Assembly (NCBI GenBank): GCA_964384945.1
Contig: CAYLMK010000004.1
Coordinates: 264,109 to 328,108, forward strand
Reading direction: 5' to 3'
DNA length: 64,000 nucleotides
From: an uncultured Thermodesulfobacteriota bacterium
GTDB taxonomy: Bacteria; Desulfobacterota; DSWW01
Part shown: positions 1 to 64,000 of the stretch, one piece after another
Layout: the number at the start of each line of letters is the position of its first letter
Position numbering within the stretch: the first letter of the stretch is position 1
The notes under the pieces: model-generated
The model's input: the letters and a program-made list of their open reading frames with translations, nothing else
The model's database searches: none
Told to the model about the DNA's origin: nothing
Position numbers and translations under genes: made by a program

Positions 1-308
1 GCCGCCTTCCCTACCGGCCGGCCCACAACGGCTCGGTGGCGCTCGCGTATGCCTGGAGGGAACTTGTGGACTGCTCGACCACCCTCCGGGCCGTGAGCGG
101 CCAGGACTTCCAGAACCCGGACACGGGCCGCTGGGGCAGACTTGGGGCCTATTCGGCCTGGGACGCGTTCCTTCGTGTCCGCCCCATCCGGAACCTCTCC
201 CTCTGGCTGAATGTGGAGAACCTCCTCGACGCGGACTACCAGAACGCATACGGCTTCCCCGAGGCGGGAAGGACTTTCTGGATCGGCATCCGGGGCCACG
301 CCGGATAG
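1..308 (+). CDS. TonB-dependent outer-membrane receptor, C-terminal fragment (gene starts upstream of the window)
   Basis: Frame is open from the window edge. The C-terminal beta-barrel signature NVENLLDADYQNAYGFPEAGRTFWIGIRG resembles the TonB-dependent receptor terminal strand. Only about 100 aa are visible. Confidence 0.5.
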   Translation, partial: RLPYRPAHNGSVALAYAWRELVDCSTTLRAVSGQDFQNPDTGRWGRLGAYSAWDAFLRVRPIRNLSLWLNVENLLDADYQNAYGFPEAGRTFWIGIRGHAG

Positions 309-445
309 CCTCGACCTCGTCCCTCGAAAAGCGGCCACCTGTGCGGACCCTCACGCGAATTTGAGCTTGTGTCGATCAAAAAGATGTATTACATAGAAAC
401 CGTGGACGCTGTCTCCCGCCGGAACCGCAATAATAGGAGGGGAAC

Positions 446-2233
446 ATGGATCCGAAAGCCATTGAGAAACGGAATCTCGTCGCTCAGTGGGCCTTTGACA
501 CGAGCCCGATCCTGGGAAGATTCCACCTGTGGCTGGAGGACGTCGAAATCGAGTGGCTCAACGGAGAACACCGCTCCGACCTGGACAGCAGTGTCTCCTT
601 TGTGGACGCAAGGATGGAGAGGATGTTCACCATGACGGCGGCCGTAACCGCCCTCGGCACCCAGTTGTTCGGCCGCTTCGGTGAAGGGCTGAACCAGGAC
701 AAGAAGGTCCTGAACCAGGTGAAGAAGGACGCGGACGCCATCTCCGCCTATGCCATGAGCGAATCCCTTTGGTATCTGTCCCGCTCCCTCCCGGAGAACC
801 ACGCGATCATGGTGTGCCTGGGGGAGGGACTCATGCCCAAGGCGGGGGAGACGCCGGAAATGGGATCGAACCCGCTTCTCGGATTCGGCAGGATCTACGC
901 AAGGCCGCAGGTCGCCCGTTTCCTGGAGGTCCGGGTCCAGAGGCTCATCAACGACGAGGCCTATGGCTGGCCCGATTTCGAGCACGATCTGCAGCAGGCC
1001 GGCATCACGGTCTGGGGCGCGGCGATCGACACGCTGGAGAACACCTCCCGCTTCGCAAAGGGCGACACCACGGGGCCGCTGACCGTTCTCCACGTCTTTG
1101 ATCAGCCGCTGTGCATCACCAAACCTTACGAAGGGTACATCGGAAACCTCGTGCTGCCCCGCAAGGTCGTGGAGACCGCGGAGCGGGAGTCGCTGCTGGT
1201 CAATTTCTTCACGCCGAGGGAAAAGGTCCTCGAGGCGATCCGGCTCACCTATCCGGGCATCAAGAGCGAACATGTCCATGTATGGACCCTGCGCGGCAAG
1301 GGCCGCGACCTGCGTATCGGCAAGCTGTGGGAGGAGTGGAAGGCGGCAGGTGCGCACCTGATCGAGGACGGATGGGTGCTGCCGAACGGCCAGCGGGCCT
1401 TCACCGAGTCCGGGACCTATGCGCCCACATTCCTCGTCGGCACGTGGCAGGACGCTGCGGGCGACACCCATCTCTTTCTCGTGGACGGGTACGCTGCCTC
1501 GGCCGAGGCCATTCAGGCGGCGAGCCTGTATCCCATCTTCGATCTGGACGTGTCTCTCGTCGTTTTCTCTTCCAAATACGAGCTGGACCACGACCGGGAA
1601 CACCTCATCATGCGCCTGGACCCGGATGCCGAGGATTTCGGCGAGCGCCTTTCCCGGATCTTCGAGAAGAACCTGGATGAGAAGACGGTCGAACGCTACA
1701 GGAGGGACATCCTGCAGGCCAGGAGCGCGGGGATCCCCTTGGACAAGAAGTTCGTCACGGCCGACGACTTCCTGCCCGGAAAGAAGTGGGACGTGATGGC
1801 CATTTCCGGCTACATGCTGCCCGACCCCTACACGGGGGCGCCCGGGGTCCGGCAGATAGCGGACGACACATACCGGGTGACCGTGAGGCTTTCCACCAAA
1901 CAGGGCGACAAGCGCATCCATATCAGCCTGCGCCTCCTGGAGACGTTCGATGAGAGCCGGCTCGTCTTCAATCCTCTGCTCAACCGCTTCCTGCGCGGGG
2001 AGGATTACACGCAGAGGCGGGTGACCCTTTCCGACTCGGGCCGGATCCGAAACGAGCTGCAGACGCTCTGCACCGAAGCCCTGGAATACTTCGCCGACCA
2101 CTCCATCAAGCTCCACTTCGACCGGATTCCGCCGGACGTCATCTCCCCGGAGGACCAGGTCAAGCTTCGGGAGATCCTCGCGTGGTACAAGGCCAATCAT
2201 CCGATCTGGTTCAAGTGGCTCGAGCTCGAATGA
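446..2233 (+). CDS. Large GlpX-like (fructose-1,6-bisphosphatase class II superfamily) domain protein, 595 aa; function uncertain
   Basis: Strong RBS AGGAGG 6 nt upstream of the ATG. Protein-like composition, whereas the antisense 627-aa ORF is R/G/P-rich junk. Motifs resemble GlpX metal ligands and core (LGEGLMPKAGE versus GEGE; AIDTLENT versus DPIEGT; YAASAEAIQAA versus GGAPEGVVSAA). Has N- and C-terminal extensions relative to the roughly 330-aa GlpX. Confidence 0.6.
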   Translation: MDPKAIEKRNLVAQWAFDTSPILGRFHLWLEDVEIEWLNGEHRSDLDSSVSFVDARMERMFTMTAAVTALGTQLFGRFGEGLNQDKKVLNQVKKDADAISAYAMSESLWYLSRSLPENHAIMVCLGEGLMPKAGETPEMGSNPLLGFGRIYARPQVARFLEVRVQRLINDEAYGWPDFEHDLQQAGITVWGAAIDTLENTSRFAKGDTTGPLTVLHVFDQPLCITKPYEGYIGNLVLPRKVVETAERESLLVNFFTPREKVLEAIRLTYPGIKSEHVHVWTLRGKGRDLRIGKLWEEWKAAGAHLIEDGWVLPNGQRAFTESGTYAPTFLVGTWQDAAGDTHLFLVDGYAASAEAIQAASLYPIFDLDVSLVVFSSKYELDHDREHLIMRLDPDAEDFGERLSRIFEKNLDEKTVERYRRDILQARSAGIPLDKKFVTADDFLPGKKWDVMAISGYMLPDPYTGAPGVRQIADDTYRVTVRLSTKQGDKRIHISLRLLETFDESRLVFNPLLNRFLRGEDYTQRRVTLSDSGRIRNELQTLCTEALEYFADHSIKLHFDRIPPDVISPEDQVKLREILAWYKANHPIWFKWLELE

Positions 2234-2345
2234 GTTGAACCGAAGATTGCAGACCCCTTTCCGTGCAACCATCCGCCGATTCCTGTATCATGCGCGCAGC
2301 GTGAAGTTCCGCGACGAACCGTGCGGGTGAAGAAAGGGAGGGCCG

Positions 2346-3386
2346 ATGGATTTTTCGCTGCTGACCCTGCTGACGGAAACCCCGGGGATTTCCGGGAGAG
2401 AAGAACGGGTGCGCGCGTTGGTCGCCGAGAGGCTCGCCCCGGTCGCAGAAAAGATCACGGTGGATTCCATAGGAAACCTCATCGGCCACGTCCCGGGCAA
2501 GGGCCCCCGCGTGGCCCTCATCGCCCACATGGATGAAATCGGATTCATGGTGAGCAAGATCGAGGACGGGGGGTTTCTTCGCGTCATACCCGTCGGAAGC
2601 GTGGAACCGCAGGCCTTCTGGGCACAGAAAGTGACCGTACACGGGCGCAGGGAACTGCCCGGCGTGGTCGGAACCGTTCCCCCTCATCTGCGGAGGGCAA
2701 CCGAGCGGGGGCAGGCCGGCAAGCCCCCCTCCATTGAAAGCGGCTTCATCGATCTGGGCTTGCCTCCGGAGGCGGTCGCAGAGCTTGTCGACATCGGAGA
2801 CCCGGTCACATACGCGACGCGAAGCTGGGAAAACGAAGCCTCCTTCTTCGGCAAGGCCCTGGATGACCGCGTCGGCCTGTTCGTGATGCTCGAAGCGGTC
2901 AGGCGTGCGGAGAAGATCGACTGCGATCTGTTTCTCATCGCCTCGACCCAGGAGGAGGTAGGTCTCCGGGGGGCAGGGCCCGCCGTTTGCAGCGTTGCCC
3001 CGCAGATCGCTGTCGCCCTGGAGGGCACCGCGGCCTCGGATACGCCGAACATGAGCCTGCCTTCCAACACGCTCCCGACCGCGCAGGGGAAGGGGCCGGA
3101 AATACGGCTCACCGACAAGCGGATGATTTCGGACCGGCCGCTGGCCGACTTCCTGATCCGGCTGGCCCGGCAGGGCGGCCTCGACCATCAGGTCGTGGTG
3201 AAGAACACGGGCGCGACCGATGCCGCGGCCGCGCAGATCACTGCAGGCGGTGCAAAGGCCTGCGTCGTTGCGGTGCCAACGCGCTACATCCACGCGCCGG
3301 TCGCTGTCGCGCGAAAGGCGGACATCCGCATGGCCGTGGAGTTGACCGCCGTCTTTCTTCAAAGGGCCTCCGGGCTGGCTCTTTGA
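2346..3386 (+). CDS. M42 family metallopeptidase (FrvX/CelM-like glutamyl aminopeptidase)
   Basis: RBS GGGAGGG upstream. Motifs HMDEIGFMV, DDRVG and EEVGLRGA are typical of peptidase M42. Confidence 0.85.
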   Translation: MDFSLLTLLTETPGISGREERVRALVAERLAPVAEKITVDSIGNLIGHVPGKGPRVALIAHMDEIGFMVSKIEDGGFLRVIPVGSVEPQAFWAQKVTVHGRRELPGVVGTVPPHLRRATERGQAGKPPSIESGFIDLGLPPEAVAELVDIGDPVTYATRSWENEASFFGKALDDRVGLFVMLEAVRRAEKIDCDLFLIASTQEEVGLRGAGPAVCSVAPQIAVALEGTAASDTPNMSLPSNTLPTAQGKGPEIRLTDKRMISDRPLADFLIRLARQGGLDHQVVVKNTGATDAAAAQITAGGAKACVVAVPTRYIHAPVAVARKADIRMAVELTAVFLQRASGLAL

Positions 3387-3413
3387 AAGACGGCTCCCTC
3401 GGAAGGCCTCCGG

Positions 3414-4058
3414 TCATGTCGCCAGGAGGGGCAGTCCTGTCAGTTCCTCGAGGCTCCGGATGACCACGGTTGCGCCTCCACGGATGAGCGCCGCCGCCGA
3501 GAACTTCCTGTTTTCCACGCCGATCGCGGCCATGCCCGCGTTCCCGGCCAGGGTCATGTCCTGCGGCATGTCGCCCACGTAGACGCATTCCGCCGGATGG
3601 AGGCCCATCTTTTCCGCCATGAAGAGCAAGGTGTCCGGAGCCGGTTTCGGCTTCCTGGCCTCCTCGCCCGCCACGACCATCTCGAACAGACCGAGAAAGT
3701 CCCCCCCCAGGGCATCCACCTGTTTTCTCGTGACGCCCGTGAACAGACCCAGCCGGTAGCGGTCCTTCAACGAAGCGAGGGTCTCCCGGGCCTTTGGGAA
3801 AAAGAGATCTCTGCCCCGGGTGATTTTCCAGTAGTTCTCGACCTTCTCCGAAGCCAGAGCCCGCGGGTCCGCCTCGATCCCGTTCTCCCGGAGGACCTGT
3901 TCGATGATGTGCGAGGTGGGCTTGCCGAGAAGCAGATCGAGCCTTTCGCGGCGGACCGCCAGGCCGAACCTCTCGAAGACCATCTGAAAGGCCCGGATGT
4001 TGTATTCATAGTCGTCGAGCAGGGTACCGTTCAGGTCGAAGAGGATGCATCGGATCAT
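3414..4058 (-). CDS. HAD-superfamily hydrolase (phosphatase-like); last gene of the long minus-strand operon
   Basis: HAD motif I (ILFDLNGTLLDD) lies at the internal Met. The ORF extends to 4262 but that upstream part is low-complexity. The chosen ATG sits 5 nt after the stop of the preceding gene. C-terminal VYVGDMPQD is HAD motif III. Confidence 0.75.
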   Translation of the reverse strand: MIRCILFDLNGTLLDDYEYNIRAFQMVFERFGLAVRRERLDLLLGKPTSHIIEQVLRENGIEADPRALASEKVENYWKITRGRDLFFPKARETLASLKDRYRLGLFTGVTRKQVDALGGDFLGLFEMVVAGEEARKPKPAPDTLLFMAEKMGLHPAECVYVGDMPQDMTLAGNAGMAAIGVENRKFSAAALIRGGATVVIRSLEELTGLPLLAT

Positions 4059-4065
4059 GGCAGAC

Positions 4066-7000
4066 TCATGGGTTGCGGCCCTCTCGTGTTCCGCGGCCTT
4101 CTTCCGCATCGCCGGGACGGGCGGCGAAGGGCTCGAACAGGACGCGGGCAAGCCCGGGGTCGTCTTCGGCATGGTGGATGGCGGCCTCGACTTCCTCTGC
4201 CCGGGCGGTTCCCCAGTAGCAGTGCGGCGCGGCCAGGGGGGGGCGATCCGCAGGGTCGGCATTGAAAAGCTGGATGCCCTCGTTCCCGAAAATCCGGTTG
4301 TACTCGAAGATCATCGCTCCGTTCAGATAGACGCCTCCGCTGCCGGCAGGCGTGCCCGCCCTGTTGCGGCTCACCGTGTTCCCGCGGAACACCTCGTTCT
4401 TGATGCTCATCCCCCAGAAGTTCAGGAACACTCCGCCTCCGTGGTCGCCGCCGCAGCGGTTGTCCAGAATCCGGTTCTTCTCGAGCGAGCTGTTCGTTTC
4501 GGCGTAGACGCCGCCTCCCTCCGAAGAGCTGTTCCGGACAATTTCATTGTCCTGGATCAGGGCAAAGGTCGCAAACAGGCCGCCTCCCTTTCCCCGGGCC
4601 TCGTTGGCGAGAATGCGGTTGCCGACCATGGCGGACCGGGAGAGCCACACTCCTCCGCCGTCGCCGCCCGACCGGTTGCCCTCGATCCGGTTCCCGGACA
4701 GGTTCACCGCCGTGTTCGACCGGTAGCCGTAACCGAAAACGCCCCCTCCATCCTCGCCGGCCTCGTTCCGGAGGATCTCGTTGTTCAGGATGTAGATGAG
4801 CTGGCTCCCGTACGCGTAGATGCCCCCGCCGTTCGACGGGCTTCGATTCTCGACGATCCGGTTGTGCTCGATCCGCGCGGCCGCATCCCGGATCGAGATG
4901 CCGCTGCCTCGGTTCTTCCGGAGGACGCAGTTCGCAACCCGCGACGTTGCCCCCTCGATGAGCACCCCCATGCCGTGTTCGATGATAGAGTGCTCGAGGA
5001 GAACCGGCGCCGAGCCGGTCTCCGCCTCGCCGGGGGTTTCCGCCTCCCCCTGCGCCTGTCCATCGAAGAACAGGTGGCCCCAGGGCGACTCCGGATCCCC
5101 GGTGAAAAGGACCGGCCTCGCCGGCTCCCCGCGGGCGGCCCAGGCGCCGCGCACGCGGAAGTTCGCACCGCGCGCGATCTCCATCCTCGTGCCAGGAAGA
5201 AGCTCGACCTTCACGCCGCTCGGCACGAACACGTTTCCGGTCACCGTGTAGGTCGCGCCCCCGGACTGCCCGAAAACCGTGTCCTCTCGCAAAGGCCCCT
5301 CGACAATGTTTGGGGCCGCAGGCGGGGTACAGAAGCGCGTGGCCGCAGACCAGTCGGTCCAGTTCCCGTCCGTCCCCTGGAAGGCGACGCGCCAGGCGTA
5401 CTCCCTGCCGGGCCGCAGGACGCCCTCGGGCAGCGCAAGCGAGTCGTTCCCTCCCACAGGACCGCTGTCGAAAAGAGGCGTGGAGAAATCCACGGGGATC
5501 TCGCTGATCACCCAGCGGGCCCCGGCCCGCGATTCCTCCGCCATGTCGGCAACCGCCTGAAGCAGAAGCACGGCCTCCGCTGCAGGGTCGCATCGGTCGG
5601 GCCGGACCGCGCGAATTCCCCGTGGGGCTGTTGCGGCCTGCTCGCTTCCGGAGCCTCCGACCGGAACCGGCAGCGGCCGGGAGAGGGCGCTCTCCACGAT
5701 CTCTCCTTTCGCCTCCTCCCGGTAGGCGGACAGGCAGAACAGGGAGGCCTCGGGGGACGGCCGGGCGAGCCGGACCGAACGTTCTCGGCCGTCCAGGGCC
5801 TGTCCGGTCGCCCGGGGAGGCCCGCCTTCTCCAAACCCGTAGAGACGAAACCCGCTCACCGTCACGTCCGGCGGGTACGTCCAGCGAAGGACCCACTCCT
5901 GACCCTCCGCCTGAACGGTCAGAAAGTCCGGAGGGGGAGGAGGCGCCTCGGGAATCCAGCGTTCCCGCAGTTCGTGCCAGTCGACCAGGCCCCGTTCGGC
6001 GTCGTCGAGCCAGTCGTAGATACGCGAGATCACGACCTCCCGGTCTCGGGTCCCCCAGTAGTTCTCCCCCGCGTCCAGGTCCGGGGCCAGCCTGTGGGTC
6101 TGCACGCGCAGGGCATAGCCCAGGCTGGCCACAATGTTGTTCCGCCTGAGTTCAGGCCCGCCGGAAACCACGATGGCCTCCCCGGGCTCCTCCCCCTTCG
6201 ATCCGTTGCCGTAGAAGGTGTTCTCCTCCACCCGGCCGTCGGCGTAATAGAAGAGCCCCCCTCCCAGGAAAGGAGACGCCGTGTTGTACGCCAGGGAGTT
6301 CCCGCGGATGAGGCTCCCCTCCGAGTAGATCCCGCCCCCGCGGCCTGCCTGGTTCGACTCGATCCGGTTCTTCTCGACCCTGCCGCCCAGGGCGAAGAGC
6401 CCTCCTCCGGAATCCTCCGCCACATTGTCTGCGATCAGGTTCCCTGCCACCTCGCACCGGAACGCAACGAGTCCGCCCCCGTATCGATCACTCCGGTTCC
6501 GCCAGATTCGGTTGTTCAGGATGGACACCCTGCCCTTGTCGTATGCATAGGCATAGATCCCTCCGCCGCCGTCGCGGCCCCCGCTGGAGATATTGTGATG
6601 GACGTCGTTGCCCTCGACGACCACCTCCCGGTCCGAGTAGACGACCATGCCGCCGCCGTTCCCCGAGGTATCCTCGAGCTCGGTCGAGTTGCCGTAGATC
6701 AAGTTCCCCGCAACCCTTCCCCCGGAAAACTCCAGGCTGATCGGCGTATCGACGTTGTCGCGAAAGATCGAGGACTCGATCTGGATTTCCGTGTCCCTCG
6801 CCTTGATCCCGCGCCCTCCCTCGACGATGCAGTGCCGAAAGAGGTCGGGCTGAAGCCTGCCGTCCTCTCCCGCCTTGCCGCCGAGGCAGTCGATCTTGTC
6901 CCAGGGTTCCTTCTGCAAGGGGCGGAAGGCGATCGGACGCTCCCGGCTTCCCCGGGCGACGATGCGCCCCTGGCAGTGAATGCTCACATCCGGTCCCAAT

Positions 7001-7260
7001 CGCACCTCGACGCCCGGCTCGATCGTGAGGGTGGCCTCGGGCACGATCAGGAAAGACTCCGTGATCCGATAGGGGCTCTTGCGCTGCTTCCAGACCGTGT
7101 CCCTGTCCATGGTCTTCACGCCCAGATCCGGGGGATGGAGCAGGAGCGAGATCTTCTCGCAGGATGCGCTGAGGGCGGCCAGCAGGACCGCCGCGGCCAG
7201 GGCCCCCCGCTTCCTCCTCTTGGGGGGCCCTCCCGCCCCAACCCGGCCAGGCTTTCCCAT
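4066..7260 (-). CDS. Giant secreted lipoprotein with two right-handed parallel beta-helix (PbH1/NosD-like) domains plus Ig/FN3-like spacer, 1064 aa
   Basis: RBS GGAGG 10 nt upstream of the ATG at 7260. Signal peptide MGKPGRVGAGGPPKRRKRGALAAAVLLAALSASC contains a lipobox-like SASC. There are dozens of G-rich beta-helix rungs (GGGIYAYA, GGGLFA, NRIxxN) and two YWGT motifs (ENYWGT, HCYWGT), as in NosD/disaggregatase-like proteins. Confidence 0.8.
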   Translation of the reverse strand: MGKPGRVGAGGPPKRRKRGALAAAVLLAALSASCEKISLLLHPPDLGVKTMDRDTVWKQRKSPYRITESFLIVPEATLTIEPGVEVRLGPDVSIHCQGRIVARGSRERPIAFRPLQKEPWDKIDCLGGKAGEDGRLQPDLFRHCIVEGGRGIKARDTEIQIESSIFRDNVDTPISLEFSGGRVAGNLIYGNSTELEDTSGNGGGMVVYSDREVVVEGNDVHHNISSGGRDGGGGIYAYAYDKGRVSILNNRIWRNRSDRYGGGLVAFRCEVAGNLIADNVAEDSGGGLFALGGRVEKNRIESNQAGRGGGIYSEGSLIRGNSLAYNTASPFLGGGLFYYADGRVEENTFYGNGSKGEEPGEAIVVSGGPELRRNNIVASLGYALRVQTHRLAPDLDAGENYWGTRDREVVISRIYDWLDDAERGLVDWHELRERWIPEAPPPPPDFLTVQAEGQEWVLRWTYPPDVTVSGFRLYGFGEGGPPRATGQALDGRERSVRLARPSPEASLFCLSAYREEAKGEIVESALSRPLPVPVGGSGSEQAATAPRGIRAVRPDRCDPAAEAVLLLQAVADMAEESRAGARWVISEIPVDFSTPLFDSGPVGGNDSLALPEGVLRPGREYAWRVAFQGTDGNWTDWSAATRFCTPPAAPNIVEGPLREDTVFGQSGGATYTVTGNVFVPSGVKVELLPGTRMEIARGANFRVRGAWAARGEPARPVLFTGDPESPWGHLFFDGQAQGEAETPGEAETGSAPVLLEHSIIEHGMGVLIEGATSRVANCVLRKNRGSGISIRDAAARIEHNRIVENRSPSNGGGIYAYGSQLIYILNNEILRNEAGEDGGGVFGYGYRSNTAVNLSGNRIEGNRSGGDGGGVWLSRSAMVGNRILANEARGKGGGLFATFALIQDNEIVRNSSSEGGGVYAETNSSLEKNRILDNRCGGDHGGGVFLNFWGMSIKNEVFRGNTVSRNRAGTPAGSGGVYLNGAMIFEYNRIFGNEGIQLFNADPADRPPLAAPHCYWGTARAEEVEAAIHHAEDDPGLARVLFEPFAARPGDAEEGRGTREGRNP

Positions 7261-7356
7261 GGTATTCTCGCCTCCTCGCAAACCAGGTCCCAGGTGAAAG
7301 GGAGAAGGGCAAGGCGTCAAAGCGCAACGCAATCGACGGCCATCTGACGCCGACCT

Positions 7357-9594
7357 CTATTCGTATTCGGTCCAGTCGACCTCCGCCCCCGGCCTGACCT
7401 GCTCGATCGCCCTGTCCTCGGGCATCTCCGGAACCTTGTCCATGAACATCAGGAACAGGGTCGCATACTCGATCCACATCTCCGGATCCGGCATCCGGGC
7501 GGCACCGTCCGGCGTGTAATACACGTAAGGCATCTTCGTGCCCCGACCTGCGTAGCGGTCCGGGTTGCGCAAGAAGTTCTTGATCCAATCGTACCGCAGG
7601 CGGCCCTTGGTGAGCATCAGATTGATGGACAGATCCTCCAGCTTCACGCCCTCGGGAAGGGCGCCGTCAAAAGAGACCGGGTGGCACTGCATGCACTTGT
7701 CGGTCTTCACCCGGTATTCCCCCATCTCCAGGACCTCGGGCTCGTAGTCGTCCCGGACCGGCAGCGAGACGTAGGGGACCCGGACGGTTTCCTGGACCTC
7801 GGGATCCAGGAGCAGACGAAAGCAGGCGATGAGCGTCTCCCGTTCCTGATAGCCCAAGCCGAACTCCGGCATCCGGATCTTCAGCCACGGTCGCAGCTCC
7901 ACGGGCTTGCTCAGGTACTGGAAGAACCACTGGGGCTGCACCCGCTCCGCCTCGGCGATCAACCGGGGAGGGACCATGGATTTGAGTCCCGTGAAGCGGT
8001 CGATGCGGGGCTTGACGTCCTCTTCGAGCTGATGGCACCCGCCGCAGTTGTAATGGCTCAACATCCAGTCGCCCTTCGCAAGGGTCGATTCGTCCGGGCC
8101 AAGCTTCCGGAGATAGGATTCCGAAACGGCGTAGTCCGCGTTGTGAAGATAGTAGACCGTGAGCGACTCGATCTCGCTGTCTTCGAGCCGGTGGTCCGGC
8201 ATCTTCAGCGGCATGTCCTCGCTCGTGTAGATGTCCGGTTTGCGGATCTTGTGATAGAGCCAATCCCACTTGGTGCGGGGCACATCGGACGATCCGAAGG
8301 GAAGCTCGTCCAGCCGCTTCCCGGCCACATCTCCCACCCCCACACCGGGCAGGGGCAGCTTCTCCATGTCCCGGACGACGTGGCATCCGTAACAGCCCAT
8401 GAGCTGGACCAGCCGCTTTCCCTCCCCTGGGTCGCCCCCTTCCGGAAGATCGGCCGGCGCCGGCCCGAGGAGTTCTTCGATCTCCCCGGGTCGCAGGGAC
8501 TCGAGGTAACCGGCCAGGTCCCTTCGTTCCTCTTCGGTAAGCATGAGCCGGGGCATGGCCGTCTGGGGGTTCCACTCGGCCGGCCCTTCAAGCCAGGTGG
8601 CGACCCAGGGGCCGGAGAGCTTCAGGCCCGCTTCGAAGAGGTTCGGAACCCGATCCGTCAGGCAGGCCTCGTTCCGATCGTCGCTGTGGCAGCCCACGCA
8701 CCCCTTCTCCGTGAAGAGGCCCTTTCCGTTCCGCTGAGATGCGCGGTCGCTTCGATAGGCGACCAGCGGCTTGGGCAAGGTCCGCTGTCCCATCAGATAG
8801 GCGACGATGTGGAGAATCTCCTCCTCCTGGAGGCGGAAGGTGGGCATCCGGTTCCTGGGGCGGACGGAGGCGGGGTCCTTGATCCACCGATAGAGCCAGG
8901 CAGGCCGGGAGACCTTCTCGCCGATCCCCTCGAAAGGCGTGGACATCCGGGGAAGATCCCTTGTCATGCGGGCCTCGTGGCAGCCGTAGCATCCGTGCTC
9001 CAGGAACAGGATCCGGCCTTGCTCGGCCTTCTCGGCCCCCCGCAGGCGGTGCGGGCTTTCGTGGCACCCGAGGCAGAGCCCCTGCACGAACCTCGACGGA
9101 ACGCGCGGCAGCGGCCAGTTCTGCTCGTAGCCGTGCGCCTTCTCCGCGGTCAAGCCGACCCCCTGGCCGTGATGGCACAGGGTACAGCCGAAGCGGCCGG
9201 GCTTGTGGTCGGCCAGAATCTCGGGGGGGTGATACCGCAGGGGGTTCGCCGCGTCCCGGAACAGCGGTTCCTCCAGGGCCAGATGGCACGTCCGGCACAG
9301 ATCGCGGACCCCCGCGTCGGGCAGAAAGATCTGCTCGATCCGGGGTCCGGCCCCGTCACGGGCCTTCTCGAGCAGCCGGGACCATTTCTTCAGGGCCTCC
9401 TCGTCCCCCTCCTCGGTCGCGACCCGGAGGTTGCGCTCCACCGCCTCCCTGAACGTTCCCCTGTAGTCTCTCTGGAAGCCCTTCCACGCCTGCCTGCCCT
9501 CGGAACGAAACACCACGAGAGACACGGCGAGGCAGGCTGCCGCCAGCGGGACAAACAACATTCGCGATCTGGTTCCTGCCCGAATCGTTGCCAT
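7357..9594 (-). CDS. Octaheme c-type cytochrome, membrane-anchored (8 CxxCH motifs)
   Basis: Heme-binding motifs: CRTCH, CTLCHH, CLGCH, CYGCH, CVGCH, CYGCH, CGGCH, CMQCH. N-terminal hydrophobic anchor. Located 15 nt downstream of the cytochrome b gene. Confidence 0.85.
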   Translation of the reverse strand: MATIRAGTRSRMLFVPLAAACLAVSLVVFRSEGRQAWKGFQRDYRGTFREAVERNLRVATEEGDEEALKKWSRLLEKARDGAGPRIEQIFLPDAGVRDLCRTCHLALEEPLFRDAANPLRYHPPEILADHKPGRFGCTLCHHGQGVGLTAEKAHGYEQNWPLPRVPSRFVQGLCLGCHESPHRLRGAEKAEQGRILFLEHGCYGCHEARMTRDLPRMSTPFEGIGEKVSRPAWLYRWIKDPASVRPRNRMPTFRLQEEEILHIVAYLMGQRTLPKPLVAYRSDRASQRNGKGLFTEKGCVGCHSDDRNEACLTDRVPNLFEAGLKLSGPWVATWLEGPAEWNPQTAMPRLMLTEEERRDLAGYLESLRPGEIEELLGPAPADLPEGGDPGEGKRLVQLMGCYGCHVVRDMEKLPLPGVGVGDVAGKRLDELPFGSSDVPRTKWDWLYHKIRKPDIYTSEDMPLKMPDHRLEDSEIESLTVYYLHNADYAVSESYLRKLGPDESTLAKGDWMLSHYNCGGCHQLEEDVKPRIDRFTGLKSMVPPRLIAEAERVQPQWFFQYLSKPVELRPWLKIRMPEFGLGYQERETLIACFRLLLDPEVQETVRVPYVSLPVRDDYEPEVLEMGEYRVKTDKCMQCHPVSFDGALPEGVKLEDLSINLMLTKGRLRYDWIKNFLRNPDRYAGRGTKMPYVYYTPDGAARMPDPEMWIEYATLFLMFMDKVPEMPEDRAIEQVRPGAEVDWTEYE

Positions 9595-9609
9595 CGAACG
9601 CGCATGCCC

Positions 9610-10410
9610 CTAAATCGAGAAGTAAGGCGTCGTCAGGATGTACTTCACATGGAAGAAGATCCGCAGGATGATCTTGCCCACCACGCCGAACATCAGGAGC
9701 ACGAAGGTCCACGCGACCACGTGCTTGACGACGCCCATCTTCCGAAAGAGCCGCCGGTTCGCCAAGGCCGGCAGCACGAGACCCAGGGCAAAATAGGCCA
9801 CCAGCAGTGCGAGGCCGAACCCCATCGGGAGACTCGTCAGTTCCTGTTCGGCCGTCTTGGGCACGGCCCAGTCCTCCCAGGGCCAGTAGAACTGCCAATT
9901 CGGGCCGCGAAGAAACTGGCCGATGAAGATCAGAACGAACCACATGAGGTATCCGAACAGGAAGAGGGGCACCACGAGGGGCCGCTCGCGGAGGCCGTAC
10001 TTGCCCACGCCCTTGGGGTTCGGATCGAGGTAGGGAAGAAGCGCGAGCCCGAGGATGATGAGCAGCGGCGCGCCTACGCCGGCGATCCAGGGGTCGAAAT
10101 AGACCAGCAAATCCTGAAGGCCCACGAAGTACCAGGGCGCCTTGGCCGGGTTCTCGGTCCAGTTCGGGTCCGCGACGGCCTTGAGCGGGGCGTCGACCTT
10201 GTACGACCAGACGATCAGGACCAGCGTGGCCGCCAGAACGGCGAGGAGCTCCTTGAAGGCGAGGTCCGGGAAGGCGAAAACCTCCTCACTCCGCCCCGCA
10301 TCTTCGCTTGCGTTCTTCTGTCCCATCCGTTTTTCCGATTCAATCGCCGACAACTGAGCGTCCCCCGGCTGTTGGCTTTTGGCTCTGAGCCCGTACCCCC
10401 TCCCCACCAT
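9610..10410 (-). CDS. Cytochrome b C-terminal half (subunit IV/PetD-like) of a split cytochrome b
   Basis: PWYF motif (APWYFVGLQDLL), equivalent to PEWY of PetD. Three transmembrane helices. The start is ambiguous: TTG at 10452 (12 nt after the upstream stop), ATG at 10410, or ATG at 10326. None has a good SD sequence. The middle ATG is reported. Confidence 0.7.
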   Translation of the reverse strand: MVGRGYGLRAKSQQPGDAQLSAIESEKRMGQKNASEDAGRSEEVFAFPDLAFKELLAVLAATLVLIVWSYKVDAPLKAVADPNWTENPAKAPWYFVGLQDLLVYFDPWIAGVGAPLLIILGLALLPYLDPNPKGVGKYGLRERPLVVPLFLFGYLMWFVLIFIGQFLRGPNWQFYWPWEDWAVPKTAEQELTSLPMGFGLALLVAYFALGLVLPALANRRLFRKMGVVKHVVAWTFVLLMFGVVGKIILRIFFHVKYILTTPYFSI

Positions 10411-10464
10411 TCTGCGGGAGGAGGCGGCGGGGAGCTGACTGCTGATAGCCAATGGCTTTTCTTT

Positions 10465-11220
10465 TCACAACGCCCTCGACATGCCTCCGTCCTTTCGCAC
10501 CCTCCAGAAGTGGACGAACATCAGCAGGCCTGCCACGAACGGAAGGAGCACACAGTGAAGCACGTAGAAGCGAAGAAGGGCGCTGGCCCCCACGTCGGAG
10601 TCTCCCAGCAGAAGGAAACGCATATCGTTGTCCGGGTGGATGCCGAACCACTCGTGGAAAGGGCCGTCCGACCCGAGAAAGGGCGTGGCGGCGGCCATCT
10701 TCGTCCCCACCGTGATGGCCCACAGCGCGATCTGATCCCAGGGGAGAAGATAGCCGGTGAAGCTCAACAAGAGCGTAACCACCAGCAGCATGACGCCCAC
10801 CACCCAGTTGAACTCCCGCGGGGGCTTGTACGAGCCGGTCAGAAAGACCCGCAGCATATGCAGCATGACGAGCAAAACCATCGCATGGCCCGCCCACCGG
10901 TGCATGTTCCTCAAGAACATGCCGAACCGAACCGTGTGCTCGAGAAGCTTCATGTCCAGATAGGCGTACTCGGGCACGGGACGGTAATAGAACATGAGGA
11001 GGATGCCGGTCACTGTCTCCGCGAGGAACATGAAGAAGGTCAGCCCCCCGAGACAAAAGGAGTAGCGCAGCCGGAGGGTCTCCCGGGGAAGGGTGACCGG
11101 ATGAAGGTGCAGAATCGAGTTGGAGACGATCGCAAGGGCCCGGTTCCGCGGCGTGTCCTCGAAGCGGTGCCGGAAGATGGATCGCCAAAGCTGCGACTCT
11201 GTGATTCTTTTCCACGCCAT
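10465..11220 (-). CDS. Cytochrome b/b6 N-terminal half (heme b-binding, quinol-interacting)
   Basis: [32 protein letters not shown] is the hallmark cytochrome b N-terminal segment. Conserved His residues in helices B and D. Internal ATG chosen, 11 nt after the upstream stop. Confidence 0.85.
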
Positions 11221-11231
11221 AACCGCACCGC

Positions 11232-11936
11232 TCAGGCTGTCAGCAGGGTCTGGAGGTAGGCGTACTCCCCGGCGAGGAAGCGGCAGGTGAACTTGACCAG
11301 TTCCCGGTAGAAGAGGATCGCCTCCCGGCACGCATCCTCGGGGAGCCGCTCCACGATCTGCTCCAGCCTCTCCAGGGCCTTGTTCATCCAGAAAAGCGGG
11401 TGCCTCTCCAGGAAGTCCCGCTCGGCACGGCGGTACCCGGCCGGGTCCGAGCCCGTCTGCATGGCCTGGACCTCCTTGAAGGTCAGGTAGTGAAGGAACT
11501 CCATCTCCAGGCAGACGTGATCCGGACGTTCGTCCTGGGCGCCCTCCGCATAGCTCAGCCCGAAGTGGTTGTAAAACAGGATAAGCTCCTTGAGCACGAC
11601 CTTCCGGTCCTCTCTCCAGGCGCCCTCCACCAGCGGGCAAGGCGGGCCGCCCGGCCCGGATTCGAAGAGACGGATGAACTCCACCTCGATCTGCTCATCC
11701 TCGAGCCGGGACGGAAGACGCAGGCCCTTCCGCTCGCCCTCCTCCAGAGAAAACGGATAGGGAAGCCGGGCCAGCAGGATTTCAAGGGCCTCTGCGAGCT
11801 CGCCCTGCCTTGCCTGCCGGCGGAAGGAGGCATCCGGATACCGGTAGGCCTCGGCCAGGATCGCATACAGCCGGCTCCGGTTTCCCGAGCGTTTCTCCGT
11901 GTCGGTCTCGAGCGGTCTGCTCCGGATGTCTTCCAT
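11232..11936 (-). CDS. TorD/NarJ-family redox-enzyme maturation chaperone (delta subunit, EbdD/NarJ-like)
   Basis: [22 protein letters not shown] is the TorD-family core. The ATG at 11936 lies 5 nt after the beta-subunit stop. The remaining upstream part of the ORF is low-complexity. Confidence 0.75.
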
Positions 11937-11941
11937 GCTGT

Positions 11942-13084
11942 CTACGCCTGGGACGGTTTTGGAGGGAGCCTTTGCAACAGGGCCGGGTCCTTGGTGAAGG
12001 GCTCGAACATCTTGCCCCACTCCCTGGCAATCAGGATGTCCATCAGCTCCGACTTGCCCCCGCCGCGAACCTTCTTCATCTCGCTCTGCATGGTCTCCAG
12101 GGCCCTGTCCACCTCGGGCCCGAAGAGATAACGCAGGTAGGCCGTCGGAATGCGCGGCTTGGTGGTGTCGATCTTCCCGGTCTCGTCGAGCCTCGGCGGA
12201 GCCAGAGGAGGAACGTAAAACACATTCGGTTCGGTTCCGTATTCCGGGTGGAGGGGCAGCGCGACCTTCCAAACCTTCACGAGTTTGTGGATCGGCCCTT
12301 TTTCATCGTCCAGGAAGCCAAGGAACCGTACGCGGCCCGTGCACTGCCTGGCGCAGGCGGTTGCCACCTCCTGCTCGAGACGCGGGTAACAGAAGATGCA
12401 CTTCATGCTCGTCTTCGTGACGAAGTTGAAATAGATCACCTTGTACGGGCAGGCCTCCAGGCAGAACCGGTAGCCCTTGCACCGGTCCTGGTCGATCACG
12501 ACCGCGCCGTCCTCTTCCCGCTTGTAGATCGCGTTGCGCGGACAGGCATCGATGCAGGCCGCGTATGTGCAGTGGTTGCAGATGCGGGGAAGGTAGAAGT
12601 AGAAGGCGTTCGGGTATTTCCCGCCTCCCTGGTCCTCATCCCAGTTCATGGACCAGTCCGGCTCCGTTCCGTCCGGGTTGCGGGCCTGCAGGTGCTTCTC
12701 TCCCGCCTGGGAGGAGAATACCTCCTCATAGTTGAATTTCCAGAGATCCCCGAAGTCCTTCCGCGTGGGCAGCTCCCCGCGCACCGGGTCCCTGACCTTC
12801 CCGCCGAAGAGCACCTGGTACCCGCCGCCCTTGCGCTCCCAGTCCTTGGGAGACCCTTTCCCGGGCTGTGTGTTCACTTTGTTCCACCACATGTATTCCC
12901 GACCCTCAAGCTGGGTCCAGAGGGACTTGCACGCCATCGAGCAGAGCTGGCATCCGATGCATTTGTTCAGGTCCATCACCATGGCAACCTGGCGCTTGCA
13001 CTCGCGCAGCGTCTCCTTGGCGGCCTGAAACTCCAGGGCGAGTTCCTTTTCCCGTTCGGTCAGCTGTTTCTCGTCAACCGGCAT
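11942..13084 (-). CDS. Type II DMSO-reductase-family molybdoenzyme beta subunit (NarH/EbdB-like, 4 Fe-S clusters)
   Basis: RBS AGGAGAAG upstream of the ATG at 13084. Motifs: VMDLNKCIGCQLCSMACK, EYMWWNKV, CNHCTYAACIDACP, CKGYRFCLEACP, CIFCYPRLEQEVATACARQC. Confidence 0.9.
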   Translation of the reverse strand: MPVDEKQLTEREKELALEFQAAKETLRECKRQVAMVMDLNKCIGCQLCSMACKSLWTQLEGREYMWWNKVNTQPGKGSPKDWERKGGGYQVLFGGKVRDPVRGELPTRKDFGDLWKFNYEEVFSSQAGEKHLQARNPDGTEPDWSMNWDEDQGGGKYPNAFYFYLPRICNHCTYAACIDACPRNAIYKREEDGAVVIDQDRCKGYRFCLEACPYKVIYFNFVTKTSMKCIFCYPRLEQEVATACARQCTGRVRFLGFLDDEKGPIHKLVKVWKVALPLHPEYGTEPNVFYVPPLAPPRLDETGKIDTTKPRIPTAYLRYLFGPEVDRALETMQSEMKKVRGGGKSELMDILIAREWGKMFEPFTKDPALLQRLPPKPSQA

Positions 13085-13146
13085 GGTTCTTCTCCTGTCC
13101 CAGGCTGCGCGACCTTCCCGGAGGTCCCGCTTCGGGTTTGAATGCC

Positions 13147-13830
13147 TCAAACTTCCACCACGAGCCCCATCCACTCCTTGCTGAACGCCTTGACCCCTCC
13201 CCGTTCTCCGTTGGCGCCCTCCCAGGCGGCAAAACCGACCGTGAGGTCCTTCGCGCCCGGTTGGAGATTCACGGCCTCTTCGGCGACCGTGAGCGGGCGT
13301 CCGATGATCACGCACCACTTGCCCTGCTTCCAGTCCGAACAGGAGACGAGCGACGACTGGTCGGTGTAGAGGGAGGTCGCGAGCCCCCGGGCCACCTGGT
13401 TCTTGGGCTTCTCCTTGAAATCGGGCCTCCAGTACCAGCTGTTCGTGGGGTAGTCGTGGGAGCCCATCTCCTTGATCTGGGTCTTCTCCGGGTCCTTGAA
13501 GGGGAGCAGCACGGCGACGCCGTCCGGGAAGGTGCCGATGTCGCCGATCTCGAGGTTGGGCGCCTGGCTGTTCCATTCGATGTGGAAGAAGATCTCCTTC
13601 CCGTTGTGCACCGCCTTCACCTCGATCTCCTTGACCGCGCCGATCTTGGTCTCGTCAAAGGTTGCCTTGATATACGGCGAGGGCTGGTTGGCCAGGGGTG
13701 TCGCGCCCATCTCGATCCGATGTCCGTTCATGCCGGCCCAAACCGGAGCCTTGCAGTTCAGAAGCTCCTGGTGGGAAGCGGACACCTTCCTGACGATCAC
13801 GCTTTCCAACTTCTTTGCTTCCTCCGGCAT
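13147..13830 (-). CDS. Putative gamma subunit (EbdC/DdhC-like EB_dh heme-b domain protein), 227 aa, no obvious signal peptide
   Basis: Strong RBS AAGGAGG 8 nt upstream of the ATG at 13830 (MPEEAKK). Resembles ethylbenzene dehydrogenase gamma from memory (APVWAG, AVHNGKEIFFHIEW, NSWYWRPD, GANGERGGVKAFS). The ORF-track GTG start at 13914 is not favoured. Confidence 0.65.
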   Translation of the reverse strand: MPEEAKKLESVIVRKVSASHQELLNCKAPVWAGMNGHRIEMGATPLANQPSPYIKATFDETKIGAVKEIEVKAVHNGKEIFFHIEWNSQAPNLEIGDIGTFPDGVAVLLPFKDPEKTQIKEMGSHDYPTNSWYWRPDFKEKPKNQVARGLATSLYTDQSSLVSCSDWKQGKWCVIIGRPLTVAEEAVNLQPGAKDLTVGFAAWEGANGERGGVKAFSKEWMGLVVEV

Positions 13831-13935
13831 TTCCGATGCCTCCTTTCGTGAGTCTATGATCTGTAAGCTGTTAGCCATTAGCTGTTGGCCCACCCCGCAC
13901 CCTGGTGCCGTCACTCTTTCGGAGACCGGAGGCCG

Positions 13936-14026
13936 GGCCTGACCCGTGACCCCTGTCCTTTCGCCCTTCGCCTTAACTTGATAATTGCGACCTGATCCCT
14001 GACCCCTGGGCCCTGATCCCTCAACC
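13936..14026. repeat. Two blocks of tandem heptamer repeats (CCTGAYC on plus strand, GGGRTCA on minus strand) between the alpha and gamma genes
   Basis: cctgacccgtgacccctgtcc and cctgatccctgacccctgggccctgatccctcaacc. The same heptamer family occurs at 27401-27423 and 59256-59285. Confidence 0.6.
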
Positions 14027-14029
14027 TTG

Positions 14030-16942
14030 CTACGTCTTCTTCACCTCCACGGCAATCGCGCGGTCGACCGGCTGCAGACACCAGTTCCACCGGTAGTAGT
14101 TCAGGTGACCGTATCCGGCTGCCAGATCCAGCCACTTGATCATCCCCGGGATGGCCGTGTCATAGCTCTTCCACTCCTTGAACATGAAGGGCTCCCAGGC
14201 ATGGTAGATGATTACCTGTCCGGGAGAGGTCCCCTTGCCGGGCCGGGCCGCCGGGCTCACCTTCACATGGATCCGGAACTCGTCGAAGTCGTTCCAGACC
14301 CTCACCAGATCCCCGTCCCGGATTCCCCGCTTTTCGGCATCCTCGGGATTCATGAACATGAACGGCCGCCCCTGATGGGTCCGCATGAGCTGCTCGTCCG
14401 TGATCCAGATGGAATGCACGCTCCAGCGCAGATGCCCGCTGGTCAGGGTCAGGGGATAGTTCCCTCCCATCTTCGGGTTGGGCTTGTGCACGGGCATCTG
14501 TTCGCCGGCCTCGAGGTGCCACGGGTGATCCAGGTAGAATTGCAGCCGCCGGTTGTAGGTGGGATAGGGGAGCTTCTTCGAGCCCGTGTGCCAGGTAAGC
14601 GGCACGATCGGCTCGTCGGGCTTGATGTCTGTGGCCAGGTGCATGGTGATCGGATCGAAGATCGACAGCCCGACAAAACGAACGATGCCCTCTTCGCGCA
14701 TCTTTGCCAGATTGGTTCCTTGCGGAAGGTTGCCCATCATCACGCTCGTCTCCAGGGCGTCTTCCATGATCTCTTCCAGGTTGCTGCAGCCCATGGCCTG
14801 CTTCTCTCGCAGGTTCTCGAGATCGACCTTTCGGCCGCTTCGAAGCTGGAACTCGGTCTTGCCCCTCTTCCGGGCCTCCTGTTCGATCTTGCCGGCGAGC
14901 ATCACGCAGATCTCCCACTCGTTCTTGGCCTCGCCGGGAGGCTCGACCGCCTTGTCCGTCAGCGTCAGCCAGGGAACATGGGGCGTGGGAAAGCGGGTGT
15001 CGAGCTTTTCGTAGAAGCCGGCGCAGGGCAACACGTAGTCGGAGTAGAGAACCGTCGTGCTCCAGCGGGTCTCGAAACCGAAGACGAGCTTGTACTTCTT
15101 CCAGAGGCTGGGCAGTATGTTCTTGTTCCAGCCCCGGTTTTTCCGCGCAGGGCTGGTGCCGATGTAGAAATAGACCGTGGGCTCCTGGTCCGCATAGGGC
15201 AGGGCAAAGCCCTCCCACCACTTTTTTTCCAGGGCCTCCTTCATGTACTCCGGGAATTCGCGCTTCATGGTGGGGCAGTGCCATTCCCTCCTGTCCCAGG
15301 CATCCTTGTACCCGGAATGGAAATAGTAGAGGAAGGCCGGCGGAACCATCGTGTATTCCGTACGGTTTCGCTCCCGCTCGAGCAGCACCGAGAGCATCTC
15401 GTCCGTCCGGGTCGGGTCTTCCGCCTTGAACCGGTTCACGATCCGCTTCTCCTGGGCCAGCCGGAGAGTCGCGCCCAGGGGTCCCCTCTTGGACTTGATG
15501 GCCTGGAAGAGGGCCCCCTCGAACAGGGATTCGTTCCAGCCCCGGATCCCGCTTCCCTTCCTTCCGTAACTGCCGGTCAGGGCCAGAAGAAGGCACATGG
15601 CCCGCTCGATCAGATCTCCATGATAGTACTTGCACGCGTTCCATCCCACCAGCACCTGGATGTGAGGCTTGGCCTTGGCGCACTTCTCGGCAAGGCGGCG
15701 GATCGTGTCCGGGTGGGTTGCACAGTGCGGGGAGGCCTTCTCGGGCGTGTAGTGCCGGTCGAGCTGCTCCTTCAGGAGCGCGAAGGACGGCCGCACCTCG
15801 GCCTGCCCGCCGTCAAGCAGCTTCACGATGAAGGTCCCCTCCAGGGCCGGGTCCACGGGCAGCTTGAGCGTGTCCAGCGGGGCCTTTACGGGGCCCCCTT
15901 TGGCCGCATCCCAAAAATAGAACTGGTCGTCCCGTCCGCCCTGCTCCAGATCCGCAACCCGGAGAAACCGGCCCGTGTCCGTTCGGACCAGCAGGGGAAG
16001 ATCGGTCTGCTCTTTGATGAAGGGGATGTCGATCCAGCCTTTCTCGATCAGCACCTGGCAGACGGCGAGCCCGAGGGCCGCGTCCCCGCCCGGCTCCACG
16101 GGCACCCACTCGTCGGCGTGCATCGCGCTCGGCGAGTAGTCCGGCGCGATCGTCACCACCTCGGCGCCGTTGTACCGCGAAGAGGCGATGAAGTGATAGG
16201 AGGGGATCCGGGTGTAGACCGGGTTCATGTGCCAGATGAGCAGCAGCTTTCCAAAGAACCAGCCGTCCACGGAGTCCATGAACTGAAACTTGCCCACGCT
16301 CTGGTAGATCCCGCGGTTGAAGTCCCCGATCGTGGAGTCCAGATCCAGGGAGGTGCCGCCGAGAAAGTTGAGCAGCCGCGAGGCAGGGATCAGATTCAGG
16401 TATCCTCCGTTTCCCGGGCCTGTCTCGTTGATGATCGACTCGGGGCCCTGGGACTCCAGGCCGTCGAGGATCCCGGAGGCGATCTCGGAGAGGCACTCGT
16501 CCCAGCTCAGCCTCTTCCACTTCCCGCTGCCGCGCTCGCCCACCCGCTTCATCGGGTACTTGAGCCGGTCCGGGTTGTACATCATGTGGCTGTAGAAGGC
16601 CCCCTTCTGGCACCCCCGGGGGTTGAAGTCCGGGCCGGTCGGGTCCACCACCGGGTACTTGGCCGCCTGCTCCTCCCGGAAGACCACCCCGTCCTTTGTG
16701 TAGACGCGCCAGAGGCAGTTTCCCGGGTAACAGTCCACCAGGTGCGTCCCGTACGTCACCTTGTCCCAGGTCCATTCCTTCCTGTGCAGGTCTTCCCACC
16801 TGGCGTAGTCCCACTCCTGGACGACCTTCTCCGTGGCGCAAGCATTGCCCCCCAGGAAACCCAAGGATCGCAAGGAGAGCATCAGCGCGGAAGCGCCCGA
16901 AACCTGAAGAAACTGTCTCCGGTCAAGCTTGATCCCCTCCAT
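14030..16942 (-). CDS. Type II DMSO-reductase-family molybdopterin oxidoreductase alpha subunit, Tat-exported (NarG/EbdA/NxrA-like)
   Basis: RBS AGGAGG upstream of the ATG at 16942. Twin-arginine signal MEGIKLDRRQFLQVSGASALM. FS0 motif HLVDCYPGNCLWRVY...PRGCQKG (H-x3-C-x3-C-xn-C). RLKYPMKR as in NarG. Its ATG overlaps the ferredoxin stop (TGATG). Confidence 0.9.
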   Translation of the reverse strand: MEGIKLDRRQFLQVSGASALMLSLRSLGFLGGNACATEKVVQEWDYARWEDLHRKEWTWDKVTYGTHLVDCYPGNCLWRVYTKDGVVFREEQAAKYPVVDPTGPDFNPRGCQKGAFYSHMMYNPDRLKYPMKRVGERGSGKWKRLSWDECLSEIASGILDGLESQGPESIINETGPGNGGYLNLIPASRLLNFLGGTSLDLDSTIGDFNRGIYQSVGKFQFMDSVDGWFFGKLLLIWHMNPVYTRIPSYHFIASSRYNGAEVVTIAPDYSPSAMHADEWVPVEPGGDAALGLAVCQVLIEKGWIDIPFIKEQTDLPLLVRTDTGRFLRVADLEQGGRDDQFYFWDAAKGGPVKAPLDTLKLPVDPALEGTFIVKLLDGGQAEVRPSFALLKEQLDRHYTPEKASPHCATHPDTIRRLAEKCAKAKPHIQVLVGWNACKYYHGDLIERAMCLLLALTGSYGRKGSGIRGWNESLFEGALFQAIKSKRGPLGATLRLAQEKRIVNRFKAEDPTRTDEMLSVLLERERNRTEYTMVPPAFLYYFHSGYKDAWDRREWHCPTMKREFPEYMKEALEKKWWEGFALPYADQEPTVYFYIGTSPARKNRGWNKNILPSLWKKYKLVFGFETRWSTTVLYSDYVLPCAGFYEKLDTRFPTPHVPWLTLTDKAVEPPGEAKNEWEICVMLAGKIEQEARKRGKTEFQLRSGRKVDLENLREKQAMGCSNLEEIMEDALETSVMMGNLPQGTNLAKMREEGIVRFVGLSIFDPITMHLATDIKPDEPIVPLTWHTGSKKLPYPTYNRRLQFYLDHPWHLEAGEQMPVHKPNPKMGGNYPLTLTSGHLRWSVHSIWITDEQLMRTHQGRPFMFMNPEDAEKRGIRDGDLVRVWNDFDEFRIHVKVSPAARPGKGTSPGQVIIYHAWEPFMFKEWKSYDTAIPGMIKWLDLAAGYGHLNYYRWNWCLQPVDRAIAVEVKKT

Positions 16943-17226
16943 CAAGGCCCTCCTTTCCCGGTGGTTGCGGCCCGAATCGGCCCCTCGGCCCTCACCAGGC
17001 GAATGGCGTCCCAGGGGCACCCGAAGATGCGGGATCCCCTGGGGCCCCGCGCCACACAAGCGCCGCAGCCCGTGCAGAGGGCCGGATCCGCCTCCACCCT
17101 CTTGAATGGAAAATGATCCGCGTCCTCGATCAGCCGAAGGGCTCCTTGGGGGCAGTAGATCCGGCAGACGGGCCTGCCCCCGCAGCCCGTGCATCCCTCC
17201 GAGACGAAAGCTACCCGCGTCTGCAT
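16942..17226 (-). CDS. 2x[4Fe-4S] ferredoxin
   Basis: CTGCGGRPVCRIYCP and CTGCGACV...GCPWDAI are two CxxCxxC...CP cluster motifs. Its stop overlaps the alpha-subunit start. Confidence 0.8.
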   Translation of the reverse strand: MQTRVAFVSEGCTGCGGRPVCRIYCPQGALRLIEDADHFPFKRVEADPALCTGCGACVARGPRGSRIFGCPWDAIRLVRAEGPIRAATTGKGGP

Positions 17227-17249
17227 CCCAGGCCCCTGTCCTGCGCCGC

Positions 17250-17840
17250 CTACGTCAGCTCGATGTAGGCCTTCTTCTGTTCGAATTCGCGGGCCGTCAG
17301 CACGACCCGTGTGTCCACCAGGATTCTCTCTTCACTGTCCAGGCTGATCTTCAGGCGGTCCAGCGGACGGGGCGCCGGGCCCGCGAACTCCGTTCCGTCG
17401 GAATGAAACTCGCTGCCGTGGCAGGGACACTTGAAGATTCGCATTCCGGGAAACCAGTTGACCGTGCAGCCGAGATGGGTGCATCGGGCGAACAGCGCAT
17501 AAATCCTTCGGGCCTCGCGCACGACGAAGAAGCGGTGCGCCTGTTTGAAGCGGCTGTCGATGGAGATCACCCCATGGGCATCGGCAGGCTCGGTGGAGAG
17601 GAAATCCTCGATCCGGCCGATCTCGAAGACGCTGGGAGGATGGAAGACCACGGAAGGGAAGAAGAACCGGACGGTCTGGTAGGTCCCGGCGCCGATTCCG
17701 ACGGCAAGGGCGCCCCATCCCGCGACCGAAATCCCCTTCTGAAGAAATTCCCTGCGGGAGGACGCCCCGGCCTTTCCCGTCGGTTCGGGTGCGGGTTCCG
17801 TAACCATCTCGGGCTGGAGGAAAGAGGACCCTTTGCTCAT
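17250..17840 (-). CDS. Rieske [2Fe-2S] iron-sulfur protein, Tat-exported
   Basis: RBS AGGAG upstream of the ATG at 17840. Tat motif SRREFLQKG. Rieske boxes CTHLGC and CPCHGS. Its ATG overlaps the MerR stop (ATGA). Confidence 0.85.
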   Translation of the reverse strand: MSKGSSFLQPEMVTEPAPEPTGKAGASSRREFLQKGISVAGWGALAVGIGAGTYQTVRFFFPSVVFHPPSVFEIGRIEDFLSTEPADAHGVISIDSRFKQAHRFFVVREARRIYALFARCTHLGCTVNWFPGMRIFKCPCHGSEFHSDGTEFAGPAPRPLDRLKISLDSEERILVDTRVVLTAREFEQKKAYIELT

Positions 17841-18550
17841 CCCAGCTCCTGGGTGATCCTGCGCACCATCCGCCGGTGGAGGATCGGCAGGATCTTGTTC
17901 AGGGCATGGATCGCATCCTGGGCGAGCCTCTGGATCTGGGCCGGGCTCATCCCCTTGCGCACGATTCGTTTCGTGAAGATCTCGATCTCTTTGCGTGCCA
18001 GGAATTCCATGAGATCGAGGTGGATCTGGAGATGCTCCACCTGGAAATCGAGTTCTTCGTTCAGGCCGATCTCCTTGATCTCGCTCAGGATCTCCACAAT
18101 CTGCACACACTCGGGGTCGAACCGGCCTTCCGCGTCCGTCTCGATCATGCCCATCGACTCCAGGGCCTGGATCTGCTTCGGTTCCACCCCTGTGCGTTCG
18201 CAAAGCTCCTCCCGGCTCATCGGCTGGGCGTCGTCCCCCAGAAGCGAGTCCTCGAAAAGGGGCCTGTCCATCTCCCGGAGAAGCTGCCGCTGCTCCCCGT
18301 TGAGGGCCGGCCCCTGGGCCCCCACGATCATCTTGATGACGCTCAGAGGAAGGAAGCGCTTCTTCTGGAGGTCCTTGATCGCCCGGATGCGCTCGATGTA
18401 GCTCTCATCGTAGTAGGCCATGTTCCTGTGGGTCTTCAAGGGCTTGGGGAGGATCCCTTTCTGTACGTAGTAGCGGATCGTACCCCCGCTGACCCCGGTG
18501 GCGTGGGACAGTTGCTGCATCTTGAGCAGCCTTTTGTTCTTGGCGGGCAT
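17837..18550 (-). CDS. MerR-family transcriptional regulator (first gene of the operon)
   Basis: N-terminal HTH LSHATGVSGGTIRYYVQKGILP. The start may be M1 (18550) or M11 (18520). Its stop overlaps the Rieske start. Confidence 0.8.
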   Translation of the reverse strand: MPAKNKRLLKMQQLSHATGVSGGTIRYYVQKGILPKPLKTHRNMAYYDESYIERIRAIKDLQKKRFLPLSVIKMIVGAQGPALNGEQRQLLREMDRPLFEDSLLGDDAQPMSREELCERTGVEPKQIQALESMGMIETDAEGRFDPECVQIVEILSEIKEIGLNEELDFQVEHLQIHLDLMEFLARKEIEIFTKRIVRKGMSPAQIQRLAQDAIHALNKILPILHRRMVRRITQELG

Positions 18551-18656
18551 GCGAGGAGGGTCCGGGAAAGTTAAGAGTGTCGCTATTTACTTCCGCAAAA
18601 TTACTCCCATATTCCCCGGCCTGTCAAGAGAAAAGTTCTGTTTCCCTATTTATTAG

Positions 18657-18686
18657 TTGACAGCGCAACTTCTTATTCAATACGAT
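18657..18686 (+). promoter_or_regulatory. Sigma70-like promoter (TTGACA-18 nt-TACGAT) in an AT-rich divergent region
   Basis: Read directly from the sequence. Lies upstream of the small membrane protein gene. A second TTGACA in minus orientation at 18622-18627 faces the MerR operon. Confidence 0.35.
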
Positions 18687-18754
18687 ATGCCGAAGGCAGC
18701 GATGCATTCCTTGGCCAAAGGCCGACCCCCGTGAACCCCAGGGAGGATCCGATC

Positions 18755-18997
18755 ATGGCCCGAGAACGGGTTTCCTACCGGAATCCGCTGAGTTCCGCTC
18801 TGCTGATCGCGTTTCTGTACCTGGTCGTGACCAGCGTCTTCTACTGGGTCTTCAACGACAAGCTCTATTTTCAGGATTATCACCACTTCGAGTGGATGGA
18901 ATACGTTCTCGGAACGATCGCGATGTTCGTGCTCGTCTTCCTCCTCGAGTTCGTCCGGAACCGGATGGGAAGGAAGCGACCCCCGACCTCAATGTGA
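18755..18997 (+). CDS. Small membrane protein (80 aa, 2 TM helices), hypothetical
   Basis: RBS GGGAGG 9 nt upstream of the ATG. Two hydrophobic helices. Divergent from the MerR operon. Confidence 0.5.
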   Translation: MARERVSYRNPLSSALLIAFLYLVVTSVFYWVFNDKLYFQDYHHFEWMEYVLGTIAMFVLVFLLEFVRNRMGRKRPPTSM

Positions 18998-19131
18998 ACC
19001 CCTGCCCCGCGACGATCGGCGGGGTTGAACCCGGGGCCCCGGGCGCAATAGACTGCGCCTGATGCGGCTTGCGCCCCGACGCGAAGGGGTCACGTCGAAA
19101 GAGGCGCTGCCAGCGGAGGTGGCCAAAGGCC

Positions 19132-20619
19132 ATGCGCTTCCGGCACGTAGGTGTTCTTGCCCTTTTCTCGGTTTTCCGGATTGCGACGGGTTGCGGTGGG
19201 GGCGAGGAGGGCCATGTTCCTGCCTCGGGGCCTCCCCCGGGGCTGCCGGATTTCCTTTGGGGAAGCGCGACCGCGGCTCATCAGGTGGAAGGGTTCAACA
19301 CGCAGAACGATTGGTATCTCTGGGAGATGCTCCCCGGCAAGATCGACAACGGCGATCTGTCCGGCGCCGCTGCGGACCATTACCGTCGCTTCGACCAGGA
19401 CTTCGCCCTGGCCGAGCGGATGGGGCACAATGCGCACCGCTTCTCGATCGAGTGGAGCCGCATCGAACCGGCCAGGGACCAATACGATCCCGAGGCGATC
19501 GCGCACTACCACGAGGTCCTTGCCTCGCTTCGCAGGCACGGCCTGACGCCGCTGGTCACGCTCCACCATTTCACGAATCCCCAGTGGGTCTTGAACCCTC
19601 TTCGACCGGACAAGGACCTGGACGGTTGGCTTGGGGAGCAGACCGTGGAGGAATTCGTCGAGTTTGCGGCTGACATGGCCGCCGAGTACGGCCGCGAGGT
19701 GGACCTGTGGATGACCATCAACGAACCGCTGGTCGTGGTCGACGGCACCTACTTCGAAGGGGGCTTCCCCTCGGATCTGCCGCCCTTCCACCTGGAGGAG
19801 GGCCGGCTGGCGGCCTTCCATCTGTTCCAGGCCCATGCCGCGGCCTACCGCCGAATCCACGAGAAGGACACCTGGGACGCGGACGGCGACGGAAGCCCCT
19901 GCCGGGTCAGCGCGGCCAAGCACATACGCATCATGGAGCCCATGAACCCGAAGAACCCCTGGGACCGGGAGGGGGCCGCTCAGGTCGATTATGTCTTCAA
20001 CCAGGTCTTCTTCGATGCGCTCCTCGACGGGATGGTGGATGCCGACCTGGACGGAGACCATGACGATCTCGGAACCAATCCGCCGGAGGGCTTCCACGCC
20101 GAGCTGGCAAACACCCTGGACTACATCGCGCTGAACTATTACAGCCGGTCCAAGGTCGTGGGTTTGCCGTTCATCCCGTACGTAAAAGGCCTGCCCCTGG
20201 AAAACCCGGATCCGGACGTGGAGCACAACGAGATGGGCTGGGAAATCTACCCGGAGGGGTTCTACCGGACCCTGAAGCGATTCGGGGCTTACGGGCTACC
20301 GATCATCGTGACCGAGAACGGCATCCCGGACCGGGACGACGATCAGAGGCCGCAGTTCCTCCTCCGGCACATCGATGCGATGTTGCGAGCCATGGAGGAA
20401 GGGATTGACGTGAGGGGATACCTGCACTGGTCCCTGATGGACAACTTCGAGTGGGCGGAGGGCTTCTGGCCCCGCTTCGGGCTCGTCGCCGTGGACTACG
20501 ATACGCAGGAGAGAACCCCCCGGCCCTCGGCGGCCCTGTACACGGATATCATCCGCGCCGGGCGTATCCCGGACGAGATGCGTCCGCGGGCGGGCCTGCA
20601 AGGGGGAGGGCGGAGATGA
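19132..20619 (+). CDS. Glycoside hydrolase family 1 beta-glucosidase, probable lipoprotein
   Basis: GH1 signatures FLWGSATAAHQVEG, TINEP and IVTENG (acid/base and nucleophile Glu). N-terminus MRFRHVGVLALFSVFRIATGCGG is a signal peptide with a lipobox-like Cys. Confidence 0.85.
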   Translation: MRFRHVGVLALFSVFRIATGCGGGEEGHVPASGPPPGLPDFLWGSATAAHQVEGFNTQNDWYLWEMLPGKIDNGDLSGAAADHYRRFDQDFALAERMGHNAHRFSIEWSRIEPARDQYDPEAIAHYHEVLASLRRHGLTPLVTLHHFTNPQWVLNPLRPDKDLDGWLGEQTVEEFVEFAADMAAEYGREVDLWMTINEPLVVVDGTYFEGGFPSDLPPFHLEEGRLAAFHLFQAHAAAYRRIHEKDTWDADGDGSPCRVSAAKHIRIMEPMNPKNPWDREGAAQVDYVFNQVFFDALLDGMVDADLDGDHDDLGTNPPEGFHAELANTLDYIALNYYSRSKVVGLPFIPYVKGLPLENPDPDVEHNEMGWEIYPEGFYRTLKRFGAYGLPIIVTENGIPDRDDDQRPQFLLRHIDAMLRAMEEGIDVRGYLHWSLMDNFEWAEGFWPRFGLVAVDYDTQERTPRPSAALYTDIIRAGRIPDEMRPRAGLQGGGRR

Positions 20620-20708
20620 GCGGCAATCAAGACCCGGGGCGTGCGGCGTAGCCGGGGAAGGGTGTCCTCAGAGGGCCCGACCCCGGGCCTCGGCCCATGC
20701 CGCCGGCT

Positions 20709-21473
20709 CTATTCCTCGGGCGAAAGGAACTTCGCCTTCAGGAACTCCCGGTTGAGTCTCGCGATGTTGGCGATCGAGATTTCCTTCGGACAGGCCGCCT
20801 CGCACTCGGCCTCGTTCGAGCAGTTGCCGAACCCGAGTTCGCCCATCTTCTTCGTCATCGCCTGAACGCGCCTGGCGGCCTCCGGCCTTCCCTGGGGAAG
20901 CAGGGCAAGGTGTGAGACCTTGGCCGCCACGAAGAGCATCGCCGAAGCGTTCGGACAGGCCGCCACGCAGGCCCCACACCCGATGCACGCGGCGGCGTCC
21001 ATCGCCCTTTCCGCGACATCCTTCGGGATGGGGATCGCGTTGCCGTCCGGGGCCCCGCCCGTGTTCACCGAGATGTAGCCGCCGGTCTGAATGATCGCAT
21101 CGAAGGCGCTTCGGTCGACCACCAGGTCCTTGACCACCTTGAAGGCCCTGGACCGCCACGGCTCGATGACGATCGTGTCCCCGTTCGAGAAGTGCCTCAT
21201 GTGAAGCTGGCACAGGGTGGTTCCCTTCTCGGGTCCGTGGGCACGACCGTTGACCACCGCGCCGCACATCCCGCAGATGCCTTCCCTGCAATCGTGATCG
21301 AAGGCAATCGGCTCTTTCCCGTCGAGGGTGAGCCGCTCGTTGATCACATCGAGCATCTCGAGAAAGGACATGTCCGTGGAGATGCCCTCGGCGGGGTAGG
21401 TCTCGAGCCTGCCCTTCTTGTGCGGGCCCTCCTGCCGCCAGACCTTCAGGGTGAGGTCGATGGTCTTGCTCAC
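20709..21473 (-). CDS. sdhB: Succinate dehydrogenase/fumarate reductase iron-sulfur subunit
   Basis: 2Fe-2S motifs CREGICGMC. 4Fe-4S and 3Fe-4S motifs [12 protein letters not shown] and [12 protein letters not shown]. Its start overlaps the sdhA stop. Confidence 0.9.
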
Positions 21474-23383
21474 TTGTAGCTCCTCTGCGTCAACTGCACG
21501 TTCTCAAAGGAGAGGGGTTCCTTGTGGAACGCGGGCTCCTCTTCGTCTCCCGTGAATTCCCAGCAGGCAACGTGACAGAAATTCTCGTCGTCCCGCCTGG
21601 CCTCGTTCTCCTCCGTCTGGTAGGCCTCGTTTAGATGACAGCCGCAGGACTCCTGGCGGGCCAGGGCGTCCGTGACCATCAGCTCCCCGAACTCGAGGAA
21701 ATCCGCGACCCGGCCGGCGCGCTCCAGGCTCTGGTTCAGGTCCGCCTGCGAGCCGGGCACCCTCACGTTTTCCCAAAATTCCTTTCGAAGGGACCGGATC
21801 ATGCCCTTGGCCTTGGCCAGGCCCTCGTTGTTGCGGGCCATGCCGCAGTATTCCCACAGGATGTGGCCCAGCTCCCGGTGAAAGTCATCGACCGTGCGCT
21901 TCCCTTTCGCGGAAAGGAGCCGCTCGACGCGATTCTGCACATCCCGGGTCGCCTCCCGGAACGCGGGATGGTCGACCGGCGCCTTGGGGAGCGGCTTGGC
22001 GGCAAGATACCCGCCGATCGTATACGGCAGCACGAAGTATCCGTCCGCAAGGCCCTGCATCAGGGCGCTCGCACCGAGCCGGTTGGCCCCGTGGTCGGAA
22101 AAGTTCGCCTCGCCGAGGACGAAGAGCCCCGGGATCGTGCTCATCAGGTTGTAGTCCACCCAAAGGCCCCCCATCGTGTAGTGGACGGCCGGGTAGATCC
22201 TCATCGGAGTCGCGTAGGGATCCTCTCCCGTAATTTTTTCATACATCTGGAAGAGGTTCCCGTATTTCTGGGCGATCACATCCCTTCCGTCCCGCCGGAT
22301 CGCGTCTTCGAAGTCCAGGTATACGGCCAGCCCGGTCTCCCCGACCCCCTTTCCCATGTCGCACTGCTCCTTGGCGTTCCGGGAGGCCACGTCCCGGGGG
22401 ACCAGGTTTCCGAAGCTGGGGTACTTGTTCTCCAGGAAGTAGTCCCTCTCCGAATCGGGGATCTCCTGGGGAGGCCGTCGGTCGCCGGGCTTCCTGGGAA
22501 CCCACACGCGGCCGTCGTTGCGCAGGCTCTCGCTCATGAGCGTCAACTTGGACTGGTAGTCGCCGTGCACCGGGATGCAGGTGGGATGGATCTGGGTGAA
22601 GCACGGATTGGCGAACCAGGCGCCCTTCCGGTAAGCCCGGTAGCAGGCCGTCACGTTGCAGGCCATGGCGTTGGTGGAAAGGAAGTAGACGTTTCCGTAG
22701 CCGCCCGTGCAGAGCGCGACGGCATGGGCCGAGTGACTCTCGATCTCCCCGGTGATCAGGTTCCGCACGACGATGCCCCGGGCCCGGCCGTCCGCGACGA
22801 CGAGTTCGAGCATCTCCCGCCGGGGGAACATCCTGACCTTGCCCGCACCCACCTGACGCATCATTGCGCTGTAAGCCCCGAGCAGCAGTTGCTGCCCGGT
22901 CTGCCCTCTGGCGTAAAAGGTCCGGGACACCTGGGCCCCGCCGAAGGATCGGTTCGCCAGCAGCCCGCCGTAGTCGCGGGCGAACGGGATCCCCTGAGCC
23001 ACGCAGTGATCGATGATCGCGGTGCTTGCCTGGGCAAGCCGGTAGACATTGGCCTCCCTCGCCCGGAAATCGCCCCCCTTGATCGTATCGTAGAAGAGCC
23101 GCCACACGCTGTCGCCGTCGTTGCTGTAATTCTTGGCGGCGTTGATTCCGCCCTGGGCCGCAATGGAGTGGGCCCGCCGGGGGCTGTCCTGGATGCAGAA
23201 GGTCTTCACGTCATAGCCGAGTTCGGCGAGCGTCGCGGATGCCGACGCGCCGGCCAGGCCCGTGCCCACCACGATGATCTCGTACTTCCGCTTGTTCGCC
23301 GGGTTGACCAGCTTCAGCTCGAACCGGTGACGGTCCCATTTCTCCGCAAGCGGGCCGCTCGGGATCTTTGCGTCGAGTTTCAT
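21470..23383 (-). CDS. sdhA: Succinate dehydrogenase/fumarate reductase flavoprotein subunit (type B, three-subunit enzyme)
   Basis: FAD-binding [13 protein letters not shown]. Active-site region HYTMGGL. The N-terminus [16 protein letters not shown] is typical of the Bacteroides/Desulfovibrio-type enzyme. Confidence 0.92.
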
Positions 23384-23408
23384 GATCTCTCCTTGCCGTC
23401 CCTGCTCC

Positions 23409-24053
23409 TCAGGCGAGGGCGATGTAGAGATAGACCGGGATCGCGCCGAAGCCGAGCCCGACGGTCAGGCTGAACAGGAGCCCGACGGAACGGATCAGGG
23501 CCATGTACTTGGGGTGGCTCGCTCCGACGCTCTGGAAGGCACTCCAGAACCCGTGGCTCACGTGGATCGACGCAATCGCCATGGCCAGGACATAGAGAGC
23601 GACGTATCCGGGCTTCGCAAAGGCGCTCGCAACGATCTCGAAGATCGTCCGGTCCGTCTTGTCCACGAAATGGAAATGAATGAGGTGAAAGGTCACGAAG
23701 GCGAGGAGCAGGATTCCTGTATACGGCATCGTTGCGGATCCGACGGTCCGGCCGCCCGCCCTCTTCTTCATGCAATACCCGACCGGCCTCGCCCTCTGGT
23801 TCTGATAGAACAGGGTGAGCCCCGTCAGGACGTGAACGACCGCAAAGGCGAGCAGCCCCAACTCGAACAGAGTGACCAGCGGGCCCAGGGAATGCAGGTG
23901 TTCCGCATACGAATTGAACAAGTCCCTGCCCCCATAAAGCGTCAGGTTCCCGATGAGATGGACGACGAGAAACCCGCAGAAGGCAAGGCCGGTCACCGCC
24001 ATCATCATCTTCTTCCCGATTGCAGACAGAAGGGTGCTCGCAACCCAGTTCAT
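23409..24053 (-). CDS. sdhC: Succinate dehydrogenase/fumarate reductase cytochrome b membrane subunit
   Basis: Five hydrophobic helices with His residues. RBS GGAGGAAG upstream of the ATG at 24053. Lies immediately upstream of sdhA. Confidence 0.8.
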
Positions 24054-24256
24054 CTCTTCCTCCGGCGCCAGCAAAGGGCCGCCCTCCGGACCGCGCGCGA
24101 TCCCCGCGCGAGGACGGGTCCCGGAAAGGAAAGGCAGAAATCAAGGATCAACGAATTTTACAGTATATGCAACGCGCGGAAAACAATCAAGAATTCCGGC
24201 CCGCGGCCGACGCAAAACATGGGCGAAACCGGAGCCTTTCGGGATGGCGACGCCTG

Positions 24257-24796
24257 TCAGTGGAGCGTGCGGCCGCCGACCGATTCGCTTCTTCGTATGC
24301 CTTCGAGCACGGCCAGGAGCCTTCGGAGCTTCACGATATCCAGGCAGGACGAAAGATCCTTCCGGCCGCAGATCTTCTCGCAGAGGCCTTCGAGCCTCCG
24401 CTCGTCGCAGTCCTCCAGTCGAGAGAACACCTGGCGCGCCCGGGCCTGAAGGGCGAAGGCCTGTTTCCGCCTCTTGCTCAGGGGAGGGCCGAACCTTGCC
24501 CGGGGGCCCTGAAGGGGCCGCCAGCCGCGCGCGGCAAGGTGTTCGACAAGCCTCTCCATCTCCTCGACCGACAGGTCGCCCGCCGATGGAATGCCGAACT
24601 CGCCCATCAGCAGGGCGCGGTAGTCCGCCGCTCGCATGCCGAGTTGCTTGGCTGCAATGTGGATCTTTGCCAGCAGCGCGCGACGGCGGGGCCCGACCGG
24701 GTCGGGGGACGGCGGGCTCCCTTTCCTGTCGCTCTGCTCCCGCGTCTTCATGGGCCGTTCCGGTTTCGGTTGCATGTACAGCCGATGGCCTTTCAT
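24257..24796 (-). CDS. Mu gp16/GemA-like (DUF1018) phage-derived regulatory protein, orphan
   Basis: C-terminal part of a longer junk ORF. RRALLAKIHIAAKQLGMRAADYRALL...LSVEEMERLVEHL matches the GemA-family pattern. Protein-like composition only from about 24796 downward. Confidence 0.55.
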   Translation of the reverse strand: MKGHRLYMQPKPERPMKTREQSDRKGSPPSPDPVGPRRRALLAKIHIAAKQLGMRAADYRALLMGEFGIPSAGDLSVEEMERLVEHLAARGWRPLQGPRARFGPPLSKRRKQAFALQARARQVFSRLEDCDERRLEGLCEKICGRKDLSSCLDIVKLRRLLAVLEGIRRSESVGGRTLH

Positions 24797-24892
24797 CAAG
24801 ATTGGACACCCTTCCCGGCAACCGGGTTCGAACCGTCCGGGTTGATCTGCCGGCAGGATTTGCCGTAGATTTGTCACCGAGGAGGCGATGCG

Positions 24893-27394
24893 ATGACGGC
24901 AAGCCAAACGGTCCAACTGCGAACCGGCAGGGAAGAGGCGCAACGCTCCAGGTTCCTCGACGCCCTGGTAGAGGGCATACATGGCGGGAAGGCCGACTTT
25001 GTGAGATCCATCGCCGAGCAGCCCGGCCCTTCGACGGAGCGAAACCGCCGGAGGCGGGAGGCCTTTTTCAACACCCCCTTCAGCATCTGCATCGAGCGCG
25101 CCCGCTTCTTCACCGAGAGCTTCCGGACAACGGAGGGGGAGCCCCAGATCCTGCGGATGGCCAAGGCCTTCCGCCACTATCTCGAGAACGTGACGCTGGT
25201 CCTGGATGAGAGCGACCTGTTCGCCGGATATGCGGGCGGAAAGATGCTCTGTTCGCAGATCTATCCCGAGCTCTCCTCCACGTACCTGGACGAGGATGCC
25301 TGGGACGAGGCGAGCACGTTCAACATCAACCCGGTCGAAATCGGTCCGGAGGAGATCGCCGAGCTCAAGGAGACGGCGAAGTACTGGCGCGGGAAGTCCC
25401 TTCAGGACTACTACAACCACATCAAGCCTCTCAACGACGACCTTGTCCATCGGCACGGGCTCATCTTCGCCTATAACATGCTCGCCGGGATCGGGCACGT
25501 GATCGTTGACATCCGGCGCGGGCTCGAGCGCGGGCTCGGCAGCGTCCGGGACGAGGCCCTCCGTAAGGCGGCGCGCCTGCAGAGCCGCCCCGAGGACGCG
25601 CTCACGCCCCGGAAGATTCTCTTTTACAAGGCGGCGGCCGTTGCGATCGAAGGGCTCCTCGCTTACGCGCACCGGTATGCGCGACACGCCGAGGAGATTG
25701 CAGGACGCGAGGGTGACGGCGCGCGGCGCGCCGAGCTGATCCGCATTGCCGAGGCATGCCGCCGGGTGCCCGAGTACCCGGCGCGCAACTGCTTCGAGGC
25801 CCTGCAGTGCATGCTCTTCCTGCTTGTCGCGAACCAGATGGAATCGAGCGAGATCTCGATCTGCCCCGGCCGGATGGACCAGTGGCTCTATCCCCTATAC
25901 AAGAGCGACTTGGAGCAGGGCGTCTTTTCGAGGCAGGAGATCATCGAGCTTCTGGAAAACATCCTTGTGAGGCTCGGTCAGAGTTCATGGCTCTACAGCG
26001 GGCGGCAGCAGGGGCTCCTGTTCTACCCGAAACGGGGAAACCTGGTCACCATCACCCTGAGCGGCAAGGACATGGACGGCCGGGATCTCACGAACGAGCT
26101 GACCTACCTGATCCTGCACGCTCATGCGAACAACCGCCTTGGTCACCCGTCGCTGGCCGTCAGGCTGCACGAGAACTCCCCGGAGGCGCTGCGCGAGGCA
26201 TGCGCCCGCGTGATCGGGACGGCCAAGGGCCAGCCCGGCCTCATGAACGACGAAGTCATGATCCCGGCCCTCCTCCGCCTCGGTTTCGAGAGGCGGGACG
26301 CCTACGACTACGCGGACATCGGGTGCATTGAAATGGGGAGCGCAGGCACCTCGATCGGGCCCTCGAGCATCGGGTTCGTGAACCTGGCCAAATGCCTCGA
26401 ACTCGCCCTGCACAACGGGCATTGCAGCCTGTTCAAGGACCCGGTCGGCCCGGAGACCGGGGACGCACGCGCCTTCACCACCTACGACGAGCTCTTCCGT
26501 GCCTATGCCGAGCAGGTCCGCTTCGCCGTGACCTGCTTCAATCAGTCGGTCTCGGCCATCGAGATGGGCCACGAGCTGCTCAGGCCCATCCCGTTTCTCT
26601 CTTCCATCACCGACAACTCGATGGAGTCGGGACTCGATCTGACCAACGGCGGATCCAAGTATTATTTTGCCGGTATCGAGGGCATCGGCGTGGCAGACGT
26701 GGCCGATTCCCTCGCCGCGGTGCGCAGGCTGGTCTTCGAGGAGAAGAAGATCCCGATGGGCGAACTCGTGGACGCCTTGTCGAACGACTTTGCCGGCAAT
26801 GAGCGCCTGCGCCGGATGCTTCTCCACGGGGCCCCCAAGTTCGGCAACGACGACGACTACGTGGACGAGATCGCCCGGGCGAGCTCGACCGTGTTCCTCG
26901 AAGAGGTAAAGAGACACAGGGATTACTGGGGAAGCGTGTACAATCCGGGGATCTGGTCCATCGAGCTGGCCATGATCCTCGGCGGGCTCGTCGGCGCCCT
27001 GCCGAGCGGCCGGCAGGCCTGCGCCTCCCTCGCCGAGGGCGTAGCCCCCTCGCGCGGATGCGATCGGTGCGGCCCCACTGCGACCTTCAAATCGGTGGCG
27101 AAGCTCGACCACCACCTGATGGAAAACGGCAGCATCTTCAACATGAAGTTCAATCCCCGGATGTTCGAGGACAGGAACATCCGACGGTTCGCGGATGTGA
27201 TGAAGACCTACTTCGCCCTGGGCGGCTTCCAGCTTCAGGTGACCGTGGTCGACAGGCAGACGCTGCTCGACGCGCGGGAGCGGCCGGAGGAGCACCGCGA
27301 CCTTGTCGTCCGGGTCGCCGGATACAGCGCGTACTTCGTCGAGCAGTCCCCCCGCGTGCAGGAGCACCTCATCGAGCGGACCGAGCATTTCTGA
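24893..27394 (+). CDS. Glycyl radical enzyme, PFL2/glycerol-dehydratase-like family (833 aa)
   Basis: RBS GGAGG 9 nt upstream. C-terminal glycyl radical motif RVAGYSAYF. Catalytic DIGCIEMG (Cys-x-Glu, as in GD/CutC/HypD-type GREs). N-terminus SICIERARFFTESFRTTEGEP is typical of the PFL2 subfamily. Confidence 0.9.
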   Translation: MTASQTVQLRTGREEAQRSRFLDALVEGIHGGKADFVRSIAEQPGPSTERNRRRREAFFNTPFSICIERARFFTESFRTTEGEPQILRMAKAFRHYLENVTLVLDESDLFAGYAGGKMLCSQIYPELSSTYLDEDAWDEASTFNINPVEIGPEEIAELKETAKYWRGKSLQDYYNHIKPLNDDLVHRHGLIFAYNMLAGIGHVIVDIRRGLERGLGSVRDEALRKAARLQSRPEDALTPRKILFYKAAAVAIEGLLAYAHRYARHAEEIAGREGDGARRAELIRIAEACRRVPEYPARNCFEALQCMLFLLVANQMESSEISICPGRMDQWLYPLYKSDLEQGVFSRQEIIELLENILVRLGQSSWLYSGRQQGLLFYPKRGNLVTITLSGKDMDGRDLTNELTYLILHAHANNRLGHPSLAVRLHENSPEALREACARVIGTAKGQPGLMNDEVMIPALLRLGFERRDAYDYADIGCIEMGSAGTSIGPSSIGFVNLAKCLELALHNGHCSLFKDPVGPETGDARAFTTYDELFRAYAEQVRFAVTCFNQSVSAIEMGHELLRPIPFLSSITDNSMESGLDLTNGGSKYYFAGIEGIGVADVADSLAAVRRLVFEEKKIPMGELVDALSNDFAGNERLRRMLLHGAPKFGNDDDYVDEIARASSTVFLEEVKRHRDYWGSVYNPGIWSIELAMILGGLVGALPSGRQACASLAEGVAPSRGCDRCGPTATFKSVAKLDHHLMENGSIFNMKFNPRMFEDRNIRRFADVMKTYFALGGFQLQVTVVDRQTLLDARERPEEHRDLVVRVAGYSAYFVEQSPRVQEHLIERTEHF

Positions 27395-27400
27395 GAAGCA

Positions 27401-27423
27401 GGGGTCGGGGTCAAGGGGTCAGG
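27401..27423. repeat. Tandem GGGGTCR heptamer repeat (G-quadruplex-like) between the convergent GRE and FadL gene ends
   Basis: ggggtcggggtcaaggggtcagg. Same family as the repeats at 13936-14026 and 59256-59285. Confidence 0.6.
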
Positions 27424-27431
27424 CGACGGAT

Positions 27432-28787
27432 TCAAAACCGGAACGTGAGTTCCGCCCCGAAGTTCAGCACATTCCCGCTCGAGGTCAGGTCCGGGTTCAG
27501 GGTGAACGGGTTGTCCGGCACGGCCCGGTTCCAGTGCTCGCTCCTCAGGATGTGGTACTGGAAGAACCCGTCCACGGTCAGGGGCTTGGCCAGGATGCCC
27601 CACGGAGCGTCGAAGGTGTACCCAACGCCTGCGGAAGGCACGAACCGGTCGTTGCCGATCGGATAGAATCCGGTCGGCTGGTTCGTGACGGGCGTGGGCT
27701 CGTAGTAGAATCCCCCTCGCACGTTGAGCCTCCGGGTCACGCGGTAGACGGCCCCGATTCGGGGAACCACGGTGTTGTTGAATTCGGGATCGAGCGATCC
27801 TCCAAGCGGGCCCCCGTAGCCGGCCCACCGGTACCAGGTCACCTCCCCGGTGACCCTCCACCGCTCGCTGATCCGATAGGCGGCGCCGAAGGAAACGTTG
27901 TCAGGCGCAAAGCCGCTCACATAGCTTCGTTCCAGGGTTTTTTGCGGGGGAGGAGTCAGCGGAGGGTCCGTATCATCCCAGCCCGGCGGTAGCTCGTCGA
28001 GGGAGTTCCAAGTCAGGCTGGATTCGATCTCGCTTTTCTGGCGGTAGACCAGGCCGATTCGAAGCCTCTCGGTGGGCCGGAGCAGAAGGCCTGCCAGCAG
28101 GGAGGGCGAACCCAGACGGGCGCTCATCTCAAACGGGCCGATCGTGACCTGCTCGACAGGAGGGCCTATTCCACCCGGAACGGTTGTCTCGCTGAGGTAC
28201 ACGTTGGCAGGCGTCACGACCTGCGAGACCAGGCCGAGGCCCAGGTAGAGGGCCGAGGTGATCCGGGTGGAGACCCCGAGATGGAAGGCGAGCGTTGCGT
28301 TGCGCTCCTGGAAGATCACGTCGAACGGAAAGGTCTGGTCGATCACCCGCGTGGTGACCAGGGCCTGCCGCGGCAGGAAGAAGCCGGCGCCGATCGCCCA
28401 GGGCATGGGCAGGCGCCTGGGGGTCAGCCGCTGAACCGGCAGCACGAGGCCGAAGGCGGGGCCGGTGATCGTGTCCAGGTCGCCCTGCTTCCGGGGGAAC
28501 TGAACAAGGTCCTGGTCAGCTCCCTGGTCGTAGTCGGTCCGGATGTTCGGGCTTGCGCTGAAGACCCCGATGGAGAACTCGATGTCCTCGGAGAGGGCCA
28601 GGGCCGCGGGGTTGTAATAGACCGAGGCCCAGCCCTCGGACAGGGCGGCCATGGCGTTGCCCAGGGCCATGCCGCTCGCGCTCGCCCCAAAGGTATCGAA
28701 GAAGCCGGCCCCGGCCGGGCGGATGGGAGCCGCCAGCGAGAGCAGGAGTGCCACAAGAAGGAAGGAGGGCCTTCGGTTATCGGTCAT
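27432..28787 (-). CDS. FadL/TodX-family outer-membrane hydrophobic-compound transporter
   Basis: Signal peptide. N-terminal GMALGNAMAALSEGWASVYYNPAALAL is the FadL signature. C-terminal aromatic residue (TFRF). Its ATG overlaps the stop of the acyl-CoA ligase (ATGA). Confidence 0.8.
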   Translation of the reverse strand: MTDNRRPSFLLVALLLSLAAPIRPAGAGFFDTFGASASGMALGNAMAALSEGWASVYYNPAALALSEDIEFSIGVFSASPNIRTDYDQGADQDLVQFPRKQGDLDTITGPAFGLVLPVQRLTPRRLPMPWAIGAGFFLPRQALVTTRVIDQTFPFDVIFQERNATLAFHLGVSTRITSALYLGLGLVSQVVTPANVYLSETTVPGGIGPPVEQVTIGPFEMSARLGSPSLLAGLLLRPTERLRIGLVYRQKSEIESSLTWNSLDELPPGWDDTDPPLTPPPQKTLERSYVSGFAPDNVSFGAAYRISERWRVTGEVTWYRWAGYGGPLGGSLDPEFNNTVVPRIGAVYRVTRRLNVRGGFYYEPTPVTNQPTGFYPIGNDRFVPSAGVGYTFDAPWGILAKPLTVDGFFQYHILRSEHWNRAVPDNPFTLNPDLTSSGNVLNFGAELTFRF

Positions 28788-30577
28788 TCAGCGTACATCC
28801 GGTCGATCTGCTCTTTGTACTTGGTGCCCACAACCTTCCGCTTGACCTTCAAGGTCGGGGTAAGCTCTCCGGTCTCCTGGCTGAACTCCACGGGCAGGAT
28901 CTCGAAGCGCTTGATGCTTTCGTACCTGGCGAGCTGTGCGTTGACCTCCTCGACCGCCTCCTGGAAGAGCCGGCGGATACGGGGCTCCTCGATCAGCCGC
29001 TCGCGCGATTCGGCGGAGATTCCGTTCTGTCGCGCGTAGCCCTCCAGTTCCGGAAAACTGGGGCAGATCAAGGCGGTCAGATATTTTCGCCTGTCACCGA
29101 TGATACAGACCTGTTCGATGAATCGATTCAATTTCAGGAGATTCTCGATATTCTGGGGAGCGATGTTCTTTCCGCCCGCGGTGATGATGATGTCCTTCTT
29201 GCGGTCGGTGATGTAAAGGAAGTTGTCCTGGTCGAGGTACCCGATGTCCCCGGTGGCAAACCAGCCGTCCTCGCTCAGCACCTCCCGGGTGTCCTCGGGG
29301 CGGTTGTAGTAGCCTTTCATCACGCTCGGCCCCTTGACGAGGATCTCCCCGTCCTGAGCAATCCGGACCTCCAGGTTGGACAGGGGCTGTCCGACGGAGC
29401 CGAGCTTGTAGGCCTCGGGCCGGTTTGCGCTGATGACGGGCGAGGTTTCCGTGAGCCCGTAACCCTCCAGGATGAGAATGCCCGCCGCATGGAAGAACTC
29501 GGCGATCTCGCGCGCAAGGGGCGCGCCGCCGGAGATGAAGAAGCGGAGACGGCCGCCCATCCTGGCCCGCAGCTTTTCGAAGACGAGCTTGTCGGCGACC
29601 TTGCTCTTGAGCCGGAGGGCGGCGGGCAGCTCTTTCTTCGCCGTGATGCGCTTGCTCACCTCGCCGCCCACGTTCAGGCTCCAGTGGAAAAGCCTCCTCT
29701 TCAAAGCGGGGCCGGCCTCGGCCATCGCCGAGACACGGGCGTGCATCTTCTCGTAAAGCCGGGGCACGCTGCACATCACGGTGGGCCGTATCTCCTGCAT
29801 GTTCTCCGCCACCTTGTCGATGCCTTCCGCATAGGCGATCGTTCCGCCGCCGGCCATCACCGCGTAGTAGCCGGCCAGGCGCTCGAAGGAATGGCTGAGC
29901 GGAAGGAAGCTCAACGCCACATCCGATTCGCTGATCGGCAGGATCTCGAGCGCCGCCCGGACGTTGGAGAGGAAGTTCCCGTGGTTGAGCATCACCCCTT
30001 TCGGGGCGCCGGTGGTTCCGGACGTGTAGATCAGGGTGGCCAGGTCCTCCGGCTTCACCCTTTCGAGCCCCGTTTCGAAGGCGGCCGGATCCCCCTTGGC
30101 CTCGCCCAGGGCCTGGACGGCTGCAAACGTGAGAATCCAGTCCTCCGGATGCTCCGTTCCCGGGTCCATCAGGATCACCTTTTCCAGGCCCGGCAGGCGA
30201 TTCCTCACCTCCAGCACCTTGGCAAGCTGCCTCTCGGTCGAGACGAAGATGAACCGAGATCCGGAGTCCTTGATGATGTGCTCGACCTGTTCCGGGATGT
30301 TGGTGTCGTAAATGGGCGCGTCCACCGCCCTAGCGGACAGTACGGCCAGGTCCGCATAGGTCCACTCGGGCCGGTTCTCGCTGAGCAGGGCGACCCGGTC
30401 TGTCTCCTTCAGGCCGAGCGCCGCCAGCCCCATGGCCAGACTTCTCACGTTCCGGCCCCATTCCTCCCAACGGATCTCCTGCCAGAATCCTTCCCGCTTC
30501 ACCCGAAGCGCGGTCCTCGCCCCGTGCCGGCGGACGCGGTTCCAGAAGAGCTTGGGAATGGTATCCTCGGAGATCAT
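28784..30577 (-). CDS. Long-chain fatty acid--CoA ligase (AMP-binding enzyme)
   Basis: AMP-binding motif IYTSGTTGAPKGV. Also GYGLTETS and FATGDIG. The ATG at 30577 lies 25 nt downstream of a predicted promoter. The TTG at 30640 lies upstream of the -35 box and is therefore excluded. Confidence 0.85.
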   Translation of the reverse strand: MISEDTIPKLFWNRVRRHGARTALRVKREGFWQEIRWEEWGRNVRSLAMGLAALGLKETDRVALLSENRPEWTYADLAVLSARAVDAPIYDTNIPEQVEHIIKDSGSRFIFVSTERQLAKVLEVRNRLPGLEKVILMDPGTEHPEDWILTFAAVQALGEAKGDPAAFETGLERVKPEDLATLIYTSGTTGAPKGVMLNHGNFLSNVRAALEILPISESDVALSFLPLSHSFERLAGYYAVMAGGGTIAYAEGIDKVAENMQEIRPTVMCSVPRLYEKMHARVSAMAEAGPALKRRLFHWSLNVGGEVSKRITAKKELPAALRLKSKVADKLVFEKLRARMGGRLRFFISGGAPLAREIAEFFHAAGILILEGYGLTETSPVISANRPEAYKLGSVGQPLSNLEVRIAQDGEILVKGPSVMKGYYNRPEDTREVLSEDGWFATGDIGYLDQDNFLYITDRKKDIIITAGGKNIAPQNIENLLKLNRFIEQVCIIGDRRKYLTALICPSFPELEGYARQNGISAESRERLIEEPRIRRLFQEAVEEVNAQLARYESIKRFEILPVEFSQETGELTPTLKVKRKVVGTKYKEQIDRMYAE

Positions 30578-30608
30578 GGCCGCCCCCTGCCGCCATAAGG
30601 CAGCAGAA

Positions 30609-30637
30609 AATCTATAGGAAATCCCGGTACGCGTCAA
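30609..30637 (-). promoter_or_regulatory. Sigma70-like promoter (TTGACG-17 nt-TAGATT) for the acyl-CoA ligase/FadL pair
   Basis: Read on the minus strand: cttgTTGACGcgtaccgggatttccTAGATTttctg. Confidence 0.35.
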
Positions 30638-30652
30638 CAAGCCGGCGGGTGC

Positions 30653-30696
30653 GAAAAAAAGAAACCGCCGCCCTCCACGAAGGGAAAGCAGCGGTT
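30653..30696 (-). terminator. Rho-independent terminator (12-bp GC stem plus TTTCTTTTTTT) downstream of the etf/FeS-oxidoreductase operon
   Basis: Minus strand: ccgctgctttccc-ttcg-tggagggcggcgg followed by tttctttttttcgc. Confidence 0.5.
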
Positions 30697-30941
30697 ATGC
30701 AAAAAGGCGTCGAGAGAAAGAAGAAGCGAGGAATCCCTTCCGTCGCTGTACGTTCTGCGTCTCGCAGGATCCACGGTCACGGAAGGCCTCTGTGCAGCGT
30801 TCACAGGAGCATGGTCCGCCTCAACGGGGCAGAGGCCTCCTTCCGAGATCCCTCCTTCGGTTTGCGAGCATCCTCAAGCCCTCGGGGTCACAGGAACAAG
30901 CGCGATTCCGACTCCGCCCAGCGCCGGGGGCTCCGCATCCG

Positions 30942-33035
30942 TTAGAGATCTGCAGCGATGAGCTCCGCGATGTCCGCAACCCGGATGTTTTCCTCTTCTC
31001 CCTTTGCCTTCATTCCATCTTCAAACATGGTCAAGCAGAACGGGCAGGCGACCCCGATGGTCTTCGCGCCGGACCGAACGGCGCTCTCGGACCGCTTTTC
31101 GTTGATACGGACGCCCACGGTCTCTTCCATCCACATCCTGCCCCCTCCGGCCCCACAGCAGAAGCTCTTGTGCCGGATCCGGTCCATCTCCACGAGCCTT
31201 GCCCCGGGGATGGCCTGAAGCAGCTCCCGGGGCGCATCGTAGATCTCGTTGTAGCGTCCCAGGTAGCAGGAATCGTGGTAGGTGATCAGGCCGTTTCCGT
31301 TCAACCCCTTGGGCAGAGGCAGCTTGCCCGCCCGCAGGAGCTCGAGCAGGAACTCGGTATGATGCACGACCTCATACTTGGCCCCGAACTGAGGGTACTC
31401 GTTCTTCAGCGTGTTGTAGCCGTGCGGGCAGGCCACGAGGATCCTCTTGAACTTGTAGTTGGCCATCACGTCCGCGTTGCCCTGCATCAGGGTCTGTGCA
31501 AGGTACTCGTTGCCGATCCTGCGGGCCGAATCTCCGCAGCACATCTCCTCCTGGCCCAGGATGGCGAAGTTGACCCCGGCCGCCTTGAGGATCTTCACAA
31601 TGGACTCACTTACCTTCTTCGCCCGGTCATCGAAGGAGCCGGCGCAGCCCACCCAGAAGAGGACGTCCGCCTCCCCGACTTCGGCAAAGGTCTTCACGTC
31701 CAGCCCCTTGGCCCAGTCCGCCCGGCTGGAGTATCCCATGGACCAGGGGTTGTAGTTCGTCTCCATGTTGCGGAAGACGGCCTGGACCTCCCCCGGAAAC
31801 CGGCTTTCGGTGAGCACGAGGTACCTTCGCAGGTCGACGATCTTGGGGATATGCTCGATGAAGACAGGACAGTTCTCCATGCAGGCCGCGCACGTGGTGC
31901 AGTCCCAGATTTCCTCTTCGGTCACCACCTCCCCGATCAACGGTTTCGCCAGGGCGGCCTTCTGCGCCTCGGTCAGGGATTCCTGCGGCTTGCCGTCGAT
32001 CAGAATCTCGCCCTTCTCCCTCAAATGGAGCTTCAGGTGGTGAATGAGGCGGCTGGGGCTCAATTTCTTGTCGGTCAGGAAGGCGGGGCAGTTCTCCTGG
32101 CACCGACCGCACTCCGTGCAGGCATACTCATCCAGAAGCTGCTTCCAGGTGAATTCCTCGACCTTGGAGACCCCGTAGCTCTCGACCGTCTCGTCCTCCA
32201 GGTTCATCTTCGCCAGCTCTCCCCGGGGCTTGAAGGAGCGGAAGAACACGTTCGGAATGGCGCCGAGGAGGTGAAGATGCTTGGAGAAGGGGATGTAGAT
32301 GAGGAAGCCCAGGATGATGATGTTGTGAATCCACCAGAAGATCGAGAAGAAGACCTGCTGCTGCCCGAGCTGGACATCGGTCGAAATCGGCCCGCCGACG
32401 AGGCCCGCCACGAGCGCGGAGACCGGCGCCCACGCGGGGGAGCCGATCGCGAGCTTGCCCTCGTACCGCCCGATGTTGATCTCCGTCCCGCGCGCCAGGA
32501 ACATGAAGACGATCAGCACGAAGATCAGGCAGATGATGATCGTGGCGTCGACCTTGGCATGGGCGTCGTCCGATTCCAGGCGCAGAGGCTTCTGCACATA
32601 CCTGCGATAGAGGGCCACGCCGAGCGCGACCAGCACGCCGAAGCTCACGAGGTCGATCGCAAGATTCAGGGGAAAATAGAGGAAGCCCAGGTGGAGCGGG
32701 TCGAGGATCGTGCGGTACGTGAACCCCGGCCAGACCCCTCGGACGAATCCTTCCACCGTACCGATGGTGATCAGCAGGAAGCCCCAGAAGATCACGAAGT
32801 GCCCCCACCCGGAGGGCTCCCGGATCACGCGGCGCTGCCCGAAGACGAAGACGAGAACCGCCTTGAACCTCTCCCCCAACCGGTCGAACCGGTCCTCTTC
32901 GGCTCCGAGCAGAAGGATCTTTACGAGCCGGTAGGCCACGTAGGAAAAGACCCCCACGGCGCCCAGGAAAAGAAGCGCTGTCAGGATGTTCGTGGGGGTG
33001 CCTCCCGGATACCATCCCGGCACATGTTCTGTCAT
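30942..33035 (-). CDS. Membrane-bound FeS oxidoreductase (Hdr/CCG-domain, cytochrome-b-like TM domain); putative ETF:menaquinone oxidoreductase of syntrophs
   Basis: RBS GAAGGAGA upstream. N-terminal polytopic domain. 4Fe-4S motifs CTECGRCQENCP and CTTCAACMENCP. Two CCG domains (CCGDSARRIG, FCCGAGGG). Directly downstream of etfA, as in Syntrophus and Syntrophomonas. Confidence 0.85.
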   Translation of the reverse strand: MTEHVPGWYPGGTPTNILTALLFLGAVGVFSYVAYRLVKILLLGAEEDRFDRLGERFKAVLVFVFGQRRVIREPSGWGHFVIFWGFLLITIGTVEGFVRGVWPGFTYRTILDPLHLGFLYFPLNLAIDLVSFGVLVALGVALYRRYVQKPLRLESDDAHAKVDATIIICLIFVLIVFMFLARGTEINIGRYEGKLAIGSPAWAPVSALVAGLVGGPISTDVQLGQQQVFFSIFWWIHNIIILGFLIYIPFSKHLHLLGAIPNVFFRSFKPRGELAKMNLEDETVESYGVSKVEEFTWKQLLDEYACTECGRCQENCPAFLTDKKLSPSRLIHHLKLHLREKGEILIDGKPQESLTEAQKAALAKPLIGEVVTEEEIWDCTTCAACMENCPVFIEHIPKIVDLRRYLVLTESRFPGEVQAVFRNMETNYNPWSMGYSSRADWAKGLDVKTFAEVGEADVLFWVGCAGSFDDRAKKVSESIVKILKAAGVNFAILGQEEMCCGDSARRIGNEYLAQTLMQGNADVMANYKFKRILVACPHGYNTLKNEYPQFGAKYEVVHHTEFLLELLRAGKLPLPKGLNGNGLITYHDSCYLGRYNEIYDAPRELLQAIPGARLVEMDRIRHKSFCCGAGGGRMWMEETVGVRINEKRSESAVRSGAKTIGVACPFCLTMFEDGMKAKGEEENIRVADIAELIAADL

Positions 33036-33071
33036 GGGAAGATCTCCTTCCGTCCAAATGGCCCCATTTTC

Positions 33072-34058
33072 CTAGTCCTGCGCCTTCAGCTTTTTCACCT
33101 CCTCGGTGAGCAGGGGAACGATCTTGAACAGATCCCCCACAAGCCCGTAATCGGCCTTCTGGAAGATCGGGGCCTCGGGATCCTTGTTGATGGCCACGAT
33201 CACCTTGGAGGTCCGCATTCCGGCCAGGTGCTGGATGGCACCGGAAATCCCGCAGGCGATGTACAGGTTCGGGTTGACGACCTTGCCGGTCTGGCCGACC
33301 TGCATATCGTGGGGCGCGTAGCCCGAGTCCACGGCGGCCCTCGAGGCGCCGACCGTGGCTCCGCCGCCCAGCGCATCCGCCAGGTCCCAGAGGATCTTGA
33401 AGTTCTGGGCGTCCTTCATGGCCCGGCCGCCCGAAATGATGATGGATGCCTCGGTCAGGTCCACCTTCTCGCTCGCCCCCTTGAGGATTTCCTTCAAGAC
33501 GGCCTTGAGATCCTGGGGTCCGACCTTCACCTCTTTCTTGATAACCTGGGCGGACTTGGACGCATCCGCCTCGCCCACCGCCAGCACGTTCGGCCGGATG
33601 GAGGCCATCTGAGGAGAGGAATTGGGGGTGACCGTCTCGACGATGCACTTGCCAGCGTACATCGGCCGCACAGCGACCAGCTTGCCGCCCTCGAGCTTCA
33701 GATCGATGCAGTCACTCGCCAGGCCCGTGTTCAGACGGGCCGCCACCTTGGGAAGGAAGTCCTTCCCCGAGGCGGTGGCCGGACCCAGCAGAATACTGGG
33801 ATCGCCCTCTTTGACCGCATCGCAGATGACCTTGGTATACGCGTCCGTGGTGTAGTCCTTCAGGACATCGGCATCAAAGACCAACACCTTGTCCGCGCCG
33901 TACTTGCCCAGGCCCGCGGCCAACCCCTGTATGCCGGAACCCAGAAGCAGGGCCGTGACCTCCTGGCCCATCTCCCTCGCCTTGGAAAGCATCTCCAGGC
34001 TCACCTTCTTGAGCTTTCCTTCCTTCTGTTCAGCAATCACCCAGATTCCCTGTGGCAT
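33072..34058 (-). CDS. etfA: Electron transfer flavoprotein alpha subunit
   Basis: FAD-binding C-terminal domain with [16 protein letters not shown]. Typical EtfA length (328 aa). Confidence 0.9.
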
Positions 34059-34136
34059 CTTCCTGTCTCCTTCTATAGAGAATTATCATCTCTTTCCCGC
34101 TTGACGGCCTTGGGAAGCCCGACTCCCGCGAGGGGC

Positions 34137-34931
34137 TCAGATGGCCTTGGCCTCTTCGCGAAGCAGCTTGACGACCTGCGCGGCAAGCTCCTGCGGCTCG
34201 CCTTCCAGGACCTTCCCGCCCCCTCGTTCCGGGGGAAGGGAATACTTCGTGATCTTCAGCTTGGCCCCCTTCTCGCCGACTTGGTCCGCGGAGAGGCCGC
34301 TCTTGGCCAGGTCGACCAAATCGATGGGCTTCTTCTTGGCCTTCATGATGCCGGGCAGGGAAGCGTATCGCGGCTCGTTGAGCCCCTTCTGGCAGGCGAT
34401 GACCGCGGGAAGGGAAACCTGGATCACCTCTTTCGCCCCGCCCTCGACCTCTCGCTGGGCCACGGCGCTCTTGCCGTCAGCGGCGATCTCGAGCTTCGTT
34501 ACGATCGAGACATGGGAGATGCCCAGCAATTCCGCAACGCCGGCGTAAACCTGGGCGTTGTCATGGTCCACGGCCTGCTTTCCCATGAGGATGATGTCAT
34601 ACGGGAGGGGCTTGATGGCCGCGGCGAGGGCCTTTGCCGTGCTGAAGCTGTCCGCTCCTTCGAAGGCGGCGTCGTTCAGGTGCACGCCCTTGTCCGCACC
34701 CATGGCAAGGCCCGTTCGGATGGCCTCGGTCGCCCGCTGCGGTCCCATGGAGACGATCGTAACGGTGCCTCCGAGCTTCTCTTTGATCCTCAGGGCCTCC
34801 TCCACCGCGAATTCGTCGTAGGGATTCATGACGTACTTGATGCCGTCGGTAACGATCCCGCTGCCCTGCGGGTTGATCACGATCTTGGTCTCTGTGTCCG
34901 GCACCTGCTTCATGCAAACCAGGATATTCAC
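34137..34931 (-). CDS. etfB: Electron transfer flavoprotein beta subunit
   Basis: N-terminus MNILVCMKQVPDTE and motif VSMGPQ are characteristic of EtfB. Confidence 0.9.
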   Translation of the reverse strand: MNILVCMKQVPDTETKIVINPQGSGIVTDGIKYVMNPYDEFAVEEALRIKEKLGGTVTIVSMGPQRATEAIRTGLAMGADKGVHLNDAAFEGADSFSTAKALAAAIKPLPYDIILMGKQAVDHDNAQVYAGVAELLGISHVSIVTKLEIAADGKSAVAQREVEGGAKEVIQVSLPAVIACQKGLNEPRYASLPGIMKAKKKPIDLVDLAKSGLSADQVGEKGAKLKITKYSLPPERGGGKVLEGEPQELAAQVVKLLREEAKAI

Positions 34932-35053
34932 GGCCCTCCCTCCTTTCCAAACATCTCTTGACAGTTACCCTCGGAAACGAAAACCTCCTCAACTTCTTGC
35001 CGCTTATTACGAAAGGCGAAACGCCTGCTTTCCCGGCTCGCAGCGAACCGAGG

Positions 35054-35695
35054 CTACACGGCGGACGGGCCGCGGTTGCGCGGATCGGCGTCCGTCATCC
35101 CCCCCGCCCGGAGGCCGTTGATGAAAAGATTACTGATCTGATCGACGGACTGATCCAGACTGTATTTGGGCTTCTTCGCCAGCACCCAGTAGAGCAGCAT
35201 CTCGTCGAGAGCGCCGAAGATCGCCCGCTTGGCGATCGCCGGGATCACATCCTTCCGAATCGCGCCCCGCTCGATCCCTTCCTCGATGATCTTGCCGATC
35301 AGGTCCAGGTACTCCAGATATTTCACCGGCTGGTAGCGCCGCATGAACTTGCTGGACTGGCGCAACTCGATCTGCATCACCTCGGCCAGGTGCCTGTGGT
35401 CCTGGATCATGAAGAGGTGCTGGGACACCAAGGCCCGAAGCTTTTCCAACGGCTCGTCCACCTTGGAAATCGCCTCTTGCAGCCGCCGGATCCAGAACTG
35501 CATCTTCTCTTCGAACAGAGAGATCAGGATATCGTCTTTGTTCTTGAAGTACAGGTAGATCGTTCCGTCCGCTACGCTCGCTTCCCTGGCAATTTCGGAA
35601 ACCTTGGCATTGTAGAAGCCCTTTTTCGCGAAAACCTTGACGGCGGCCTCGATGATCTGGTCATGTTTTCCGCGATCTTTTTCCTTAACAGCCAT
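35054..35695 (-). CDS. TetR-family transcriptional regulator (probable regulator of the etf operon)
   Basis: HTH IIEAAVKVFAKKGFYNAKVSEIAREASVADGTIYLYF. The internal ATG at 35695 was chosen because the upstream ORF extension runs through a palindromic operator. Confidence 0.75.
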   Translation of the reverse strand: MAVKEKDRGKHDQIIEAAVKVFAKKGFYNAKVSEIAREASVADGTIYLYFKNKDDILISLFEEKMQFWIRRLQEAISKVDEPLEKLRALVSQHLFMIQDHRHLAEVMQIELRQSSKFMRRYQPVKYLEYLDLIGKIIEEGIERGAIRKDVIPAIAKRAIFGALDEMLLYWVLAKKPKYSLDQSVDQISNLFINGLRAGGMTDADPRNRGPSAV

Positions 35696-35778
35696 ACTCG
35701 CACTCGTGTTTGAACCCGGCCTGACGGAGAGGTGACGGCTGGAACAACAAGTCTCTGCACATGCCATCATGGCAAAGA

Positions 35779-35796
35779 TGAATGAATACTCATTCA
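35779..35796. promoter_or_regulatory. Palindromic operator TGAATGA-atac-TCATTCA, 84 nt upstream of the TetR gene
   Basis: Perfect 7-bp inverted repeat. It encodes NEYSF in both reading directions, which explains the spurious ORF extensions on both strands. Confidence 0.45.
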
Positions 35797-36022
35797 GATT
35801 TCTACCACCTCGACCTCGGTTTGTCAACAGATGGGCAGGATCCCGGAGGAGGCCGGGGGGTGCCGCTCATCGGTTCGAAGCGACCCCTTCCGGTAGAAAA
35901 GCGGGGAGCGCCCCGGGCGGGGGAGGCTGTCGGGTAAGGGTCCGGTCCGGCCGAGAAGCCTCCTGTCGGGCAGTCCAGCCCCTCGAGGGGCCGGACCTGC
36001 GCAACCCTCGTTTCAGGACCGC

Positions 36023-36820
36023 TCAGGCGCTCAATTCCTGGCTGATGTTGTACCCGAGGCGCCGGGAGATCTCCTCGCCGGCATCCTTGACGGCCTGTAT
36101 GAGGTCCTCGACGATCTTCTTTTCGGTCATCCGCATGGCGGGGCCGGAAATCGAAACGGCGGCCACAACATTCCCCGTGTAGTCCCGGACCGGCGCCCCG
36201 ATGCACCGGACGCCTTCCTCGAATTCCTCATCATCGATGGCATAGCCCTGTGTGCTGACCTTCTTCAAATGGTCCACGAGGGTCTTCGGGTCCGTGAGCG
36301 TCTTGGCAGTCCTCTTTTCCAACATTTCGGGGAGCCTCTTTCGGATCTCTTCCTCCGAGTCGGAGGCGATCAGGACCTTTCCCACCGCAGTGCAGTAGGG
36401 GGGCAGCCTCAGCCCCACTCGGGAAGCAACCCGGACGGTCTGGTTGGCCTCCACAACGTCCAGATAGATCACGTCATGGTTTCGTATGATGGCGAGATAG
36501 GTTGTTTCGTTCGCCTTCTCCGCCAGGCGTTCCAGCGTCTGCCGTGCCTGCCGGAGCAGTCCCATCTGGCGGATGAATGTCTGACCGAGTTCGAGGCTTT
36601 TCAGGCCCAGCCTGTAGTTCTCCGTCGATTTGTTCTGTTCGATATACCCCCGCGCCTCCAATGTGGCCAGGAGACGAAAAATGTTGTTTTTGTGAAGCTT
36701 GAGCTTCTTGCTGAGCTCCGTGACGCCCAGTTCCACGGCATCCCCCTTGAACTCCTCCAGAACATCCAAGGCGTGGGCCACGGATTGGATGATGTAGTTT
36801 GACTTGTCTCTCTTGACCAT
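36023..36820 (-). CDS. IclR-family transcriptional regulator
   Basis: RBS GGAAAGGGGG upstream of the ATG at 36820. N-terminal HTH SVAHALDVLEEF...LGVTELSKKLKLHKNNIFRLLATL. C-terminal IclR effector domain. Confidence 0.8.
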   Translation of the reverse strand: MVKRDKSNYIIQSVAHALDVLEEFKGDAVELGVTELSKKLKLHKNNIFRLLATLEARGYIEQNKSTENYRLGLKSLELGQTFIRQMGLLRQARQTLERLAEKANETTYLAIIRNHDVIYLDVVEANQTVRVASRVGLRLPPYCTAVGKVLIASDSEEEIRKRLPEMLEKRTAKTLTDPKTLVDHLKKVSTQGYAIDDEEFEEGVRCIGAPVRDYTGNVVAAVSISGPAMRMTEKKIVEDLIQAVKDAGEEISRRLGYNISQELSA

Positions 36821-37049
36821 AATCGGTACCCCCTTTCCTATCCCCGGTTCCTCGGGACCGCGATTCTCAAAGCAAGGAGCGAAACCCGCCAAAACCTTCT
36901 TCTCGTTCGGCCGGCGAGATTCGGGCTTGGATCCCCGGCTCGAGCCTTTCTTCTCGGAGGCACAAGCGACGCAATCACATTAACAACGTTATATATTTTG
37001 TTCCAAATCCTCCGGATTGTCAATAGCAAAACTAGAAAATATTTTGATT

Positions 37050-37547
37050 TCAAACCGGGGGCCTTCCGAATCGGACAACGCGGGACGGGTCCGCGAGCCG
37101 ATCCAGAAGCTCCCTCACCGTTGCTCCGATAAGGGGATGCACGAATTCGGGGGCGACTTCGCACAACGGTTCGAGAACGAAACGCCGGACCGCAACGCCG
37201 GGATGCGGAACCGTCAGTTCGGCGTCGGAAAAGACCTCCGAGCCGAAGAAAAGCAGATCGAGGTCCAATGTTCTAGGTCCCCACCGATCTTTTCGAACCC
37301 TGCCGGCCAGGGCTTCCGCCTCCTGGAGAAGATGGAAAAAATCCTTCAATCCGCGTGATGTCTCCACCTGGACCACACAATTGAGGAACCACCCCTGGTC
37401 CGTCCTGCCGAAGGGCTCGGTTTCGTAAAGGGGCGAGCACGCCCGGATCACATTCCCTTGCCGGGCTCCAATCCAACGAATCGCATCGCGGATCAGGGCC
37501 TCTCGGTCGCCGAGGTTGGAACCGGCTCCCACGGTGGCCAGGTGCAT
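37050..37547 (-). CDS. folK: 2-amino-4-hydroxy-6-hydroxymethyldihydropteridine pyrophosphokinase (HPPK)
   Basis: Motifs GSNLGDR, LYETEP and WGPRTLDLDLL. Confidence 0.85.
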   Translation of the reverse strand: MHLATVGAGSNLGDREALIRDAIRWIGARQGNVIRACSPLYETEPFGRTDQGWFLNCVVQVETSRGLKDFFHLLQEAEALAGRVRKDRWGPRTLDLDLLFFGSEVFSDAELTVPHPGVAVRRFVLEPLCEVAPEFVHPLIGATVRELLDRLADPSRVVRFGRPPV

Positions 37548-37765
37548 GTGCCGACAACCTTCCCAGCGGCGCCTCCACTCCCAGCTATTGGCTAATCGCC
37601 GTCAGCCGTTAGCCATGAACCCTCCCCGCCCGGCTCCCCTCTTGTGCCGATCCTGATGAGGGGTGATGGATGGGTGCTGACAGCTAACAGCGAATGGCTG
37701 ATAGCCGGGAGCCGATAGGCACACGCTTGCTTGCATCAACCAGACGCCTGTCTTCGGCAGCGAAA

Positions 37766-38944
37766 CTACCAGAGTTCCCTCGCCGCCGTCCGCATCCGGA
37801 CCAACGCCTCTTCGAGCTTCGCTTCGCTCTGGGTGAGCGTGATCCGGAAATAACCCTCTCCGTGCTCGCCGAAGCCCACCCCGGGGGTGACGACAACACC
37901 GGCCTCGGCCAGGAGCCTCCCGGCGAATGTTCGGGAGTCCATCCCCGCCGGCACCGGACACCACACATAGAAGGCCGCCCGGGGAACGAACGGGTTCAAC
38001 CCGCAGGACCGGAGGCCCTCGATCACCCTGTCGCGCCGCTTCCGGTAGATCTCGCTCAGCCTCCCGGGGACTTCCCCGTTCCGAACAAGGGCCTCCACTC
38101 CGGCGTACTGGATCGCCTGGAACACCCCGGAATCGATATTGGTCTTGACCTTTCCCAACCCTGCCACTCCCGCCTCGTTGCCCACGCAGAATCCGATCCG
38201 CCATCCCGTCATGTTGAAGGTCTTCGAAAGGGAGTGGACCTCGATTCCGACTTCCTTGGCCCCCTTGGCCTGCAGAAAGCTCGGAGCCTTGTAGCCGTCA
38301 AAGGCGATCTCCGTGTAGGCCGCATCATGGCAGACGAGGATTTCGTGCCGCTTGGCAAAGGAGACCACCTTCTCGAAGAACTCCACGTCCGCCGTGGCCG
38401 CCGTCGGGTTGTTCGGGTAGTTGATGTAGAGGATCTTGGCCCTTCGCGCCGTCTCGACCGGGACGGCCTCCAGGTCCGGCAGGAACCCGTTCTTCTCCTT
38501 CAGGGGCAGACCCACCGCCGTTCCCCCCGCGAAGGAGATGGCGACTTTGTAGACCGGATAGCCCGGATCCGTATAGAGCCCCACATCTCCCGGGTCTACG
38601 AAGGCAAGGGGCAGATGGGCGATCCCCTCCTTGGAGCCGATCAGGCTGACCACCTCGCGGACAGGATCCAGAGACACGCCGAACCGCTTCTCGTACCATT
38701 CCGCAACGGCCCGCCGAAAGGCGGGAAGCCCCTCGTAGCTCGGGTACCGGTGGTTGGCCGCCTCCCCCGCTTCCCGCTTCAGCGCCTCGATGATCGGCCC
38801 GGGCGTGGGCATGTCCGGGTCGCCGATTCCCAGGCTGATCACCTCCTTTCCTTCGGCCTCCAGCTTCGCCTTGGCTCGATCCAGTTCCGCGAACAGATAA
38901 GGCGGCAGATCCAGGATTCGCTTCGCCAGTCTCAACTTGCTCAT
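37766..38944 (-). CDS. Class I/II aminotransferase, LL-diaminopimelate aminotransferase (DapL)-like
   Basis: RBS AAGGAG 6 nt upstream of the ATG at 38944. N-terminus [14 protein letters not shown]...[13 protein letters not shown] is the DapL-type pattern. PLP-Lys region [14 protein letters not shown]. Confidence 0.8.
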
Positions 38945-39143
38945 TCTGTCTCCTTCTCCGCGACTTGCGCCGAGGCGAGAAACGGCTTGTTCCTGCAGGA
39001 CCCTGAACGGGCAACGGGCGATCCGCATCGCCTCGTCGGGGAACGGGCGGCTTCCCGCGCGCCCGGCGGCGGATGCATCCCCCGCCGCCCTCTGGCCGGA
39101 CCGAAGGGCGTCCTTCAGGCCGCGGACCGGCGTTCTCGGCCGG

Positions 39144-39926
39144 TCAGGGAGCGGCCGGACCCTCCTCCCAGGGGGCCACTTCGTTGACGAGGCTTCCGAT
39201 GCCTTGAATCCTGATCTCGACCCGGTCGCCCGGCTCCATCGGGCCGATGCCCGAGGGCGTCCCCGAGGCAATCACGTCTCCAGGATTCAGGGTCATGACC
39301 CAGGAGACGAAATGGACGAGGTGAAAAGGATCGAACACGAGCTGGCGGGTGTTGGAACACTGCTTCCGTACCCCGTTCAGGTACGTTTCGATGTCGAGCG
39401 CGCCCGGCTCCAGGTCGGTCACGATCCAAGGGCCCATCGGCGCGAACGTGTCAAAGCCCTTCGAGCGCGTGAACTGCGTATCGAGTATCTGAAGGTCCCT
39501 TGCCGTCACGTCGTTGAAGCATGTGTACCCGAGGATGTATTCCCCCGCCGCTTCTCTTCGGATTCGGAAGGCGCGCCTTCCGACCACGATTCCCAGCTCC
39601 CCCTCATAGTCCACGCGCTTGCTCATCTCCGGGAATCGGATCTTCTGCCCGGGCCCGATGACCGCCGTGTTCGGCATGAGGAACAGCATGGGTTCTTTGG
39701 GCAGTTCGAGCCCCACCTCCTCTGCGTGATCCCGGTAATTGAGACCGATTCCGACGACCTTGGAAGGCTCGCAAGGGGCAAGCAGCTCCACATCCGCAAG
39801 GCGGAAACGCTCCTTGCCGCGCATCAGGCCCTCGAAAGGGGGGGCCTCCAACGACTGAATCTCGTCCCGATCGCCCAGGATGCCGTATCGAGGCTCGCCG
39901 TCCGCAAGGAATCGAACGATGCGCAT
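39144..39926 (-). CDS. Fumarylacetoacetate hydrolase (FAH) family protein (2-keto-4-pentenoate hydratase-like)
   Basis: RBS AGGGGAG upstream. Motifs [23 protein letters not shown] and [15 protein letters not shown]. Confidence 0.8.
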
Positions 39927-40179
39927 ATCGGCTCCCCTGATCCTCCGCGGCTTGTTTTCGATCCTATTGAGCAAACTTACGACTGCCCTGTATAACGTAA
40001 GCCGGCCGAGAAATCAACGAAAGGGGGGAGCGGGCAACGGAGGGCTGCGCGCTTCTTTTATTTTGCCCCTCCGGATGTTATGATCTTCCGTTCTTTCTCC
40101 CAGACCGGGAGAGCCTTTCCCTCGGGCCCCAAAACGAGCCGGGGTCGGGCGCTCCGCGGCAGCCTCGAGAGACAGGGAT

Positions 40180-43032
40180 ATGGGATCGCAAGAAAACGAA
40201 AACGGGTCAAAAAGCTACAAATCCACGCTGAATCTCCCTCAGACCGATTTCCCCATGAAGGCCCGGCTGAGCCAGAGGGAACCGGAACTCCTCGAACGCT
40301 GGGAGAAGGACCGCCTGTACAACCGAATACGGGAGAAGGCGAGGGGAAGAGAAAAATTCATCCTCCACGACGGGCCCCCTTACGCCAACGGAAGCATCCA
40401 TCTGGGAACCGCACTGAACAAGATCCTCAAGGATATCATTGTCAAGGCTCGATTCATGCAAGGATGGGACAGCACCTACGTGCCGGGATGGGACTGTCAC
40501 GGGCTGCCCATCGAGCATCAGGTGGACAAGCTGCTCGGAGACCGGAAGAAGGAACTGCCCATAGCCTCCATCCGACAGGAGTGCAGGGCCTATGCAACCC
40601 GGTTCATCGGGCTTCAGAGGGAGCAGTTCAGGAGGCTGGGGGTTCTGGGCGTCTGGGAGGATCCCTATCTCACCATGAACCCCGGCTACGTGGCCCAGAT
40701 CGTCCGCGAGTTCGCAACCCTCGCGGACAAGGGGAGCGTCTACCGGGGCAGAAAGCCCATCTACTGGTGCGCCCAGTGCAGAACCGCCCTGGCGGAGGCG
40801 GAGGTGGAATACCACGATCACACCTCGCCTTCGATTTACGTCCGATTTCCTCTGGTCTCGGATGCGCCCGGCTTCCCGGAAGATCTCCCCAAGGAGAAGA
40901 CCTCGGTCCTGATCTGGACCACGACTCCGTGGACGATCCCCGCCAACCTGGCCATCGCCTTCCATCCGGCTTACGCGTATGCGGCAATCCGGGTTCCGGA
41001 CGGGCGCTGCTTCGTGATGGCAGAGGAACTCGTAGAAAAGGTGATGAGGGATCTCGGGTTTGCTTCCTACGAGAAGCTGGGAAGCTCGGCGGGAAGCCGG
41101 TGGGAAGGGCTTCGGTGCCGTCATCCATTCTACGAACGCGACTCCCTGATCGTACTGGGGGATTACGTCACCCTGGAGCAGGGAACGGGTTGCGTCCACA
41201 CAGCACCCGGCCACGGTCAGGAAGACTTCGAAGCCGGTCTGCGCTACGGGCTGGAGGCGCTGGCGCCGGTGGACGACGAGGGGAGGTTCACGAGGCAAGC
41301 CCCTCCCTTCGAGGGCCAGTTCGTCTTCGACGCGGACCGGAACGTGACGGCCCTGCTGCGAGAAAAGGGGGCCCTGCTTAAGGAAGACCGCCTGACGCAT
41401 TCCTACCCGCATTGTTGGAGGTGCAAACAGCCGATCCTCTACCGGGCGACCGAGCAGTGGTTCATCTCGATGGAGGCGAACGGACTGCGCCGGACGGCCC
41501 TGGAAAGCATCATGAACGTAACCTGGATCCCCTATTGGGGCCGGGAGCGCATCTACGCCATGATCGAGAACCGGCCGGACTGGTGCATCTCCCGGCAAAG
41601 GTCCTGGGGCGTGCCCATCATCGCCTTCCACTGCGCCTCCTGCAAAGAGATCTTGCTCGACGGGGCGGTGATCCGGCGCGTGGCGGATCGGTTCGAACGG
41701 GACGGTTCGGACTGTTGGTTCTCCGACCCCGCCGAAGCCTTCCTGCCGACGGACGCGTCCTGCAAGAAGTGCGGCGGGACCTCTTTCCTCAAGGACAACA
41801 ACATCTTGGACGTGTGGTTCGACTCCGGCGTCAGCTTCGCCGCCGTACTGCTCCGGCGCCCGGAACTCGCCTACCCGGCCGATATGTATCTGGAAGGAAG
41901 CGACCAGCACAGGGGCTGGTTTCATTCCTCCTTGCTCGCATCGGTCGGCACGCGGGGAACCGCCCCCTACCGAAGCGTGCTGACACACGGCTTCGTGGTC
42001 GACGGCAAGGGAAGAAAGATGTCCAAATCCCTGGGAAACATCATCGACCCCATGGAGCTGACCTCCCGATACGGGGCGGAGATCATTCGGATGTGGGTCT
42101 CCGCAGAGGATTACCGGGACGATATCCGGATTTCCGAAGAGATCCTCACCCGACTTTCGGAATCGTATCGAAAGATCCGCAACACGGCTCGTTTCATGCT
42201 CGGAAATCTGTACGATTTTGAACCCGGGCGCCACCGCATTCCGGTCCGCGATAGGTCGGAGCTCGATCGCTGGGCCATGCTTCGCCTGGCACGCCTGATC
42301 GACAGGCTCCGGCAGGCCTACGATCGATACGAGTTCCATGTCGTGTACCACCGTTCCCTGGAGTTCTGCGTTGTGGACATGAGTTCCCTTTACCTGGACG
42401 TGCTCAAGGAAGTCCTCTACGTCTCCGCACCGGACAATCCGGACAGGCGGTCGGCGCAGACCACCCTTTACGAAATCCTGCACGCCCTGAGCCGCCTGCT
42501 TGCACCGATCCTGTCTTTCACCACCGAGGACATCTGGCAGCGGATCCCGGAACACGAGGGCAAACCGGAGAGCGTCCACCTGTGCCCCATGCCGGAGGCG
42601 GACCCCGCCTGGGAGGATTCCGCTCTGGAGGAGCGATGGGACAGGATCCTCCTTTTCCGGCAGGAGGTCTCGAAGGCGCTGGAAATCGCCAGGATGGAGA
42701 AGAAGATCGGGCACGCCCTGGACGCATGGGTGCGCGTGGCACCCCCCGGGGCGTGGGCCGAATTCCTGGAGACCTTCCCGTTTTCGCTGCGCCAGCTGTG
42801 CATCGTCTCGGAAGTCAGCCTCGAAGGCCGCCTGGAGGGGGAGGGCGCCTTCCAGAGCCAGGAAATCCCGGGGCTCGCGATCCGGGTTGACAGGGCGCGC
42901 GGAGAGAAGTGCAGCCGCTGTTGGGTCTACTGCACCTCCGTGGGCGGCGATTCCTCCAACCCGTCCGTCTGCGGGCGATGTGCCAAGGAGCTGAGAAGAA
43001 TTCCCGGCCGGGGTGTAGGAGGGCATCGTTGA
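40180..43032 (+). CDS. ileS: Isoleucine--tRNA ligase
   Basis: Class I HIGH-like motif [27 protein letters not shown] motif. C-terminal zinc-binding Cys cluster. 950 aa. Confidence 0.95.
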
Positions 43033-43052
43033 GTCGGCAGAGGCGATACGCC

Positions 43053-43535
43053 ATGCTCGTGGGCGTTGCAGGCCTGGTCGTCCTGGTTGACCAGATCACA
43101 AAGGTCTGGGTCGACAGGACCATGAGGATCTATGAAAGCGTGCCCATCGTTCCCGGGCTGTTCGATCTCCATTACATCCGGAACACGGGCGCCGCGTTCG
43201 GGTTCCTGAGCGGCAGTCATGCCGGATTTCGCATTCCTTTTTTCATCCTCGTCTCGACCGTAGCGATCGGCATCATCCTCTTCCTGTTTCACAAGCTTGA
43301 GGAATCCGAGGTGATGATGCCCCTGGCCCTTTCCCTGGTTCTCGGGGGCGCGCTCGGGAACCTGATCGACCGCATCCGGTTCGGCGAGGTCATTGACTTC
43401 CTCTTGATTCATTACAGGGCCTTCCACTGGCCGGCCTTCAATGTCGCCGACATCGGCATCACGGTGGGAGTCTTCCTGCTGGTGCTCCGGATCTTCCTGC
43501 TCGACAAGAGACAGCCCGTGAAGTCCGCCCCCTGA
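43053..43535 (+). CDS. lspA: Lipoprotein signal peptidase (signal peptidase II)
   Basis: Motifs FGFLSGSH, NTGAAFG and FNVADIGITVG. Immediately follows ileS. An alternative TTG start at 43029 overlaps the ileS stop. Confidence 0.85.
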   Translation: MLVGVAGLVVLVDQITKVWVDRTMRIYESVPIVPGLFDLHYIRNTGAAFGFLSGSHAGFRIPFFILVSTVAIGIILFLFHKLEESEVMMPLALSLVLGGALGNLIDRIRFGEVIDFLLIHYRAFHWPAFNVADIGITVGVFLLVLRIFLLDKRQPVKSAP

Positions 43536-43582
43536 GGGCTGCTTTCCGGTCCGGCAAGGCACAAAAAATCTTCAGGCCGCAC

Positions 43583-43610
43583 TTGACATGCTTACGGAAA
43601 TGATTATCTT
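43583..43610 (+). promoter_or_regulatory. Sigma70-like promoter (TTGACA-16 nt-TATCTT) of the groESL operon
   Basis: cacTTGACAtgcttacggaaatgatTATCTTagc, immediately upstream of the CIRCE element. Confidence 0.4.
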
Positions 43611-43618
43611 AGCGAATC

Positions 43619-43645
43619 TTAGCAGTCGAGCTTCGCGATTGCTAA
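43619..43645. promoter_or_regulatory. CIRCE element (HrcA operator): TTAGCAGTC-N9-GATTGCTAA
   Basis: Near-perfect match to the CIRCE consensus TTAGCACTC-N9-GAGTGCTAA. Lies about 170 nt upstream of groES. Confidence 0.7.
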
Positions 43646-43812
43646 GAAGCAACTTCAACTATTGGTAATCCTTATGGTTTCCTCATGGAACGATACAGGT
43701 TATCTGTGAGAAGACCTGTTTCATTCGATCCATGTGCATCCGCATTGGGGCCGAACGCCGTTCGACCAACACATCAAAAAACAGCAAACTGCAAGAAAAG
43801 GAGGCGCAGCAA

Positions 43813-44103
43813 ATGAAGATCAGACCGCTCGGAGACAGAATCCTGGTCAAGAGGATCGAGGAAGATGAGAAGTCCAAGGGAGGGATCATCATCCCCGACA
43901 CCGCCAAGGAAAAGCCCCAGGAGGGAAAGGTCGTTGCCGTGGGCAAGGGAAAGATGCTCGAGGACGGCAAGGTGGTCCCTCTGGAGGTAAAGGAGGGAGA
44001 CCGGATCCTTTTCGGCAAGTACGCCGGATCGGATGTGAAGATCGAGGGGGAAGAATTCCTCATCATGAGGGAAGACGACGTGCTGGGTATCATCCAAAAA
44101 TAG
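43813..44103 (+). CDS. groES: Co-chaperonin GroES
   Basis: RBS AAGGAGG 8 nt upstream. [44 protein letters not shown]. Confidence 0.95.
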
Positions 44104-44186
44104 GGGAAGGCGCATCGGCGCGATAGACTTCATCCGCTCTGTTCCACGAAAGGCTGAGCCCGAAGGAAAAAGAAACGGAGGTGTAA

Positions 44187-45830
<1,644 letters not shown>

Positions 45831-45849
45831 ACCCGAACCCTGCTCGCTT

Positions 45850-45898
45850 GGAAGACAACAAAGGTCCTTCCGGACGATTTTCCTCCCGGAAGGACCTT
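45850..45898 (+). terminator. Rho-independent terminator of groESL (14-bp stem aaaggtccttccgg/ccggaaggaccttt plus CTCTTTTT)
   Basis: Perfect inverted repeat followed by a T-tract, 20 nt after the groEL stop. Confidence 0.7.
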
Positions 45899-45933
45899 TC
45901 TCTTTTTGGAAGTTGCGCCGAAGATTGGGGAAG

Positions 45934-46590
45934 TCAGAAGCGGGGACCCGAGCCGTGGCCTCCCACCGCCGGTGGGGGTGCCTGGGGCGGCGGGGCGCTC
46001 AATCCGCGTATGGCGACCGCCTCGCAAGAGGCGCTCAGCAGGAGCAAGGGAAGGATGATGCATGCGTAAGCGTGAATCCGCACCGCGATCCCCTGCAGAT
46101 AGTCCGTGCGATCGGCCGTGACCTCCTGCCCAAGGCCGATCCCCATCGCGATGGAATACCAGAAACAGGGGAGTTCCAGGATGACGACCGCCGCTCCGCA
46201 CAGGCCGGCGATCCATTTGGCCGGTTTCCGAGGATCGTCCGCTGACAGGGCCGGATCGTTCGTCTCACCCGCAACGAACAGAATCACGGCAAGGTTGTAC
46301 CCCGTCCACACGGAGATGGCCGCCGGGAATGCCGGATGCACCCCGGAGGCCATGTACAGGAACATGAGGGTTCCGTTGCATCCGAAGATCACGGAGGCGA
46401 GCCGTGTCATGCCGGGGTGTTTGCCGAGCATCCGAAGAACCGTGCGGAGCAGCGCAAGGGGCAGCCACGTCCATCGGGCCGAGCCGAACTTGACCGCTGG
46501 GAAGGCGAACAGGGCTCCGACCAGAAACAGCAAGGCGGCCCGCAGTGCAAGGCCGAAATGTTCCTGAAAAACGAAGGAGACGATGTTCAT
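45934..46590 (-). CDS. Hypothetical polytopic membrane protein (about 218 aa)
   Basis: Six hydrophobic segments. Weak RBS. The upstream part of the ORF is low-complexity, so the internal ATG at 46590 was chosen. Confidence 0.45.
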   Translation of the reverse strand: MNIVSFVFQEHFGLALRAALLFLVGALFAFPAVKFGSARWTWLPLALLRTVLRMLGKHPGMTRLASVIFGCNGTLMFLYMASGVHPAFPAAISVWTGYNLAVILFVAGETNDPALSADDPRKPAKWIAGLCGAAVVILELPCFWYSIAMGIGLGQEVTADRTDYLQGIAVRIHAYACIILPLLLLSASCEAVAIRGLSAPPPQAPPPAVGGHGSGPRF

Positions 46591-46798
46591 CGCGTCCCCG
46601 GGCACTGAGGATCGTTTCCGTGACTCCTTTCCCCGGACTGTAACAGACATCCCGGACGCCGGACAACAGAGAATTCGCCCCAAGGGGCGTCTGCGGATTC
46701 TGTTGACGCGCATCTCGCCTCGACGTTATCATGCCGTCGAACACGGGCGGTGCGGTCCGGTCGGCAAAGAAACCCTTTTGGGAAAAGAAAGAATCTCT

Positions 46799-47620
46799 AT
46801 GGCGGAAACCGACAAATCCGAACGTACCCTTGCGGTGTTCTTCGACTTCGAGAACCTCGCCCTCGGGCTCAAAGAAAGGAAGGAGGGACAATTCGACATT
46901 CGGAAGGTCCTGGAAAGGCTCGTGGAGAAGGGCAAGATCGTCACCAAGAAGGCATACGCAGACTGGAGCCGGTATTCGGGCTACAAGAACGCCTTTCATT
47001 CCGCCGGCGTGGAGCTGATCGAGATCCCCAAGCGGTCCATGACCGGAAAGAACTCGGCGGACATCCGGCTTGTGGTCGATGCCCTCGAACTGTCCTTCAC
47101 CAAGGAGCACATCGATTCCTTCGTGATCGTCTCGGGCGACAGCGACTTCTCCCCGCTTGTGGCCAAGCTGAAAGAAAACGGAAAGCACGTGATCGGGCTC
47201 GCAATCAAGGAATCCACCTCCGAGCTGCTGATCACCAGTTGCGACGAGTTCATCTACTATGACGACCTGGAGCGTCCCACCGTCCAGCCGCCACCCATCC
47301 GATCCGATGTGCCCCCGAAGAAGCAGGAGGCCTTCAAGCTTCTGCTGGAGTCGGTCGATGCCCTGATGAGGGAGAACAAGCCGATCCTCTATTCTTCGAT
47401 GGTCAAGGACACCATGAAGCGAAAGATGCCCTCCTTCAACGAAGGGTATTACGGGTACCGGTCCTTCAGCGACCTTCTGGAGGATGCCCACGCCCATGAG
47501 CTGGTCGAGATCCATGTAGATGCCCGCAGCGGGACCTATGTGATCTCCGGGTTCGGCATGCAGAAGAAAAAGAAGAGCGCGAGGAAAAGAAGCCCGCAGC
47601 GGGCACCCGCTTCCCCCTGA
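46799..47620 (+). CDS. NYN-domain (LabA-like) protein with C-terminal OST-HTH/LOTUS domain
   Basis: N-terminal TLAVFFDFENL...IVSGDSDFSPL is the NYN nuclease fold. C-terminal LLLESVDALMRE...YSSMVKDTMKR...YGYRSFSDLLE is the OST-HTH/LOTUS pattern. Lys-rich tail. Confidence 0.75.
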   Translation: MAETDKSERTLAVFFDFENLALGLKERKEGQFDIRKVLERLVEKGKIVTKKAYADWSRYSGYKNAFHSAGVELIEIPKRSMTGKNSADIRLVVDALELSFTKEHIDSFVIVSGDSDFSPLVAKLKENGKHVIGLAIKESTSELLITSCDEFIYYDDLERPTVQPPPIRSDVPPKKQEAFKLLLESVDALMRENKPILYSSMVKDTMKRKMPSFNEGYYGYRSFSDLLEDAHAHELVEIHVDARSGTYVISGFGMQKKKKSARKRSPQRAPASP

Positions 47621-47685
47621 ACCAACCCATGGATCCAATCCCCGGCGATCCGCAACTTCCGCCGCATGCACAAGGAGGGTATTCC

Positions 47686-49686
47686 ATGTTTCCCCTGCTT
47701 TTTGCACCGATTCGGCTCGGCAAGATCGAGGCAAAGAACCGCATCCTGATGCCTTCCCTGGGAACGCTGTTCTCCATGGACCAGAAGCTCAACGAGCGCC
47801 ACATTCGATTTTACGAGCGGCGGGCAGAGGGCGGCGCCGGGATCATCGTCGCCGGTCCTGTGGGCGTGGACTTCCTCGGATCCGGTGTGATCGCCCTCTC
47901 GCTCAGGGACGATTCCTTCATCCCGGACTTCAACGAGCTGGCCCGGCGGGTGCACGCCAAGGGGGCAAGGCTGATGGTGCAGCTCTTCCATGGCGGCCGG
48001 TACACCTTCTCGTTCATGATCGAGGGGCAGCAGGCCATCGCTCCTTCCGCTGTCCGGTCCCGCTACACGGGTGAAGAGCCGAGGGAGATGACCCTCGAGG
48101 ACATCGCCATGGTTCAGGACGCCTTCGCGCAGGCGGCGCGGCGCGCCAGGGAGGCGGGCATCGACGGCGTGGAGATCATCGGATCGGCAGGCTACCTGAT
48201 CAGCCAGTTTCTCTCGCCGGTCACCAACCAGCGGACCGATGCATACGGCGGCTCCTTCGAGAACCGGGCCCGCTTTGCGGTGGAGACCATTCGGAAGGTA
48301 CGCGCCGCGGTCGGAGAGGACTACACTGTCACGATCCGCGTGGCCGGCAACGACTTCGTCCGCGGGGGGAACACGAACGAGGAGTCGGCCCGGTACTGCC
48401 GGCTCTTCGAGCAGGCGGGCGTGGACGGGATCAACGTGACCGGAGGATGGCACGAGGCCTTCGTTTCCCAGCTCACGATGGAGGTTCCGCGGGGAGGCTA
48501 CGCTTACCTGGCGGGCGGGATCCGCCGCGCCGTGAACGTACCGGTCATCGCCTCGAACCGCATTACCGATCCGCAGACTGCGGAGAGGATCCTGGCAGAG
48601 GGGATGGCCGACATGGTGGCCCTGGGCCGGGTGCTGATCGCCGATCCGGACTGGCCTCGGAAGGCAAAGGAGGGCAGGCCCGAAGAGATCCGCCCCTGTG
48701 TGGGCTGCATGCAGGGCTGCATGGACCGGATCTTCACGGGTCAGCCCCTGTGCTGCCTCGTCAACGCGGAGGCCGGGCTGGAGGAGGAGCGCGAGATCAA
48801 GCCGGCCTCGCATCCCAAGAGGGTTCTGGTGGTCGGCTCCGGCCCGGCCGGGCTCGAGGCCGCACGCGTTGCGGCCCAGGCAGGCCACAGCGTCGATCTT
48901 TACGAGAAGGCGCCGAAGATCGGGGGCCAGCTCGCCGTTGCGGGAGCGCCTCCGGGCCGGGGCGAATTCCTCGGGCTTGTGGACTATTATGAAGCGTTGC
49001 TTCCCCGCCTCGGGGTGAAGATCCACACGGGAGTGGAACTCGACGTGGACCGAATCAGGAACATTCATCCGGACGAACTGATCGTGGCCGAAGGCGCGGA
49101 ACCGATCCTTCCCAACATCCCCGGCGCGGACCAGCCCTTTGTGATCAGTTCCTGGGAGTTCCTCCAGGCGAACCCGCCGCTGGGCAGAAGAGTGGCCGTC
49201 ATCGGAGGGGGCGCGGTGGGAATGGAGACGGCCATGCAGGTAGCCCGGATCGGGACCATTCCCCCGGACGTACTCGCATTCCTGATGTTCCACAGGGCGG
49301 AGACCGATGAGCGGCTTCACGATCTCCTGCGCAAGGGCACCAAGGAGGTCACGATCTTCGAGATGCTTCCCAAGCCGGGCCAGGATGTAGGAAAATCATC
49401 GCGCTGGATCTGGCTCCATGACCTTCAGGAGCGGCGGGTCCGCATCGTGACCCGGGCCAGGGTGGAGGCCATCGAACCGGGCGAAATCGTCTACACCCTG
49501 GACGGGGAGACCAGGAGGGAACCCTTTGATTCGGTGATCATGGCCGTGGGGTCCAGGCCGAAAAAGGGCCTTTCCGAAGGGCTCCGGCGGGCCGGCATTC
49601 CCTTCCGCTCCGTGGGCGACTGCAACAAGCCCCGGATGATCATCGACGCGGTTCACGAGGGCTACCTCGCCGCCGCGGACCTGTAG
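47686..49686 (+). CDS. 2,4-dienoyl-CoA reductase-like (Old Yellow Enzyme TIM-barrel plus FAD/NAD(P)-binding domain)
   Basis: RBS AAGGAGGG 6 nt upstream of the ATG at 47686. OYE-family features (4Fe-4S motif CVGCMQGCMD). Rossmann VLVVGSGPAGLEAA and IGGGAVGME. Confidence 0.85.
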   Translation: MFPLLFAPIRLGKIEAKNRILMPSLGTLFSMDQKLNERHIRFYERRAEGGAGIIVAGPVGVDFLGSGVIALSLRDDSFIPDFNELARRVHAKGARLMVQLFHGGRYTFSFMIEGQQAIAPSAVRSRYTGEEPREMTLEDIAMVQDAFAQAARRAREAGIDGVEIIGSAGYLISQFLSPVTNQRTDAYGGSFENRARFAVETIRKVRAAVGEDYTVTIRVAGNDFVRGGNTNEESARYCRLFEQAGVDGINVTGGWHEAFVSQLTMEVPRGGYAYLAGGIRRAVNVPVIASNRITDPQTAERILAEGMADMVALGRVLIADPDWPRKAKEGRPEEIRPCVGCMQGCMDRIFTGQPLCCLVNAEAGLEEEREIKPASHPKRVLVVGSGPAGLEAARVAAQAGHSVDLYEKAPKIGGQLAVAGAPPGRGEFLGLVDYYEALLPRLGVKIHTGVELDVDRIRNIHPDELIVAEGAEPILPNIPGADQPFVISSWEFLQANPPLGRRVAVIGGGAVGMETAMQVARIGTIPPDVLAFLMFHRAETDERLHDLLRKGTKEVTIFEMLPKPGQDVGKSSRWIWLHDLQERRVRIVTRARVEAIEPGEIVYTLDGETRREPFDSVIMAVGSRPKKGLSEGLRRAGIPFRSVGDCNKPRMIIDAVHEGYLAAADL

Positions 49687-49738
49687 TTGCCTGCCGGCCC
49701 CCGGCTGTTCCTCAAAGAGCGGAATTCCTCGAAGCGTG

Positions 49739-50080
49739 TCAGGCATTCTCTGCCCAGGACATAGGGAGCGATGCTCTCCCAGTTGGTCCAATCCTCATCG
49801 CCGAAGCAAAGCGCGAAGCGCAAATGAGGGCGCCAGTTACCGCTCCGCAAGGTCCCCCGGTCATGCCCGATCCCGGCATTGCCGCCAGCCCTTTGATGAT
49901 ATCCGCCGAGCCCAGGCCAAACGTCTCGAACAGGGCGGTAGCGGTTCCTCGCGCGCAGTTTCTGGTATGGACAATGCTGGGGGCTGGAAAAGGGCGTGTC
50001 TGGGCATAGGTGGTTTGGGAAGGAGACGACGGCTCCGACACGGAGATCTTTCGTGCGGTGCCCCGCAGCGACGGCAACAC
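49739..50080 (-). pseudogene. Truncated C_GCAxxG_C_C-family (putative redox-active) protein remnant
   Basis: NCARGTATALFETFGLGSADIIKGLAAMPGSGMTGGPCGAVTGALI matches the N-terminal NCAQ...GGGM...CGAxxG signature. The ORF stops about 35 aa after the motif (family members continue about 80 aa). A possible C-terminal piece lies in another frame (49662-49850) that overlaps the FadH-like gene. Confidence 0.3.
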
Positions 50081-50136
50081 GGACGGTTACTGCGCGGGAA
50101 GGAGTAAATTAACGAACTGAACAATGTCTCCCTATG

Positions 50137-50787
50137 CTACTTCTTGCGCGCAATAACCACTTCGGAGGGGATGCCGAAGGCGGCCATCTTGCGCTGATGC
50201 ACAATCGCCCAGCCGGGGGTCTCGAAGCGGCGTCCGAGTTGAATCGGCCTGCAACCGCCGACCAAGGCCGGCCGGAAGGCGTAGAGCCCTTTCCAGATCG
50301 CCATCACCAGCCATGAAAGAGCCCCGGCCGCTTCGGTGAGGCTTACGAGACAGATGCGCCCGCCTTTTCCCAAGACCCGTCCGGCTTCCTGGATGACCGC
50401 TTCGATCTCCGGCTCGGGCAGGATGTCCAGAACAAAGGTAGACAAGAACCGGTCCGCGTCACCGTCGGGCAGGGGCAGGGAGGATCCGCCCTCGGTCCGG
50501 ACCACCTCGGCCCTCGTTCCGTAGGGCCGAAGCCGATCCCGCGCCAGAGCAACCATGGCGGGGCTCAGGTCGCATCCCCAGTAGCGGGCGGTCTCCGGAA
50601 GACAGGCCGACAGCAGGCGCTTGGCCAGCCTCCCGGTTCCGCAACCGAACTCGACGACCCGTTCCGCAGAGCCGAAATCGGCGTGCCGGATCATCTCCTC
50701 CAGGGCCGGGTCCTCGTAGAAGGCCTGGCCGTCCTGCTTCTTCCCGAACCGGTCATAGAAGGCCTGAACCTTTTCTCTCTCCAGCAT
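50137..50787 (-). CDS. Class I SAM-dependent methyltransferase
   Basis: RBS AAGGAG 6 nt upstream of the ATG at 50787. Motif I VVEFGCGTGRLA. Confidence 0.75.
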   Translation of the reverse strand: MLEREKVQAFYDRFGKKQDGQAFYEDPALEEMIRHADFGSAERVVEFGCGTGRLAKRLLSACLPETARYWGCDLSPAMVALARDRLRPYGTRAEVVRTEGGSSLPLPDGDADRFLSTFVLDILPEPEIEAVIQEAGRVLGKGGRICLVSLTEAAGALSWLVMAIWKGLYAFRPALVGGCRPIQLGRRFETPGWAIVHQRKMAAFGIPSEVVIARKK

Positions 50788-50838
50788 CCGCACTCCTTGC
50801 CCCGGGAGAACGGTCTCCCGGGTGCACCCATATAAGAG

Positions 50839-52551
50839 TCATCCCGCCCGTTTCTGCAAGGGGTAGGATCCATGTTCTTCGACGGCTCTCCGCATGGCCC
50901 GCATGTTCTCTTCGGGCATGTCCCGGGGAATCTCACAGCCTCCCGAAAGAATGAACCCGCCGCCCGGCGCCGCCGCTTCGATGGCCTTCGCGCAGGCTCT
51001 TTCAACGTCTTTCGGAGAGCCCAGCTGAAGCACCCGGTTCGTGTCGATGTTCCCCATGAGGGTCATCCGGTCACCGATCTGCTTCTTCGCCTTTTCGAGG
51101 TTCACCTGGTGATCGAAATGGAGGGCGCCGCCGGGATTCACTTCCGGGGCAAAGCCGATGCACTGAGGCACATACCCGCAGCAGTGCACGATGACAGGGG
51201 CCCCGAGGGCGCCGATTCTTTCGTAGGTCCTCTTCTCATGCCCGTGAACGAACCTCTTGAAGGTCTCCGGGGACATGAAATAGCCGCTCGATTCGCCGGC
51301 CCCGATGAGGTCCGCCCCTGCATCGATCATCGCCCTCGCGTATTCGACCTGAAAGTCCCCGAACCACCCGATGATCTCGTTCAGCAGATCCGGGTCGCTG
51401 TCCATGAGGAAGAAGACACGGGGGTCGGCGGCAAAAATCGTCATGGCCCCCTGGAAAGGCCCCTGCGTCCAGCCAACAACGGCCATCTCGTCCCCCACCT
51501 CAGCCTTCACCCGCCTGACCGCATCGATCATCATCGGGATTCTTCCCCGACCGAGGTAGTGGTCCACGGGCTTGCTTCGAAGGGCTTCGAAATCCTCCCT
51601 GGCCTTCTCGAGGCGGATGGCAGGTGCCGCAATCCGCGACAGCCCATCCCGTCCGAGCACGACTTCCGCGCCGAAGGCCCCGCAGCAGCCCGCCACATCG
51701 TTGGACACGATGGCCGCATCCCATCCAAAGGCGCGTGCGGTTCGCACCTCGGCTTCCGCAAGGGCCTCGGCCTCCGTGATGTAGGACGAATAGGGGACGC
51801 CCGCATACTTGGCCGAGAAGGCCATGGACAGCGGCAGGAAAGGAACCCTGTCGGCTTCCTGCAGTTTCAGCGTCGTCAGGATCCTCTGCAGCGGGGCCCT
51901 CCGCGTTCTGCCCTTGCGGCAGAACTCCATCGAAGCCTTCACCAGTTCCAGGGCGTCCTTTGCGTAACCATCCGCGCCCAGCTCGGCTGCGAGCCGTTTC
52001 GTCGCAGAGGGCCCGCTGACGATCACCTTGATACGGTGTCGGATGCCCAGCCTGAGCAGCTCCGCCTCGAGCTCGGCTGCGGAAGCGCGGGCACGGTACG
52101 CCAGGTACAGTCCCACCGCCACGATATCCGCCTTGGTTTCGGCCGCCTTCTTCGCGATCTCCTGAGGGGCAACATCCGCCCCGGCATCGATGACCTCCAG
52201 GTCGTGGGCCCGGAGAATCGCCGAGACGATGTCTTTCCCGATGGTCCACGGACCGTCCGGCACTCCGATGACCACCTTTCCGATGGGGGCTTTCCTCTCT
52301 TTCTCCAGCGGGGCCTGCAGGGCAGCCAGGCCCATCTGGAAAGCGGCCGCGGATCGGATGATGGCGTCCAGGTACATTCCCTTCTTCCTGTAAAGGCCCG
52401 CGGTTTCCACCATCCCGGCAGACAGCCCGTGGATGACGATTTCTCTGGCTGAAATGCCGCTTTCGTAGGCCTGCCGGCAGAGTCCCGCGATGTCCCCGTA
52501 GCCGCCGCCGACCACGGTGCGGACGATTTCATGCAAGCGGTTGTTCTTCAT
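50839..52551 (-). CDS. Fused corrinoid-binding (B12 cap plus Rossmann) and MtaA/URO-D-family methyltransferase protein (MtsF-like)
   Basis: RBS AGGAGG 8 nt upstream of the ATG at 52551. The N-terminal roughly 210 aa form a B12-binding_2 cap and a B12 domain in which PDGPWTIGKDIV replaces the DxHxxG motif (no His ligand). The C-terminus is URO-D-like (RVPFLPLSMAFSAKYAGVPY, GWTQGPF, IVHCCG). Confidence 0.75.
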   Translation of the reverse strand: MKNNRLHEIVRTVVGGGYGDIAGLCRQAYESGISAREIVIHGLSAGMVETAGLYRKKGMYLDAIIRSAAAFQMGLAALQAPLEKERKAPIGKVVIGVPDGPWTIGKDIVSAILRAHDLEVIDAGADVAPQEIAKKAAETKADIVAVGLYLAYRARASAAELEAELLRLGIRHRIKVIVSGPSATKRLAAELGADGYAKDALELVKASMEFCRKGRTRRAPLQRILTTLKLQEADRVPFLPLSMAFSAKYAGVPYSSYITEAEALAEAEVRTARAFGWDAAIVSNDVAGCCGAFGAEVVLGRDGLSRIAAPAIRLEKAREDFEALRSKPVDHYLGRGRIPMMIDAVRRVKAEVGDEMAVVGWTQGPFQGAMTIFAADPRVFFLMDSDPDLLNEIIGWFGDFQVEYARAMIDAGADLIGAGESSGYFMSPETFKRFVHGHEKRTYERIGALGAPVIVHCCGYVPQCIGFAPEVNPGGALHFDHQVNLEKAKKQIGDRMTLMGNIDTNRVLQLGSPKDVERACAKAIEAAAPGGGFILSGGCEIPRDMPEENMRAMRRAVEEHGSYPLQKRAG

Positions 52552-53164
52552 CGCATTGTCCTCCTGCGTGGGCCAGCAGTCCCGATGTGATGAGCTGCAC
52601 GGCGGCGGTGCGCACCTTCGACAGCGTGCCCGGGTACCGTTCGAACACTTCGTGCAGGACCACCCCATCATAAAGGGAAATGAGCAGGTCCGCTGCGGCC
52701 TCCGGGTCGACTTCGGCGCGGCACTGTCCGCATGCCTGTCCCTTTTCGATCACCTCCTTCAGGAGATTTCGCATCACGCCGTAAATGTCGGCCAACGAAA
52801 AGAGTTGATCCCCCGAGGTCCGGGCGGCGCTGAAATAATCCATGTAGACGGCGCAATGCTCCCGCCACGCTTCCACGTGGGAGAGGGCGAACTCCACCAG
52901 AGCAATGAGCTGCCTGCCCGGTCTGTCTGCAGAGCGAACGACCCCCAGGACCCCCTGATTGAAAGCCTCGAAGTACCGGTCGAAAGAGAACCGGAGGATC
53001 TCGTCCTTGGCGCGGAAATACTCGTAAACCGTCCCTTTGCCGACCCCGGACGCCTCGGCGATGTCCGCCATCCGGGTCCGGTGGTAGCCCGTAGAGCGAA
53101 ACACGCCCATGGCGGCCCTCGCGATAGCCTCTTTCTTGCCCTTCTTGTCGACTTTTCTCGGCAT
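52529..53164 (-). CDS. TetR-family transcriptional regulator (upstream of the corrinoid methyltransferase gene, 23-nt overlap)
   Basis: HTH IARAAMGVFRSTGYHRTRMADIAEASGVGKGTVYEYF. The ATG at 53164 lies 24 nt downstream of a palindromic operator. Confidence 0.75.
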   Translation of the reverse strand: MPRKVDKKGKKEAIARAAMGVFRSTGYHRTRMADIAEASGVGKGTVYEYFRAKDEILRFSFDRYFEAFNQGVLGVVRSADRPGRQLIALVEFALSHVEAWREHCAVYMDYFSAARTSGDQLFSLADIYGVMRNLLKEVIEKGQACGQCRAEVDPEAAADLLISLYDGVVLHEVFERYPGTLSKVRTAAVQLITSGLLAHAGGQCDEEQPLA

Positions 53165-53187
53165 CCGGCGGCGGCCCTCCCTTTTTT

Positions 53188-53207
53188 TGACCGACGGTTC
53201 GGTCAAT
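53188..53207. promoter_or_regulatory. Palindromic operator TTGACCGA-cggt-TCGGTCAA upstream of the TetR gene
   Basis: Perfect 8-bp inverted repeat with a 4-nt spacer. A partial second copy (gacggttcg ttgtcaag) lies at about 53226-53243. Confidence 0.45.
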
Positions 53208-53816
53208 TATCAGTTTGCGGTATTGGACGGTTCGTTGTCAAGGCGGGCCAACCGCCGACTTGCGGGAACCATAGCTCCGAGTCGTAGATGCGGAAAGGCT
53301 TCGCGATAGCCCGCCTCCCGATCGAGAGTAGCTTCCGCAAACGGAACTCTTTCTCATGAACACCGGGAAAGCCGCGGCCGGCGGGAGCCCGGCCTCGACC
53401 TGGGCAAGGCTCATCCGCCGTATCTTCGAAGGGGACCGGACACAGATGCAGTGGTACATGCGGTCCCGGTTATTCCGGGGCCCTCTTTCCGTGGAACGGG
53501 CCCTCCAGAGGCCGCAGACCCAGAAGGCAGGAACCTTGGATGGAACCCTCCTCTCAGGATCCCGGGCCGTCATCCGGAAGGGCAGGAAACCTGGCGGCCG
53601 CGTCGTGCGAACACACGGTAACCCATTGGCGAACTTGCTGCTCCATAAGGGTAAGAAGTTGCCCAACGAGGCAAGGCGGCATGGACAAAGAGAAAACCCG
53701 GGTCTCTCGTAAGGATTCGAAATGAATGGGTTTTCCACAGAACAGGAAATGGCACGCGGATTGAGTAAGCCTTCGCAAGAGCTTCGATCATGCAGCCGGG
53801 AGCAGGAGGAAAGAAG

Positions 53817-53984
53817 ATGAACCGACTGAAACCCCGCTGGACGAGGAGTCGCCCGACGAGTGCAGGGGATGCGGAAATCCTTGGGCTTCTCAAGGAAGCC
53901 TTCGTGTGCGTCAGCATCCCGGTCGCAGCCTTTGCGATTGCGTACATGACGCTGCAAGCGGCGATCCGCATCTTCCAGGGATAG
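53817..53984 (+). CDS. Small hypothetical protein (55 aa), basic N-terminus plus C-terminal transmembrane helix
   Basis: Strong RBS AGGAGGAAAGAAG 7 nt upstream of the ATG. Sequence MNRLKPRWTRSRPTSAGDAEILGLLKEAFVCVSIPVAAFAIAYMTLQAAIRIFQG. The only protein-like ORF in a roughly 0.9 kb stretch that otherwise looks non-coding. Confidence 0.35.
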   Translation: MNRLKPRWTRSRPTSAGDAEILGLLKEAFVCVSIPVAAFAIAYMTLQAAIRIFQG

Positions 53985-54121
53985 TCCCGGTTCCTCGGGG
54001 CGGCGCACGGCCTTCCCTACCCGGTTGACAGCGCCGGGCGCTGCGCGCCGTGTACGGCGCACGAAAAAGAAGGGCCTGGGAAATCCCAGGCCCTCTCCAA
54101 AAAAACCGATTCGATCAGAGG

Positions 54122-55885
54122 CTAGAAAAGTCCGCTCACCTTGCCCGTCTTCACGTCCACATCGATTCTCCGGAACGCCGGGTTGGAACCGGTCCCCGGC
54201 ATCAGGCTGATCGTGCCTGCGCAAGGGCACAGGAATTTCGCGCCCGAGTAAATCAGAACGTCGCGGATCGGCAGGGTCCAGCCTTTGGGAACCCCCTTGA
54301 GGGTGGGATCATGGGTGAGGCTGAGGTGCGTCTTCACCATCATGGTTGCGAAGTCGGCGTACTTGGGATCGTCTTCCAGCATCTTGGCCTTCTGCTCCGC
54401 TTCCTGGGTCCAGGAAACACCGTCCGCGCCGTAAACCTCTTTTGCGATGAGCGCAACGCGGTCGCGCAGCTTCATCTCGAGGGGATAGAGGAACTTGAAC
54501 TGGTTCTCTTCCTTGCAGGCATCAAGAACCGCATCCGCCAGTTCGAGCGCGCCCTCGCCGCCCTTGAGCCAGTGCTCGGACGGAGCACAACGCGCGCCGG
54601 CTGCCTCGGCCGCCTTCTTCACCACCGCGATCTCGGCGTCGGTGTCCGTGTGGAACCGGTTGATGCAGACGACAGGGTTGATTCCGGATTTGCGGATCAC
54701 GCCGATCATGTGAACCATGTTCGCCACGCCCTTCTCGACGAGGCCGATGTTCTCCTTGGTATAGGCCTCGGGCAGAGCGATGCCGGGAACGACCCTCGGG
54801 CCTCCGCCGTGCATCTTGAGCGCCCGGATGGTGGTCGTAAGGACGGATACGTGGGGCTTCAGCCCGCTGAACCGGCATTTCACGTTCCAGAATTTCTCGA
54901 ATCCGATGTCCGCCGCAAATCCGGACTCGGTCACGTGGTAGTCGAAGAGCTTCAAGCCCACGCGGTCGGCGATGATCGAAGACTGCCCGACGGCGATATT
55001 GGCGAAGGGCCCGGCATGCACCATGCAAGGGTTGTACTCCGCGGTGCACAGCAGGGTGGGGTTGATCGTGTTCCTCATGAAGGCGGTCATGGCGCCGCCC
55101 ACTTCGAGATCGCCCGTGGTCACCGGTTTCCCGTTCTTGTCGAAGGCCACGGTGATCTTGTCCAGCCGGTCCCGCAGGTCGGCCAGATCCCGGACAACCG
55201 ACAGGATCGCCATGCATTCGGACCCGACCGCGATCCCGAACTTGGACTGCATCATGAAGCCGTCCTGCCGTCCGCCGATCCCGATGATGATGTTCCGCAG
55301 CGACTGTGCGCAGAAATCCATGACCCACCCGAGCTCGATGCGGGTGGGGTCGATGTTGAGCCGGCGCATGCCGGTCAGCCGCTGCAACTGCTCGTCGTTG
55401 TAGTTCCTCTCGTGCTGCATTCGCGCCGTCATGGCAACCATCGCCAGGTTGTGGGCGTTCATGATGTCGTTGATATCACCCGTGAGGCCGAGGGAAAACT
55501 CCGTCATGGGGATCAGCAGGGCGTTCCCGCCGCCGGCAGCCGTTCCCTTGACGTTCATGGTCGGGCCGCCGGAGGGCTGCCGGAGGGCGCCGCCGACATT
55601 GACGCCCCGCTTGCCGAGGCCTTCCATGAGGCCGCACGAGGTGGTGCTTTTCCCCTCTCCCAGAGGAGTGGGGGTGATCGCCGTGACTTCGAGGTACTTT
55701 CCGTCCGGTTTGTTCTTCAGACGCTCGATGATCTTCAGAAAGTCCAGCTTGGCCAGCCGACCCATGGGGAGCATCTCTTCCTTTTCGAGCCCGAGCTTCT
55801 CTCTCCACTGGTCGGGCGTGGGCATGTTCTTCTCCGCTGCCTCGGAGATCTGCCAGTCCTGCATCTTGACCGCATCGTAGGCCAT
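54122..55885 (-). CDS. fhs: Formate--tetrahydrofolate ligase
   Basis: RBS AAGGAGG upstream. Motifs [12 protein letters not shown] and FANIA; 587 aa is typical of Fhs. Confidence 0.95.
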
Positions 55886-56281
55886 TTTCCCATTCCTCCT
55901 TTACTTGATTTGCCGATCCAACTGGAATTCCTGAGGCTTTTCCGTCCGCCTCCTCTGTCGCGTCGACTCCCTCTCCGCGTGCACCGCGATCAACAGCCGC
56001 AGACCCCCTCGCCCGAAGGAAATGCCTGCCGATGTTTTTCAAAGACGCGAAGGATAGCACGTCACGGCAGAATAAGCAAGCGGCGTTACGAGCAGAGTAA
56101 AACAGGATGGAGTAAATAAAACACACGCCGCGAGCCCTCGCCGGCCCCCTGTCGGTTGGCGAGTTCGAAACGCTCCTGCGCACGGCCCAGCATGCCCGCC
56201 GCGGCGAAAGCCCGGGGGCGCCCCGAGGATGGAGGGCTCACCGCACAAGGGAAAGAACTGCGCCGGCCACGGCGCGGCGCC

Positions 56282-57628
56282 CTAGAAGCGGGTGTATTCG
56301 ATCAGGCGGCGGACCTCCCCCCTCCAGGGACCCTTCCAGAGCGCAAGGATCTCCCTGGCAGGACAGACCCAGCCCTCCCGAAGCCGCGAAGCAAGGGGCT
56401 CAAGGTATACCGATTCATCCCGGCCGTCCGCATTGCGCTGGTCTAGACGTCTGAGCCCGTCCCGGGCCGCCCGGACAAGCTCGACGATCCTCTGCCTCGC
56501 CGAGGCTCCGTGGATTCGCGCTTCGGGGCCTCTGCGACTGATGGTCAGGTAAAGCCCCTGCCTTGCTACCGAGCTCCAGGGCTTCACTATCTCCCAGGCT
56601 TCCTTTCGGGCCTGCTCGTCGTACAAGAGTCCCTTGACGAGGGCCGGAAAGGCCATCTCCAGGCCGGGCGGAGGGCAGTCCGCCCCCCGAACCTCCAGGT
56701 ACGGCTTGAATCTCGATTCGGTGAACAGGGTCGATAGGTGAAGAAGCCAGTCACCCCAGGTGGGTCTGTATCCCTGATAGCCGGTTTCCATGTATCGCCG
56801 GAACGTGATCCGGCCGGCGATCTCGACCCAGTTCTCATCCCGAACCACGAAGAGCATGGGCACGTCCAGGGCGTACTCAATGTAGTCCCGGAAGCCCGCG
56901 TCCGCGTGGTAGAGTCTTTCAATGAAACCGCACCTTGACGGATCGGTGTGCTGCCAGATGTAGGCGCGGCGTGTGAGAAATCCGTTCGACCTTCCTCCGG
57001 AAATGCAGGAGTTAGCAAACAGGGCCGTGAGCAGGGGAGAGACGGCCATGGAAAGCCGGAACTTCTCCATGGCGTCCTCTTCGTCTTTGTAGTCGAGGTT
57101 GAGCTGGAGGGCTGCGGTCTCGCGCATCATGGCGAGGCTCAGCTCGCCCCGGCTCGGCAGGTAGCGGGTCATGATGTCGTAGCGCTTCTTGGGCAGCAGC
57201 TCGATTTCCCTCCAGGAAGACACCGGCTGGTTGCCGAAGCCTATCCACACCCTCTTTCGGGGATCGGAGACGGACCTCAACTCGTCGAGGTGGCGCCTGA
57301 CCTCCTCCGCCACTTCGTGAAGCGTACGATGAGGAGCTCCGCTCAGCTCGAGCTGCGCGCCCGGCTCCAGGGTGATGCGGCTCTCCCCTCTCTCCAGTTC
57401 CAGGAGCCGGCCATCGACGAAATGAGGGGTGTAGCCGTACTGGTCGGCCAGCCTCGAGAGGGCCTGCTCCACCCCGTCCGGACCGGTGTAGGGGATCGCC
57501 TTCCCTGTCGTCGGGTCGACCCCGAGTTTCTCGAACTCGATCCCCATCTTCCACTGCTCGGGAGGCTTGAAGGCCTCCAGGAAGAATCGCCCCAGTTCCT
57601 CCTTGCACGCGATCGGATGATCCGCCAT
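56282..57628 (-). CDS. gshA: Glutamate--cysteine ligase, plant/proteobacterial GCS2 type
   Basis: RBS AGGGGG upstream. MMRETAALQLNLD and FTESRFKPYLEVRGAD resemble the GCS2-family core. Confidence 0.8.
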   Translation of the reverse strand: MADHPIACKEELGRFFLEAFKPPEQWKMGIEFEKLGVDPTTGKAIPYTGPDGVEQALSRLADQYGYTPHFVDGRLLELERGESRITLEPGAQLELSGAPHRTLHEVAEEVRRHLDELRSVSDPRKRVWIGFGNQPVSSWREIELLPKKRYDIMTRYLPSRGELSLAMMRETAALQLNLDYKDEEDAMEKFRLSMAVSPLLTALFANSCISGGRSNGFLTRRAYIWQHTDPSRCGFIERLYHADAGFRDYIEYALDVPMLFVVRDENWVEIAGRITFRRYMETGYQGYRPTWGDWLLHLSTLFTESRFKPYLEVRGADCPPPGLEMAFPALVKGLLYDEQARKEAWEIVKPWSSVARQGLYLTISRRGPEARIHGASARQRIVELVRAARDGLRRLDQRNADGRDESVYLEPLASRLREGWVCPAREILALWKGPWRGEVRRLIEYTRF

Positions 57629-57852
57629 TCGTTCCGACCCCCTGCCCTGCCAAATCTCTTTCCCCGGCCCCGGTCTCCGCCCCAGCGGGAAACCGACGGG
57701 GCTCGGCGCGCAACCCCATTACTATGGACTTTTCCCATCGGGCGGGTCAAGAACAGGTGCGGAAGCACGGGCCGCGCGGCCGCCACACCGGTTTGACCCC
57801 GCCCGCGGCTCTCCGATAAAAGAGACCGAAGACCAGGCAGGGGGCAGCCGCA

Positions 57853-59175
57853 ATGATCCCATCCCCGCTTTACGAAGCCTATATGGAGGTCTACACTCCG
57901 GACCGGTTCATGGAGTTCTACGCCTCCATCGAACAGGAGCTCTTCCTTCGAGCGAACCCCTCCCGGCCGATCCCCTTCTCCCCGGTTCCCATCGTCCTGG
58001 ATCCAAGGTTCGAGGCCCGATTCATCCGGGCAGTCTCTCTGCTCTGGAAAATCTTGAAAAACACGACCTATCGCGAGCTTTCCGCAGAGGGCATCCCGAA
58101 ACCGCTTCGCCCTCCTTCCCAAGACATGCCGGAGATCGCCTTTGATCCGGACCACAACATCGGCTGTATCGACCTGCACATCCACCAGGGGGCCCTGAGG
58201 ATGATCGAGTTCATGGTCCTTCCCCCTGGGTGCGTCGGAGTCTACCCCGGTATGCTGGATCATTACGGATCCTATTTGCGATCCCTTCTGCCGGACCGCA
58301 GCGCCGCTTGTTTTCGCGAAGGATGGAGCCGGGAAAGGTGCGAAGAGGTCATGCTCGCACAGATCATCGGGCGGGGCGAGCCGGAACGGATCGCGATCGT
58401 GGACTGGGAGCCGCAAGGGCAGGTCACCTACGGCGAGTTCTGTTACACCCTCGACATGCTGTCGAAGAGAAGGGGGGTTCAGGGCGTCATCGTCGACCCA
58501 AGGGAACTCGCGATGGAACGGGGGAAGATCTTCGCAAAGGGGCTCCGGATCGACCGGATCCTCAACCGGCTCACGCTGCTCGACTGGCGTGCCCATCATG
58601 CCGAGATCGAACTCTACACCCGCCTCCTGTGGGAGGCCCCGGAAACTTTCTCTTATCACCCCTATCTGTGGTATCTGGGGGACAAGAGTTCCCTGACGCT
58701 GCTCTCCGATCCCTCGGCAATCAAGAAGATTGGGCTCTCCGCCTCCGAGGTCGAGCAGATCGCCGCCCTGGTGCCGCGGACCTTGCCCCTGGCCTCCTTC
58801 CGCTCCAAGGGAAGCCGCACAATCGATGCAGGCGGTCTGGTCGAGAGCTTCGGCAGCCCGTCGAACATTGTTTTGAAACCTCTCTCCTCTCACGGCTCCA
58901 AGGGGATCGTCTTCGGTCCCACGGATACGCCGACCCGAGAAGCCCTCGAGAGGGCGCTTCAAAACATCGATCCGACGGAGTATTCCGTCATGGAATATGT
59001 TCCGGTCCCCGAAATCCAGGTGCCTCGCGGCGGCGGCGTGCGCGAAACATGGCACTGGGACCTGCGGATCTTTGTCCTGAACAGCCGGTACGTCTTCCCC
59101 GGCGGCCGGGTCTACTTCGGCGACTACACGAACCAGGTTCCGTGCAGGGGGTTTGCCCCGCTCTTTTTCGCCTGA
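57853..59175 (+). CDS. ATP-grasp-like protein (circularly permuted or glutathionylspermidine-synthase-like), divergent from gshA
   Basis: ATP-grasp-like elements NIVLKPLSSHGSKGIVFG, VMEYVPVPEI and DLRIFVLNSRYVFPGGRVYFGD. No confident family assignment. Confidence 0.6.
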   Translation: MIPSPLYEAYMEVYTPDRFMEFYASIEQELFLRANPSRPIPFSPVPIVLDPRFEARFIRAVSLLWKILKNTTYRELSAEGIPKPLRPPSQDMPEIAFDPDHNIGCIDLHIHQGALRMIEFMVLPPGCVGVYPGMLDHYGSYLRSLLPDRSAACFREGWSRERCEEVMLAQIIGRGEPERIAIVDWEPQGQVTYGEFCYTLDMLSKRRGVQGVIVDPRELAMERGKIFAKGLRIDRILNRLTLLDWRAHHAEIELYTRLLWEAPETFSYHPYLWYLGDKSSLTLLSDPSAIKKIGLSASEVEQIAALVPRTLPLASFRSKGSRTIDAGGLVESFGSPSNIVLKPLSSHGSKGIVFGPTDTPTREALERALQNIDPTEYSVMEYVPVPEIQVPRGGGVRETWHWDLRIFVLNSRYVFPGGRVYFGDYTNQVPCRGFAPLFFA

Positions 59176-59232
59176 CAGAGGCTCTTCGCCGGTACACTCG
59201 CGGCAGGCAGGGAAAACCTCGAAAAGAGGGTT

Positions 59233-59949
59233 CTACAGTGGGACGGATGCGGGGCCCGACCCCTGACCCCTGACCCCTGAGCCCTCGAGAAGCTGAATCA
59301 CCTCTTCGTCGCTCAGGTCGTACCATTCCTCGTATGCGTCGGCAACGGCGAAAACGGGTCCTCCCCGGACGTTCGGGCAGACGAGCACATCGGCAACAGG
59401 CTGCAGGAGGGTGACCGTACGCTGAGAGGCCGTGGGTACGGCCACAAGGACACGGCTCGCCTCTTTCTGCCTCACGAATTCAACGGCGGCCATCATGGTA
59501 TAGCCCGATGCAAGCCCGTCGTCCACAAGGATGACCTGACGGCCCCTCAACTCGGGCAGGGGCCTGCCTCTTCGATAGACCCTTTGCCGGGACTCCAGGA
59601 CGCGCATGGTTTCCGCAACCTGCGCCTGGATCTCCTTCTGGCTCAGGCCGAGATCGTCAACGATCCGGTCGTTCAGGAGCACCTTTCCGTCCGGCCCGAT
59701 CGCGCCGAAGCCGGCCTCCGGGTTGTTCGGGATTTGGATCTTTCGAACGATCAGCACGTCCAGGAGCAGACGGTGCGAATTCGCCACCGCCCGGGCCACC
59801 GGCACGCCCCCGGCCGGGATCGCCAGGACCAGGCCCTCCGGATCCACAAGACCTTCCAGCATGGAGGCAAGCCTTTTCCCGGCATCTTCGCGGTCTGCGA
59901 AGACCCGTTTCTTGCCTCTCAGCTCAGAATCCTCGATCAGGTTGTCCAT
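59233..59949 (-). CDS. Phosphoribosyltransferase-domain protein (type I PRTase fold)
   Basis: PRPP-binding loop QVILVDDGLASGYTMMAAV. The last 10 codons (GVRGQGSGPA) are encoded by the GGGGTCA heptamer repeat. The internal ATG at 59949 was chosen because the ORF-track start is GTG with no RBS. Confidence 0.7.
   Translation of the reverse strand: MDNLIEDSELRGKKRVFADREDAGKRLASMLEGLVDPEGLVLAIPAGGVPVARAVANSHRLLLDVLIVRKIQIPNNPEAGFGAIGPDGKVLLNDRIVDDLGLSQKEIQAQVAETMRVLESRQRVYRRGRPLPELRGRQVILVDDGLASGYTMMAAVEFVRQKEASRVLVAVPTASQRTVTLLQPVADVLVCPNVRGGPVFAVADAYEEWYDLSDEEVIQLLEGSGVRGQGSGPASVPL
59256..59285. repeat. Tandem heptamer repeat cccgacc cctgacc cctgacc cctgagc (GGGGTCA on the minus strand)
   Basis: Third locus of the heptamer family. 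Overlaps the 3' coding end of the PRTase gene. Confidence 0.6.
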
Positions 59950-59992
59950 GGGGGCAGCCTGTGCTGGGGTCGTTCTCCTCCGGATGGGCCCC

Positions 59993-61390
59993 TCATTCCT
60001 GGACCGCCGGAAGGGCACGGAAGGCGCCGTTCGGCAGACGCCTCAGGTGGAATTCCGCTCCGCAGACGGGACAAGTAAGGGTCGTTCCCTCTTCGTAATC
60101 CTCTTCGATCTGCATCCTGAACTTGCAGATCGGGCAGAGGGCCGCCCTCGCGCTCGATGGCTGCAGACGCGGCAGGAACATCTGGTCGAGAACCTTCCGG
60201 TCGCATCGGTCCTGCGTCAGGCCTCTTCGAATCCAGGCCTCAACGGCACCGGCTTCCGTCACGTCTCCCATAAAGACCGCGCCGACCGCCCTGCGATCCT
60301 TGTATACGATCTTCTTGTAAATGTAAGGCAACTCCTCATAGGGATAACCTCCCGACTCTTCTCGGATATCGTCGCCCTTGGCGTCGCTGAGCCCGAGGCA
60401 GACCACATCCAGGTCCAGGACCTTGGCCCGCAAGCAGGGAAATCCATCGTAGGCGGCTGCCTGGCCCGCCATGCTCAGGCCGGCCACATTTCCCTGTCTC
60501 CAGGCACTGACCCACCCCGGCTGCGGAAGGACCGCGCCCGTGTGGACCGCCGGCATCGCAGCGACATCGCCCGCGGCGAACAGGTTCTCGCGGCTCGTCC
60601 GAAGGGACCGATCGACCCGAAGGTCGCCCCGGCCGACCAGTTCCGCGTCCTTGACATAATCGAGCCTCGGTTTCTGCGGGGCGGCCACCACGAGAAGGTC
60701 TGCAGGGAGCTTCTCCCCGCTCCCGAGGAGGACCCCCTTGAGTTCCCCGTTCTCCCGGACGAGATCCTCTATTTCCATCTTCCGGATCAGGGTCACGCCT
60801 TCCTGCTTCAACCGATCCTCCACGATACCCGAGGCTGTCGGGTCCAGGATGCCCTGCCAGAACCTCTCCTGGGGCAGGACCAGGGAGCAGTCGATCCCTC
60901 GCCCCCGAAGCCCGCGGACGGCACTGATCGCCTGAAGGCTCGCTCCGTAAATCACGGCCTTGCGGGCAGAGCCGAGCAGGGAAGTCATGTAAAGCGCATC
61001 GGGCAGGGTGTCCAGGTAGACGACCCCCCGGCCCTTGCCGTCGTCTGCGGGAATCCTTTCGGTTCGCGTGCCCGAGGCGATGAGCGCCTTGTCGAAAGGC
61101 AGGCGTTCCCCTCCCCTGAGGACGACCTGCCCGGCCTTGGGGTCGACCGAGGCTGCCTGGGTTCCGGAGAGGATTCTCACACCGAGACGGGAAAGCCTTT
61201 TTCTGTCCTGGGTAAGGATCTGCCCCGGACCGACCTTGCCTGCCAGAAGATCGCCCAGCATCGGCCTGTAATAGAACGATTCCTCCTGCTCTTCCACGAT
61301 GACGACCTCGGACCCTTTGGATCGCTTCCGGATGACCTCCGCCGCCCTCCTGCCCGCAACGCCTCCTCCCAGAATGACATACTGACTCAT
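59993..61390 (-). CDS. FAD-dependent pyridine nucleotide-disulfide oxidoreductase with C-terminal zinc-ribbon
   Basis: RBS GAGAGGA upstream of the ATG at 61390. Motifs VILGGGVAGRRAA, LFAAGDVA and C-terminal CPICKF...CPVCGAEF. Confidence 0.8.
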   Translation of the reverse strand: MSQYVILGGGVAGRRAAEVIRKRSKGSEVVIVEEQEESFYYRPMLGDLLAGKVGPGQILTQDRKRLSRLGVRILSGTQAASVDPKAGQVVLRGGERLPFDKALIASGTRTERIPADDGKGRGVVYLDTLPDALYMTSLLGSARKAVIYGASLQAISAVRGLRGRGIDCSLVLPQERFWQGILDPTASGIVEDRLKQEGVTLIRKMEIEDLVRENGELKGVLLGSGEKLPADLLVVAAPQKPRLDYVKDAELVGRGDLRVDRSLRTSRENLFAAGDVAAMPAVHTGAVLPQPGWVSAWRQGNVAGLSMAGQAAAYDGFPCLRAKVLDLDVVCLGLSDAKGDDIREESGGYPYEELPYIYKKIVYKDRRAVGAVFMGDVTEAGAVEAWIRRGLTQDRCDRKVLDQMFLPRLQPSSARAALCPICKFRMQIEEDYEEGTTLTCPVCGAEFHLRRLPNGAFRALPAVQE

Positions 61391-61461
61391 AACGGGTTGT
61401 CCTCTCTGTCTTTTCTGATTGAGTAACCGATTCCCCGCGCGCCGACGGAGAAATGGCCCGG

Positions 61462-62055
61462 CTAACCCTTCGGCCGGGCGGGCCATGCCGAGACGAAGTT
61501 CAAGCCGGCCTCGAAACATTCCCTCATGGCTGTCGGATGCCTTCGGATGGCCCCCTTGTCATCCACCTGCCCGTAAAGAAGGCTTCCGGCGAATTCGGCA
61601 TCGATGGCGTCGTAAAAATATCGTATCGTCTGCAGGGTCCCCTCGAACAAGCGCTTGCCCCGGGTCGCTCCGACGCTTATGAAGAACCCCCTGCGAACCG
61701 GCATCGACCGACGCCCGGCCTCCGCCTCGCTGCGAAGAACGTACTTGCGGGTCCAGAGTGCCTGCGCCCGGTCGATGACAGCCTTGGCCTGGGCAGGGAC
61801 ATTGTAAAAGTAGATGGGAGCCGAGAGCACGACACCTCCGCTCCTTTCCAGGGCACCGTAGACGGCCTGCATGTCGTCCTCCACCACGCAGCGACCCGTC
61901 TTTTCGCAGCCGCCGCAGCCCTTACAGCCTCCAACCTGCAGCCGGGAGAGCCGGATTCGCTCGCACGTCCCGCCGGCCTCCTCACATCCGCGAAGAAACT
62001 CCTCCAGGAGGATGTCCGTGTTGCCCCCCTTTCGGGGGCTCCCGAACAGGCCCAA
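61462..62055 (-). CDS. Iron-sulfur flavoprotein (Isf; NADPH-dependent FMN reductase fold with compact Cys cluster)
   Basis: TTG start preceded by AGGAGG 5 nt upstream. Motif GSPRKGGNT. Cys motif CKGCGGCEKTGRC. Confidence 0.75.
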   Translation of the reverse strand: MGLFGSPRKGGNTDILLEEFLRGCEEAGGTCERIRLSRLQVGGCKGCGGCEKTGRCVVEDDMQAVYGALERSGGVVLSAPIYFYNVPAQAKAVIDRAQALWTRKYVLRSEAEAGRRSMPVRRGFFISVGATRGKRLFEGTLQTIRYFYDAIDAEFAGSLLYGQVDDKGAIRRHPTAMRECFEAGLNFVSAWPARPKG

Positions 62056-62091
62056 GACCCTCCTGGCAGAAGGATTTGACCGGGGAATGGC

Positions 62092-62550
62092 TCAGTCCTC
62101 CTTGTATACGACCTCATCGTATTCCCGCTCGAGCTTGAGCTTGTGGTAAGCCTCTTCCTGAGCGAGCACATCGAAGATCTTCTTGATGGCGGGAATGGTT
62201 GCGTAAATGCGGGCAAGATCCGTGTACAGATCAAAGGCCGCCTTTTCCCGCTTCGCGGCAAACAACAGGATGTCCTGATAGGCAGCGTCGGGGGAGAGCT
62301 CCACGTCGACCAGATAATCCGCAATCTTCAGGTCTTCCGGGGGATGGATCTTCTGCGACGTGAAATAAGACATGTCAAGCTTCTCGAGCTTGGTCTTGTG
62401 CCCCTTCTCCATGTCCGCAAGTTCCTTGAATAGGATCTTGCCCGAGGGGCTCTGCGCACGGCCGGCCAGACCGCTGTAGAGTTCGAAGGCCTCCTGCTCC
62501 TTATCGATTGCAAAGGCGATGATCTCGTTGTAGGTACTCATGACACCCAT
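62092..62550 (-). CDS. Rubrerythrin-like ferritin-fold protein (no rubredoxin domain)
   Basis: RBS AAGGAGG upstream. Two ExxH-type diiron helices (EQEAFELY...EKGHKTKLEKL, AAKREKAAFDLY...EEAYHKLKLE). Confidence 0.65.
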   Translation of the reverse strand: MGVMSTYNEIIAFAIDKEQEAFELYSGLAGRAQSPSGKILFKELADMEKGHKTKLEKLDMSYFTSQKIHPPEDLKIADYLVDVELSPDAAYQDILLFAAKREKAAFDLYTDLARIYATIPAIKKIFDVLAQEEAYHKLKLEREYDEVVYKED

Positions 62551-62576
62551 CGTTCTCCACCCTCCTTTCGACGAGA

Positions 62577-63959
62577 TTAGATGCGGTGGGTCCGCTTCAA
62601 GATTTCACCCACGAGATAGAAGGATCCGCAGCCAAGGATACAATCCTGCTCACCGCATCTGCGATGCGCATCCTCCAGTGCCTCCGCCACGCTCCGGGTC
62701 ACCCGGCAATCGGCTTCGGGAGCCACGTCCTTCAGGATGCCCCTGAGCCTCTCTGGCTCCTCGATTCGAGGAAAATCGAACCTCGTAAAGGTCCACCGCT
62801 TGACCACGGGCGCGAGAAGGGAAAGCATCTCCCTGGCGGCCTTGTCCTTCGAACAGGCGAACACGACATGAAGATCCCGGTAGCGGATCCCTTCCTGAAC
62901 CGTCTTGAGCAGCACCTCCACCGAAACGGGGTTGTGGGCTCCATCCACGACGAACAGGGGCGCCTCGGAAAGCACCTCGATCCTTCCGGGCAGACGCGTT
63001 CGGCCCAAGGCTTCCCGTACGAGTTCAGGGGAAAGGGAAGCATCCGCCGCCCGCCGCAGGAAGACCTCGGCCGCGGCAACGGCTGCCGCCGCATTCGTCC
63101 GCTGGTGCCGGCCGAGGACGGAAAGCCGAAGTCCCGTGTAATGCCCTTGGGCCGTTCGCACCGAGAAAGCGGCGTCGCCATTCTCCTCTGCCTCGATCTT
63201 GATGTCTTCGCCGACCCAGGCAAGCGGGGAGCCGGTCTCGAGGCATCTTTGCTCCAGGACGCGCCTCGCCTCGGGCGCCTGCGGATGGGCAATGACCTGC
63301 CGGGAAGGCTTGATGATCCCCGCCTTTTCCGAAGCAATGCTCTCCAGCGTGTCACCCAGCTTCTCCATGTGGTCCATGCCGATTCTCGTCACGATGCAGA
63401 CGTCGGGCAAGAAGACGTTCGTCGAGTCCAGCCTGCCTCCGAGGCCCACCTCCAGAACCGCCGCCTGTACACCGCGGGAGCGGAAATGCAGAAAACCGAC
63501 GGTGGTGATGATGTCAAAAAAGGTCGGGGGCATGGACGAATTCCTCAGCCGCACCAAAGAGGGGCGGAGGAAATTCATCCAACCCAGGAACTCCTCGGGT
63601 TTCAGGGGCTCGCCTGATACCTGGATGCGTTCTTCCTTGGCCACCAGATGAGGAGAGGTGAACAGGCCCGTGGTCAGGCCGTGGGCCCGCAGGATGGATT
63701 CCAGGAAAAGCGCGGTGGACCCCTTTCCCTTCGTTCCGGCGATGTGGACCCCCCTAAGGTCGAGATGAGGGTTTCCCACGCACGCAAGAAGCCCTTCGAT
63801 TCGACGGAGATCGAACAGATCTTCGGGGTACTCCAGCCCCCGTTCCATCCGTTCGTAATCCGTGAAGGTATTCAGGTAGTCTTCTGCATCCTGGTAGGTT
63901 TCGAACCGCTCCTCCGAAGTGGAGCTTCCGATGGGCGAGGCATGCGTCGGCGTTGGCAT
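62577..63959 (-). CDS. folC: Bifunctional folylpolyglutamate synthase/dihydrofolate synthase
   Basis: P-loop IAGTKGKGST. Also TSPHL and GMDHMEKLG. The start is uncertain: the ATG at 63959 has a weak RBS. Confidence 0.85.
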   Translation of the reverse strand: MPTPTHASPIGSSTSEERFETYQDAEDYLNTFTDYERMERGLEYPEDLFDLRRIEGLLACVGNPHLDLRGVHIAGTKGKGSTALFLESILRAHGLTTGLFTSPHLVAKEERIQVSGEPLKPEEFLGWMNFLRPSLVRLRNSSMPPTFFDIITTVGFLHFRSRGVQAAVLEVGLGGRLDSTNVFLPDVCIVTRIGMDHMEKLGDTLESIASEKAGIIKPSRQVIAHPQAPEARRVLEQRCLETGSPLAWVGEDIKIEAEENGDAAFSVRTAQGHYTGLRLSVLGRHQRTNAAAAVAAAEVFLRRAADASLSPELVREALGRTRLPGRIEVLSEAPLFVVDGAHNPVSVEVLLKTVQEGIRYRDLHVVFACSKDKAAREMLSLLAPVVKRWTFTRFDFPRIEEPERLRGILKDVAPEADCRVTRSVAEALEDAHRRCGEQDCILGCGSFYLVGEILKRTHRI

Positions 63960-64000
63960 TTCACAATCGATTCAGAGGGCCTGTCGCGTTCGATCCTTGC

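Follow-up and report, generated by a model that had tools for sequence, protein, structure and literature searches.

We find that the short heptamer arrays built on the unit GGGGTCA, which stand at three gene ends in a 64-kb stretch of DNA (hereafter the window), are probably G-rich heptanucleotide SSRs of the Mrazek/Rehm class that arose by slippage. What is new is the unit itself, its occurrence in at least 120 genomes under the same placement rule, and the persistence of the arrays at the three gene ends. Four GGGGTCA-like blocks of two to five units each lie at three loci in the window, and these blocks and the genes around them are as follows.

13986..14020, minus strand: site 1 block a, five units GGGATCA GGGCCCA GGGGTCA GGGATCA GGTCGCA
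13954..13985, minus strand: site 1 degenerate stretch, ATTATCA AGTTAAG GCGAAGG GCGAAAG GACA
13938..13953, minus strand: site 1 block b, GGGGTCA CGGGTCA GG
14030..17194, minus strand: molybdopterin oxidoreductase alpha subunit, ethylbenzene-dehydrogenase-like (Pfam), ending at site 1
13147..13830, minus strand: EB_dh (haem-b gamma-like) subunit (Pfam), the next cistron past site 1
27401..27423, plus strand: site 2, GGGGTC GGGGTCAA GGGGTCA GG
24893..27394, plus strand: glycyl-radical enzyme (GRE) with PFL-like and Gly_radical domains (Pfam), ending at site 2
27432..28787, minus strand: FadL/TodX-type outer-membrane transporter (Pfam), convergent on site 2
59257..59284, minus strand: site 3, four units GGGCTCA GGGGTCA GGGGTCA GGGGTCG
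59233..59949, minus strand: phosphoribosyltransferase (PRTase), 238 aa from ATG 59949 (Pfam)
57853..59175, plus strand: convergent 440-aa gene with no Pfam match, ending 81 nt from the site 3 array

The clustering of these units is not a product of base composition. Scanning the whole 64 kb with (GGGGTCA)x3 and up to four mismatches returns matches at 13986-14020 (-), 13940-13960 (-), 27401-27421 (+) and 59257-59284 (-), and the same scan finds no block in 30 block-shuffles of the window. A 14-mer search gives 6 matches where 1.19 are expected (6 or more in 0 of 100 shuffles), and TRF calls period-7 arrays at 13991-14021 and 59258-59285. Besides GGGGTCA, the unit variants in the window are GGGATCA, GGGCCCA and GGGCTCA. 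Sites 2 and 3 have the same bases in contigs L001-L005, which represent four independent assemblies from different samples, and are therefore not assembly artefacts. The initial annotation had described one dispersed heptamer family at three loci, with the G-rich strand as the sense strand of the gene ending at each, and had named those genes as the alpha subunit, the GRE and the PRTase; the scans and the Pfam assignments bear out all of this. Every block falls 0-9 nt past the stop of a gene, or within its last codons, and the G-rich strand is in each case the sense strand of that gene, with 5' gaps of 9, 6 and 0 nt at sites 1, 2 and 3 and 3' gaps of 107, 8 and 81 nt. Two of the three sites are intergenic and the third lies within the last 17 codons of an ORF. 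The density is three loci in 64 kb, or about one per 21 kb, in a source genome of which the 64 kb and a further 6 kb or so were read. The G-rich strand occurs in both orientations within the 64 kb without a GC-skew switch, and array orientation is independent of the replication strand.

Each of the three sites has its own architecture. The first lies in the spacer between the alpha-subunit and EB_dh genes, which spans 13831-14029 (199 nt) because EB_dh starts at ATG 13830, with the ribosome-binding site AAAGGAGG upstream; the alpha-subunit start is uncertain (the JGI call is 970 aa). Block a starts 9 nt past the alpha-subunit TAG stop (14030-14032) and has a G-rich sense strand. The region 13936-14026 had been taken for a single array, and it does hold the repeat, but as two blocks with about 32 nt of degenerate, heptamer-like sequence between them in a register different from that of block b. 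Relatives L223 and L227 have an uninterrupted array without this degenerate stretch, and block b corresponds to the 3' end of the relatives' single array, which is there followed by GGCCC. Site 2 starts 6 nt past the GRE stop and occupies the greater part of the 37 bp that separate the GRE from the convergent FadL/TodX gene. Its units are 6, 8 and 7 nt long and thus differ by 1-nt indels, and a terminator-like hairpin at 27438-27460 overlaps the FadL/TodX stop. The site 3 array sits inside the 3' end of the PRTase ORF, where it encodes GSGVRGQGS, and together with a read-on tail (GPASVPL, then the stop codon) it makes up the last 17 codons. The repeat had been equated with the last 10 codons, which is wrong, for the ORF ends in EGSGVRGQGSGPASVPL and its stop, seven more codons after the repeat.

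The PRTase offers the clearest view of how an array may have grown. Comparison of its C-terminus with orthologs, a check put forward in the initial annotation, shows that distant orthologs end in EASGSY at 226-229 aa, while at least eight related lineages (78-82% identity) share the tail GSGV(R/G)GQGSGP. The suggestion that a repeat rewrote this C-terminus is thus right in that repeat units encode the tail, which is, however, no private insertion, being common to the clade and built on native codons. At the DNA level, four units are built on native E-G-S-G codons (GAG GGN TCN GGN) in the window, L218 and L220, and the close relative L221 ends in just GGG TCG GGG AAA TAG, one unit. As the four units sit on native codons and L221 has one, the codon comparison points to in-place expansion. 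The four units are kept across about 20% protein divergence; past LLEGSG, the tails of close relatives differ (K, VRGQGSGPASVPL, VRDQGTEVERVKGKGSRDG and VGGQGIPQGKG, each followed by a stop).

Relatives whose proteins are 78-92% identical have kept arrays at these three gene ends. At the GRE stop they are found in 5/5 lineages examined, the window and four relatives (82-92% protein identity), and are kept there though the downstream gene differs and the rest of the spacer is unalignable. At the alpha-subunit stop there are arrays in the window, L303, L223 and L227 and a single unit in L224, and no array in relatives L225-L229. Relatives also have further array loci: one follows folD in L221, another the SDH Fe-S gene in L303. 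Unit number is 4 in 8/13 of the arrays found by orthology, which are phylogenetically dependent. In L305, the orthologous array has lost its G-tracts and kept a ..TCA period (..ATCA/GGTCA). Inverted heptamer pairs are absent from the window itself and occur at the orthologous sites of L303 (a strong stem, z = -3.9) and L306; convergent inverted pairs are seen elsewhere in L024, L062, L063 and L089.

We then ask whether the arrays fold. The initial annotation had placed a canonical G-quadruplex (G4) motif of four or more G runs at every site. Such a motif is found at site 1a (13997-14020) and at site 3, which has five G-tracts, but not at site 2, which has three runs of at least three G; the sequence that had been offered as an example of a canonical four-tract motif is accordingly not one, since site 2 has only those three runs. 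Over the whole window, canonical motifs number 9, against 11.8 in shuffles. The proposed check by G4 predictors gives a mixed answer: the motif marks sites 1a and 3, G4Hunter reaches 1.5 or more at sites 2 and 3 only among the array sites (and in 39 other window regions), and ViennaRNA with G-quadruplex energies never selects a G4 at the sites, preferring ordinary pairing. By G4Hunter site 3 is the strongest of the three (-2.12) and site 1 falls below 1.5. Taken as sequence predictions, these results do not consistently support G4s at the window arrays. Nor does Watson-Crick folding of the three sites give structure beyond shuffles (z about 0). The terminator-like role that had also been suggested is not supported in the form of an intrinsic (Rho-independent) terminator: besides the folding result, terminator scans of the arrays, read on the strand of the gene that ends at each, find no hairpin plus T-run, and the one match nearby belongs to the convergent TodX gene. 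Promoter and terminator scans yield nothing attributable to the arrays, and an Rfam scan of the whole window has no matches.

The unit and its placement are not peculiar to this organism. At least 120 genomes from many phyla carry (GGGGTCA)n, as do viral contigs; in the literature, a search for the unit turned up nothing but unrelated eukaryotic oligonucleotides. Heptamers are general in the genomes with this unit: 120 genome stretches, which give a broad sample of 828 kb around (GGGGTCA)n arrays, contain 197 perfect arrays of period 7 with three or more copies, against 2, 5, 7 and 1 for periods 5, 6, 8 and 9, and 56 other heptamer units are present. For 133 arrays from the genome and viral sets combined, the median 5' gap is 6 nt and the median 3' gap 73 nt, and the genome set by itself gives 8 and 90.5 nt. 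With the placement statistics covering loci of 57% GC and above, and with genes at foreign loci called heuristically from GC by codon position (an earlier caller version gave different orientation counts), 98 arrays are nearer to the 5'-side ORF and 31 to the 3' side (p = 3e-9), and gene ends within 50 nt of an array are G-sense in 65 cases and C-sense in 26 (p = 5e-5). The strand rule across other bacteria therefore holds only statistically (65 vs 26). Among C-sense arrays, 33 lie within 50 nt of a start codon. No G-sense ORF enters 80/104 arrays; about 12% are intragenic, and about 10% have an ORF reading in, as in the window PRTase. The final ORF caller used array masking and GC1>GC2<GC3 criteria. 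A first caller (length x GC3-GC2) was dropped because its ORFs read through arrays and it accepted shadow frames, which made the orientation counts misleading, and a flank-frame method for orientation was dropped for leaving too many flanks unclassified.

There is also a strong preference for one order of the bases: counts in viral contigs put GGGGTCA 4 to 59 times above the five alternative arrangements of GGGG with T, C and A. A period control in these contigs gave at least 120 matches for the hexamer (GGGGTC)n and 6 for the octamer; the hexamer count is uninformative on non-coding repeats because a hexamer is compatible with coding. Across 655 imperfect units, G1, C6 and A7 are kept in 92, 79 and 78% and the inner G's in 70-75%. 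Imperfect units number 61 on the 5' side and 60 on the 3' side of the perfect core, a symmetric result in what was a test for polar growth. Perfect runs in this baited sample number 67 at three units and 29 at four, the mode at 4 being biased by ascertainment. In-register arrays of GGAGTCA, GAGGTCG and GTGGTCA are common in the broad sample; these cannot form three-tetrad G4s and therefore count against G4. Finally, TCAG/CTGA is present in 6/35 unrelated heptamer arrays of the same genomes, where 3.9% are expected (p = 0.002), in a sample that is small and partly non-independent.

Based on these data, we propose that a short proto-repeat at a gene end would have been duplicated first and that copies would then have been gained, lost and mutated through replication strand slippage. 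For the PRTase, the proto-repeat may have been GGG-TCN-GGG, the native Gly-Ser-Gly codons. A 7-nt unit throws a gene out of frame, which leaves non-coding DNA and the final few codons of an ORF as the only places where an array can last. The two strands are not equivalent in this respect: the G strand is stop-free in all frames, so that an ORF can run into an array and gain a GVRGQGS-type tail, and the C-rich strand (TGACCCC) has TGA in all three frames, so that no ORF crosses it. Passive slippage, however, explains neither the choice of unit (the 4-59x preference) nor the polar placement; the identity of the arrays across four independent assemblies and the four PRTase units kept through about 20% protein divergence also count against slippage. 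The placement is strongly polar and the arrays are long retained at gene ends, mostly at four units among those found by orthology, which suggests that they are more than neutral debris. One candidate function, which we put forward tentatively, is that the transcribed G-tract array would form a structured mark for the 3' end of the coding sequence, either a G-quadruplex or, at sites followed by an inverted C-rich array, a long stem. Such a fold might make RNA polymerase pause or terminate, or might stand in the way of 3'-to-5' exonucleases.

Several other readings have to be weighed against this one. The arrays may be neutral microsatellite debris, functionless slippage products tolerated at gene ends only, since elsewhere they would be lethal or frame-shifting, and renewed by slippage. 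We consider this a possible account, though short of an even chance. The free variation of PRTase tails past LLEGSG among close relatives is what it would predict, as are the gain and loss of arrays locus by locus (L221 has one at folD and none at the PRTase, and the window the reverse), the occasional loss of G-tracts and the degeneration of units without polarity (61 vs 60); no function has been found for the published heptamer class either. However, tolerance alone predicts symmetric placement and no strand preference, and we see 98 vs 31 and 65 vs 26. It also sits poorly with GRE-stop arrays in 5/5 lineages despite an unalignable spacer and a changed neighbour gene, with an array that nearly fills the 37-bp spacer between convergent genes, and with the strong preference for one unit order. 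Another reading is a periodic binding site, in DNA or RNA, for a protein or an enzyme that recognises the sequence itself, with a TCAG/CTGA core every 7 nt and the G-tracts secondary. Here CA-G (positions 6, 7 and 1) is the best-kept part of imperfect units, the L305 ortholog stays periodic as ..ATCA/GGTCA without G-tracts, GGGGTCA is far above its permutations and TCAG/CTGA is enriched in unrelated arrays (p = 0.002). The TAACTGA repeats of Beggiatoa and cyanobacteria share the G...TCA frame, with the TGA strand as sense upstream of starts, and C-sense GGGGTCA arrays are placed as TAACTGA is, 33 of them within 50 nt of a start. The putative reader may be an RNA-binding regulator, a nucleoid protein, a primase, or Rho loading onto the C-rich transcript. 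As unlikely as such a binding site is the broader proposal that (GGGGTCA)n, TAACTGA and other ....TCA heptamers form one cross-phylum cis-element system whose TCAG/CTGA core is generated or read by a conserved factor. On that proposal the factor rather than slippage would set the polar placement at ORF boundaries, with the G strand past stop codons and the TGA-in-all-frames strand ahead of start codons. Overall we judge a binding site unlikely: its factor is still putative, the window arrays are short (2-5 units), the sample behind the enrichment is small and partly non-independent, and the placement rule does not need a TCA core, because GGGAATC in Xanthomonas and GGGGACT in Nostoc obey it without TCA.

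Two further readings would make the arrays agents of change at their loci. As contingency (phase-variation) loci, they would switch the PRTase tail or alpha-gamma coupling between reversible heritable states by gain or loss of 7 nt. A unit change at site 3 would indeed shift the frame of the tail, the tails of close relatives differ, and site 1 lies between two cistrons of one enzyme. But the arrays stand at 3' ends and not at promoters or 5' coding regions, the genes belong to core metabolism, copy number is equal in four assemblies from different samples, and the PRTase has four units in three diverged lineages; Rehm et al. were likewise negative, and we regard phase variation as very unlikely here. 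Insertion of a miniature mobile element at gene ends, or a recombination footprint there, is the last reading; the initial annotation had proposed miniature mobile repeats and recombination hot spots. It would fit the presence of the unit at several loci and the gene-content differences that adjoin arrays, such as the BNR_4-like genes after the GRE array in L304 and L305 and the GH1 gene of the window where L303 has inverted heptamer arrays. Against it, there are no terminal inverted repeats, target-site duplications or conserved flanks, the length varies by units, the sites are orthologous, the PRTase array is continuous with native codons and L221 has a one-unit, ancestral-like state. With no Rfam matches here and no IS/transposon link found by Rehm et al., a mobile element is the least probable of the readings. 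We therefore return to slippage-born SSRs of the known class as the preferred account of what the arrays are and how they arose.

In many large bacterial genomes, heptamers outnumber all other longer simple repeats. The GGGGTCA data independently replicate, with another unit and other organisms, the rule that such arrays hug the 5'-side ORF of the G strand, and they show arrays retained at gene ends through 8-22% protein divergence. Taken with the wide occurrence of the unit, these findings make it harder to see the arrays as purely neutral in origin. Gene annotation is affected too. Gene callers extend ORFs into arrays because the G strand is stop-free in every frame, and spurious or fast-changing GVRGQGS-type C-termini are reported, as in the window PRTase. 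In addition, GGGGTCA arrays supply concrete constructs with which to compare G4 and sequence-specific models.

How do these arrays relate to known repeats? REP/BIME elements and intrinsic terminators resemble the window arrays in being intergenic, transcribed, located at gene 3' ends and proposed as stabilisers of the upstream mRNA, but they are imperfect palindromes or hairpins, whereas the window arrays are direct repeats with z about 0 and no T-run. The STRR heptamers have unit sequences that include CCCCAGT. Like GGGGTCA arrays they are short tandem heptamers dispersed in non-coding DNA, and unlike them they are limited to cyanobacteria; on the citation in PMC4692102, they were reported for Calothrix PCC 7601. 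On the other strand STRR1 reads GGGGACT, a permutation of GGGGTCA with a different base order, and viral contigs contain (GGGGACT)3 15-fold less often than (GGGGTCA)3. A closer likeness in placement comes from the TAACTGA direct repeats of marine Beggiatoaceae, some Cyanobacteria and Bacteroidetes (MacGregor 2015, PMC4679880), which are dispersed and intergenic, in 2-6 copies, patchy across phyla and a few nt from an ORF boundary, and for which S1, Csp or CsrA-type binders were proposed. TAACTGA is GTTATCA on the other strand and so has the G...TCA frame of GGGGTCA, and ahead of start codons the strand with TGA is the sense one, as in C-sense GGGGTCA arrays. Unlike GGGGTCA, it is AT-rich, without a G-tract or G4 potential, and it lies mainly upstream of start codons, whereas the window arrays are all downstream of stop codons.

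The closest relatives are the heptanucleotide LSSRs of Mrazek, Guo and Shah (2007) and the repeats of Rehm et al. (2015, PLoS One 10:e0144275, PMC4692102). As the former survey is described in PMC4679880 and PMC4692102, the tandem repeats of 5-11 nt in large GC-rich genomes are predominantly of period 7, for which polymerase slippage was put forward as the cause. Period 7 dominates in our sample too, with 197 arrays against no more than 7 for neighbouring periods; as so described, the survey is statistical, without a placement rule, and does not single out GGGGTCA. Rehm et al. described G-rich heptameric SSRs, GGGAATC in Xanthomonas and GGGGA(C/T)T in Nostoc PCC 7120, at about 186 arrays per genome or roughly one per 20-30 kb, 89-93% of them intergenic, with a mode of four units and with the adjacent ORF on average 28 nt away on the 5' side and 160 nt away on the 3' side. 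Inverted convergent pairs occur, and arrays often lie between the same genes in related species with length and sequence changing. No function was found for these repeats, phase variation was disfavoured and there was no link to IS elements or transposons; G4 formation in vitro (CD, K+ dependence) is a trait of the class. In the window, G4 formation is predicted from sequence motifs, and one of the three sites lacks four G-tracts. The hosts differ as well, the window coming from an uncultured metagenomic anaerobe with relatives labelled Abyssobacteria, Hydrogenedentota or Poribacteria, and the unit, found in many phyla, is GGGGTCA rather than GGGAATC or GGGGA(C/T)T. The window arrays share with the class head-to-tail 7-nt units with a G3-G4 tract in at least two copies. 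In both the window and the broad sample they also share its non-coding excess, with coding overlap only at ORF ends, and the hugging of the 5' side, and relatives of the window have inverted pairs able to form stem-loops. Because its unit differs from GGGAATC and GGGGA(C/T)T, GGGGTCA is a new member of this class and not the same repeat.

We find that tandem runs of the G-rich heptamer GGGGTCA in this window are real and polar, sit at gene ends, persist at orthologous sites and can rewrite C-termini. Using three in-register units with at most four mismatches as a query across the whole 64 kb (62.7% G+C), we recovered exactly four blocks, and 0 in 30 shuffles. These blocks fall at the three sites described in the initial annotation and the sequence agrees with that description, confirming the observation as a whole; its interpretation as a whole is partly supported. 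The blocks and the genes that end at them (Pfam assignments) are:

13986-14020, minus strand: site 1 block
13940-13960, minus strand: second block of site 1
14030-17194, minus strand: molybdopterin-oxidoreductase alpha subunit, with site 1 beginning 9 nt after its TAG stop
27401-27421, plus strand: site 2 block
24893-27394, plus strand: glycyl-radical enzyme (GRE), with site 2 starting 6 nt past its stop
59257-59284, minus strand: site 3 block
59233-59949, minus strand: phosphoribosyltransferase (PRTase), with site 3 inside its last 17 codons

TRF detects a 7-nt period at sites 1 and 3, and a 14-mer search of the window gives 6 matches against 1.19 expected. The window is matched by a 395-kb JGI metagenome contig (Ga0484859_0000007). 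Sites 2 and 3 show no base differences among contigs of four independent assemblies and are therefore not assembly artefacts.

At 3/3 sites the G-rich strand is the sense strand, as initially claimed. Arrays lie on both DNA strands and the window has no GC-skew switch; orientation therefore follows the gene, not replication direction. Site 1 is within the 199-nt spacer between the alpha-subunit gene and the EB_dh (gamma-like) cistron, whose real start is the ATG at 13830, preceded by AAAGGAGG. Site 2 occupies most of the 37-bp gap between the GRE and a convergent FadL/TodX gene. A terminator-like hairpin with a T-run (27438-27460, minus strand; TCGGGGCGGAACTCACGTTCCGG TTTTGAATCC) overlaps the FadL/TodX stop codon, and on the opposite strand the GRE has the heptamer array only, without a comparable terminator. 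At site 3 the PRTase C-terminal end reads ...LLEGSGVRGQGSGPASVPL*, and a convergent gene end lies 81 nt beyond.

Contig stretches of relatives (L218-L229, L303-L306) place these arrays in an evolutionary context. Distant PRTase orthologues have 226-229 aa and end in ...LLEASGSY* or similar. In a clade at 78-82% identity the protein ends in GSGV(R/G)GQGSGP.., encoded by four units, which are (GGGGTCA)x4 in L218 and two GGGATCG followed by two GGGGTCA in L220. The relative closest by identity (L221, 86%) has only GAA GGG TCG GGG AAA TAG, and tails differ in close strains. The array is thus old, builds on native Gly-Ser-Gly codons and has given rise to a variable tail. The initial proposal of an insertion that rewrote the C-terminus stands insofar as the tail is repeat-encoded and rewritten; it is not a private insertion, since the clade has the same tail.

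In a second example, the alpha-subunit stop is followed directly by four units in each of L223 and L227 and by five in L303, where an inverted C-rich array stands about 170 nt on, then TTTT; the entire L303 spacer folds at -136 kcal/mol (z = -3.9). L224 has a single unit at this stop, and the more distant relatives examined have no array there. At the GRE stop, arrays occur in 5/5 lineages examined (the window and four relatives at 82-92% identity) and are kept despite two or three extra downstream genes in L304 and L305; in L305 the G-tracts have decayed and the ..ATCA/GGTCA period is kept. Four units make up 8 of the 13 arrays found by orthology. L306:12505-12600 carries a compact hairpin, GGGGTCAGG-GGTGG-CCTGACCCC, formed by a G-rich array past a stop codon and an inverted C-rich array; unlike L303:266-556 (minus strand) and L306, the window's own arrays have no inverted C-rich partner beside them.

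The window has a GH1 (glycoside-hydrolase-family-1) gene at 19069-20619, flanked by an 88-aa ORF and the SDH-like Fe-S gene. L303 (92% identical) is without it, and has at L303:5560-5760 an inverted pair of GGGCAAA/GGGTCAA-type heptamer arrays. In L304 and L305, two or three large BNR_4-like genes are inserted right behind the GRE array. Gene-content changes thus adjoin arrays.

An exact search for GGGGTCAGGGGTCAGGGGTC, with one genome per species, returned at least 120 stretches. By record title, the matches listed include Planctomycetota, Acidobacteriota, Chloroflexota, Gemmatimonadota, Cyanobacteria, Verrucomicrobiota, Bacteroidota, Latescibacterota, Actinomycetota, Myxococcota, and Betaproteobacteria and Gammaproteobacteria including Xanthomonas. 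In 828 kb around the matches listed, period 7 accounts for 197 perfect tandem arrays with three or more copies, compared with 2, 5, 7 and 1 for periods 5, 6, 8 and 9, respectively. Given this dominance and the 56 heptamer units other than GGGGTCA in the same 828 kb, GGGGTCA-bearing genomes therefore have a general heptamer-repeat habit. GGGTC, TGGTC and GTGTC, which are recognition sites of the phage T7 primase, are all found as array units, an overlap that may be fortuitous. Viral contigs searched for GGGG followed by T, C and A in each of the six orders gave 59 stretches for units ending TCA, 14 for ATC, 13 for CTA, 4 for ACT, 1 for TAC and 1 for CAT; GGGGTCA is therefore preferred over the other orderings. 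In the same contigs a hexamer control, (GGGGTC)n, gave at least 120 and is uninformative because it is compatible with coding; an octamer control gave 6.

The G strand is free of stop codons in every frame (GGG GTC AGG GGT CAG GGG TCA), and the C strand (TGACCCC) has TGA in 3/3 frames within three units. We called genes heuristically from GC by codon position, with arrays masked first and only at loci of at least 57% GC. On these calls, arrays of the genome and viral sets combined are separated from the ORF 5' of the G strand by a median of 6 nt and from the 3' one by 73 nt (genome arrays only: 8 and 90.5), and the 5' ORF is the nearer one in 98 arrays versus 31 for the 3' ORF (p = 3e-9). Counting only features up to 50 nt away, the 5' side has 65 gene ends on the same strand and the 3' side 26 on the opposite strand (p = 5e-5); the 5' side also has 33 gene starts on the opposite strand. 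Of the 104 genome arrays, 80 are entered by no G-sense ORF; about 12% of arrays are apparently truly internal to genes, and in about 10% an ORF enters and soon stops, like the window PRTase. Over bacteria in general, the placement counts therefore make the strand rule a statistical tendency that has exceptions. Within the lineage of the window it holds at 5/5 loci seen (alpha subunit, GRE and PRTase, with L303 adding the SDH Fe-S gene and L221 folD).

The initial annotation had assigned a G-quadruplex (G4) motif to every site. Canonical motifs (four runs of at least three G, loops of 1-7 nt) occur at 13997-14020 (site 1) and 59260-59284 (site 3); site 2 has three G runs plus GG and no canonical motif. 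The whole window holds 9 such motifs versus 11.8 in shuffles. G4Hunter scores site 3 at -2.12 and site 2 at 1.96, leaves site 1 under 1.5, and reaches 1.5 in 41 regions of the window. Minimum-energy folds computed in ViennaRNA with G-quadruplex energies never contain a G4, and ordinary folding of the sites shows no gain over shuffles (z -0.5 to +0.6). Together these results point to a predicted G4 potential that is real only at the motif level, in two or three blocks, and neither uniform nor exceptional for GC-rich DNA. No hairpin with a T-run was found on the relevant strand at the arrays, which speaks against the suggested terminator-like role, and an Rfam search of the entire window gave no match.

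A speculative and rather doubtful role for the arrays would be to give the 3' end of the transcript a structure, in the form of a G4 or of a stem with an inverted partner. A minority reading is that the repeat is read by a sequence-specific factor. In its favor, 655 imperfect units keep the CA-G junction (G1 92%, C6 79%, A7 78%) better than the inner G's (70-75%), and in-register arrays without G-tracts are common. TCAG/CTGA is also enriched (6/35 versus 3.9% expected, p = 0.002) in independent heptamer arrays, defined as separated from GGGGTCA arrays by 150 nt or more and differing from them in 3 bases or more, in the flanks of the bait-array stretches L006-L184. These three features argue against G4 as the selected feature. 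As for origin, we propose that arrays are born from proto-repeats and resized by slippage, and that they would survive only where a frame-shifting 7-nt unit is harmless. Whole-unit differences are seen between species, and none within the sampled population.

Other features of the window deserve mention. A perfect 9-nt tandem repeat, (GGCGGCATG)x3 at 45798-45824 (plus strand), codes for the well-known GGM tail of GroEL (44193-45830, Pfam Cpn60_TCP1) and is unrelated to the heptamers. The neighbourhood at 11942-34931 resembles an island for the anaerobic activation of hydrocarbons or aromatics; its genes encode an ethylbenzene-dehydrogenase-like Mo enzyme (alpha, EB_dh gamma-like, 4Fe-4S), a Rieske protein, MerR, an SDH/fumarate-reductase-like trio, the 833-aa GRE, FadL/TodX, an AMP-ligase, ETF alpha/beta and a CCG/Fe-S protein. 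The Mo-enzyme subunits appear to run alpha, EB_dh (gamma-like), 4Fe-4S (beta-like), and the order in ethylbenzene dehydrogenase is alpha-beta-gamma; the EB_dh and 4Fe-4S starts need re-calling because their longest ORFs overlap (13147-13914 and 11942-13576, minus strand). The closest named relatives of the GRE are in MAGs labelled Candidatus Abyssobacteria, Hydrogenedentota and Poribacteria (about 75-78% identity). Just upstream and divergent lies a 164-aa ORF with a phage Mu GemA domain (24257-24751, minus strand; Pfam E = 5e-10), an odd partner for a metabolic gene, whose position beside the GRE is conserved in L303-L305.

Our literature search for GGGGTCA arrays in bacteria found no paper mentioning them, and we therefore file GGGGTCA as a new addition to an already known repeat class. 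The novelty lies in the unit, in how widely it is spread over phyla and in the way it is conserved at orthologous sites; the element itself is ordinary in kind and poorly understood. As cited in PMC4692102 and PMC4679880, Mrazek et al. 2007 saw heptanucleotides dominate among long SSRs and put forward polymerase slippage as the cause. TAACTGA arrays adjoin start codons (MacGregor 2015, PMC4679880); this Beggiatoa unit reads GTTATCA on the opposite strand, a G...TCA frame common to GGGGTCA. Rehm et al. 2015 (PMC4692102) described G-rich heptamer arrays, GGGAATC in Xanthomonas and GGGGA(C/T)T in Nostoc, at about 186 per genome, 89-93% of them intergenic, with a unit-number mode of four; on average the neighbouring ORF is 28 nt away on the 5' side and 160 nt away on the 3' side. 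Those arrays form inverted pairs and, in vitro, G4s; most are transcribed, and no function was identified (PMC4692102). The GGGGTCA arrays share with this class the head-to-tail heptamers with a G-tract, the excess in non-coding DNA, the polar placement and, in relatives, the inverted pairs, and may share the genome-wide dispersal, the four-unit mode and the G4s; the one class feature in which they differ is the unit sequence.

Follow-up and report, generated by a model that had tools for sequence, protein, structure and literature searches.

The gene at 14030..16942 (−) of the window, by which we mean the whole 64,000-nucleotide stretch of contig CAYLMK010000004.1 analysed in this study, encodes the alpha subunit of a type II (NarG-like) DMSO reductase family enzyme. 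Its sequence, the motifs of its active site and the order of the surrounding genes clearly mark the protein as an orthologue-type relative of AhyA, the catalytic subunit of the putative anaerobic alkane hydroxylase AhyABC. The enzyme adds a member to an already known candidate family and does not represent a new enzyme type. Our preferred reading, to which we assign a probability of roughly 0.6, is that the cluster encodes an AhyABC-type periplasmic, oxygen-independent molybdenum hydroxylase of the ethylbenzene dehydrogenase (EBDH) branch, which would act on an alkane, be co-exported by Tat and deliver its electrons along the path proposed below. The labels given to this gene in source databases (ethylbenzene dehydrogenase, nitrate reductase and 'selenocysteine-containing dehydrogenase') are wrong, and AhyA-like is the name that annotation should use.

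Gene content and reading frames of the cluster

The alpha, beta, gamma and delta genes lie in one gene string, flanked by the genes of a Rieske/cytochrome b module. The features of the cluster, and the sites within alpha referred to below, are as follows:

4066..7332 (−): large beta-helix (NosD/CASH-like) protein with a hydrophobic N-terminal segment (PF13229, PF05048)
7357..9594 (−): membrane-anchored octahaem cytochrome c, 745 aa (eight CxxCH motifs, Cytochrom_C Pfam match, collinear in all loci)
9610..10326 (−): subunit-IV-like membrane protein, 238 aa (weak ExtQ match, hydrophobic segments, APWY motif, collinear in all loci)
10465..11220 (−): cytochrome b6-type subunit, 251 aa, four transmembrane helices (PF00033, ExtP model)
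11232..11936 (−): delta, NarJ/TorD-type assembly chaperone, 234 aa (PF02613, TIGR03482)
11942..13084 (−): beta, four Fe-S clusters, 380 aa, without signal peptide (TIGR03478, Fer4_11, Cys groups in the sequence)
13147..13830 (−): gamma, haem b (EB_dh domain), 227 aa, without signal peptide (PF09459, TIGR03477, EbdC model)
14030..16942 (−): AhyA-type alpha, 970 aa, Mo-bisPGD catalytic subunit with Tat leader and FS0 cluster (ORF, Pfam, TIGR03479, EbdA model, 2ivf_A, AhyA references)
15629..15631 (−): Lys438 of alpha in KYYHGD, equivalent of EBDH Lys450 (alignment; invariant in 37 homologues)
16322..16324 (−): Asp207 of alpha in STIGDFNRG, predicted Mo ligand (aligned with EBDH Asp223 and PcrA Asp170; invariant in 37 homologues)
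16415..16417 (−): Pro176 of alpha in the loop GPGNGGY, at the position of EBDH His192 (alignment to EbdA; same loop in the AhyA references)
16610..16744 (−): FS0 [4Fe-4S] ligands His67, Cys71, Cys76 and Cys111 of alpha (aligned with EbdA His82, Cys86, Cys92 and Cys127)
16904..16924 (−): twin-arginine motif DRRQFLQ, residues 7-13 of alpha, followed by a hydrophobic region and A-C-A/TEK at about residues 35-40 (sequence)
16942..17226 (−): small 2x[4Fe-4S] ferredoxin-like gene, 94 aa (sequence; conserved; without annotation in the source record)
17250..17807 (−): Rieske [2Fe-2S] protein, 185 aa, with its own twin-arginine motif SRREFLQ (JGI call with PF00355, Pfam, b6f PetC-like)
17837..18550 (−): MerR-family regulator directly upstream of the cluster (PF13411)

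The alpha ORF is complete in translation, running on the minus strand from the ATG at 16942 to the stop codon at 14032-14030. A longer ORF from an ATG at 17194 was rejected as its start: homologues begin at the MEGIK-equivalent residue, and the 5' extension is a frame shadow of the conserved small ferredoxin gene and thus not a true alpha start. The long plus-strand ORF at 14027-17116 was likewise rejected, as its codon-position GC of 0.85/0.44/0.60 is an antisense-frame pattern; the true alpha frame gives 0.61/0.45/0.84. The stop codon of the ferredoxin gene overlaps the alpha ATG by 1 nt (TGATG). This small gene directly follows the Rieske gene in 25 of the 26 ahy-type loci with a close Rieske homologue, its differences from locus L001 fall 16/12/36 by codon position, and gene calls for it exist in the Hxd3-type locus and in loci L081-L083.

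For gamma, a AAAGGAGG ribosome-binding site stands ahead of the ATG at 13830, and the JGI annotation places the start at 13878; Met122 and Lys214 of the protein align with the haem b ligands Met108 and Lys201 of EbdC. Beta exceeds the TIGR03478 cut-off (505.5 vs 480.7 bits), and delta narrowly misses that of TIGR03482 (143.5 vs 152.3 bits). The cytochrome b6-type subunit scores 271 bits against the ExtP model (cut-off 290) and carries His107/121 and His222/237 together with the CLGG Cys, while the octahaem cytochrome c has one N-terminal hydrophobic segment (JGI start 9561). The beta-helix gene ends many clusters: it lies downstream in the Hxd3-type locus, in L053 and in the window and Poribacteria-type clades. 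Upstream, both of these clades keep the MerR gene in the same orientation, and its product is a possible regulator of the cluster. Overall, the cluster order of the window recurs in at least 20 Desulfobacterota loci. Genes for a FadL-type porin, a long-chain acyl-CoA ligase and Etf lie 10-18 kb away, and the window yielded neither an alcohol dehydrogenase nor a ketone carboxylase gene.

Family placement and active site of the alpha subunit

The first-pass annotation had described the protein as a NarG-like (type II) catalytic subunit, a placement that the profile and fold searches bear out. Both Pfam domains exceeded their cut-offs (Molybdopterin, PF00384, 132.5 bits, 2.4e-38; Molydop_binding, PF01568, 57.7 bits, 1.4e-15), and TIGR03479 matched end to end (profile positions 1-913) with 915.1 bits and an E-value of 4.7e-275, slightly under its curated cut-off of 984.75. 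The EbdA equivalog NF042978 gave 809.8 bits, far short of its cut-off of 2000, and the narG equivalog gave 229.7 bits in four fragments against a cut-off of 1084. The nearest solved relative is the EBDH alpha subunit 2ivf_A (759 bits, 9.8e-227, residues 7-969), followed by PcrA (470 bits, 31% identity). The structure model of alpha had a pLDDT of 80.5, with low confidence in the N-terminal 52 residues, as expected for a leader; the fold search with it returned TM-scores (query/target) of 0.88/0.93 for EBDH, 0.80/0.87 for PcrA, 0.74/0.58 for NarG and 0.72/0.63 for NxrA. Type I/III enzymes and formate dehydrogenases stayed at or below 216 bits in the profile searches and 0.60 (query-normalised) in the fold search, so that a placement outside type II is not indicated. 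The length of 970 aa, vs about 1,245 in NarG, the conserved Tat leader and the EBDH fold also agree with the earlier suggestion of a periplasmic enzyme of the EBDH/pNar/periplasmic-Nxr clade. In a neighbour-joining tree, which has no bootstrap and a single characterised reference, the window alpha groups with both AhyA references, apart from the EbdA and Chloroflexi clades, and sits in a sister clade of uncultured Thermodesulfobacteriota.

Compared with EBDH (EbdABC of Aromatoleum aromaticum, PDB 2IVF), alpha shows full-length homology at about 38-40% identity, and the two systems have in common the FS0 motif, the Asp Mo ligand, Lys450, a Tat leader on alpha only, a NarJ-type delta and a leaderless gamma with Met/Lys haem b ligands. 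They differ in gene order, which is alpha-gamma-beta-delta in the window and alpha-beta-gamma-delta in the ebd operon, and in the dedicated Rieske/cytochrome b complex, which ebd operons lack. PcrAB and the Ser/Clr/Ddh group share with the window alpha the type II fold, the FS0 cluster, the Asp Mo ligand and the periplasmic location, which is predicted for the window alpha; the gamma subunits of Ser, Clr and Ddh, however, have Sec leaders, unlike the leaderless gamma of the window.

The FS0 motif recorded in the first reading was recovered as HLVDCYPGNC (residues 67-76) followed by PRGCQKG (Cys111), in the arrangement H-x3-C-x4-C...C, and all four ligands are invariant in 37 homologues; RLKYPMKR was located at residues 126-133. 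The alignment of the Mo-binding region points to Asp207 as the residue that would coordinate molybdenum. His192, the proposed catalytic base of EBDH, is absent from the window alpha, where the alignment places Pro176. The same His192-to-Pro replacement, with Asp223 and Lys450 retained, has been reported for ahyA sequences (PMC7803848), and the published AhyA residue signature is present in the aligned window alpha. Three residues past the Mo-ligand Asp, the alignment shows a conserved Arg/Lys that, if it faced the active site, would suit an anionic substrate. Phe164, Tyr165 and Trp461 form an aromatic gate in PcrA, and PDB entry titles name Phe164 and Trp461; Phe164 and Tyr165 are not conserved in the window alpha, which has Leu201 and Asp202 at these positions.

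Resemblance to AhyABC and the candidate substrate

The alpha subunit of Desulfococcus sp. 4484_241 (OQX63933.1) and the Hxd3-type AhyA of locus L079 are 71% and 69.7% identical to the window alpha, respectively, both over the full length. AhyABC has been described as a putative C2-methylene hydroxylase for alkanes in the sulfate reducer Desulfococcus (Desulfosudis) oleovorans Hxd3, whose AhyA (WP_012173623.1) is 84.69% identical to OQX63933.1 (PMC7803848). The L079 alpha shows the identical value of 84.69% to OQX63933.1, and the L079 cytochrome b was also found on a Desulfosudis oleivorans contig. At 970 aa, the window alpha is shorter than the AhyA references (991-993), as it lacks some 20 residues that are inserted in them around position 700. 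The three active-site loops GPGNGGY, STIGDFNRG and KYYHGD equal those of the AhyA references at every group-constant position. In addition, the window and L079 have ten genes in the same order (Rieske, ferredoxin, alpha, gamma, beta, delta, cytochrome b6-like, subunit-IV-like, octahaem cytochrome c and beta-helix), with 43-76% identity between the collinear pairs; unlike in the Hxd3-type locus, MoaA, TatA, MoeA and acyl-CoA dehydrogenase genes do not adjoin the window cluster. The first reading had left the specificity unknown, which was too pessimistic given that identity, residue signature and gene order make the protein AhyA-type; the AhyA assignment is itself putative. An AhyA HMM is included in CANT-HYD (PMC8767102).

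That the enzyme would be a hydroxylase is suggested by EBDH, its closest characterised relative, which is one. Many related genomes also encode several alpha paralogues, as orphans or in tandem and as many as five or six per genome, and such multiplicity is the pattern of substrate-diversified hydroxylases. The FadL-type porin, acyl-CoA ligase and Etf genes near the cluster point the same way. Counting against the preferred reading are the alpha scores below the TIGR03479 and EbdA cut-offs, the loss of His192, the conserved Arg/Lys near the Mo ligand and the lack of alcohol dehydrogenase and ketone carboxylase genes in the window. An n-alkane is the most likely substrate of the window enzyme. 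Sources of the relatives include a tar biofilm, Guaymas Basin and MAGs from the deep subsurface, and the assignment of alkanes to AhyA in the literature draws on genomics, metabolite patterns and a conference-abstract proteome in which the Hxd3 enzyme was implicated during alkane growth.

It is unlikely, in our estimation, that the same periplasmic EBDH-like dehydrogenase or hydroxylase acts physiologically on some other hydrophobic or alkyl-bearing compound in place of an n-alkane, such as a lipid, an alkyl-aromatic, the side chain of an isoprenoid or steroid, or a small molecule like dimethyl sulfide. The substrates hydroxylated by characterised members of the branch differ widely, the paralogue numbers imply many substrates family-wide, and the clade extends beyond oil sites to groundwater Poribacteria-type and Abyssubacteria MAGs. 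In papers up to August 2026, no in vitro hydroxylation of n-alkanes was reported for any AhyA. The agreement of the active-site loops with the Hxd3 and 4484_241 references and the collinearity of the cluster nevertheless argue against a separate substrate, since with both matching, the window enzyme probably does whatever the Hxd3 AhyA does. Hxd3, in turn, lacks a fumarate-adding glycyl radical enzyme yet uses C12-C20 alkanes for growth, which again favours the alkane as substrate.

Predicted export, proposed electron path and possible direction of the Rieske/cytochrome b module

The twin-arginine leader of alpha was reported in the first-pass annotation and is confirmed here. It reads L-D-R-R-Q-F-L-Q, followed by the hydrophobic stretch VSGASALMLSL and by A-C-A before TEK. 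All full-length clade members carry x-R-R-x-F-L-K/Q at the same position, and the hydrophobic region and an A-x-A site are conserved across the clade. No signal peptide is found in the beta sequence, in gamma or in any gamma homologue, none of which has room for a leader. Because both partners lack a signal peptide, the entire alpha-beta-gamma complex probably leaves via Tat; the proposal that beta is a Tat hitchhiker is thereby kept and refined, the cargo being beta plus gamma.

In the proposed mechanism, alpha, beta and gamma would receive their cofactors in the cytoplasm, aided by delta, and would then be exported together to the periplasm by Tat using the alpha leader. Once there, Mo(VI)=O would abstract a hydrogen from a methylene group of the hydrophobic substrate, for which an n-alkane is the likeliest candidate, and a hydroxyl from water would yield a secondary alcohol. 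The two electrons would pass from Mo to FS0, on through FS1-4 to haem b and from there to the co-encoded octahaem cytochrome c. As a more speculative step, the Rieske/ferredoxin/cytochrome b6-type complex could run in reverse, powered either by the proton-motive force or by a low-potential donor oxidised at the same time, and would place the high-potential electrons in the menaquinone pool, as an anaerobe without a high-potential terminal acceptor would need.

The potential of menaquinone is about -74 mV. For EBDH, reported values are +256 mV for haem b, +259 mV for Mo(VI/V) and +30 mV for the substrate couple, with cytochrome c as the probable acceptor (PMC8840923). Because of this difference, transfer from cytochrome c to menaquinone is uphill. 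We tentatively entertain, as a possibility we would not bet on, that an AhyABC-type hydroxylase is hard-wired across several phyla to a five-subunit Rieske/cytochrome b6-type complex (Rieske, 2x[4Fe-4S] ferredoxin-like, cytochrome b, enlarged subunit IV and octahaem cytochrome c) running in reverse and lifting electrons of about +250 mV into menaquinone. The drive might be the proton-motive force, or confurcation in which the ferredoxin-like subunit gives a low-potential electron at the quinone site. If true, this would account for the ability of sulfate reducers and other low-potential anaerobes to afford Mo-dependent alkane activation. The conserved link to a dedicated Rieske/cytochrome b complex, including the missed 94-aa ferredoxin gene, is the most interesting feature of the locus.

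The module could also be read in the opposite direction, with electrons flowing from menaquinol through Rieske/cytochrome b and the octahaem cytochrome c to gamma, beta and alpha, and on to a high-potential oxyanion or oxide (nitrate, chlorate, perchlorate or selenate, for instance), as in periplasmic Nar, Ser, Clr and Pcr. PcrA as second-closest structure and the conserved basic residue near the Mo ligand are compatible with such a respiratory reductase, and in other loci the same module is found beside multihaem cytochromes without an EBDH-like gene, where it presumably oxidises quinol. The haloarchaeal periplasmic Nar is a quinol-fed reductase whose Tat-exported type II alpha-beta is likewise encoded with Rieske (NarB) and cytochrome b (NarC) genes; the window differs from it in its EBDH-like alpha and in a module that adds the small ferredoxin, the subunit-IV-like protein and the octahaem cytochrome c. 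We nevertheless hold the reductase to be quite improbable: alpha is clearly closer to EBDH than to any reductase (759 vs 470 bits; 39% vs 31% identity), Leu201/Asp202 replace the PcrA residues Phe164/Tyr165, and multiple orphan or tandem alphas per genome are unusual for respiratory reductases. Hxd3 is not known to respire oxyanions of this kind, which also counts against it. That the Tat leader is vestigial, as in cytoplasmic NarG, with the enzyme remaining in the cytoplasm, or that the gene is an inactive relic, is hardly credible despite the Asp, rather than Ser/Thr, before the arginine pair, as the clade keeps the hydrophobic region and A-x-A site, the ORF and all cofactor ligands are intact, size and fold fit periplasmic enzymes and not the 1,245-aa NarG, and the co-encoded Rieske protein, with its own Tat motif, and the anchored octahaem cytochrome c face the periplasm.

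The AhyABC-type hydroxylase that we favour concerns oxygen-independent hydroxylation, the least understood route of anaerobic alkane activation, which rests on a single cultured organism. With about 25 collinear relatives, the candidate enzyme occurs widely among uncultured Desulfobacterota and in other phyla, and across these relatives the active-site loops are almost fixed and the complete Rieske/cytochrome b/cytochrome c module is nearly always present. The locus therefore offers a testable answer to an energetic puzzle, namely where high-potential electrons would go in an organism without a high-potential acceptor.

Organization of the alpha gene and its cluster

The gene for alpha, the molybdenum catalytic subunit, occupies an intact open reading frame on the minus strand, from an ATG at 16942 to a stop codon at 14032-14030, and encodes 970 aa. 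These are the limits proposed in the first-pass annotation, and all the motif strings quoted there were found in the translation: DRRQFLQ (residues 7-13), HLVDCYPGNC (67-76), PRGCQKG (containing Cys111) and RLKYPMKR (126-133). A longer alpha starting at an ATG at 17194, with an 84-codon 5' extension, was rejected as the shadow of a ferredoxin gene in another frame. In the comparison with the related locus L001, the extended alpha frame scored 55 bits versus 129 bits for the overlapping ferredoxin frame; third-position differences in the extension track the ferredoxin frame and not the alpha frame, and alpha homologues begin at the residue equivalent to MEGIK. A plus-strand open reading frame at 14027-17116 was likewise discarded, its codon-position GC pattern being that of an antisense frame. 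All genes of the cluster lie on the minus strand and, with the exception of the ferredoxin, match JGI gene calls (the window derives from metagenome 3300043177, contig Ga0484859_0000007, 395 kb).

Genes of the alpha cluster, in order of transcription
18550-17837, minus: MerR-family regulator
17807-17250, minus: Rieske protein with its own SRREFLQ motif, b6f PetC-like
17226-16942, minus: ferredoxin-like open reading frame, 94 aa, 2x[4Fe-4S]; stop codon overlaps the alpha ATG (TGATG)
16942-14030, minus: alpha
13830-13147, minus: gamma, EB_dh haem b domain; AAAGGAGG ribosome-binding site
13084-11942, minus: beta; TIGR03478 at 505.5 bits, exceeding the cut-off of 480.7
11936-11232, minus: delta, NarJ/TorD-type chaperone
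11220-10465, minus: cytochrome b6-type protein, 4 TM helices, His107/121 and His222/237, CLGG cysteine; ExtP model 271 bits
10326-9610, minus: subunit-IV-like membrane protein, APWY motif
9594-7357, minus: octahaem cytochrome c, eight CxxCH motifs, one N-terminal anchor
7332-4066, minus: beta-helix (NosD/CASH-like) protein, 1,088 aa, parallel beta-helix with a hydrophobic N-terminal segment

The ferredoxin-like gene is absent from the source annotation and is translationally coupled to alpha through the TGATG overlap. The 300-nt gap between the Rieske and alpha genes is protein-coding; an Rfam scan of the whole window returned no match, including for a possible Moco riboswitch in this gap, and a promoter and terminator scan of 3300-19200 gave counts equal to the shuffled expectation. 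The beta-helix protein ends the cluster and holds the same position in the Hxd3-type locus described below and in several clades.

Family placement and active site of alpha

Pfam analysis identified molybdopterin oxidoreductase and dinucleotide-binding domains in alpha. The top NCBIfam model was TIGR03479 (type II DMSO reductase alpha subfamily), which matched end to end at 915 bits, a little below its cut-off of 985, followed by the equivalog for EbdA, the alpha subunit of ethylbenzene dehydrogenase (EBDH), at 810 bits, far below its cut-off of 2000. Other models scored lower (narG 230, dmsA/ynfE 216, and formate dehydrogenase, Tor, Nap and Arr less still). Among solved structures, EBDH alpha (2ivf_A) scored 759 bits over residues 7-969, compared with 470 for PcrA, 191 for NarG and 158 for Kuenenia NxrA. 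An AlphaFold2 model built on a 37-sequence alignment (pLDDT 80.5, pTM 0.84, with the cofactor-binding loops as its low-confidence parts) superposed best on EBDH (TM 0.88/0.93), followed by PcrA (0.80/0.87), NarG (0.74/0.58) and NxrA (0.72/0.63), while type I/III enzymes and formate dehydrogenases reached at most 0.60 (query-normalised). Since profile scores, structure matches and TM values all favour type II, the NarG-like placement proposed from the sequence holds. Filing alpha as EBDH, PcrA or NarG itself was rejected on curated scores and residues.

A closer affiliation is given by AhyA, the alpha subunit of the putative anaerobic alkane C2-methylene hydroxylase. Two ahyA references have been named, WP_012173623.1 from Desulfococcus (Desulfosudis) oleovorans Hxd3 and OQX63933.1 from Desulfococcus sp. 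4484_241 (PMC7803848). OQX63933.1 shares 71% identity with the window alpha over its full length. The related locus L079 encodes the very cytochrome b homologue that is labelled Desulfosudis oleivorans, and its 993-aa alpha is 84.69% identical to OQX63933.1. This value equals the 84.7% reported between the Hxd3 protein and OQX63933.1 (PMC7803848), and we therefore took L079 as the Hxd3-type ahy locus. Its alpha is 69.7% identical to that of the window, and ten genes are collinear between the two loci, with identities of 62% for the Rieske protein, 54% for the ferredoxin, 62% for gamma, 73% for beta, 43% for delta, 76% for cytochrome b, 58% for subunit IV, 47% for the octahaem cytochrome and 43% for the beta-helix protein. 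The same gene order is kept in at least 20 Desulfobacterota loci and one Poribacteria-type clade; a variant, alpha-gamma-beta-delta-Rieske-ferredoxin-cytochrome b, occurs in two loci (L040 and L053). A neighbour-joining tree of 105 alphas, computed without bootstrap and with one characterised reference, places the window's Thermodesulfobacteriota clade together with both AhyA references, at a greater distance from EbdA and the Chloroflexi clades. Nearest to alpha in sequence, at 96-60% identity, are proteins of uncultured Thermodesulfobacteriota, Desulfosudaceae, Abyssubacteria, Poribacteria and Lindowbacteria, with Chloroflexi sequences next at about 50%.

The active-site residues lead to the same family. 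The His/Cys cluster read in the first-pass annotation as FS0 was borne out, as its ligands align with those of EbdA and, together with Asp207 (EbdA Asp223) and Lys438 (EbdA Lys450), are invariant in 37 homologues. Where EBDH has its proposed base, His192, the window alpha instead carries Pro176 within the loop GPGNGGY; ahyA sequences have Pro at His192 and retain Asp223 and Lys450 (PMC7803848), an exact match to the window pattern. The loops GPGNGGY, STIGDFNRG and KYYHGD are identical among the window alpha and both AhyA references, and three residues past Asp207, the predicted Mo ligand, stands a conserved basic residue, Arg210 in the window alpha and Lys in the Poribacteria-type clade. The initial reading of a NarG-like enzyme is thus upheld and can be sharpened: the gene encodes an AhyA-type alpha, an added member of a known candidate family that is itself biochemically unproven.

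Wider neighbourhood and paralogues

About 10-18 kb from the locus, a minus-strand block at 27432-35866 carries genes for fatty-acid activation and electron transfer, starting with a FadL/OmpP1-type outer-membrane channel and continuing with a long-chain acyl-CoA ligase, a CCG-domain Fe-S oxidoreductase, EtfA, EtfB and a FadR-like TetR regulator. The channel shows a weak C-terminal match to the alkane uptake protein AupA, and the block would be consistent with a role in the breakdown of lipids or hydrocarbons. A member of the PFL2/glycerol-dehydratase family of glycyl radical enzymes (24869-27394, plus; TIGR01774 631 bits, cut-off 678) resembles dehydratase/lyase-type models, its best named match being sulfopropanediol dehydratase (545 bits), and its hits included no succinate-synthase (Bss/Ass) model. 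The genes at 20709-24074 (minus) encode a Bacillus-type SdhCAB succinate dehydrogenase/fumarate reductase with a dihaem cytochrome b558, which suggests a menaquinone-based membrane. Only the two closest relatives share synteny for the glycyl radical enzyme and succinate dehydrogenase genes, which were dropped as a functional clue.

Elsewhere, a B12-binding domain fused to a URO-D-like (MtaA/MtbA-type) methyltransferase domain (50839-52749, minus) has as neighbours a SAM-type methyltransferase and a TetR regulator; this may be a corrinoid-dependent methyl transfer system. Two long open reading frames, 437-2233 (plus, 598 aa) and 57820-59175 (plus, 451 aa), show the GC3 bias of coding sequence and gave no Pfam hit at E <= 1e-6. 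The remainder of the window is housekeeping.

Many related genomes carry several orphan or tandem alphas, up to four in a row, with one gamma-beta-delta set (Poribacteria-type, Dehalococcoidia, Anaerolineae and Myxococcales; loci L021-L032, L035-L037, L044, L051, L056-L058 and L077), an arrangement similar to that of multi-alpha steroid C25 dehydrogenase systems. An orphan alpha is also present in the window's nearest relative MAG (L002, 83% identical).

Export, electron transfer and the Rieske/cytochrome b module

The twin-arginine leader noted at first reading is present in alpha, and its position and form (L-D-R-R-Q-F-L-Q, a hydrophobic stretch, then A-C-A followed by TEK) are conserved across the clade. 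Beta has no signal peptide, as had been stated, and gamma also lacks a leader, with a stop codon a few codons 5' of the conserved domain in every homologous locus. EBDH gamma is likewise leaderless: the EbdC chain in the crystal structure has 214 residues, as does the NCBIfam model for EbdC, and both align from residue 3-4; Met122 and Lys214 of the window gamma are the retained equivalents of the EbdC haem b ligands. The Rieske protein, with its Tat motif, and the anchored octahaem cytochrome c are oriented towards the periplasm. Delta would thus assist the assembly of alpha, beta and gamma, which would then be exported jointly on the alpha leader.

The cofactor-binding residues and subunit set are those of an EBDH-type enzyme. 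By analogy with EBDH, Mo(VI)=O would attack a C-H bond with oxygen derived from water, and two electrons would exit through FS0, FS1-4 and haem b. The same type of enzyme acting on another hydrophobic substrate is a plausible alternative to an alkane hydroxylase, because the substrate assignment is putative for every AhyA and the family is rich in paralogues. An oxyanion reductase fed by quinol is disfavoured, as scores and TM values clearly prefer EBDH over PcrA and the PcrA gate residues Phe164 and Tyr165 are replaced by Leu201 and Asp202 in alpha. A vestigial leader or relic gene is unlikely given the clade-wide leader and the invariant cofactor-binding residues.

The AhyA-type enzyme is accompanied by a recurrent five-gene module, consisting of the Rieske protein, the ferredoxin, the cytochrome b6-type protein, a subunit IV of enlarged size and a multihaem cytochrome c some 735 aa long, with its parts in the window at 7357-11220 and 16942-17807 (minus). 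The ferredoxin, which has no signal peptide, directly follows the Rieske gene in 25 of the 26 ahy-type loci with a close Rieske homologue, and remains beside it where gene order differs. The cytochrome b shows at least 70% identity across its best 120 database matches, including MAGs labelled Binatia, Kryptonia and Acidoferrales, and retains the CLGG cysteine, the residue to which haem ci is bound in complexes of the b6f type; the module subunit IV has APWY in place of the usual PEWY. Elsewhere, the module follows three or four tandem EBDH-like alphas or lies between two EBDH-like systems (L082). The 10 kb flanking the module on either side in L083 contain no EBDH-like gene, nor does the downstream flank in L081, whose contig ends at the module; in these two loci it adjoins c7-type, NHL and PKD multihaem cytochromes and presumably oxidises quinol.

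Menaquinone has a potential of about -74 mV. For EBDH, potentials of +256 mV for haem b, +259 mV for Mo(VI/V) and +30 mV for the substrate couple have been reported, and a cytochrome c is its probable electron acceptor (PMC8840923). Speculatively, an anaerobe without a high-potential acceptor would have to pass such electrons back to menaquinone, uphill, and the presence of a complete, tightly linked Rieske/cytochrome b/cytochrome c complex would fit that complex working in reverse. As the module forms an independent unit, also found without an EBDH-like gene, reverse electron flow here is put forward as a proposal. We found no discussion of Ahy in connection with a Rieske/cytochrome b complex in the searchable literature, although the review by Heider et al. 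2016 may cover it. Of these findings, the one most worth pursuing is that an AhyA-type enzyme is coupled, in a conserved manner, with a dedicated Rieske/ferredoxin/cytochrome b6/octahaem complex.

What the first reader, a model, noticed from the sequence alone, without database searches (positions are those of the whole stretch)
24893..30640. PFL2-type glycyl radical enzyme with no adjacent activase, beside a FadL/TodX porin and a long-chain acyl-CoA ligase
The 833-aa GRE has the Cys-x-Glu catalytic loop (DIGCIEMG) of the glycerol dehydratase/CutC/HypD/HPAD-like branch and a RVAGYSAYF glycyl motif. No radical-SAM activating enzyme gene lies within 10 kb on either side.

Convergent to it is a translationally coupled pair (overlapping ATGA): an AMP-forming long-chain acyl-CoA ligase and a FadL/TodX hydrophobic-substrate channel. 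Downstream are ETF/FeS-oxidoreductase genes and a dienoyl-CoA reductase. This looks like an uptake, activation and radical-chemistry module for a hydrophobic or unusual substrate. It does not match BssA/AssA N-termini, so a different reaction is likely.
Basis: partly seen in the sequence, partly recalled or inferred. Interest (0 to 1): 0.6.

Follow-up and report, generated by a model that had tools for sequence, protein, structure and literature searches.

The report
Orphan glycyl radical enzyme, activase elsewhere
This is an intact glycyl radical enzyme from an uncharacterised family whose usual regulator and activating enzyme are missing from the locus, and its position beside a fatty-acid uptake and activation operon looks like a lineage-specific accident rather than a shared pathway.

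Summary
An 833-aa glycyl radical enzyme (GRE) lies at 24893-27394(+). It has the Cys-x-Glu loop DIGCIEMG (Cys478/Glu480) and the glycyl loop RVAGYSAYF (Gly810). No activase is encoded anywhere in the 64-kb window.

The "uptake, activation and radical chemistry module" reading is not supported.
- The FadL-type porin and the acyl-CoA ligase are convergent to the GRE. They sit at the tail of a fatty-acid unit: FadR-type TetR, etfB, etfA, FeS oxidoreductase, ligase, FadL.
- That unit carries a perfect FadR-box-like palindrome. The palindrome occurs only upstream of the TetR gene and not near the GRE.
- The GRE/FadL adjacency exists only in the window's own sublineage (GRE at least 82% identical). 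One of those relatives has 4.9 kb inserted between the two.
- Across the wider clade (58-79% identity) the recurrent partners are a different TetR directly upstream, an activase, and sometimes a second GRE.
- In one assembly, TetR-GRE sits on one contig and GRE2-activase on another. That is a precedent for an activase in trans.

The window GRE is under purifying selection (dN/dS 0.155). It fails every characterised-family model. It keeps the dehydratase acid/base pair (His202, Glu480) but replaces the usual substrate-packing aromatic with Arg380. The most likely call is a C-O-cleaving eliminase with an unknown substrate.

The parts
24893..27394 (+). Glycyl radical enzyme, 833 aa, from an uncharacterised clade ('GRE1')
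   Evidence: Pfam PFL-like plus Gly_radical. TIGR01774 scores 630.7 against a cutoff of 678.2, and every equivalog model scores at or below 545 against cutoffs of 994-1150. dN/dS is 0.155 against the 92%-identical ortholog.
26315..26338 (+). Cys loop DIGCIEMG: thiyl Cys478 and general base Glu480
   Evidence: Aligns to GD Cys433/Glu435. Invariant in all 22 clade and sister-clade sequences.
27311..27337 (+). Glycyl radical loop RVAGYSAYF (Gly810)
   Evidence: Aligns to the GD RVAGYSAQF loop. R807, A809, G810 and Y811 are invariant.
25496..25498 (+). His202 codon, equivalent to GD His164, the general acid for the leaving hydroxyl
   Evidence: AGIGH aligns to GD NGVGH. Invariant in the clade. The role of His164 is taken from review PMC13450708.
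26027..26032 (+). Lys379-Arg380 codons. Arg380 occupies the position of the substrate-packing aromatic (GD Tyr339, PD Phe, CutC Phe395).
   Evidence: YPKRGNL aligns with GD YPMYQNL and CutC YQPFINL. The position is always Lys or Arg in the 58-92% clade. PMC8473560 says an aromatic is typical at this position.
24752..24892 (+). 141-bp region upstream of the GRE, with a Shine-Dalgarno but no TetR gene and no FadR box
   Evidence: Sequence read. No shared operator with the fad promoters. Relatives carry a TetR gene at this position.
24257..24751 (-). GemA-like (phage Mu) 164-aa gene, divergent from the GRE. Not part of the GRE system.
   Evidence: Pfam GemA E=5e-10. Present in L105 and L091, absent in L003.
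20709..24074 (-). sdhC-sdhA-sdhB (b558-type succinate dehydrogenase/fumarate reductase). Upstream neighbour, unrelated to the GRE.
   Evidence: NCBIfam PRK07573 at 1182 bits, PRK07570 at 428 bits, and the sdhC_b558 family at 151 bits.
27432..28787 (-). FadL/TodX-family outer-membrane channel, convergent to the GRE with a 37-bp gap
   Evidence: Pfam Toluene_X at 88 bits. The AupA and FadL equivalog models score far below their cutoffs.
28784..30577 (-). Long-chain acyl-CoA ligase (FadD11-like), translationally coupled to FadL by an ATGA overlap
30609..30696 (-). Terminator-like hairpin with a T-run (30696-30663), then a promoter-like site (30637-30609), between the FeS gene and the ligase
   Evidence: These are consensus matches only.
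30942..34931 (-). etfB, etfA and a membrane FeS/CCG oxidoreductase (ETF:quinone-type module)
35054..35695 (-). Bacillus-type FadR (TetR family) heading the fatty-acid unit
   Evidence: NCBIfam NF053878 equivalog at 209 bits against a cutoff of 200. Pfam TetR_N plus TetR_C_4 (YsiA-like).
35779..35796 (.). Perfect palindrome TGAATGAGTATTCATTCA just after TTGACA-N17-TAGAAAT: the putative FadR operator
   Evidence: the single palindromic site in the window (it scores on both strands) against 0 expected. Conserved in L001, L002, L003 and L105.

Best explanation
The gene encodes a functional, stand-alone glycyl radical enzyme from an uncharacterised clade of the Cys-x-Glu (1,2-eliminase/isomerase-like) GREs. 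The clade is found in Candidatus Abyssubacteria/Hydrogenedentota-type MAGs.

Proposed mechanism:
1. A radical-SAM activase encoded elsewhere in the genome installs the radical on Gly810.
2. The radical passes to Cys478.
3. The thiyl radical abstracts a hydrogen atom from a carbinol carbon of the substrate.
4. Glu480 deprotonates that hydroxyl, and His202 protonates a vicinal oxygen leaving group.
5. C-O cleavage yields an aldehyde or ketone.

The substrate is unknown. It is probably a hydroxylated small molecule with an anionic or strongly polar group that is held by Arg380/Lys379. These replace the aromatic residue that other eliminases use at that position.

The ancestral gene set is TetR-GRE, with GRE2 in some genomes, followed by the activase. 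In the window's sublineage the GRE has been separated from the activase, and in this genome from the TetR as well. It landed between sdhCAB and a FadR-regulated fatty-acid operon. The FadL and ligase genes belong to that operon, not to the GRE.

Shown: the gene, its motifs, the absence of an activase in the window, the comparative contexts, purifying selection, and failure of all family models.
Inferred: the reaction type, an activase in trans in this particular genome, and the nature of the substrate.
For: - Identity and motifs.
- No characterised family fits. The best PDB sequence matches are GD at 514 bits, PD at 487 and CutC at 477, all roughly equidistant. All NCBIfam equivalog models score at about half their cutoffs.
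- His202 and Glu480 are retained. Their roles in GD are described in PMC13450708.
- The WHD and GHS motifs shared by GD, PD and 9rco are replaced by PSS and EIS. Arg380 sits at the aromatic position.
- The IslA sulfonate triad Arg/Gln/Arg reads Ala198/His202/Gly686 here.
- A TetR lies directly upstream of the GRE in 8 of 12 clade loci (L091, L005, L025, L099, L100, L102, L104, L006).
- An activase is adjacent in L100 and L006, and two genes downstream of the GRE (after GRE2) in L102.
- Split cluster: assembly GCA_964607485.1 has TetR-GRE1 on contig 25 and GRE2-activase on contig 2. GRE2 is 80% and the activase 69% identical to those of the contiguous L102 cluster.
- Purifying selection: dN/dS 0.155 at dS 0.29, similar to the ligase (0.167) and FadL (0.138).
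- FadL and the ligase are explained by the FadR regulon. The adjacency is lineage-restricted and interrupted in L091.
Against: - No activase or GRE2 from this organism was actually found. Two activase searches showed none on the 395-kb source contig among their top 120 hits. That is inconclusive, because the family has more than 7,800 hits and only 64 kb of the genome could be read.
- The split-cluster precedent rests on MAG binning.
- The reaction type is inferred from two retained residues and no structure with ligand.
- Acyl-CoA and lipid genes recur loosely near clade members: two ACADs and a MaoC hydratase in L025, acyl-CoA ligases in L005 and L101, an alkylsulfatase in L099, and PaaK plus a thioesterase in L102. 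A link to acyl or hydrophobic metabolism is therefore not excluded.
Confidence: 0.62

Rival explanations
1. First reader's model. The GRE, the FadL/TodX channel and the acyl-CoA ligase form one module. FadL imports a hydrophobic or unusual substrate, the GRE performs radical chemistry on it, and the ligase activates the acid product for beta-oxidation through ETF.
For: - Tight physical adjacency (37 bp) is conserved in L105 and L003.
- The pocket has hydrophobic substitutions: Trp688, Ile321, Met481.
- A sister tier of GREs at about 40% identity carries an SCP2 lipid-binding insert.
- Acyl-CoA genes lie near some clade members.
- An EBDH/AhyA-like enzyme lies 8 kb away.
Against: - The genes are convergent.
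- The FadR box occurs only upstream of the fad unit.
- The adjacency is limited to relatives at 82% identity or more, and it is broken by a 4.9-kb insert in L091.
- Clade members at 58-79% identity lack FadL and the ligase. They have a TetR, an activase and, in two loci (L102, L006), MFS transporters. The GPH-type MFS transporters flanking the L006 cluster point to a soluble substrate.
Confidence: 0.12
2. Decaying orphan. The GRE lost its TetR, activase and partner GRE and is no longer activated. It is an intact-looking relic.
For: - No activase or TetR in the window.
- The activase beside the L100 ortholog carries an in-frame stop.
- The ortholog in the 3.5-Mb genome is called as a truncated 606-aa protein.
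Against: - dN/dS is 0.155 and all catalytic residues are intact, across at least four genomes that share the activase-less arrangement.
- The strong Shine-Dalgarno is retained.
- The genes around the truncated ortholog in L104 look similarly fragmented, which suggests assembly frameshifts rather than decay.
Confidence: 0.08
3. It is simply a B12-independent glycerol or 1,2-diol dehydratase ortholog (GD/PD) whose activase lies elsewhere.
For: GD is the best PDB sequence match at 514 bits. His164, Ser282, Cys433 and Glu435 equivalents are conserved.
Against: - Scores against GD, PD and CutC are nearly equal (514, 487 and 477 bits), as expected between different GRE families.
- The GWHD and ES(S/N)GHS motifs shared by GD, PD and 9rco are replaced by GPSS and ESSEIS.
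- Tyr339 becomes Arg and Tyr640 becomes Trp.
- The score is below the PFL2-3 subfamily cutoff.
- No microcompartment, aldehyde dehydrogenase or 1,3-propanediol dehydrogenase genes were found beside the clade GREs examined.
Confidence: 0.06
4. It is an X-succinate-synthase-like hydrocarbon-activating GRE.
For: The FadL/TodX neighbour, the sdh/frd neighbour (fumarate metabolism), and the environmental setting.
Against: - The Cys-x-Glu loop marks the eliminase, isomerase and decarboxylase classes.
- PDB scores against MasD (319 bits) and BSS (258 bits) are well below those against the eliminases.
- There is no room for small-subunit genes next to the GRE: the intergenic gaps are 141 bp and 37 bp.
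Confidence: 0.02

Closest known systems
B12-independent glycerol dehydratase (Clostridium butyricum GD, PDB 1R8W/1R9D) and 1,2-propanediol dehydratase (PDB 5I2A)
   Same: Same fold and length. Same Gly loop type (RVAGYSA). Same Cys-x-Glu loop. The His (GD His164) and Ser (GD Ser282) equivalents are retained. GD and PD are the best sequence matches among solved structures (514 and 487 bits).
   Different: The GWHD segment reads GPSS, and ES(S/N)GHS reads ESSEIS. Tyr339 (Phe in PD) becomes Arg380 and Tyr640 becomes Trp688. There is a 3-residue insert after the NL motif. No microcompartment or diol-pathway genes were found. A TetR-type regulator accompanies the clade.
Isethionate sulfite-lyase IslA/IseG and DHPS lyase/dehydratase HpsG/HpfG
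   Same: These are the highest-scoring NCBIfam equivalog models (HpsG 545 bits, HpfG 494 bits). They share the Cys-x-Glu loop.
   Different: The scores are about half the 1000-bit cutoffs. The sulfonate-binding Arg189/Gln193/Arg678 triad is Ala198/His202/Gly686 here.
Choline TMA-lyase CutC and hydroxyproline dehydratase HypD
   Same: Cys-x-Glu eliminase architecture, with comparable sequence distance (CutC 477 bits in PDB and 470 in NCBIfam; HypD 481 in NCBIfam).
   Different: The CutC Asp216 position is His. The cation-pi aromatic (CutC Phe395, HypD Phe340) is Arg380. The scores are far below the cutoffs of 1050 and 1100.
E. coli orphan GREs served by a distant activase (TdcE and GrcA activated by PflA)
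   Same: A GRE gene without its own adjacent activase that relies on one encoded at another locus (PMC13450708).
   Different: In E. coli the Gly loops are identical and the enzymes are close paralogues. Here the candidate shared activase sits beside a GRE2 that is only about 31% identical to this GRE and has a different Gly loop (KVGGYSTYF against RVAGYSAYF).
Bacillus subtilis FadR (YsiA) regulon (applies to the FadL/ligase/ETF neighbours)
   Same: The TetR passes the FadR equivalog model. A palindromic TGAATGA-N4-TCATTCA operator overlaps a promoter-like site. The unit contains etfBA, an acyl-CoA ligase and an FeS oxidoreductase.
   Different: The host is diderm, so the unit ends with a FadL-type outer-membrane channel. 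Binding of this TetR to the operator has not been tested.

Membership tests
Glycyl radical enzyme superfamily (PFL-like) | PFL-like barrel domain plus a C-terminal glycine radical domain with an RVxG[FY] loop | tested here: met
   Pfam PF02901 at E=5.7e-171 and PF01228 at E=2.5e-30. The loop is RVAG810YSAYF.
Glycyl radical enzyme superfamily (PFL-like) | Catalytic Cys on the Cys loop | tested here: met
   Cys478 aligns to GD Cys433 and is invariant in 22 sequences.
Glycyl radical enzyme superfamily (PFL-like) | A cognate radical-SAM activating enzyme in the genome | tested here: inconclusive
   None in the 64-kb window. The rest of the genome could not be read. Relatives have the activase adjacent (L100, L006), two genes downstream of the GRE (L102), or on another contig of the same assembly.
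PFL2-3 subfamily (TIGR01774) | Score at or above the curated cutoff of 678.2 bits | tested here: not met
   630.7 bits. This is a near miss.
Cys-x-Glu eliminase/isomerase-type GREs | [quoted passage not shown] | tested here: met
   G-C478-I-E480, invariant in the clade. The motif definition comes from PMC13450708.
Glycerol/propanediol dehydratase (GD/PD) | General-acid His (GD His164) | tested here: met
   His202 in AGIGH aligns to GD NGVGH.
Glycerol/propanediol dehydratase (GD/PD) | GWHD and ES(S/N)GHS substrate-contact segments shared by GD, PD and 9rco | tested here: not met
   The query reads GPSS(IGF) and ESSEIS(ICP).
Isethionate/DHPS C-S lyases (IslA, IseG, HpsG) | Arg/Gln/Arg sulfonate-binding triad (IslA Arg189, Gln193, Arg678) | tested here: not met
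   The equivalents are Ala198, His202 and Gly686, mapped through the GD and IslA alignments. NCBIfam scores 545 against a cutoff of 1000.
Choline TMA-lyase CutC | TIGR04394 cutoff of 1050 bits, Asp216, and the Phe395 cation-pi residue | tested here: not met
   470.5 bits. His202 sits at the Asp216 position and Arg380 at the Phe395 position.
Hydroxyproline dehydratase HypD | NF043068 cutoff of 1100 bits | tested here: not met
   481.3 bits.
Arylacetate decarboxylases (HPAD, IAD) | Equivalog cutoffs of 1150 and 1100 bits, and a small subunit for HPAD | tested here: not met
   275 and 352 bits. No small ORF is adjacent.
X-succinate synthases (BssA, AssA/MasD) | Close similarity to BSS or MASS alpha subunits and adjacent small-subunit genes | tested here: not met
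   MasD 319 bits and BSS 258 bits, against 514 bits for GD. The flanking gaps of 141 bp and 37 bp leave no room for subunit genes.
Pyruvate formate-lyase | TIGR01255 cutoff of 994 bits and a vicinal Cys-Cys pair | tested here: not met
   129 bits. The loop has a single Cys (GCIE).
Bacillus-type FadR (TetR at 35054-35695) | NF053878 equivalog cutoff of 200 bits and a palindromic operator at its own promoter | tested here: met
   209 bits. The perfect palindrome at 35779-35796 is unique in the window.
FadL/TodX outer-membrane channels (27432-28787) | Pfam PF03349 gathering score | tested here: met
   88 bits against a cutoff of 29.7. The specific equivalogs score far below their cutoffs: AupA 58 against 840, and FadL 19 against 585.

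The most novel reading that the evidence does not exclude
GRE1 (this clade) and the co-clustered GRE2 form a previously undescribed two-GRE pathway. GRE2 has a Cys-x-Asp loop and a KVGGYSTYF glycyl loop. Both enzymes would be served by one activase and one TetR, and would act on an anionic hydroxylated substrate through a cationic (Arg/Lys) rather than aromatic substrate clamp. In the window's lineage GRE1 alone has been retained next to the fatty-acid uptake operon. It may have been recruited to process a lipid-derived or other hydrophobic hydroxy compound whose product enters beta-oxidation.
Probability: 0.15. Interest if true: 0.7.

Novelty: new variant of a known kind. Interest (0 to 1): 0.38.

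Why it matters
Whole clades of glycyl radical enzymes still lack a known reaction; the 2026 review PMC13450708 says so directly. This clade has three useful features for follow-up. It has a recognisable active-site signature: the dehydratase His/Glu pair is kept, and an Arg/Lys sits where eliminases normally have an aromatic residue. It has a defined gene set in some genomes (TetR-GRE1-GRE2-activase). And there is a natural case in which the activase is encoded away from one of its likely clients. If one activase serves two GREs that are only about 31% identical, that bears on the open question of activase specificity. For annotating Abyssubacteria/Hydrogenedentota genomes, the practical lesson is caution. 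Adjacency of this GRE to FadL and an acyl-CoA ligase should not be read as anaerobic hydrocarbon or lipid radical chemistry.

Tried and rejected
- Locating this organism's activase by contig-length fingerprint. Neither search showed an activase on the 395,467-bp source contig among its top 120 hits. The family has more than 7,800 hits, so this is inconclusive for the window's genome. The second search did lead to the L102 and L106 clusters in relatives.
- Genome-contig scan with the clade alignment. It was swamped by the generic RDLVVRVAGY pattern and returned only one clade locus (L025).
- Metagenome-contig scan with a clade-specific sub-alignment. It returned only 8 loci.
- The listing of cluster members, used to try to link activase and GRE accessions to the same genome. 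It was uninformative.
- Shared operators between the GRE upstream region and the fad promoters, and an alignment of GRE upstream regions from relatives. Nothing convincing was conserved apart from the Shine-Dalgarno.
- The terminator-like hairpin at 27460-27438 lies inside the FadL coding end, so I treated it as chance.
- Glycerol dehydratase, sulfonate lyase, CutC, HypD, decarboxylase, XSS and PFL assignments were all rejected (see the membership tests).
- I did not run structure prediction. The tools return no coordinates, so the pocket geometry could not have been examined.


Full report
**Observation.** The window has about 63% G+C. I separated real genes from shadow ORFs by third-position GC.

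ORF 24893-27394(+) encodes an 833-aa protein preceded by a GAGGAGG ribosome-binding site. It matches Pfam PFL-like (E=5.7e-171) and Gly_radical (E=2.5e-30).

Convergent to it, after a 37-bp gap, lie two genes:
- a FadL/TodX-family channel at 27432-28787(-);
- an AMP-forming long-chain acyl-CoA ligase, whose stop overlaps the FadL start as ATGA.

The ligase most likely starts at ATG 30577, giving 597 aa as called on the source contig.

No radical-SAM activase is encoded anywhere in the 64 kb. This rests on Pfam scans of the GC3-supported ORFs between 11 and 56 kb and on six-frame tblastn of the whole window with three clade-associated activases.

**The neighbours.** The window matches JGI contig Ga0484859_0000007 (395 kb).

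Upstream and divergent are a GemA-like gene and an sdhCAB operon.

Downstream, on the minus strand, the genes run in this order of transcription:
- a TetR that passes the NCBIfam equivalog cutoff for Bacillus-type FadR (209 bits against 200);
- etfB and etfA;
- a membrane FeS/CCG oxidoreductase;
- a terminator-like hairpin followed by a promoter-like site;
- the ligase and FadL.

Immediately after a TTGACA-N17-TAGAAAT promoter-like site upstream of the FadR gene lies a perfect palindrome, TGAATGAGTATTCATTCA. It is the only such site in the window even when three mismatches are allowed (0 expected). It is conserved in relatives. From memory, it resembles the B. subtilis FadR box.

FadL and the ligase are therefore explained as the distal end of a FadR-type fatty-acid degradation unit. 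Nothing resembling the operator lies in the 141 bp upstream of the GRE.

The "dienoyl-CoA reductase" is a FadH/OYE-family protein 20 kb away, beyond IleRS, LspA and GroEL.

**What kind of GRE.** The protein scores just under the PFL2-3 subfamily cutoff (630.7 against 678.2). It scores at about half the cutoff of every characterised equivalog model: HpsG 545, HpfG 494, HypD 481, PflD-type 475, CutC 470, IAD 352, HPAD 275, PFL 129.

Among solved structures it is roughly equidistant from GD (514 bits), PD (487), CutC (477) and an unnamed entry, 9rco (454). It is much further from MasD (319) and BSS (258).

Residue-by-residue alignment shows what is kept and what is changed.

| GD residue or segment | This GRE | Status |
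|---|---|---|
| Gly763 | Gly810 | kept |
| Cys433 / Glu435 | Cys478 / Glu480 | kept |
| His164 | His202 | kept |
| Ser282 | Ser322 | kept |
| ES(S/N)GHS, as in GD, PD and 9rco | ESSEIS | changed |
| GWHD, as in GD, PD and 9rco | GPSS | changed |
| Tyr640 | Trp688 | changed |
| Tyr339 (PD Phe, CutC Phe395) | Arg380, preceded by Lys379 | changed |

The 2026 GRE review assigns GD His164 the role of protonating the leaving hydroxyl, and assigns Glu435 the role of deprotonating the carbinol.

[quoted passage not shown] In the 58-92% clade this position is always Arg or Lys.

The IslA/HpsG sulfonate triad (Arg189, Gln193, Arg678) maps to Ala198, His202 and Gly686.

I conclude that this is a Cys-x-Glu GRE with a new substrate pocket. 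It keeps the acid/base pair used for C-O elimination. It is not a member of any characterised family.

**Relatives and their contexts.** Close homologues (58-92% identity) come only from MAGs and metagenomes labelled Candidatus Abyssubacteria, Hydrogenedentota or "Poribacteria". A sister tier at 44-52% identity and a tier at about 40% identity with an SCP2 insert follow.

| Locus (GRE identity) | Arrangement |
|---|---|
| L105 (92%), L003 (82%) | Same as the window: sdhCAB / GRE / FadL-ligase |
| L091 (82%) | A TetR directly upstream of the GRE, and two unknown ORFs (4.9 kb) between the GRE and FadL |
| L005 (SURF_5, 75%) | TetR-GRE-unknown-OYE |
| L099 (77%) | TetR-GRE |
| L025 (75%) | TetR-GRE, then ACAD, a TetR and a generic second GRE |
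| L100 (75%) | TetR-GRE-activase |
| L102 (75%, an Abyssubacteria MAG) | MFS-TetR-GRE1-GRE2-activase |
| L006 (58%) | GPH-type MFS, TetR, GRE, activase, GPH-type MFS |
| L104 (closed 3.5-Mb genome) | TetR-GRE |
| L101 (66%) | Neither TetR nor activase |
| Sister tier | TetR-activase-GRE in L008; activase directly upstream of the GRE in L093-L096 |

The conserved partners are therefore a TetR (TetR_C_33 type, distinct from the FadR-type one) and an activase. FadL and the ligase are not conserved partners.

**Where the activase probably is.** Searching with the L100 activase led to two informative loci. In L102 the activase follows GRE1-GRE2 directly. In assembly GCA_964607485.1, TetR-GRE1 lies on contig 25 (L099). 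An orthologous GRE2 (80% identical) with the activase (69% identical) lies on contig 2 (L106).

Subject to correct binning, this is a natural example of the clade GRE separated from an activase that stays with GRE2. I could not read the rest of the window's genome, so the same arrangement here is a prediction, not a result.

**Is the gene alive?** Against the 92%-identical ortholog, dN/dS is 0.155 at dS 0.29. That is similar to the neighbouring ligase (0.167) and FadL (0.138), and higher than sdhA (0.061). All catalytic residues are conserved in the activase-less lineage. A decaying relic is therefore unlikely.

**Most likely mechanism.** An activase encoded in trans generates the Gly810 radical, which passes to Cys478. 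The thiyl radical abstracts a hydrogen atom from a carbinol carbon. Glu480 deprotonates the hydroxyl, and His202 protonates a vicinal oxygen leaving group. C-O cleavage then yields a carbonyl product.

Arg380 and Lys379 suggest an anionic or strongly polar handle on the substrate. The GPH-type and other MFS transporters flanking the cluster in two relatives suggest a soluble substrate. This is weak evidence. Acyl-CoA and lipid genes recur loosely around some members, so a lipid-derived substrate is not excluded.

**Verdict.**
- The interpretation as a hydrophobic-substrate module is not supported.
- The object is an uncharacterised variant of a known enzyme kind, displaced from its regulator and activase.
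- Interest is moderate. Unassigned GRE clades are common. The Arg-for-aromatic pocket and the TetR-GRE1-GRE2-activase set, with a possibly shared activase, give enzymologists concrete handles.

Noticed in passing
window 11942-18550 (-): MerR regulator (17837-18550), Rieske protein (17250-17807), then a type II DMSO-reductase-family enzyme. Its alpha subunit is at 14030-17116 (EbdA model 810 bits against a cutoff of 2000). Its heme-b gamma subunit is at 13147-14040 (EB_dh). Its beta subunit is at 11942-13141 and passes TIGR03478. This is an ethylbenzene-dehydrogenase/AhyA-like complex with an unusual Rieske partner, 8 kb from the GRE. The CANT-HYD paper reports an AhyA hit in Abyssubacteria (PMC8767102).
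   Followed up: partly
L102:4093-10909 (Abyssubacteria GCA_054680575.1) and L106:7413-10909: A tandem TetR-GRE1-GRE2-activase cluster. GRE2 (869 aa in L102, 859 aa in L106) has a Cys-x-Asp loop (TGCVDLL) instead of Cys-x-Glu, a KVGGYSTYF glycyl loop and a divergent N-terminus of about 157 aa. It passes no characterised-family model.
   Followed up: partly
L100:12600-13613: The activase next to the 75%-identical GRE carries an in-frame stop codon in the conserved NPES..P(Q/E) segment, so it was called as two genes. This is either a pseudogene or an assembly error.
   Followed up: no
window 24257-24751 (-): A phage Mu GemA-like 164-aa gene sits alone between sdhC and the GRE. It is conserved in two relatives (81% and 62% identity) and absent in a third. 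Its dN/dS is 0.34.
   Followed up: partly
window 35779-35796: A perfect 18-bp palindrome, TGAATGAGTATTCATTCA, overlaps a promoter-like site upstream of the FadR-type TetR. It is unique in the window and conserved in four related loci.
   Followed up: yes
proteins P0051-P0068: A tier of GREs of about 930 aa, roughly 40% identical to this one, carries an inserted SCP2 sterol-carrier domain (PF02036). The one hit that carries an organism label is from a Dehalococcoidia MAG. This suggests a lipid or hydrophobic ligand for that sister group.
   Followed up: no
L091:11963-16413: Two paralogous ORFs of unknown function (734 and 741 aa, 48% identical, with only a weak BNR_4 hit) are inserted between the GRE and FadL in the 82%-identical relative.
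   Followed up: no
window 50839-55900 (-): A fused corrinoid-binding plus MtaA/CmuA-type methyltransferase (636 aa) lies next to a BetI-like TetR and formate-tetrahydrofolate ligase. This suggests methyl-group feeding into the Wood-Ljungdahl pathway.
   Followed up: no
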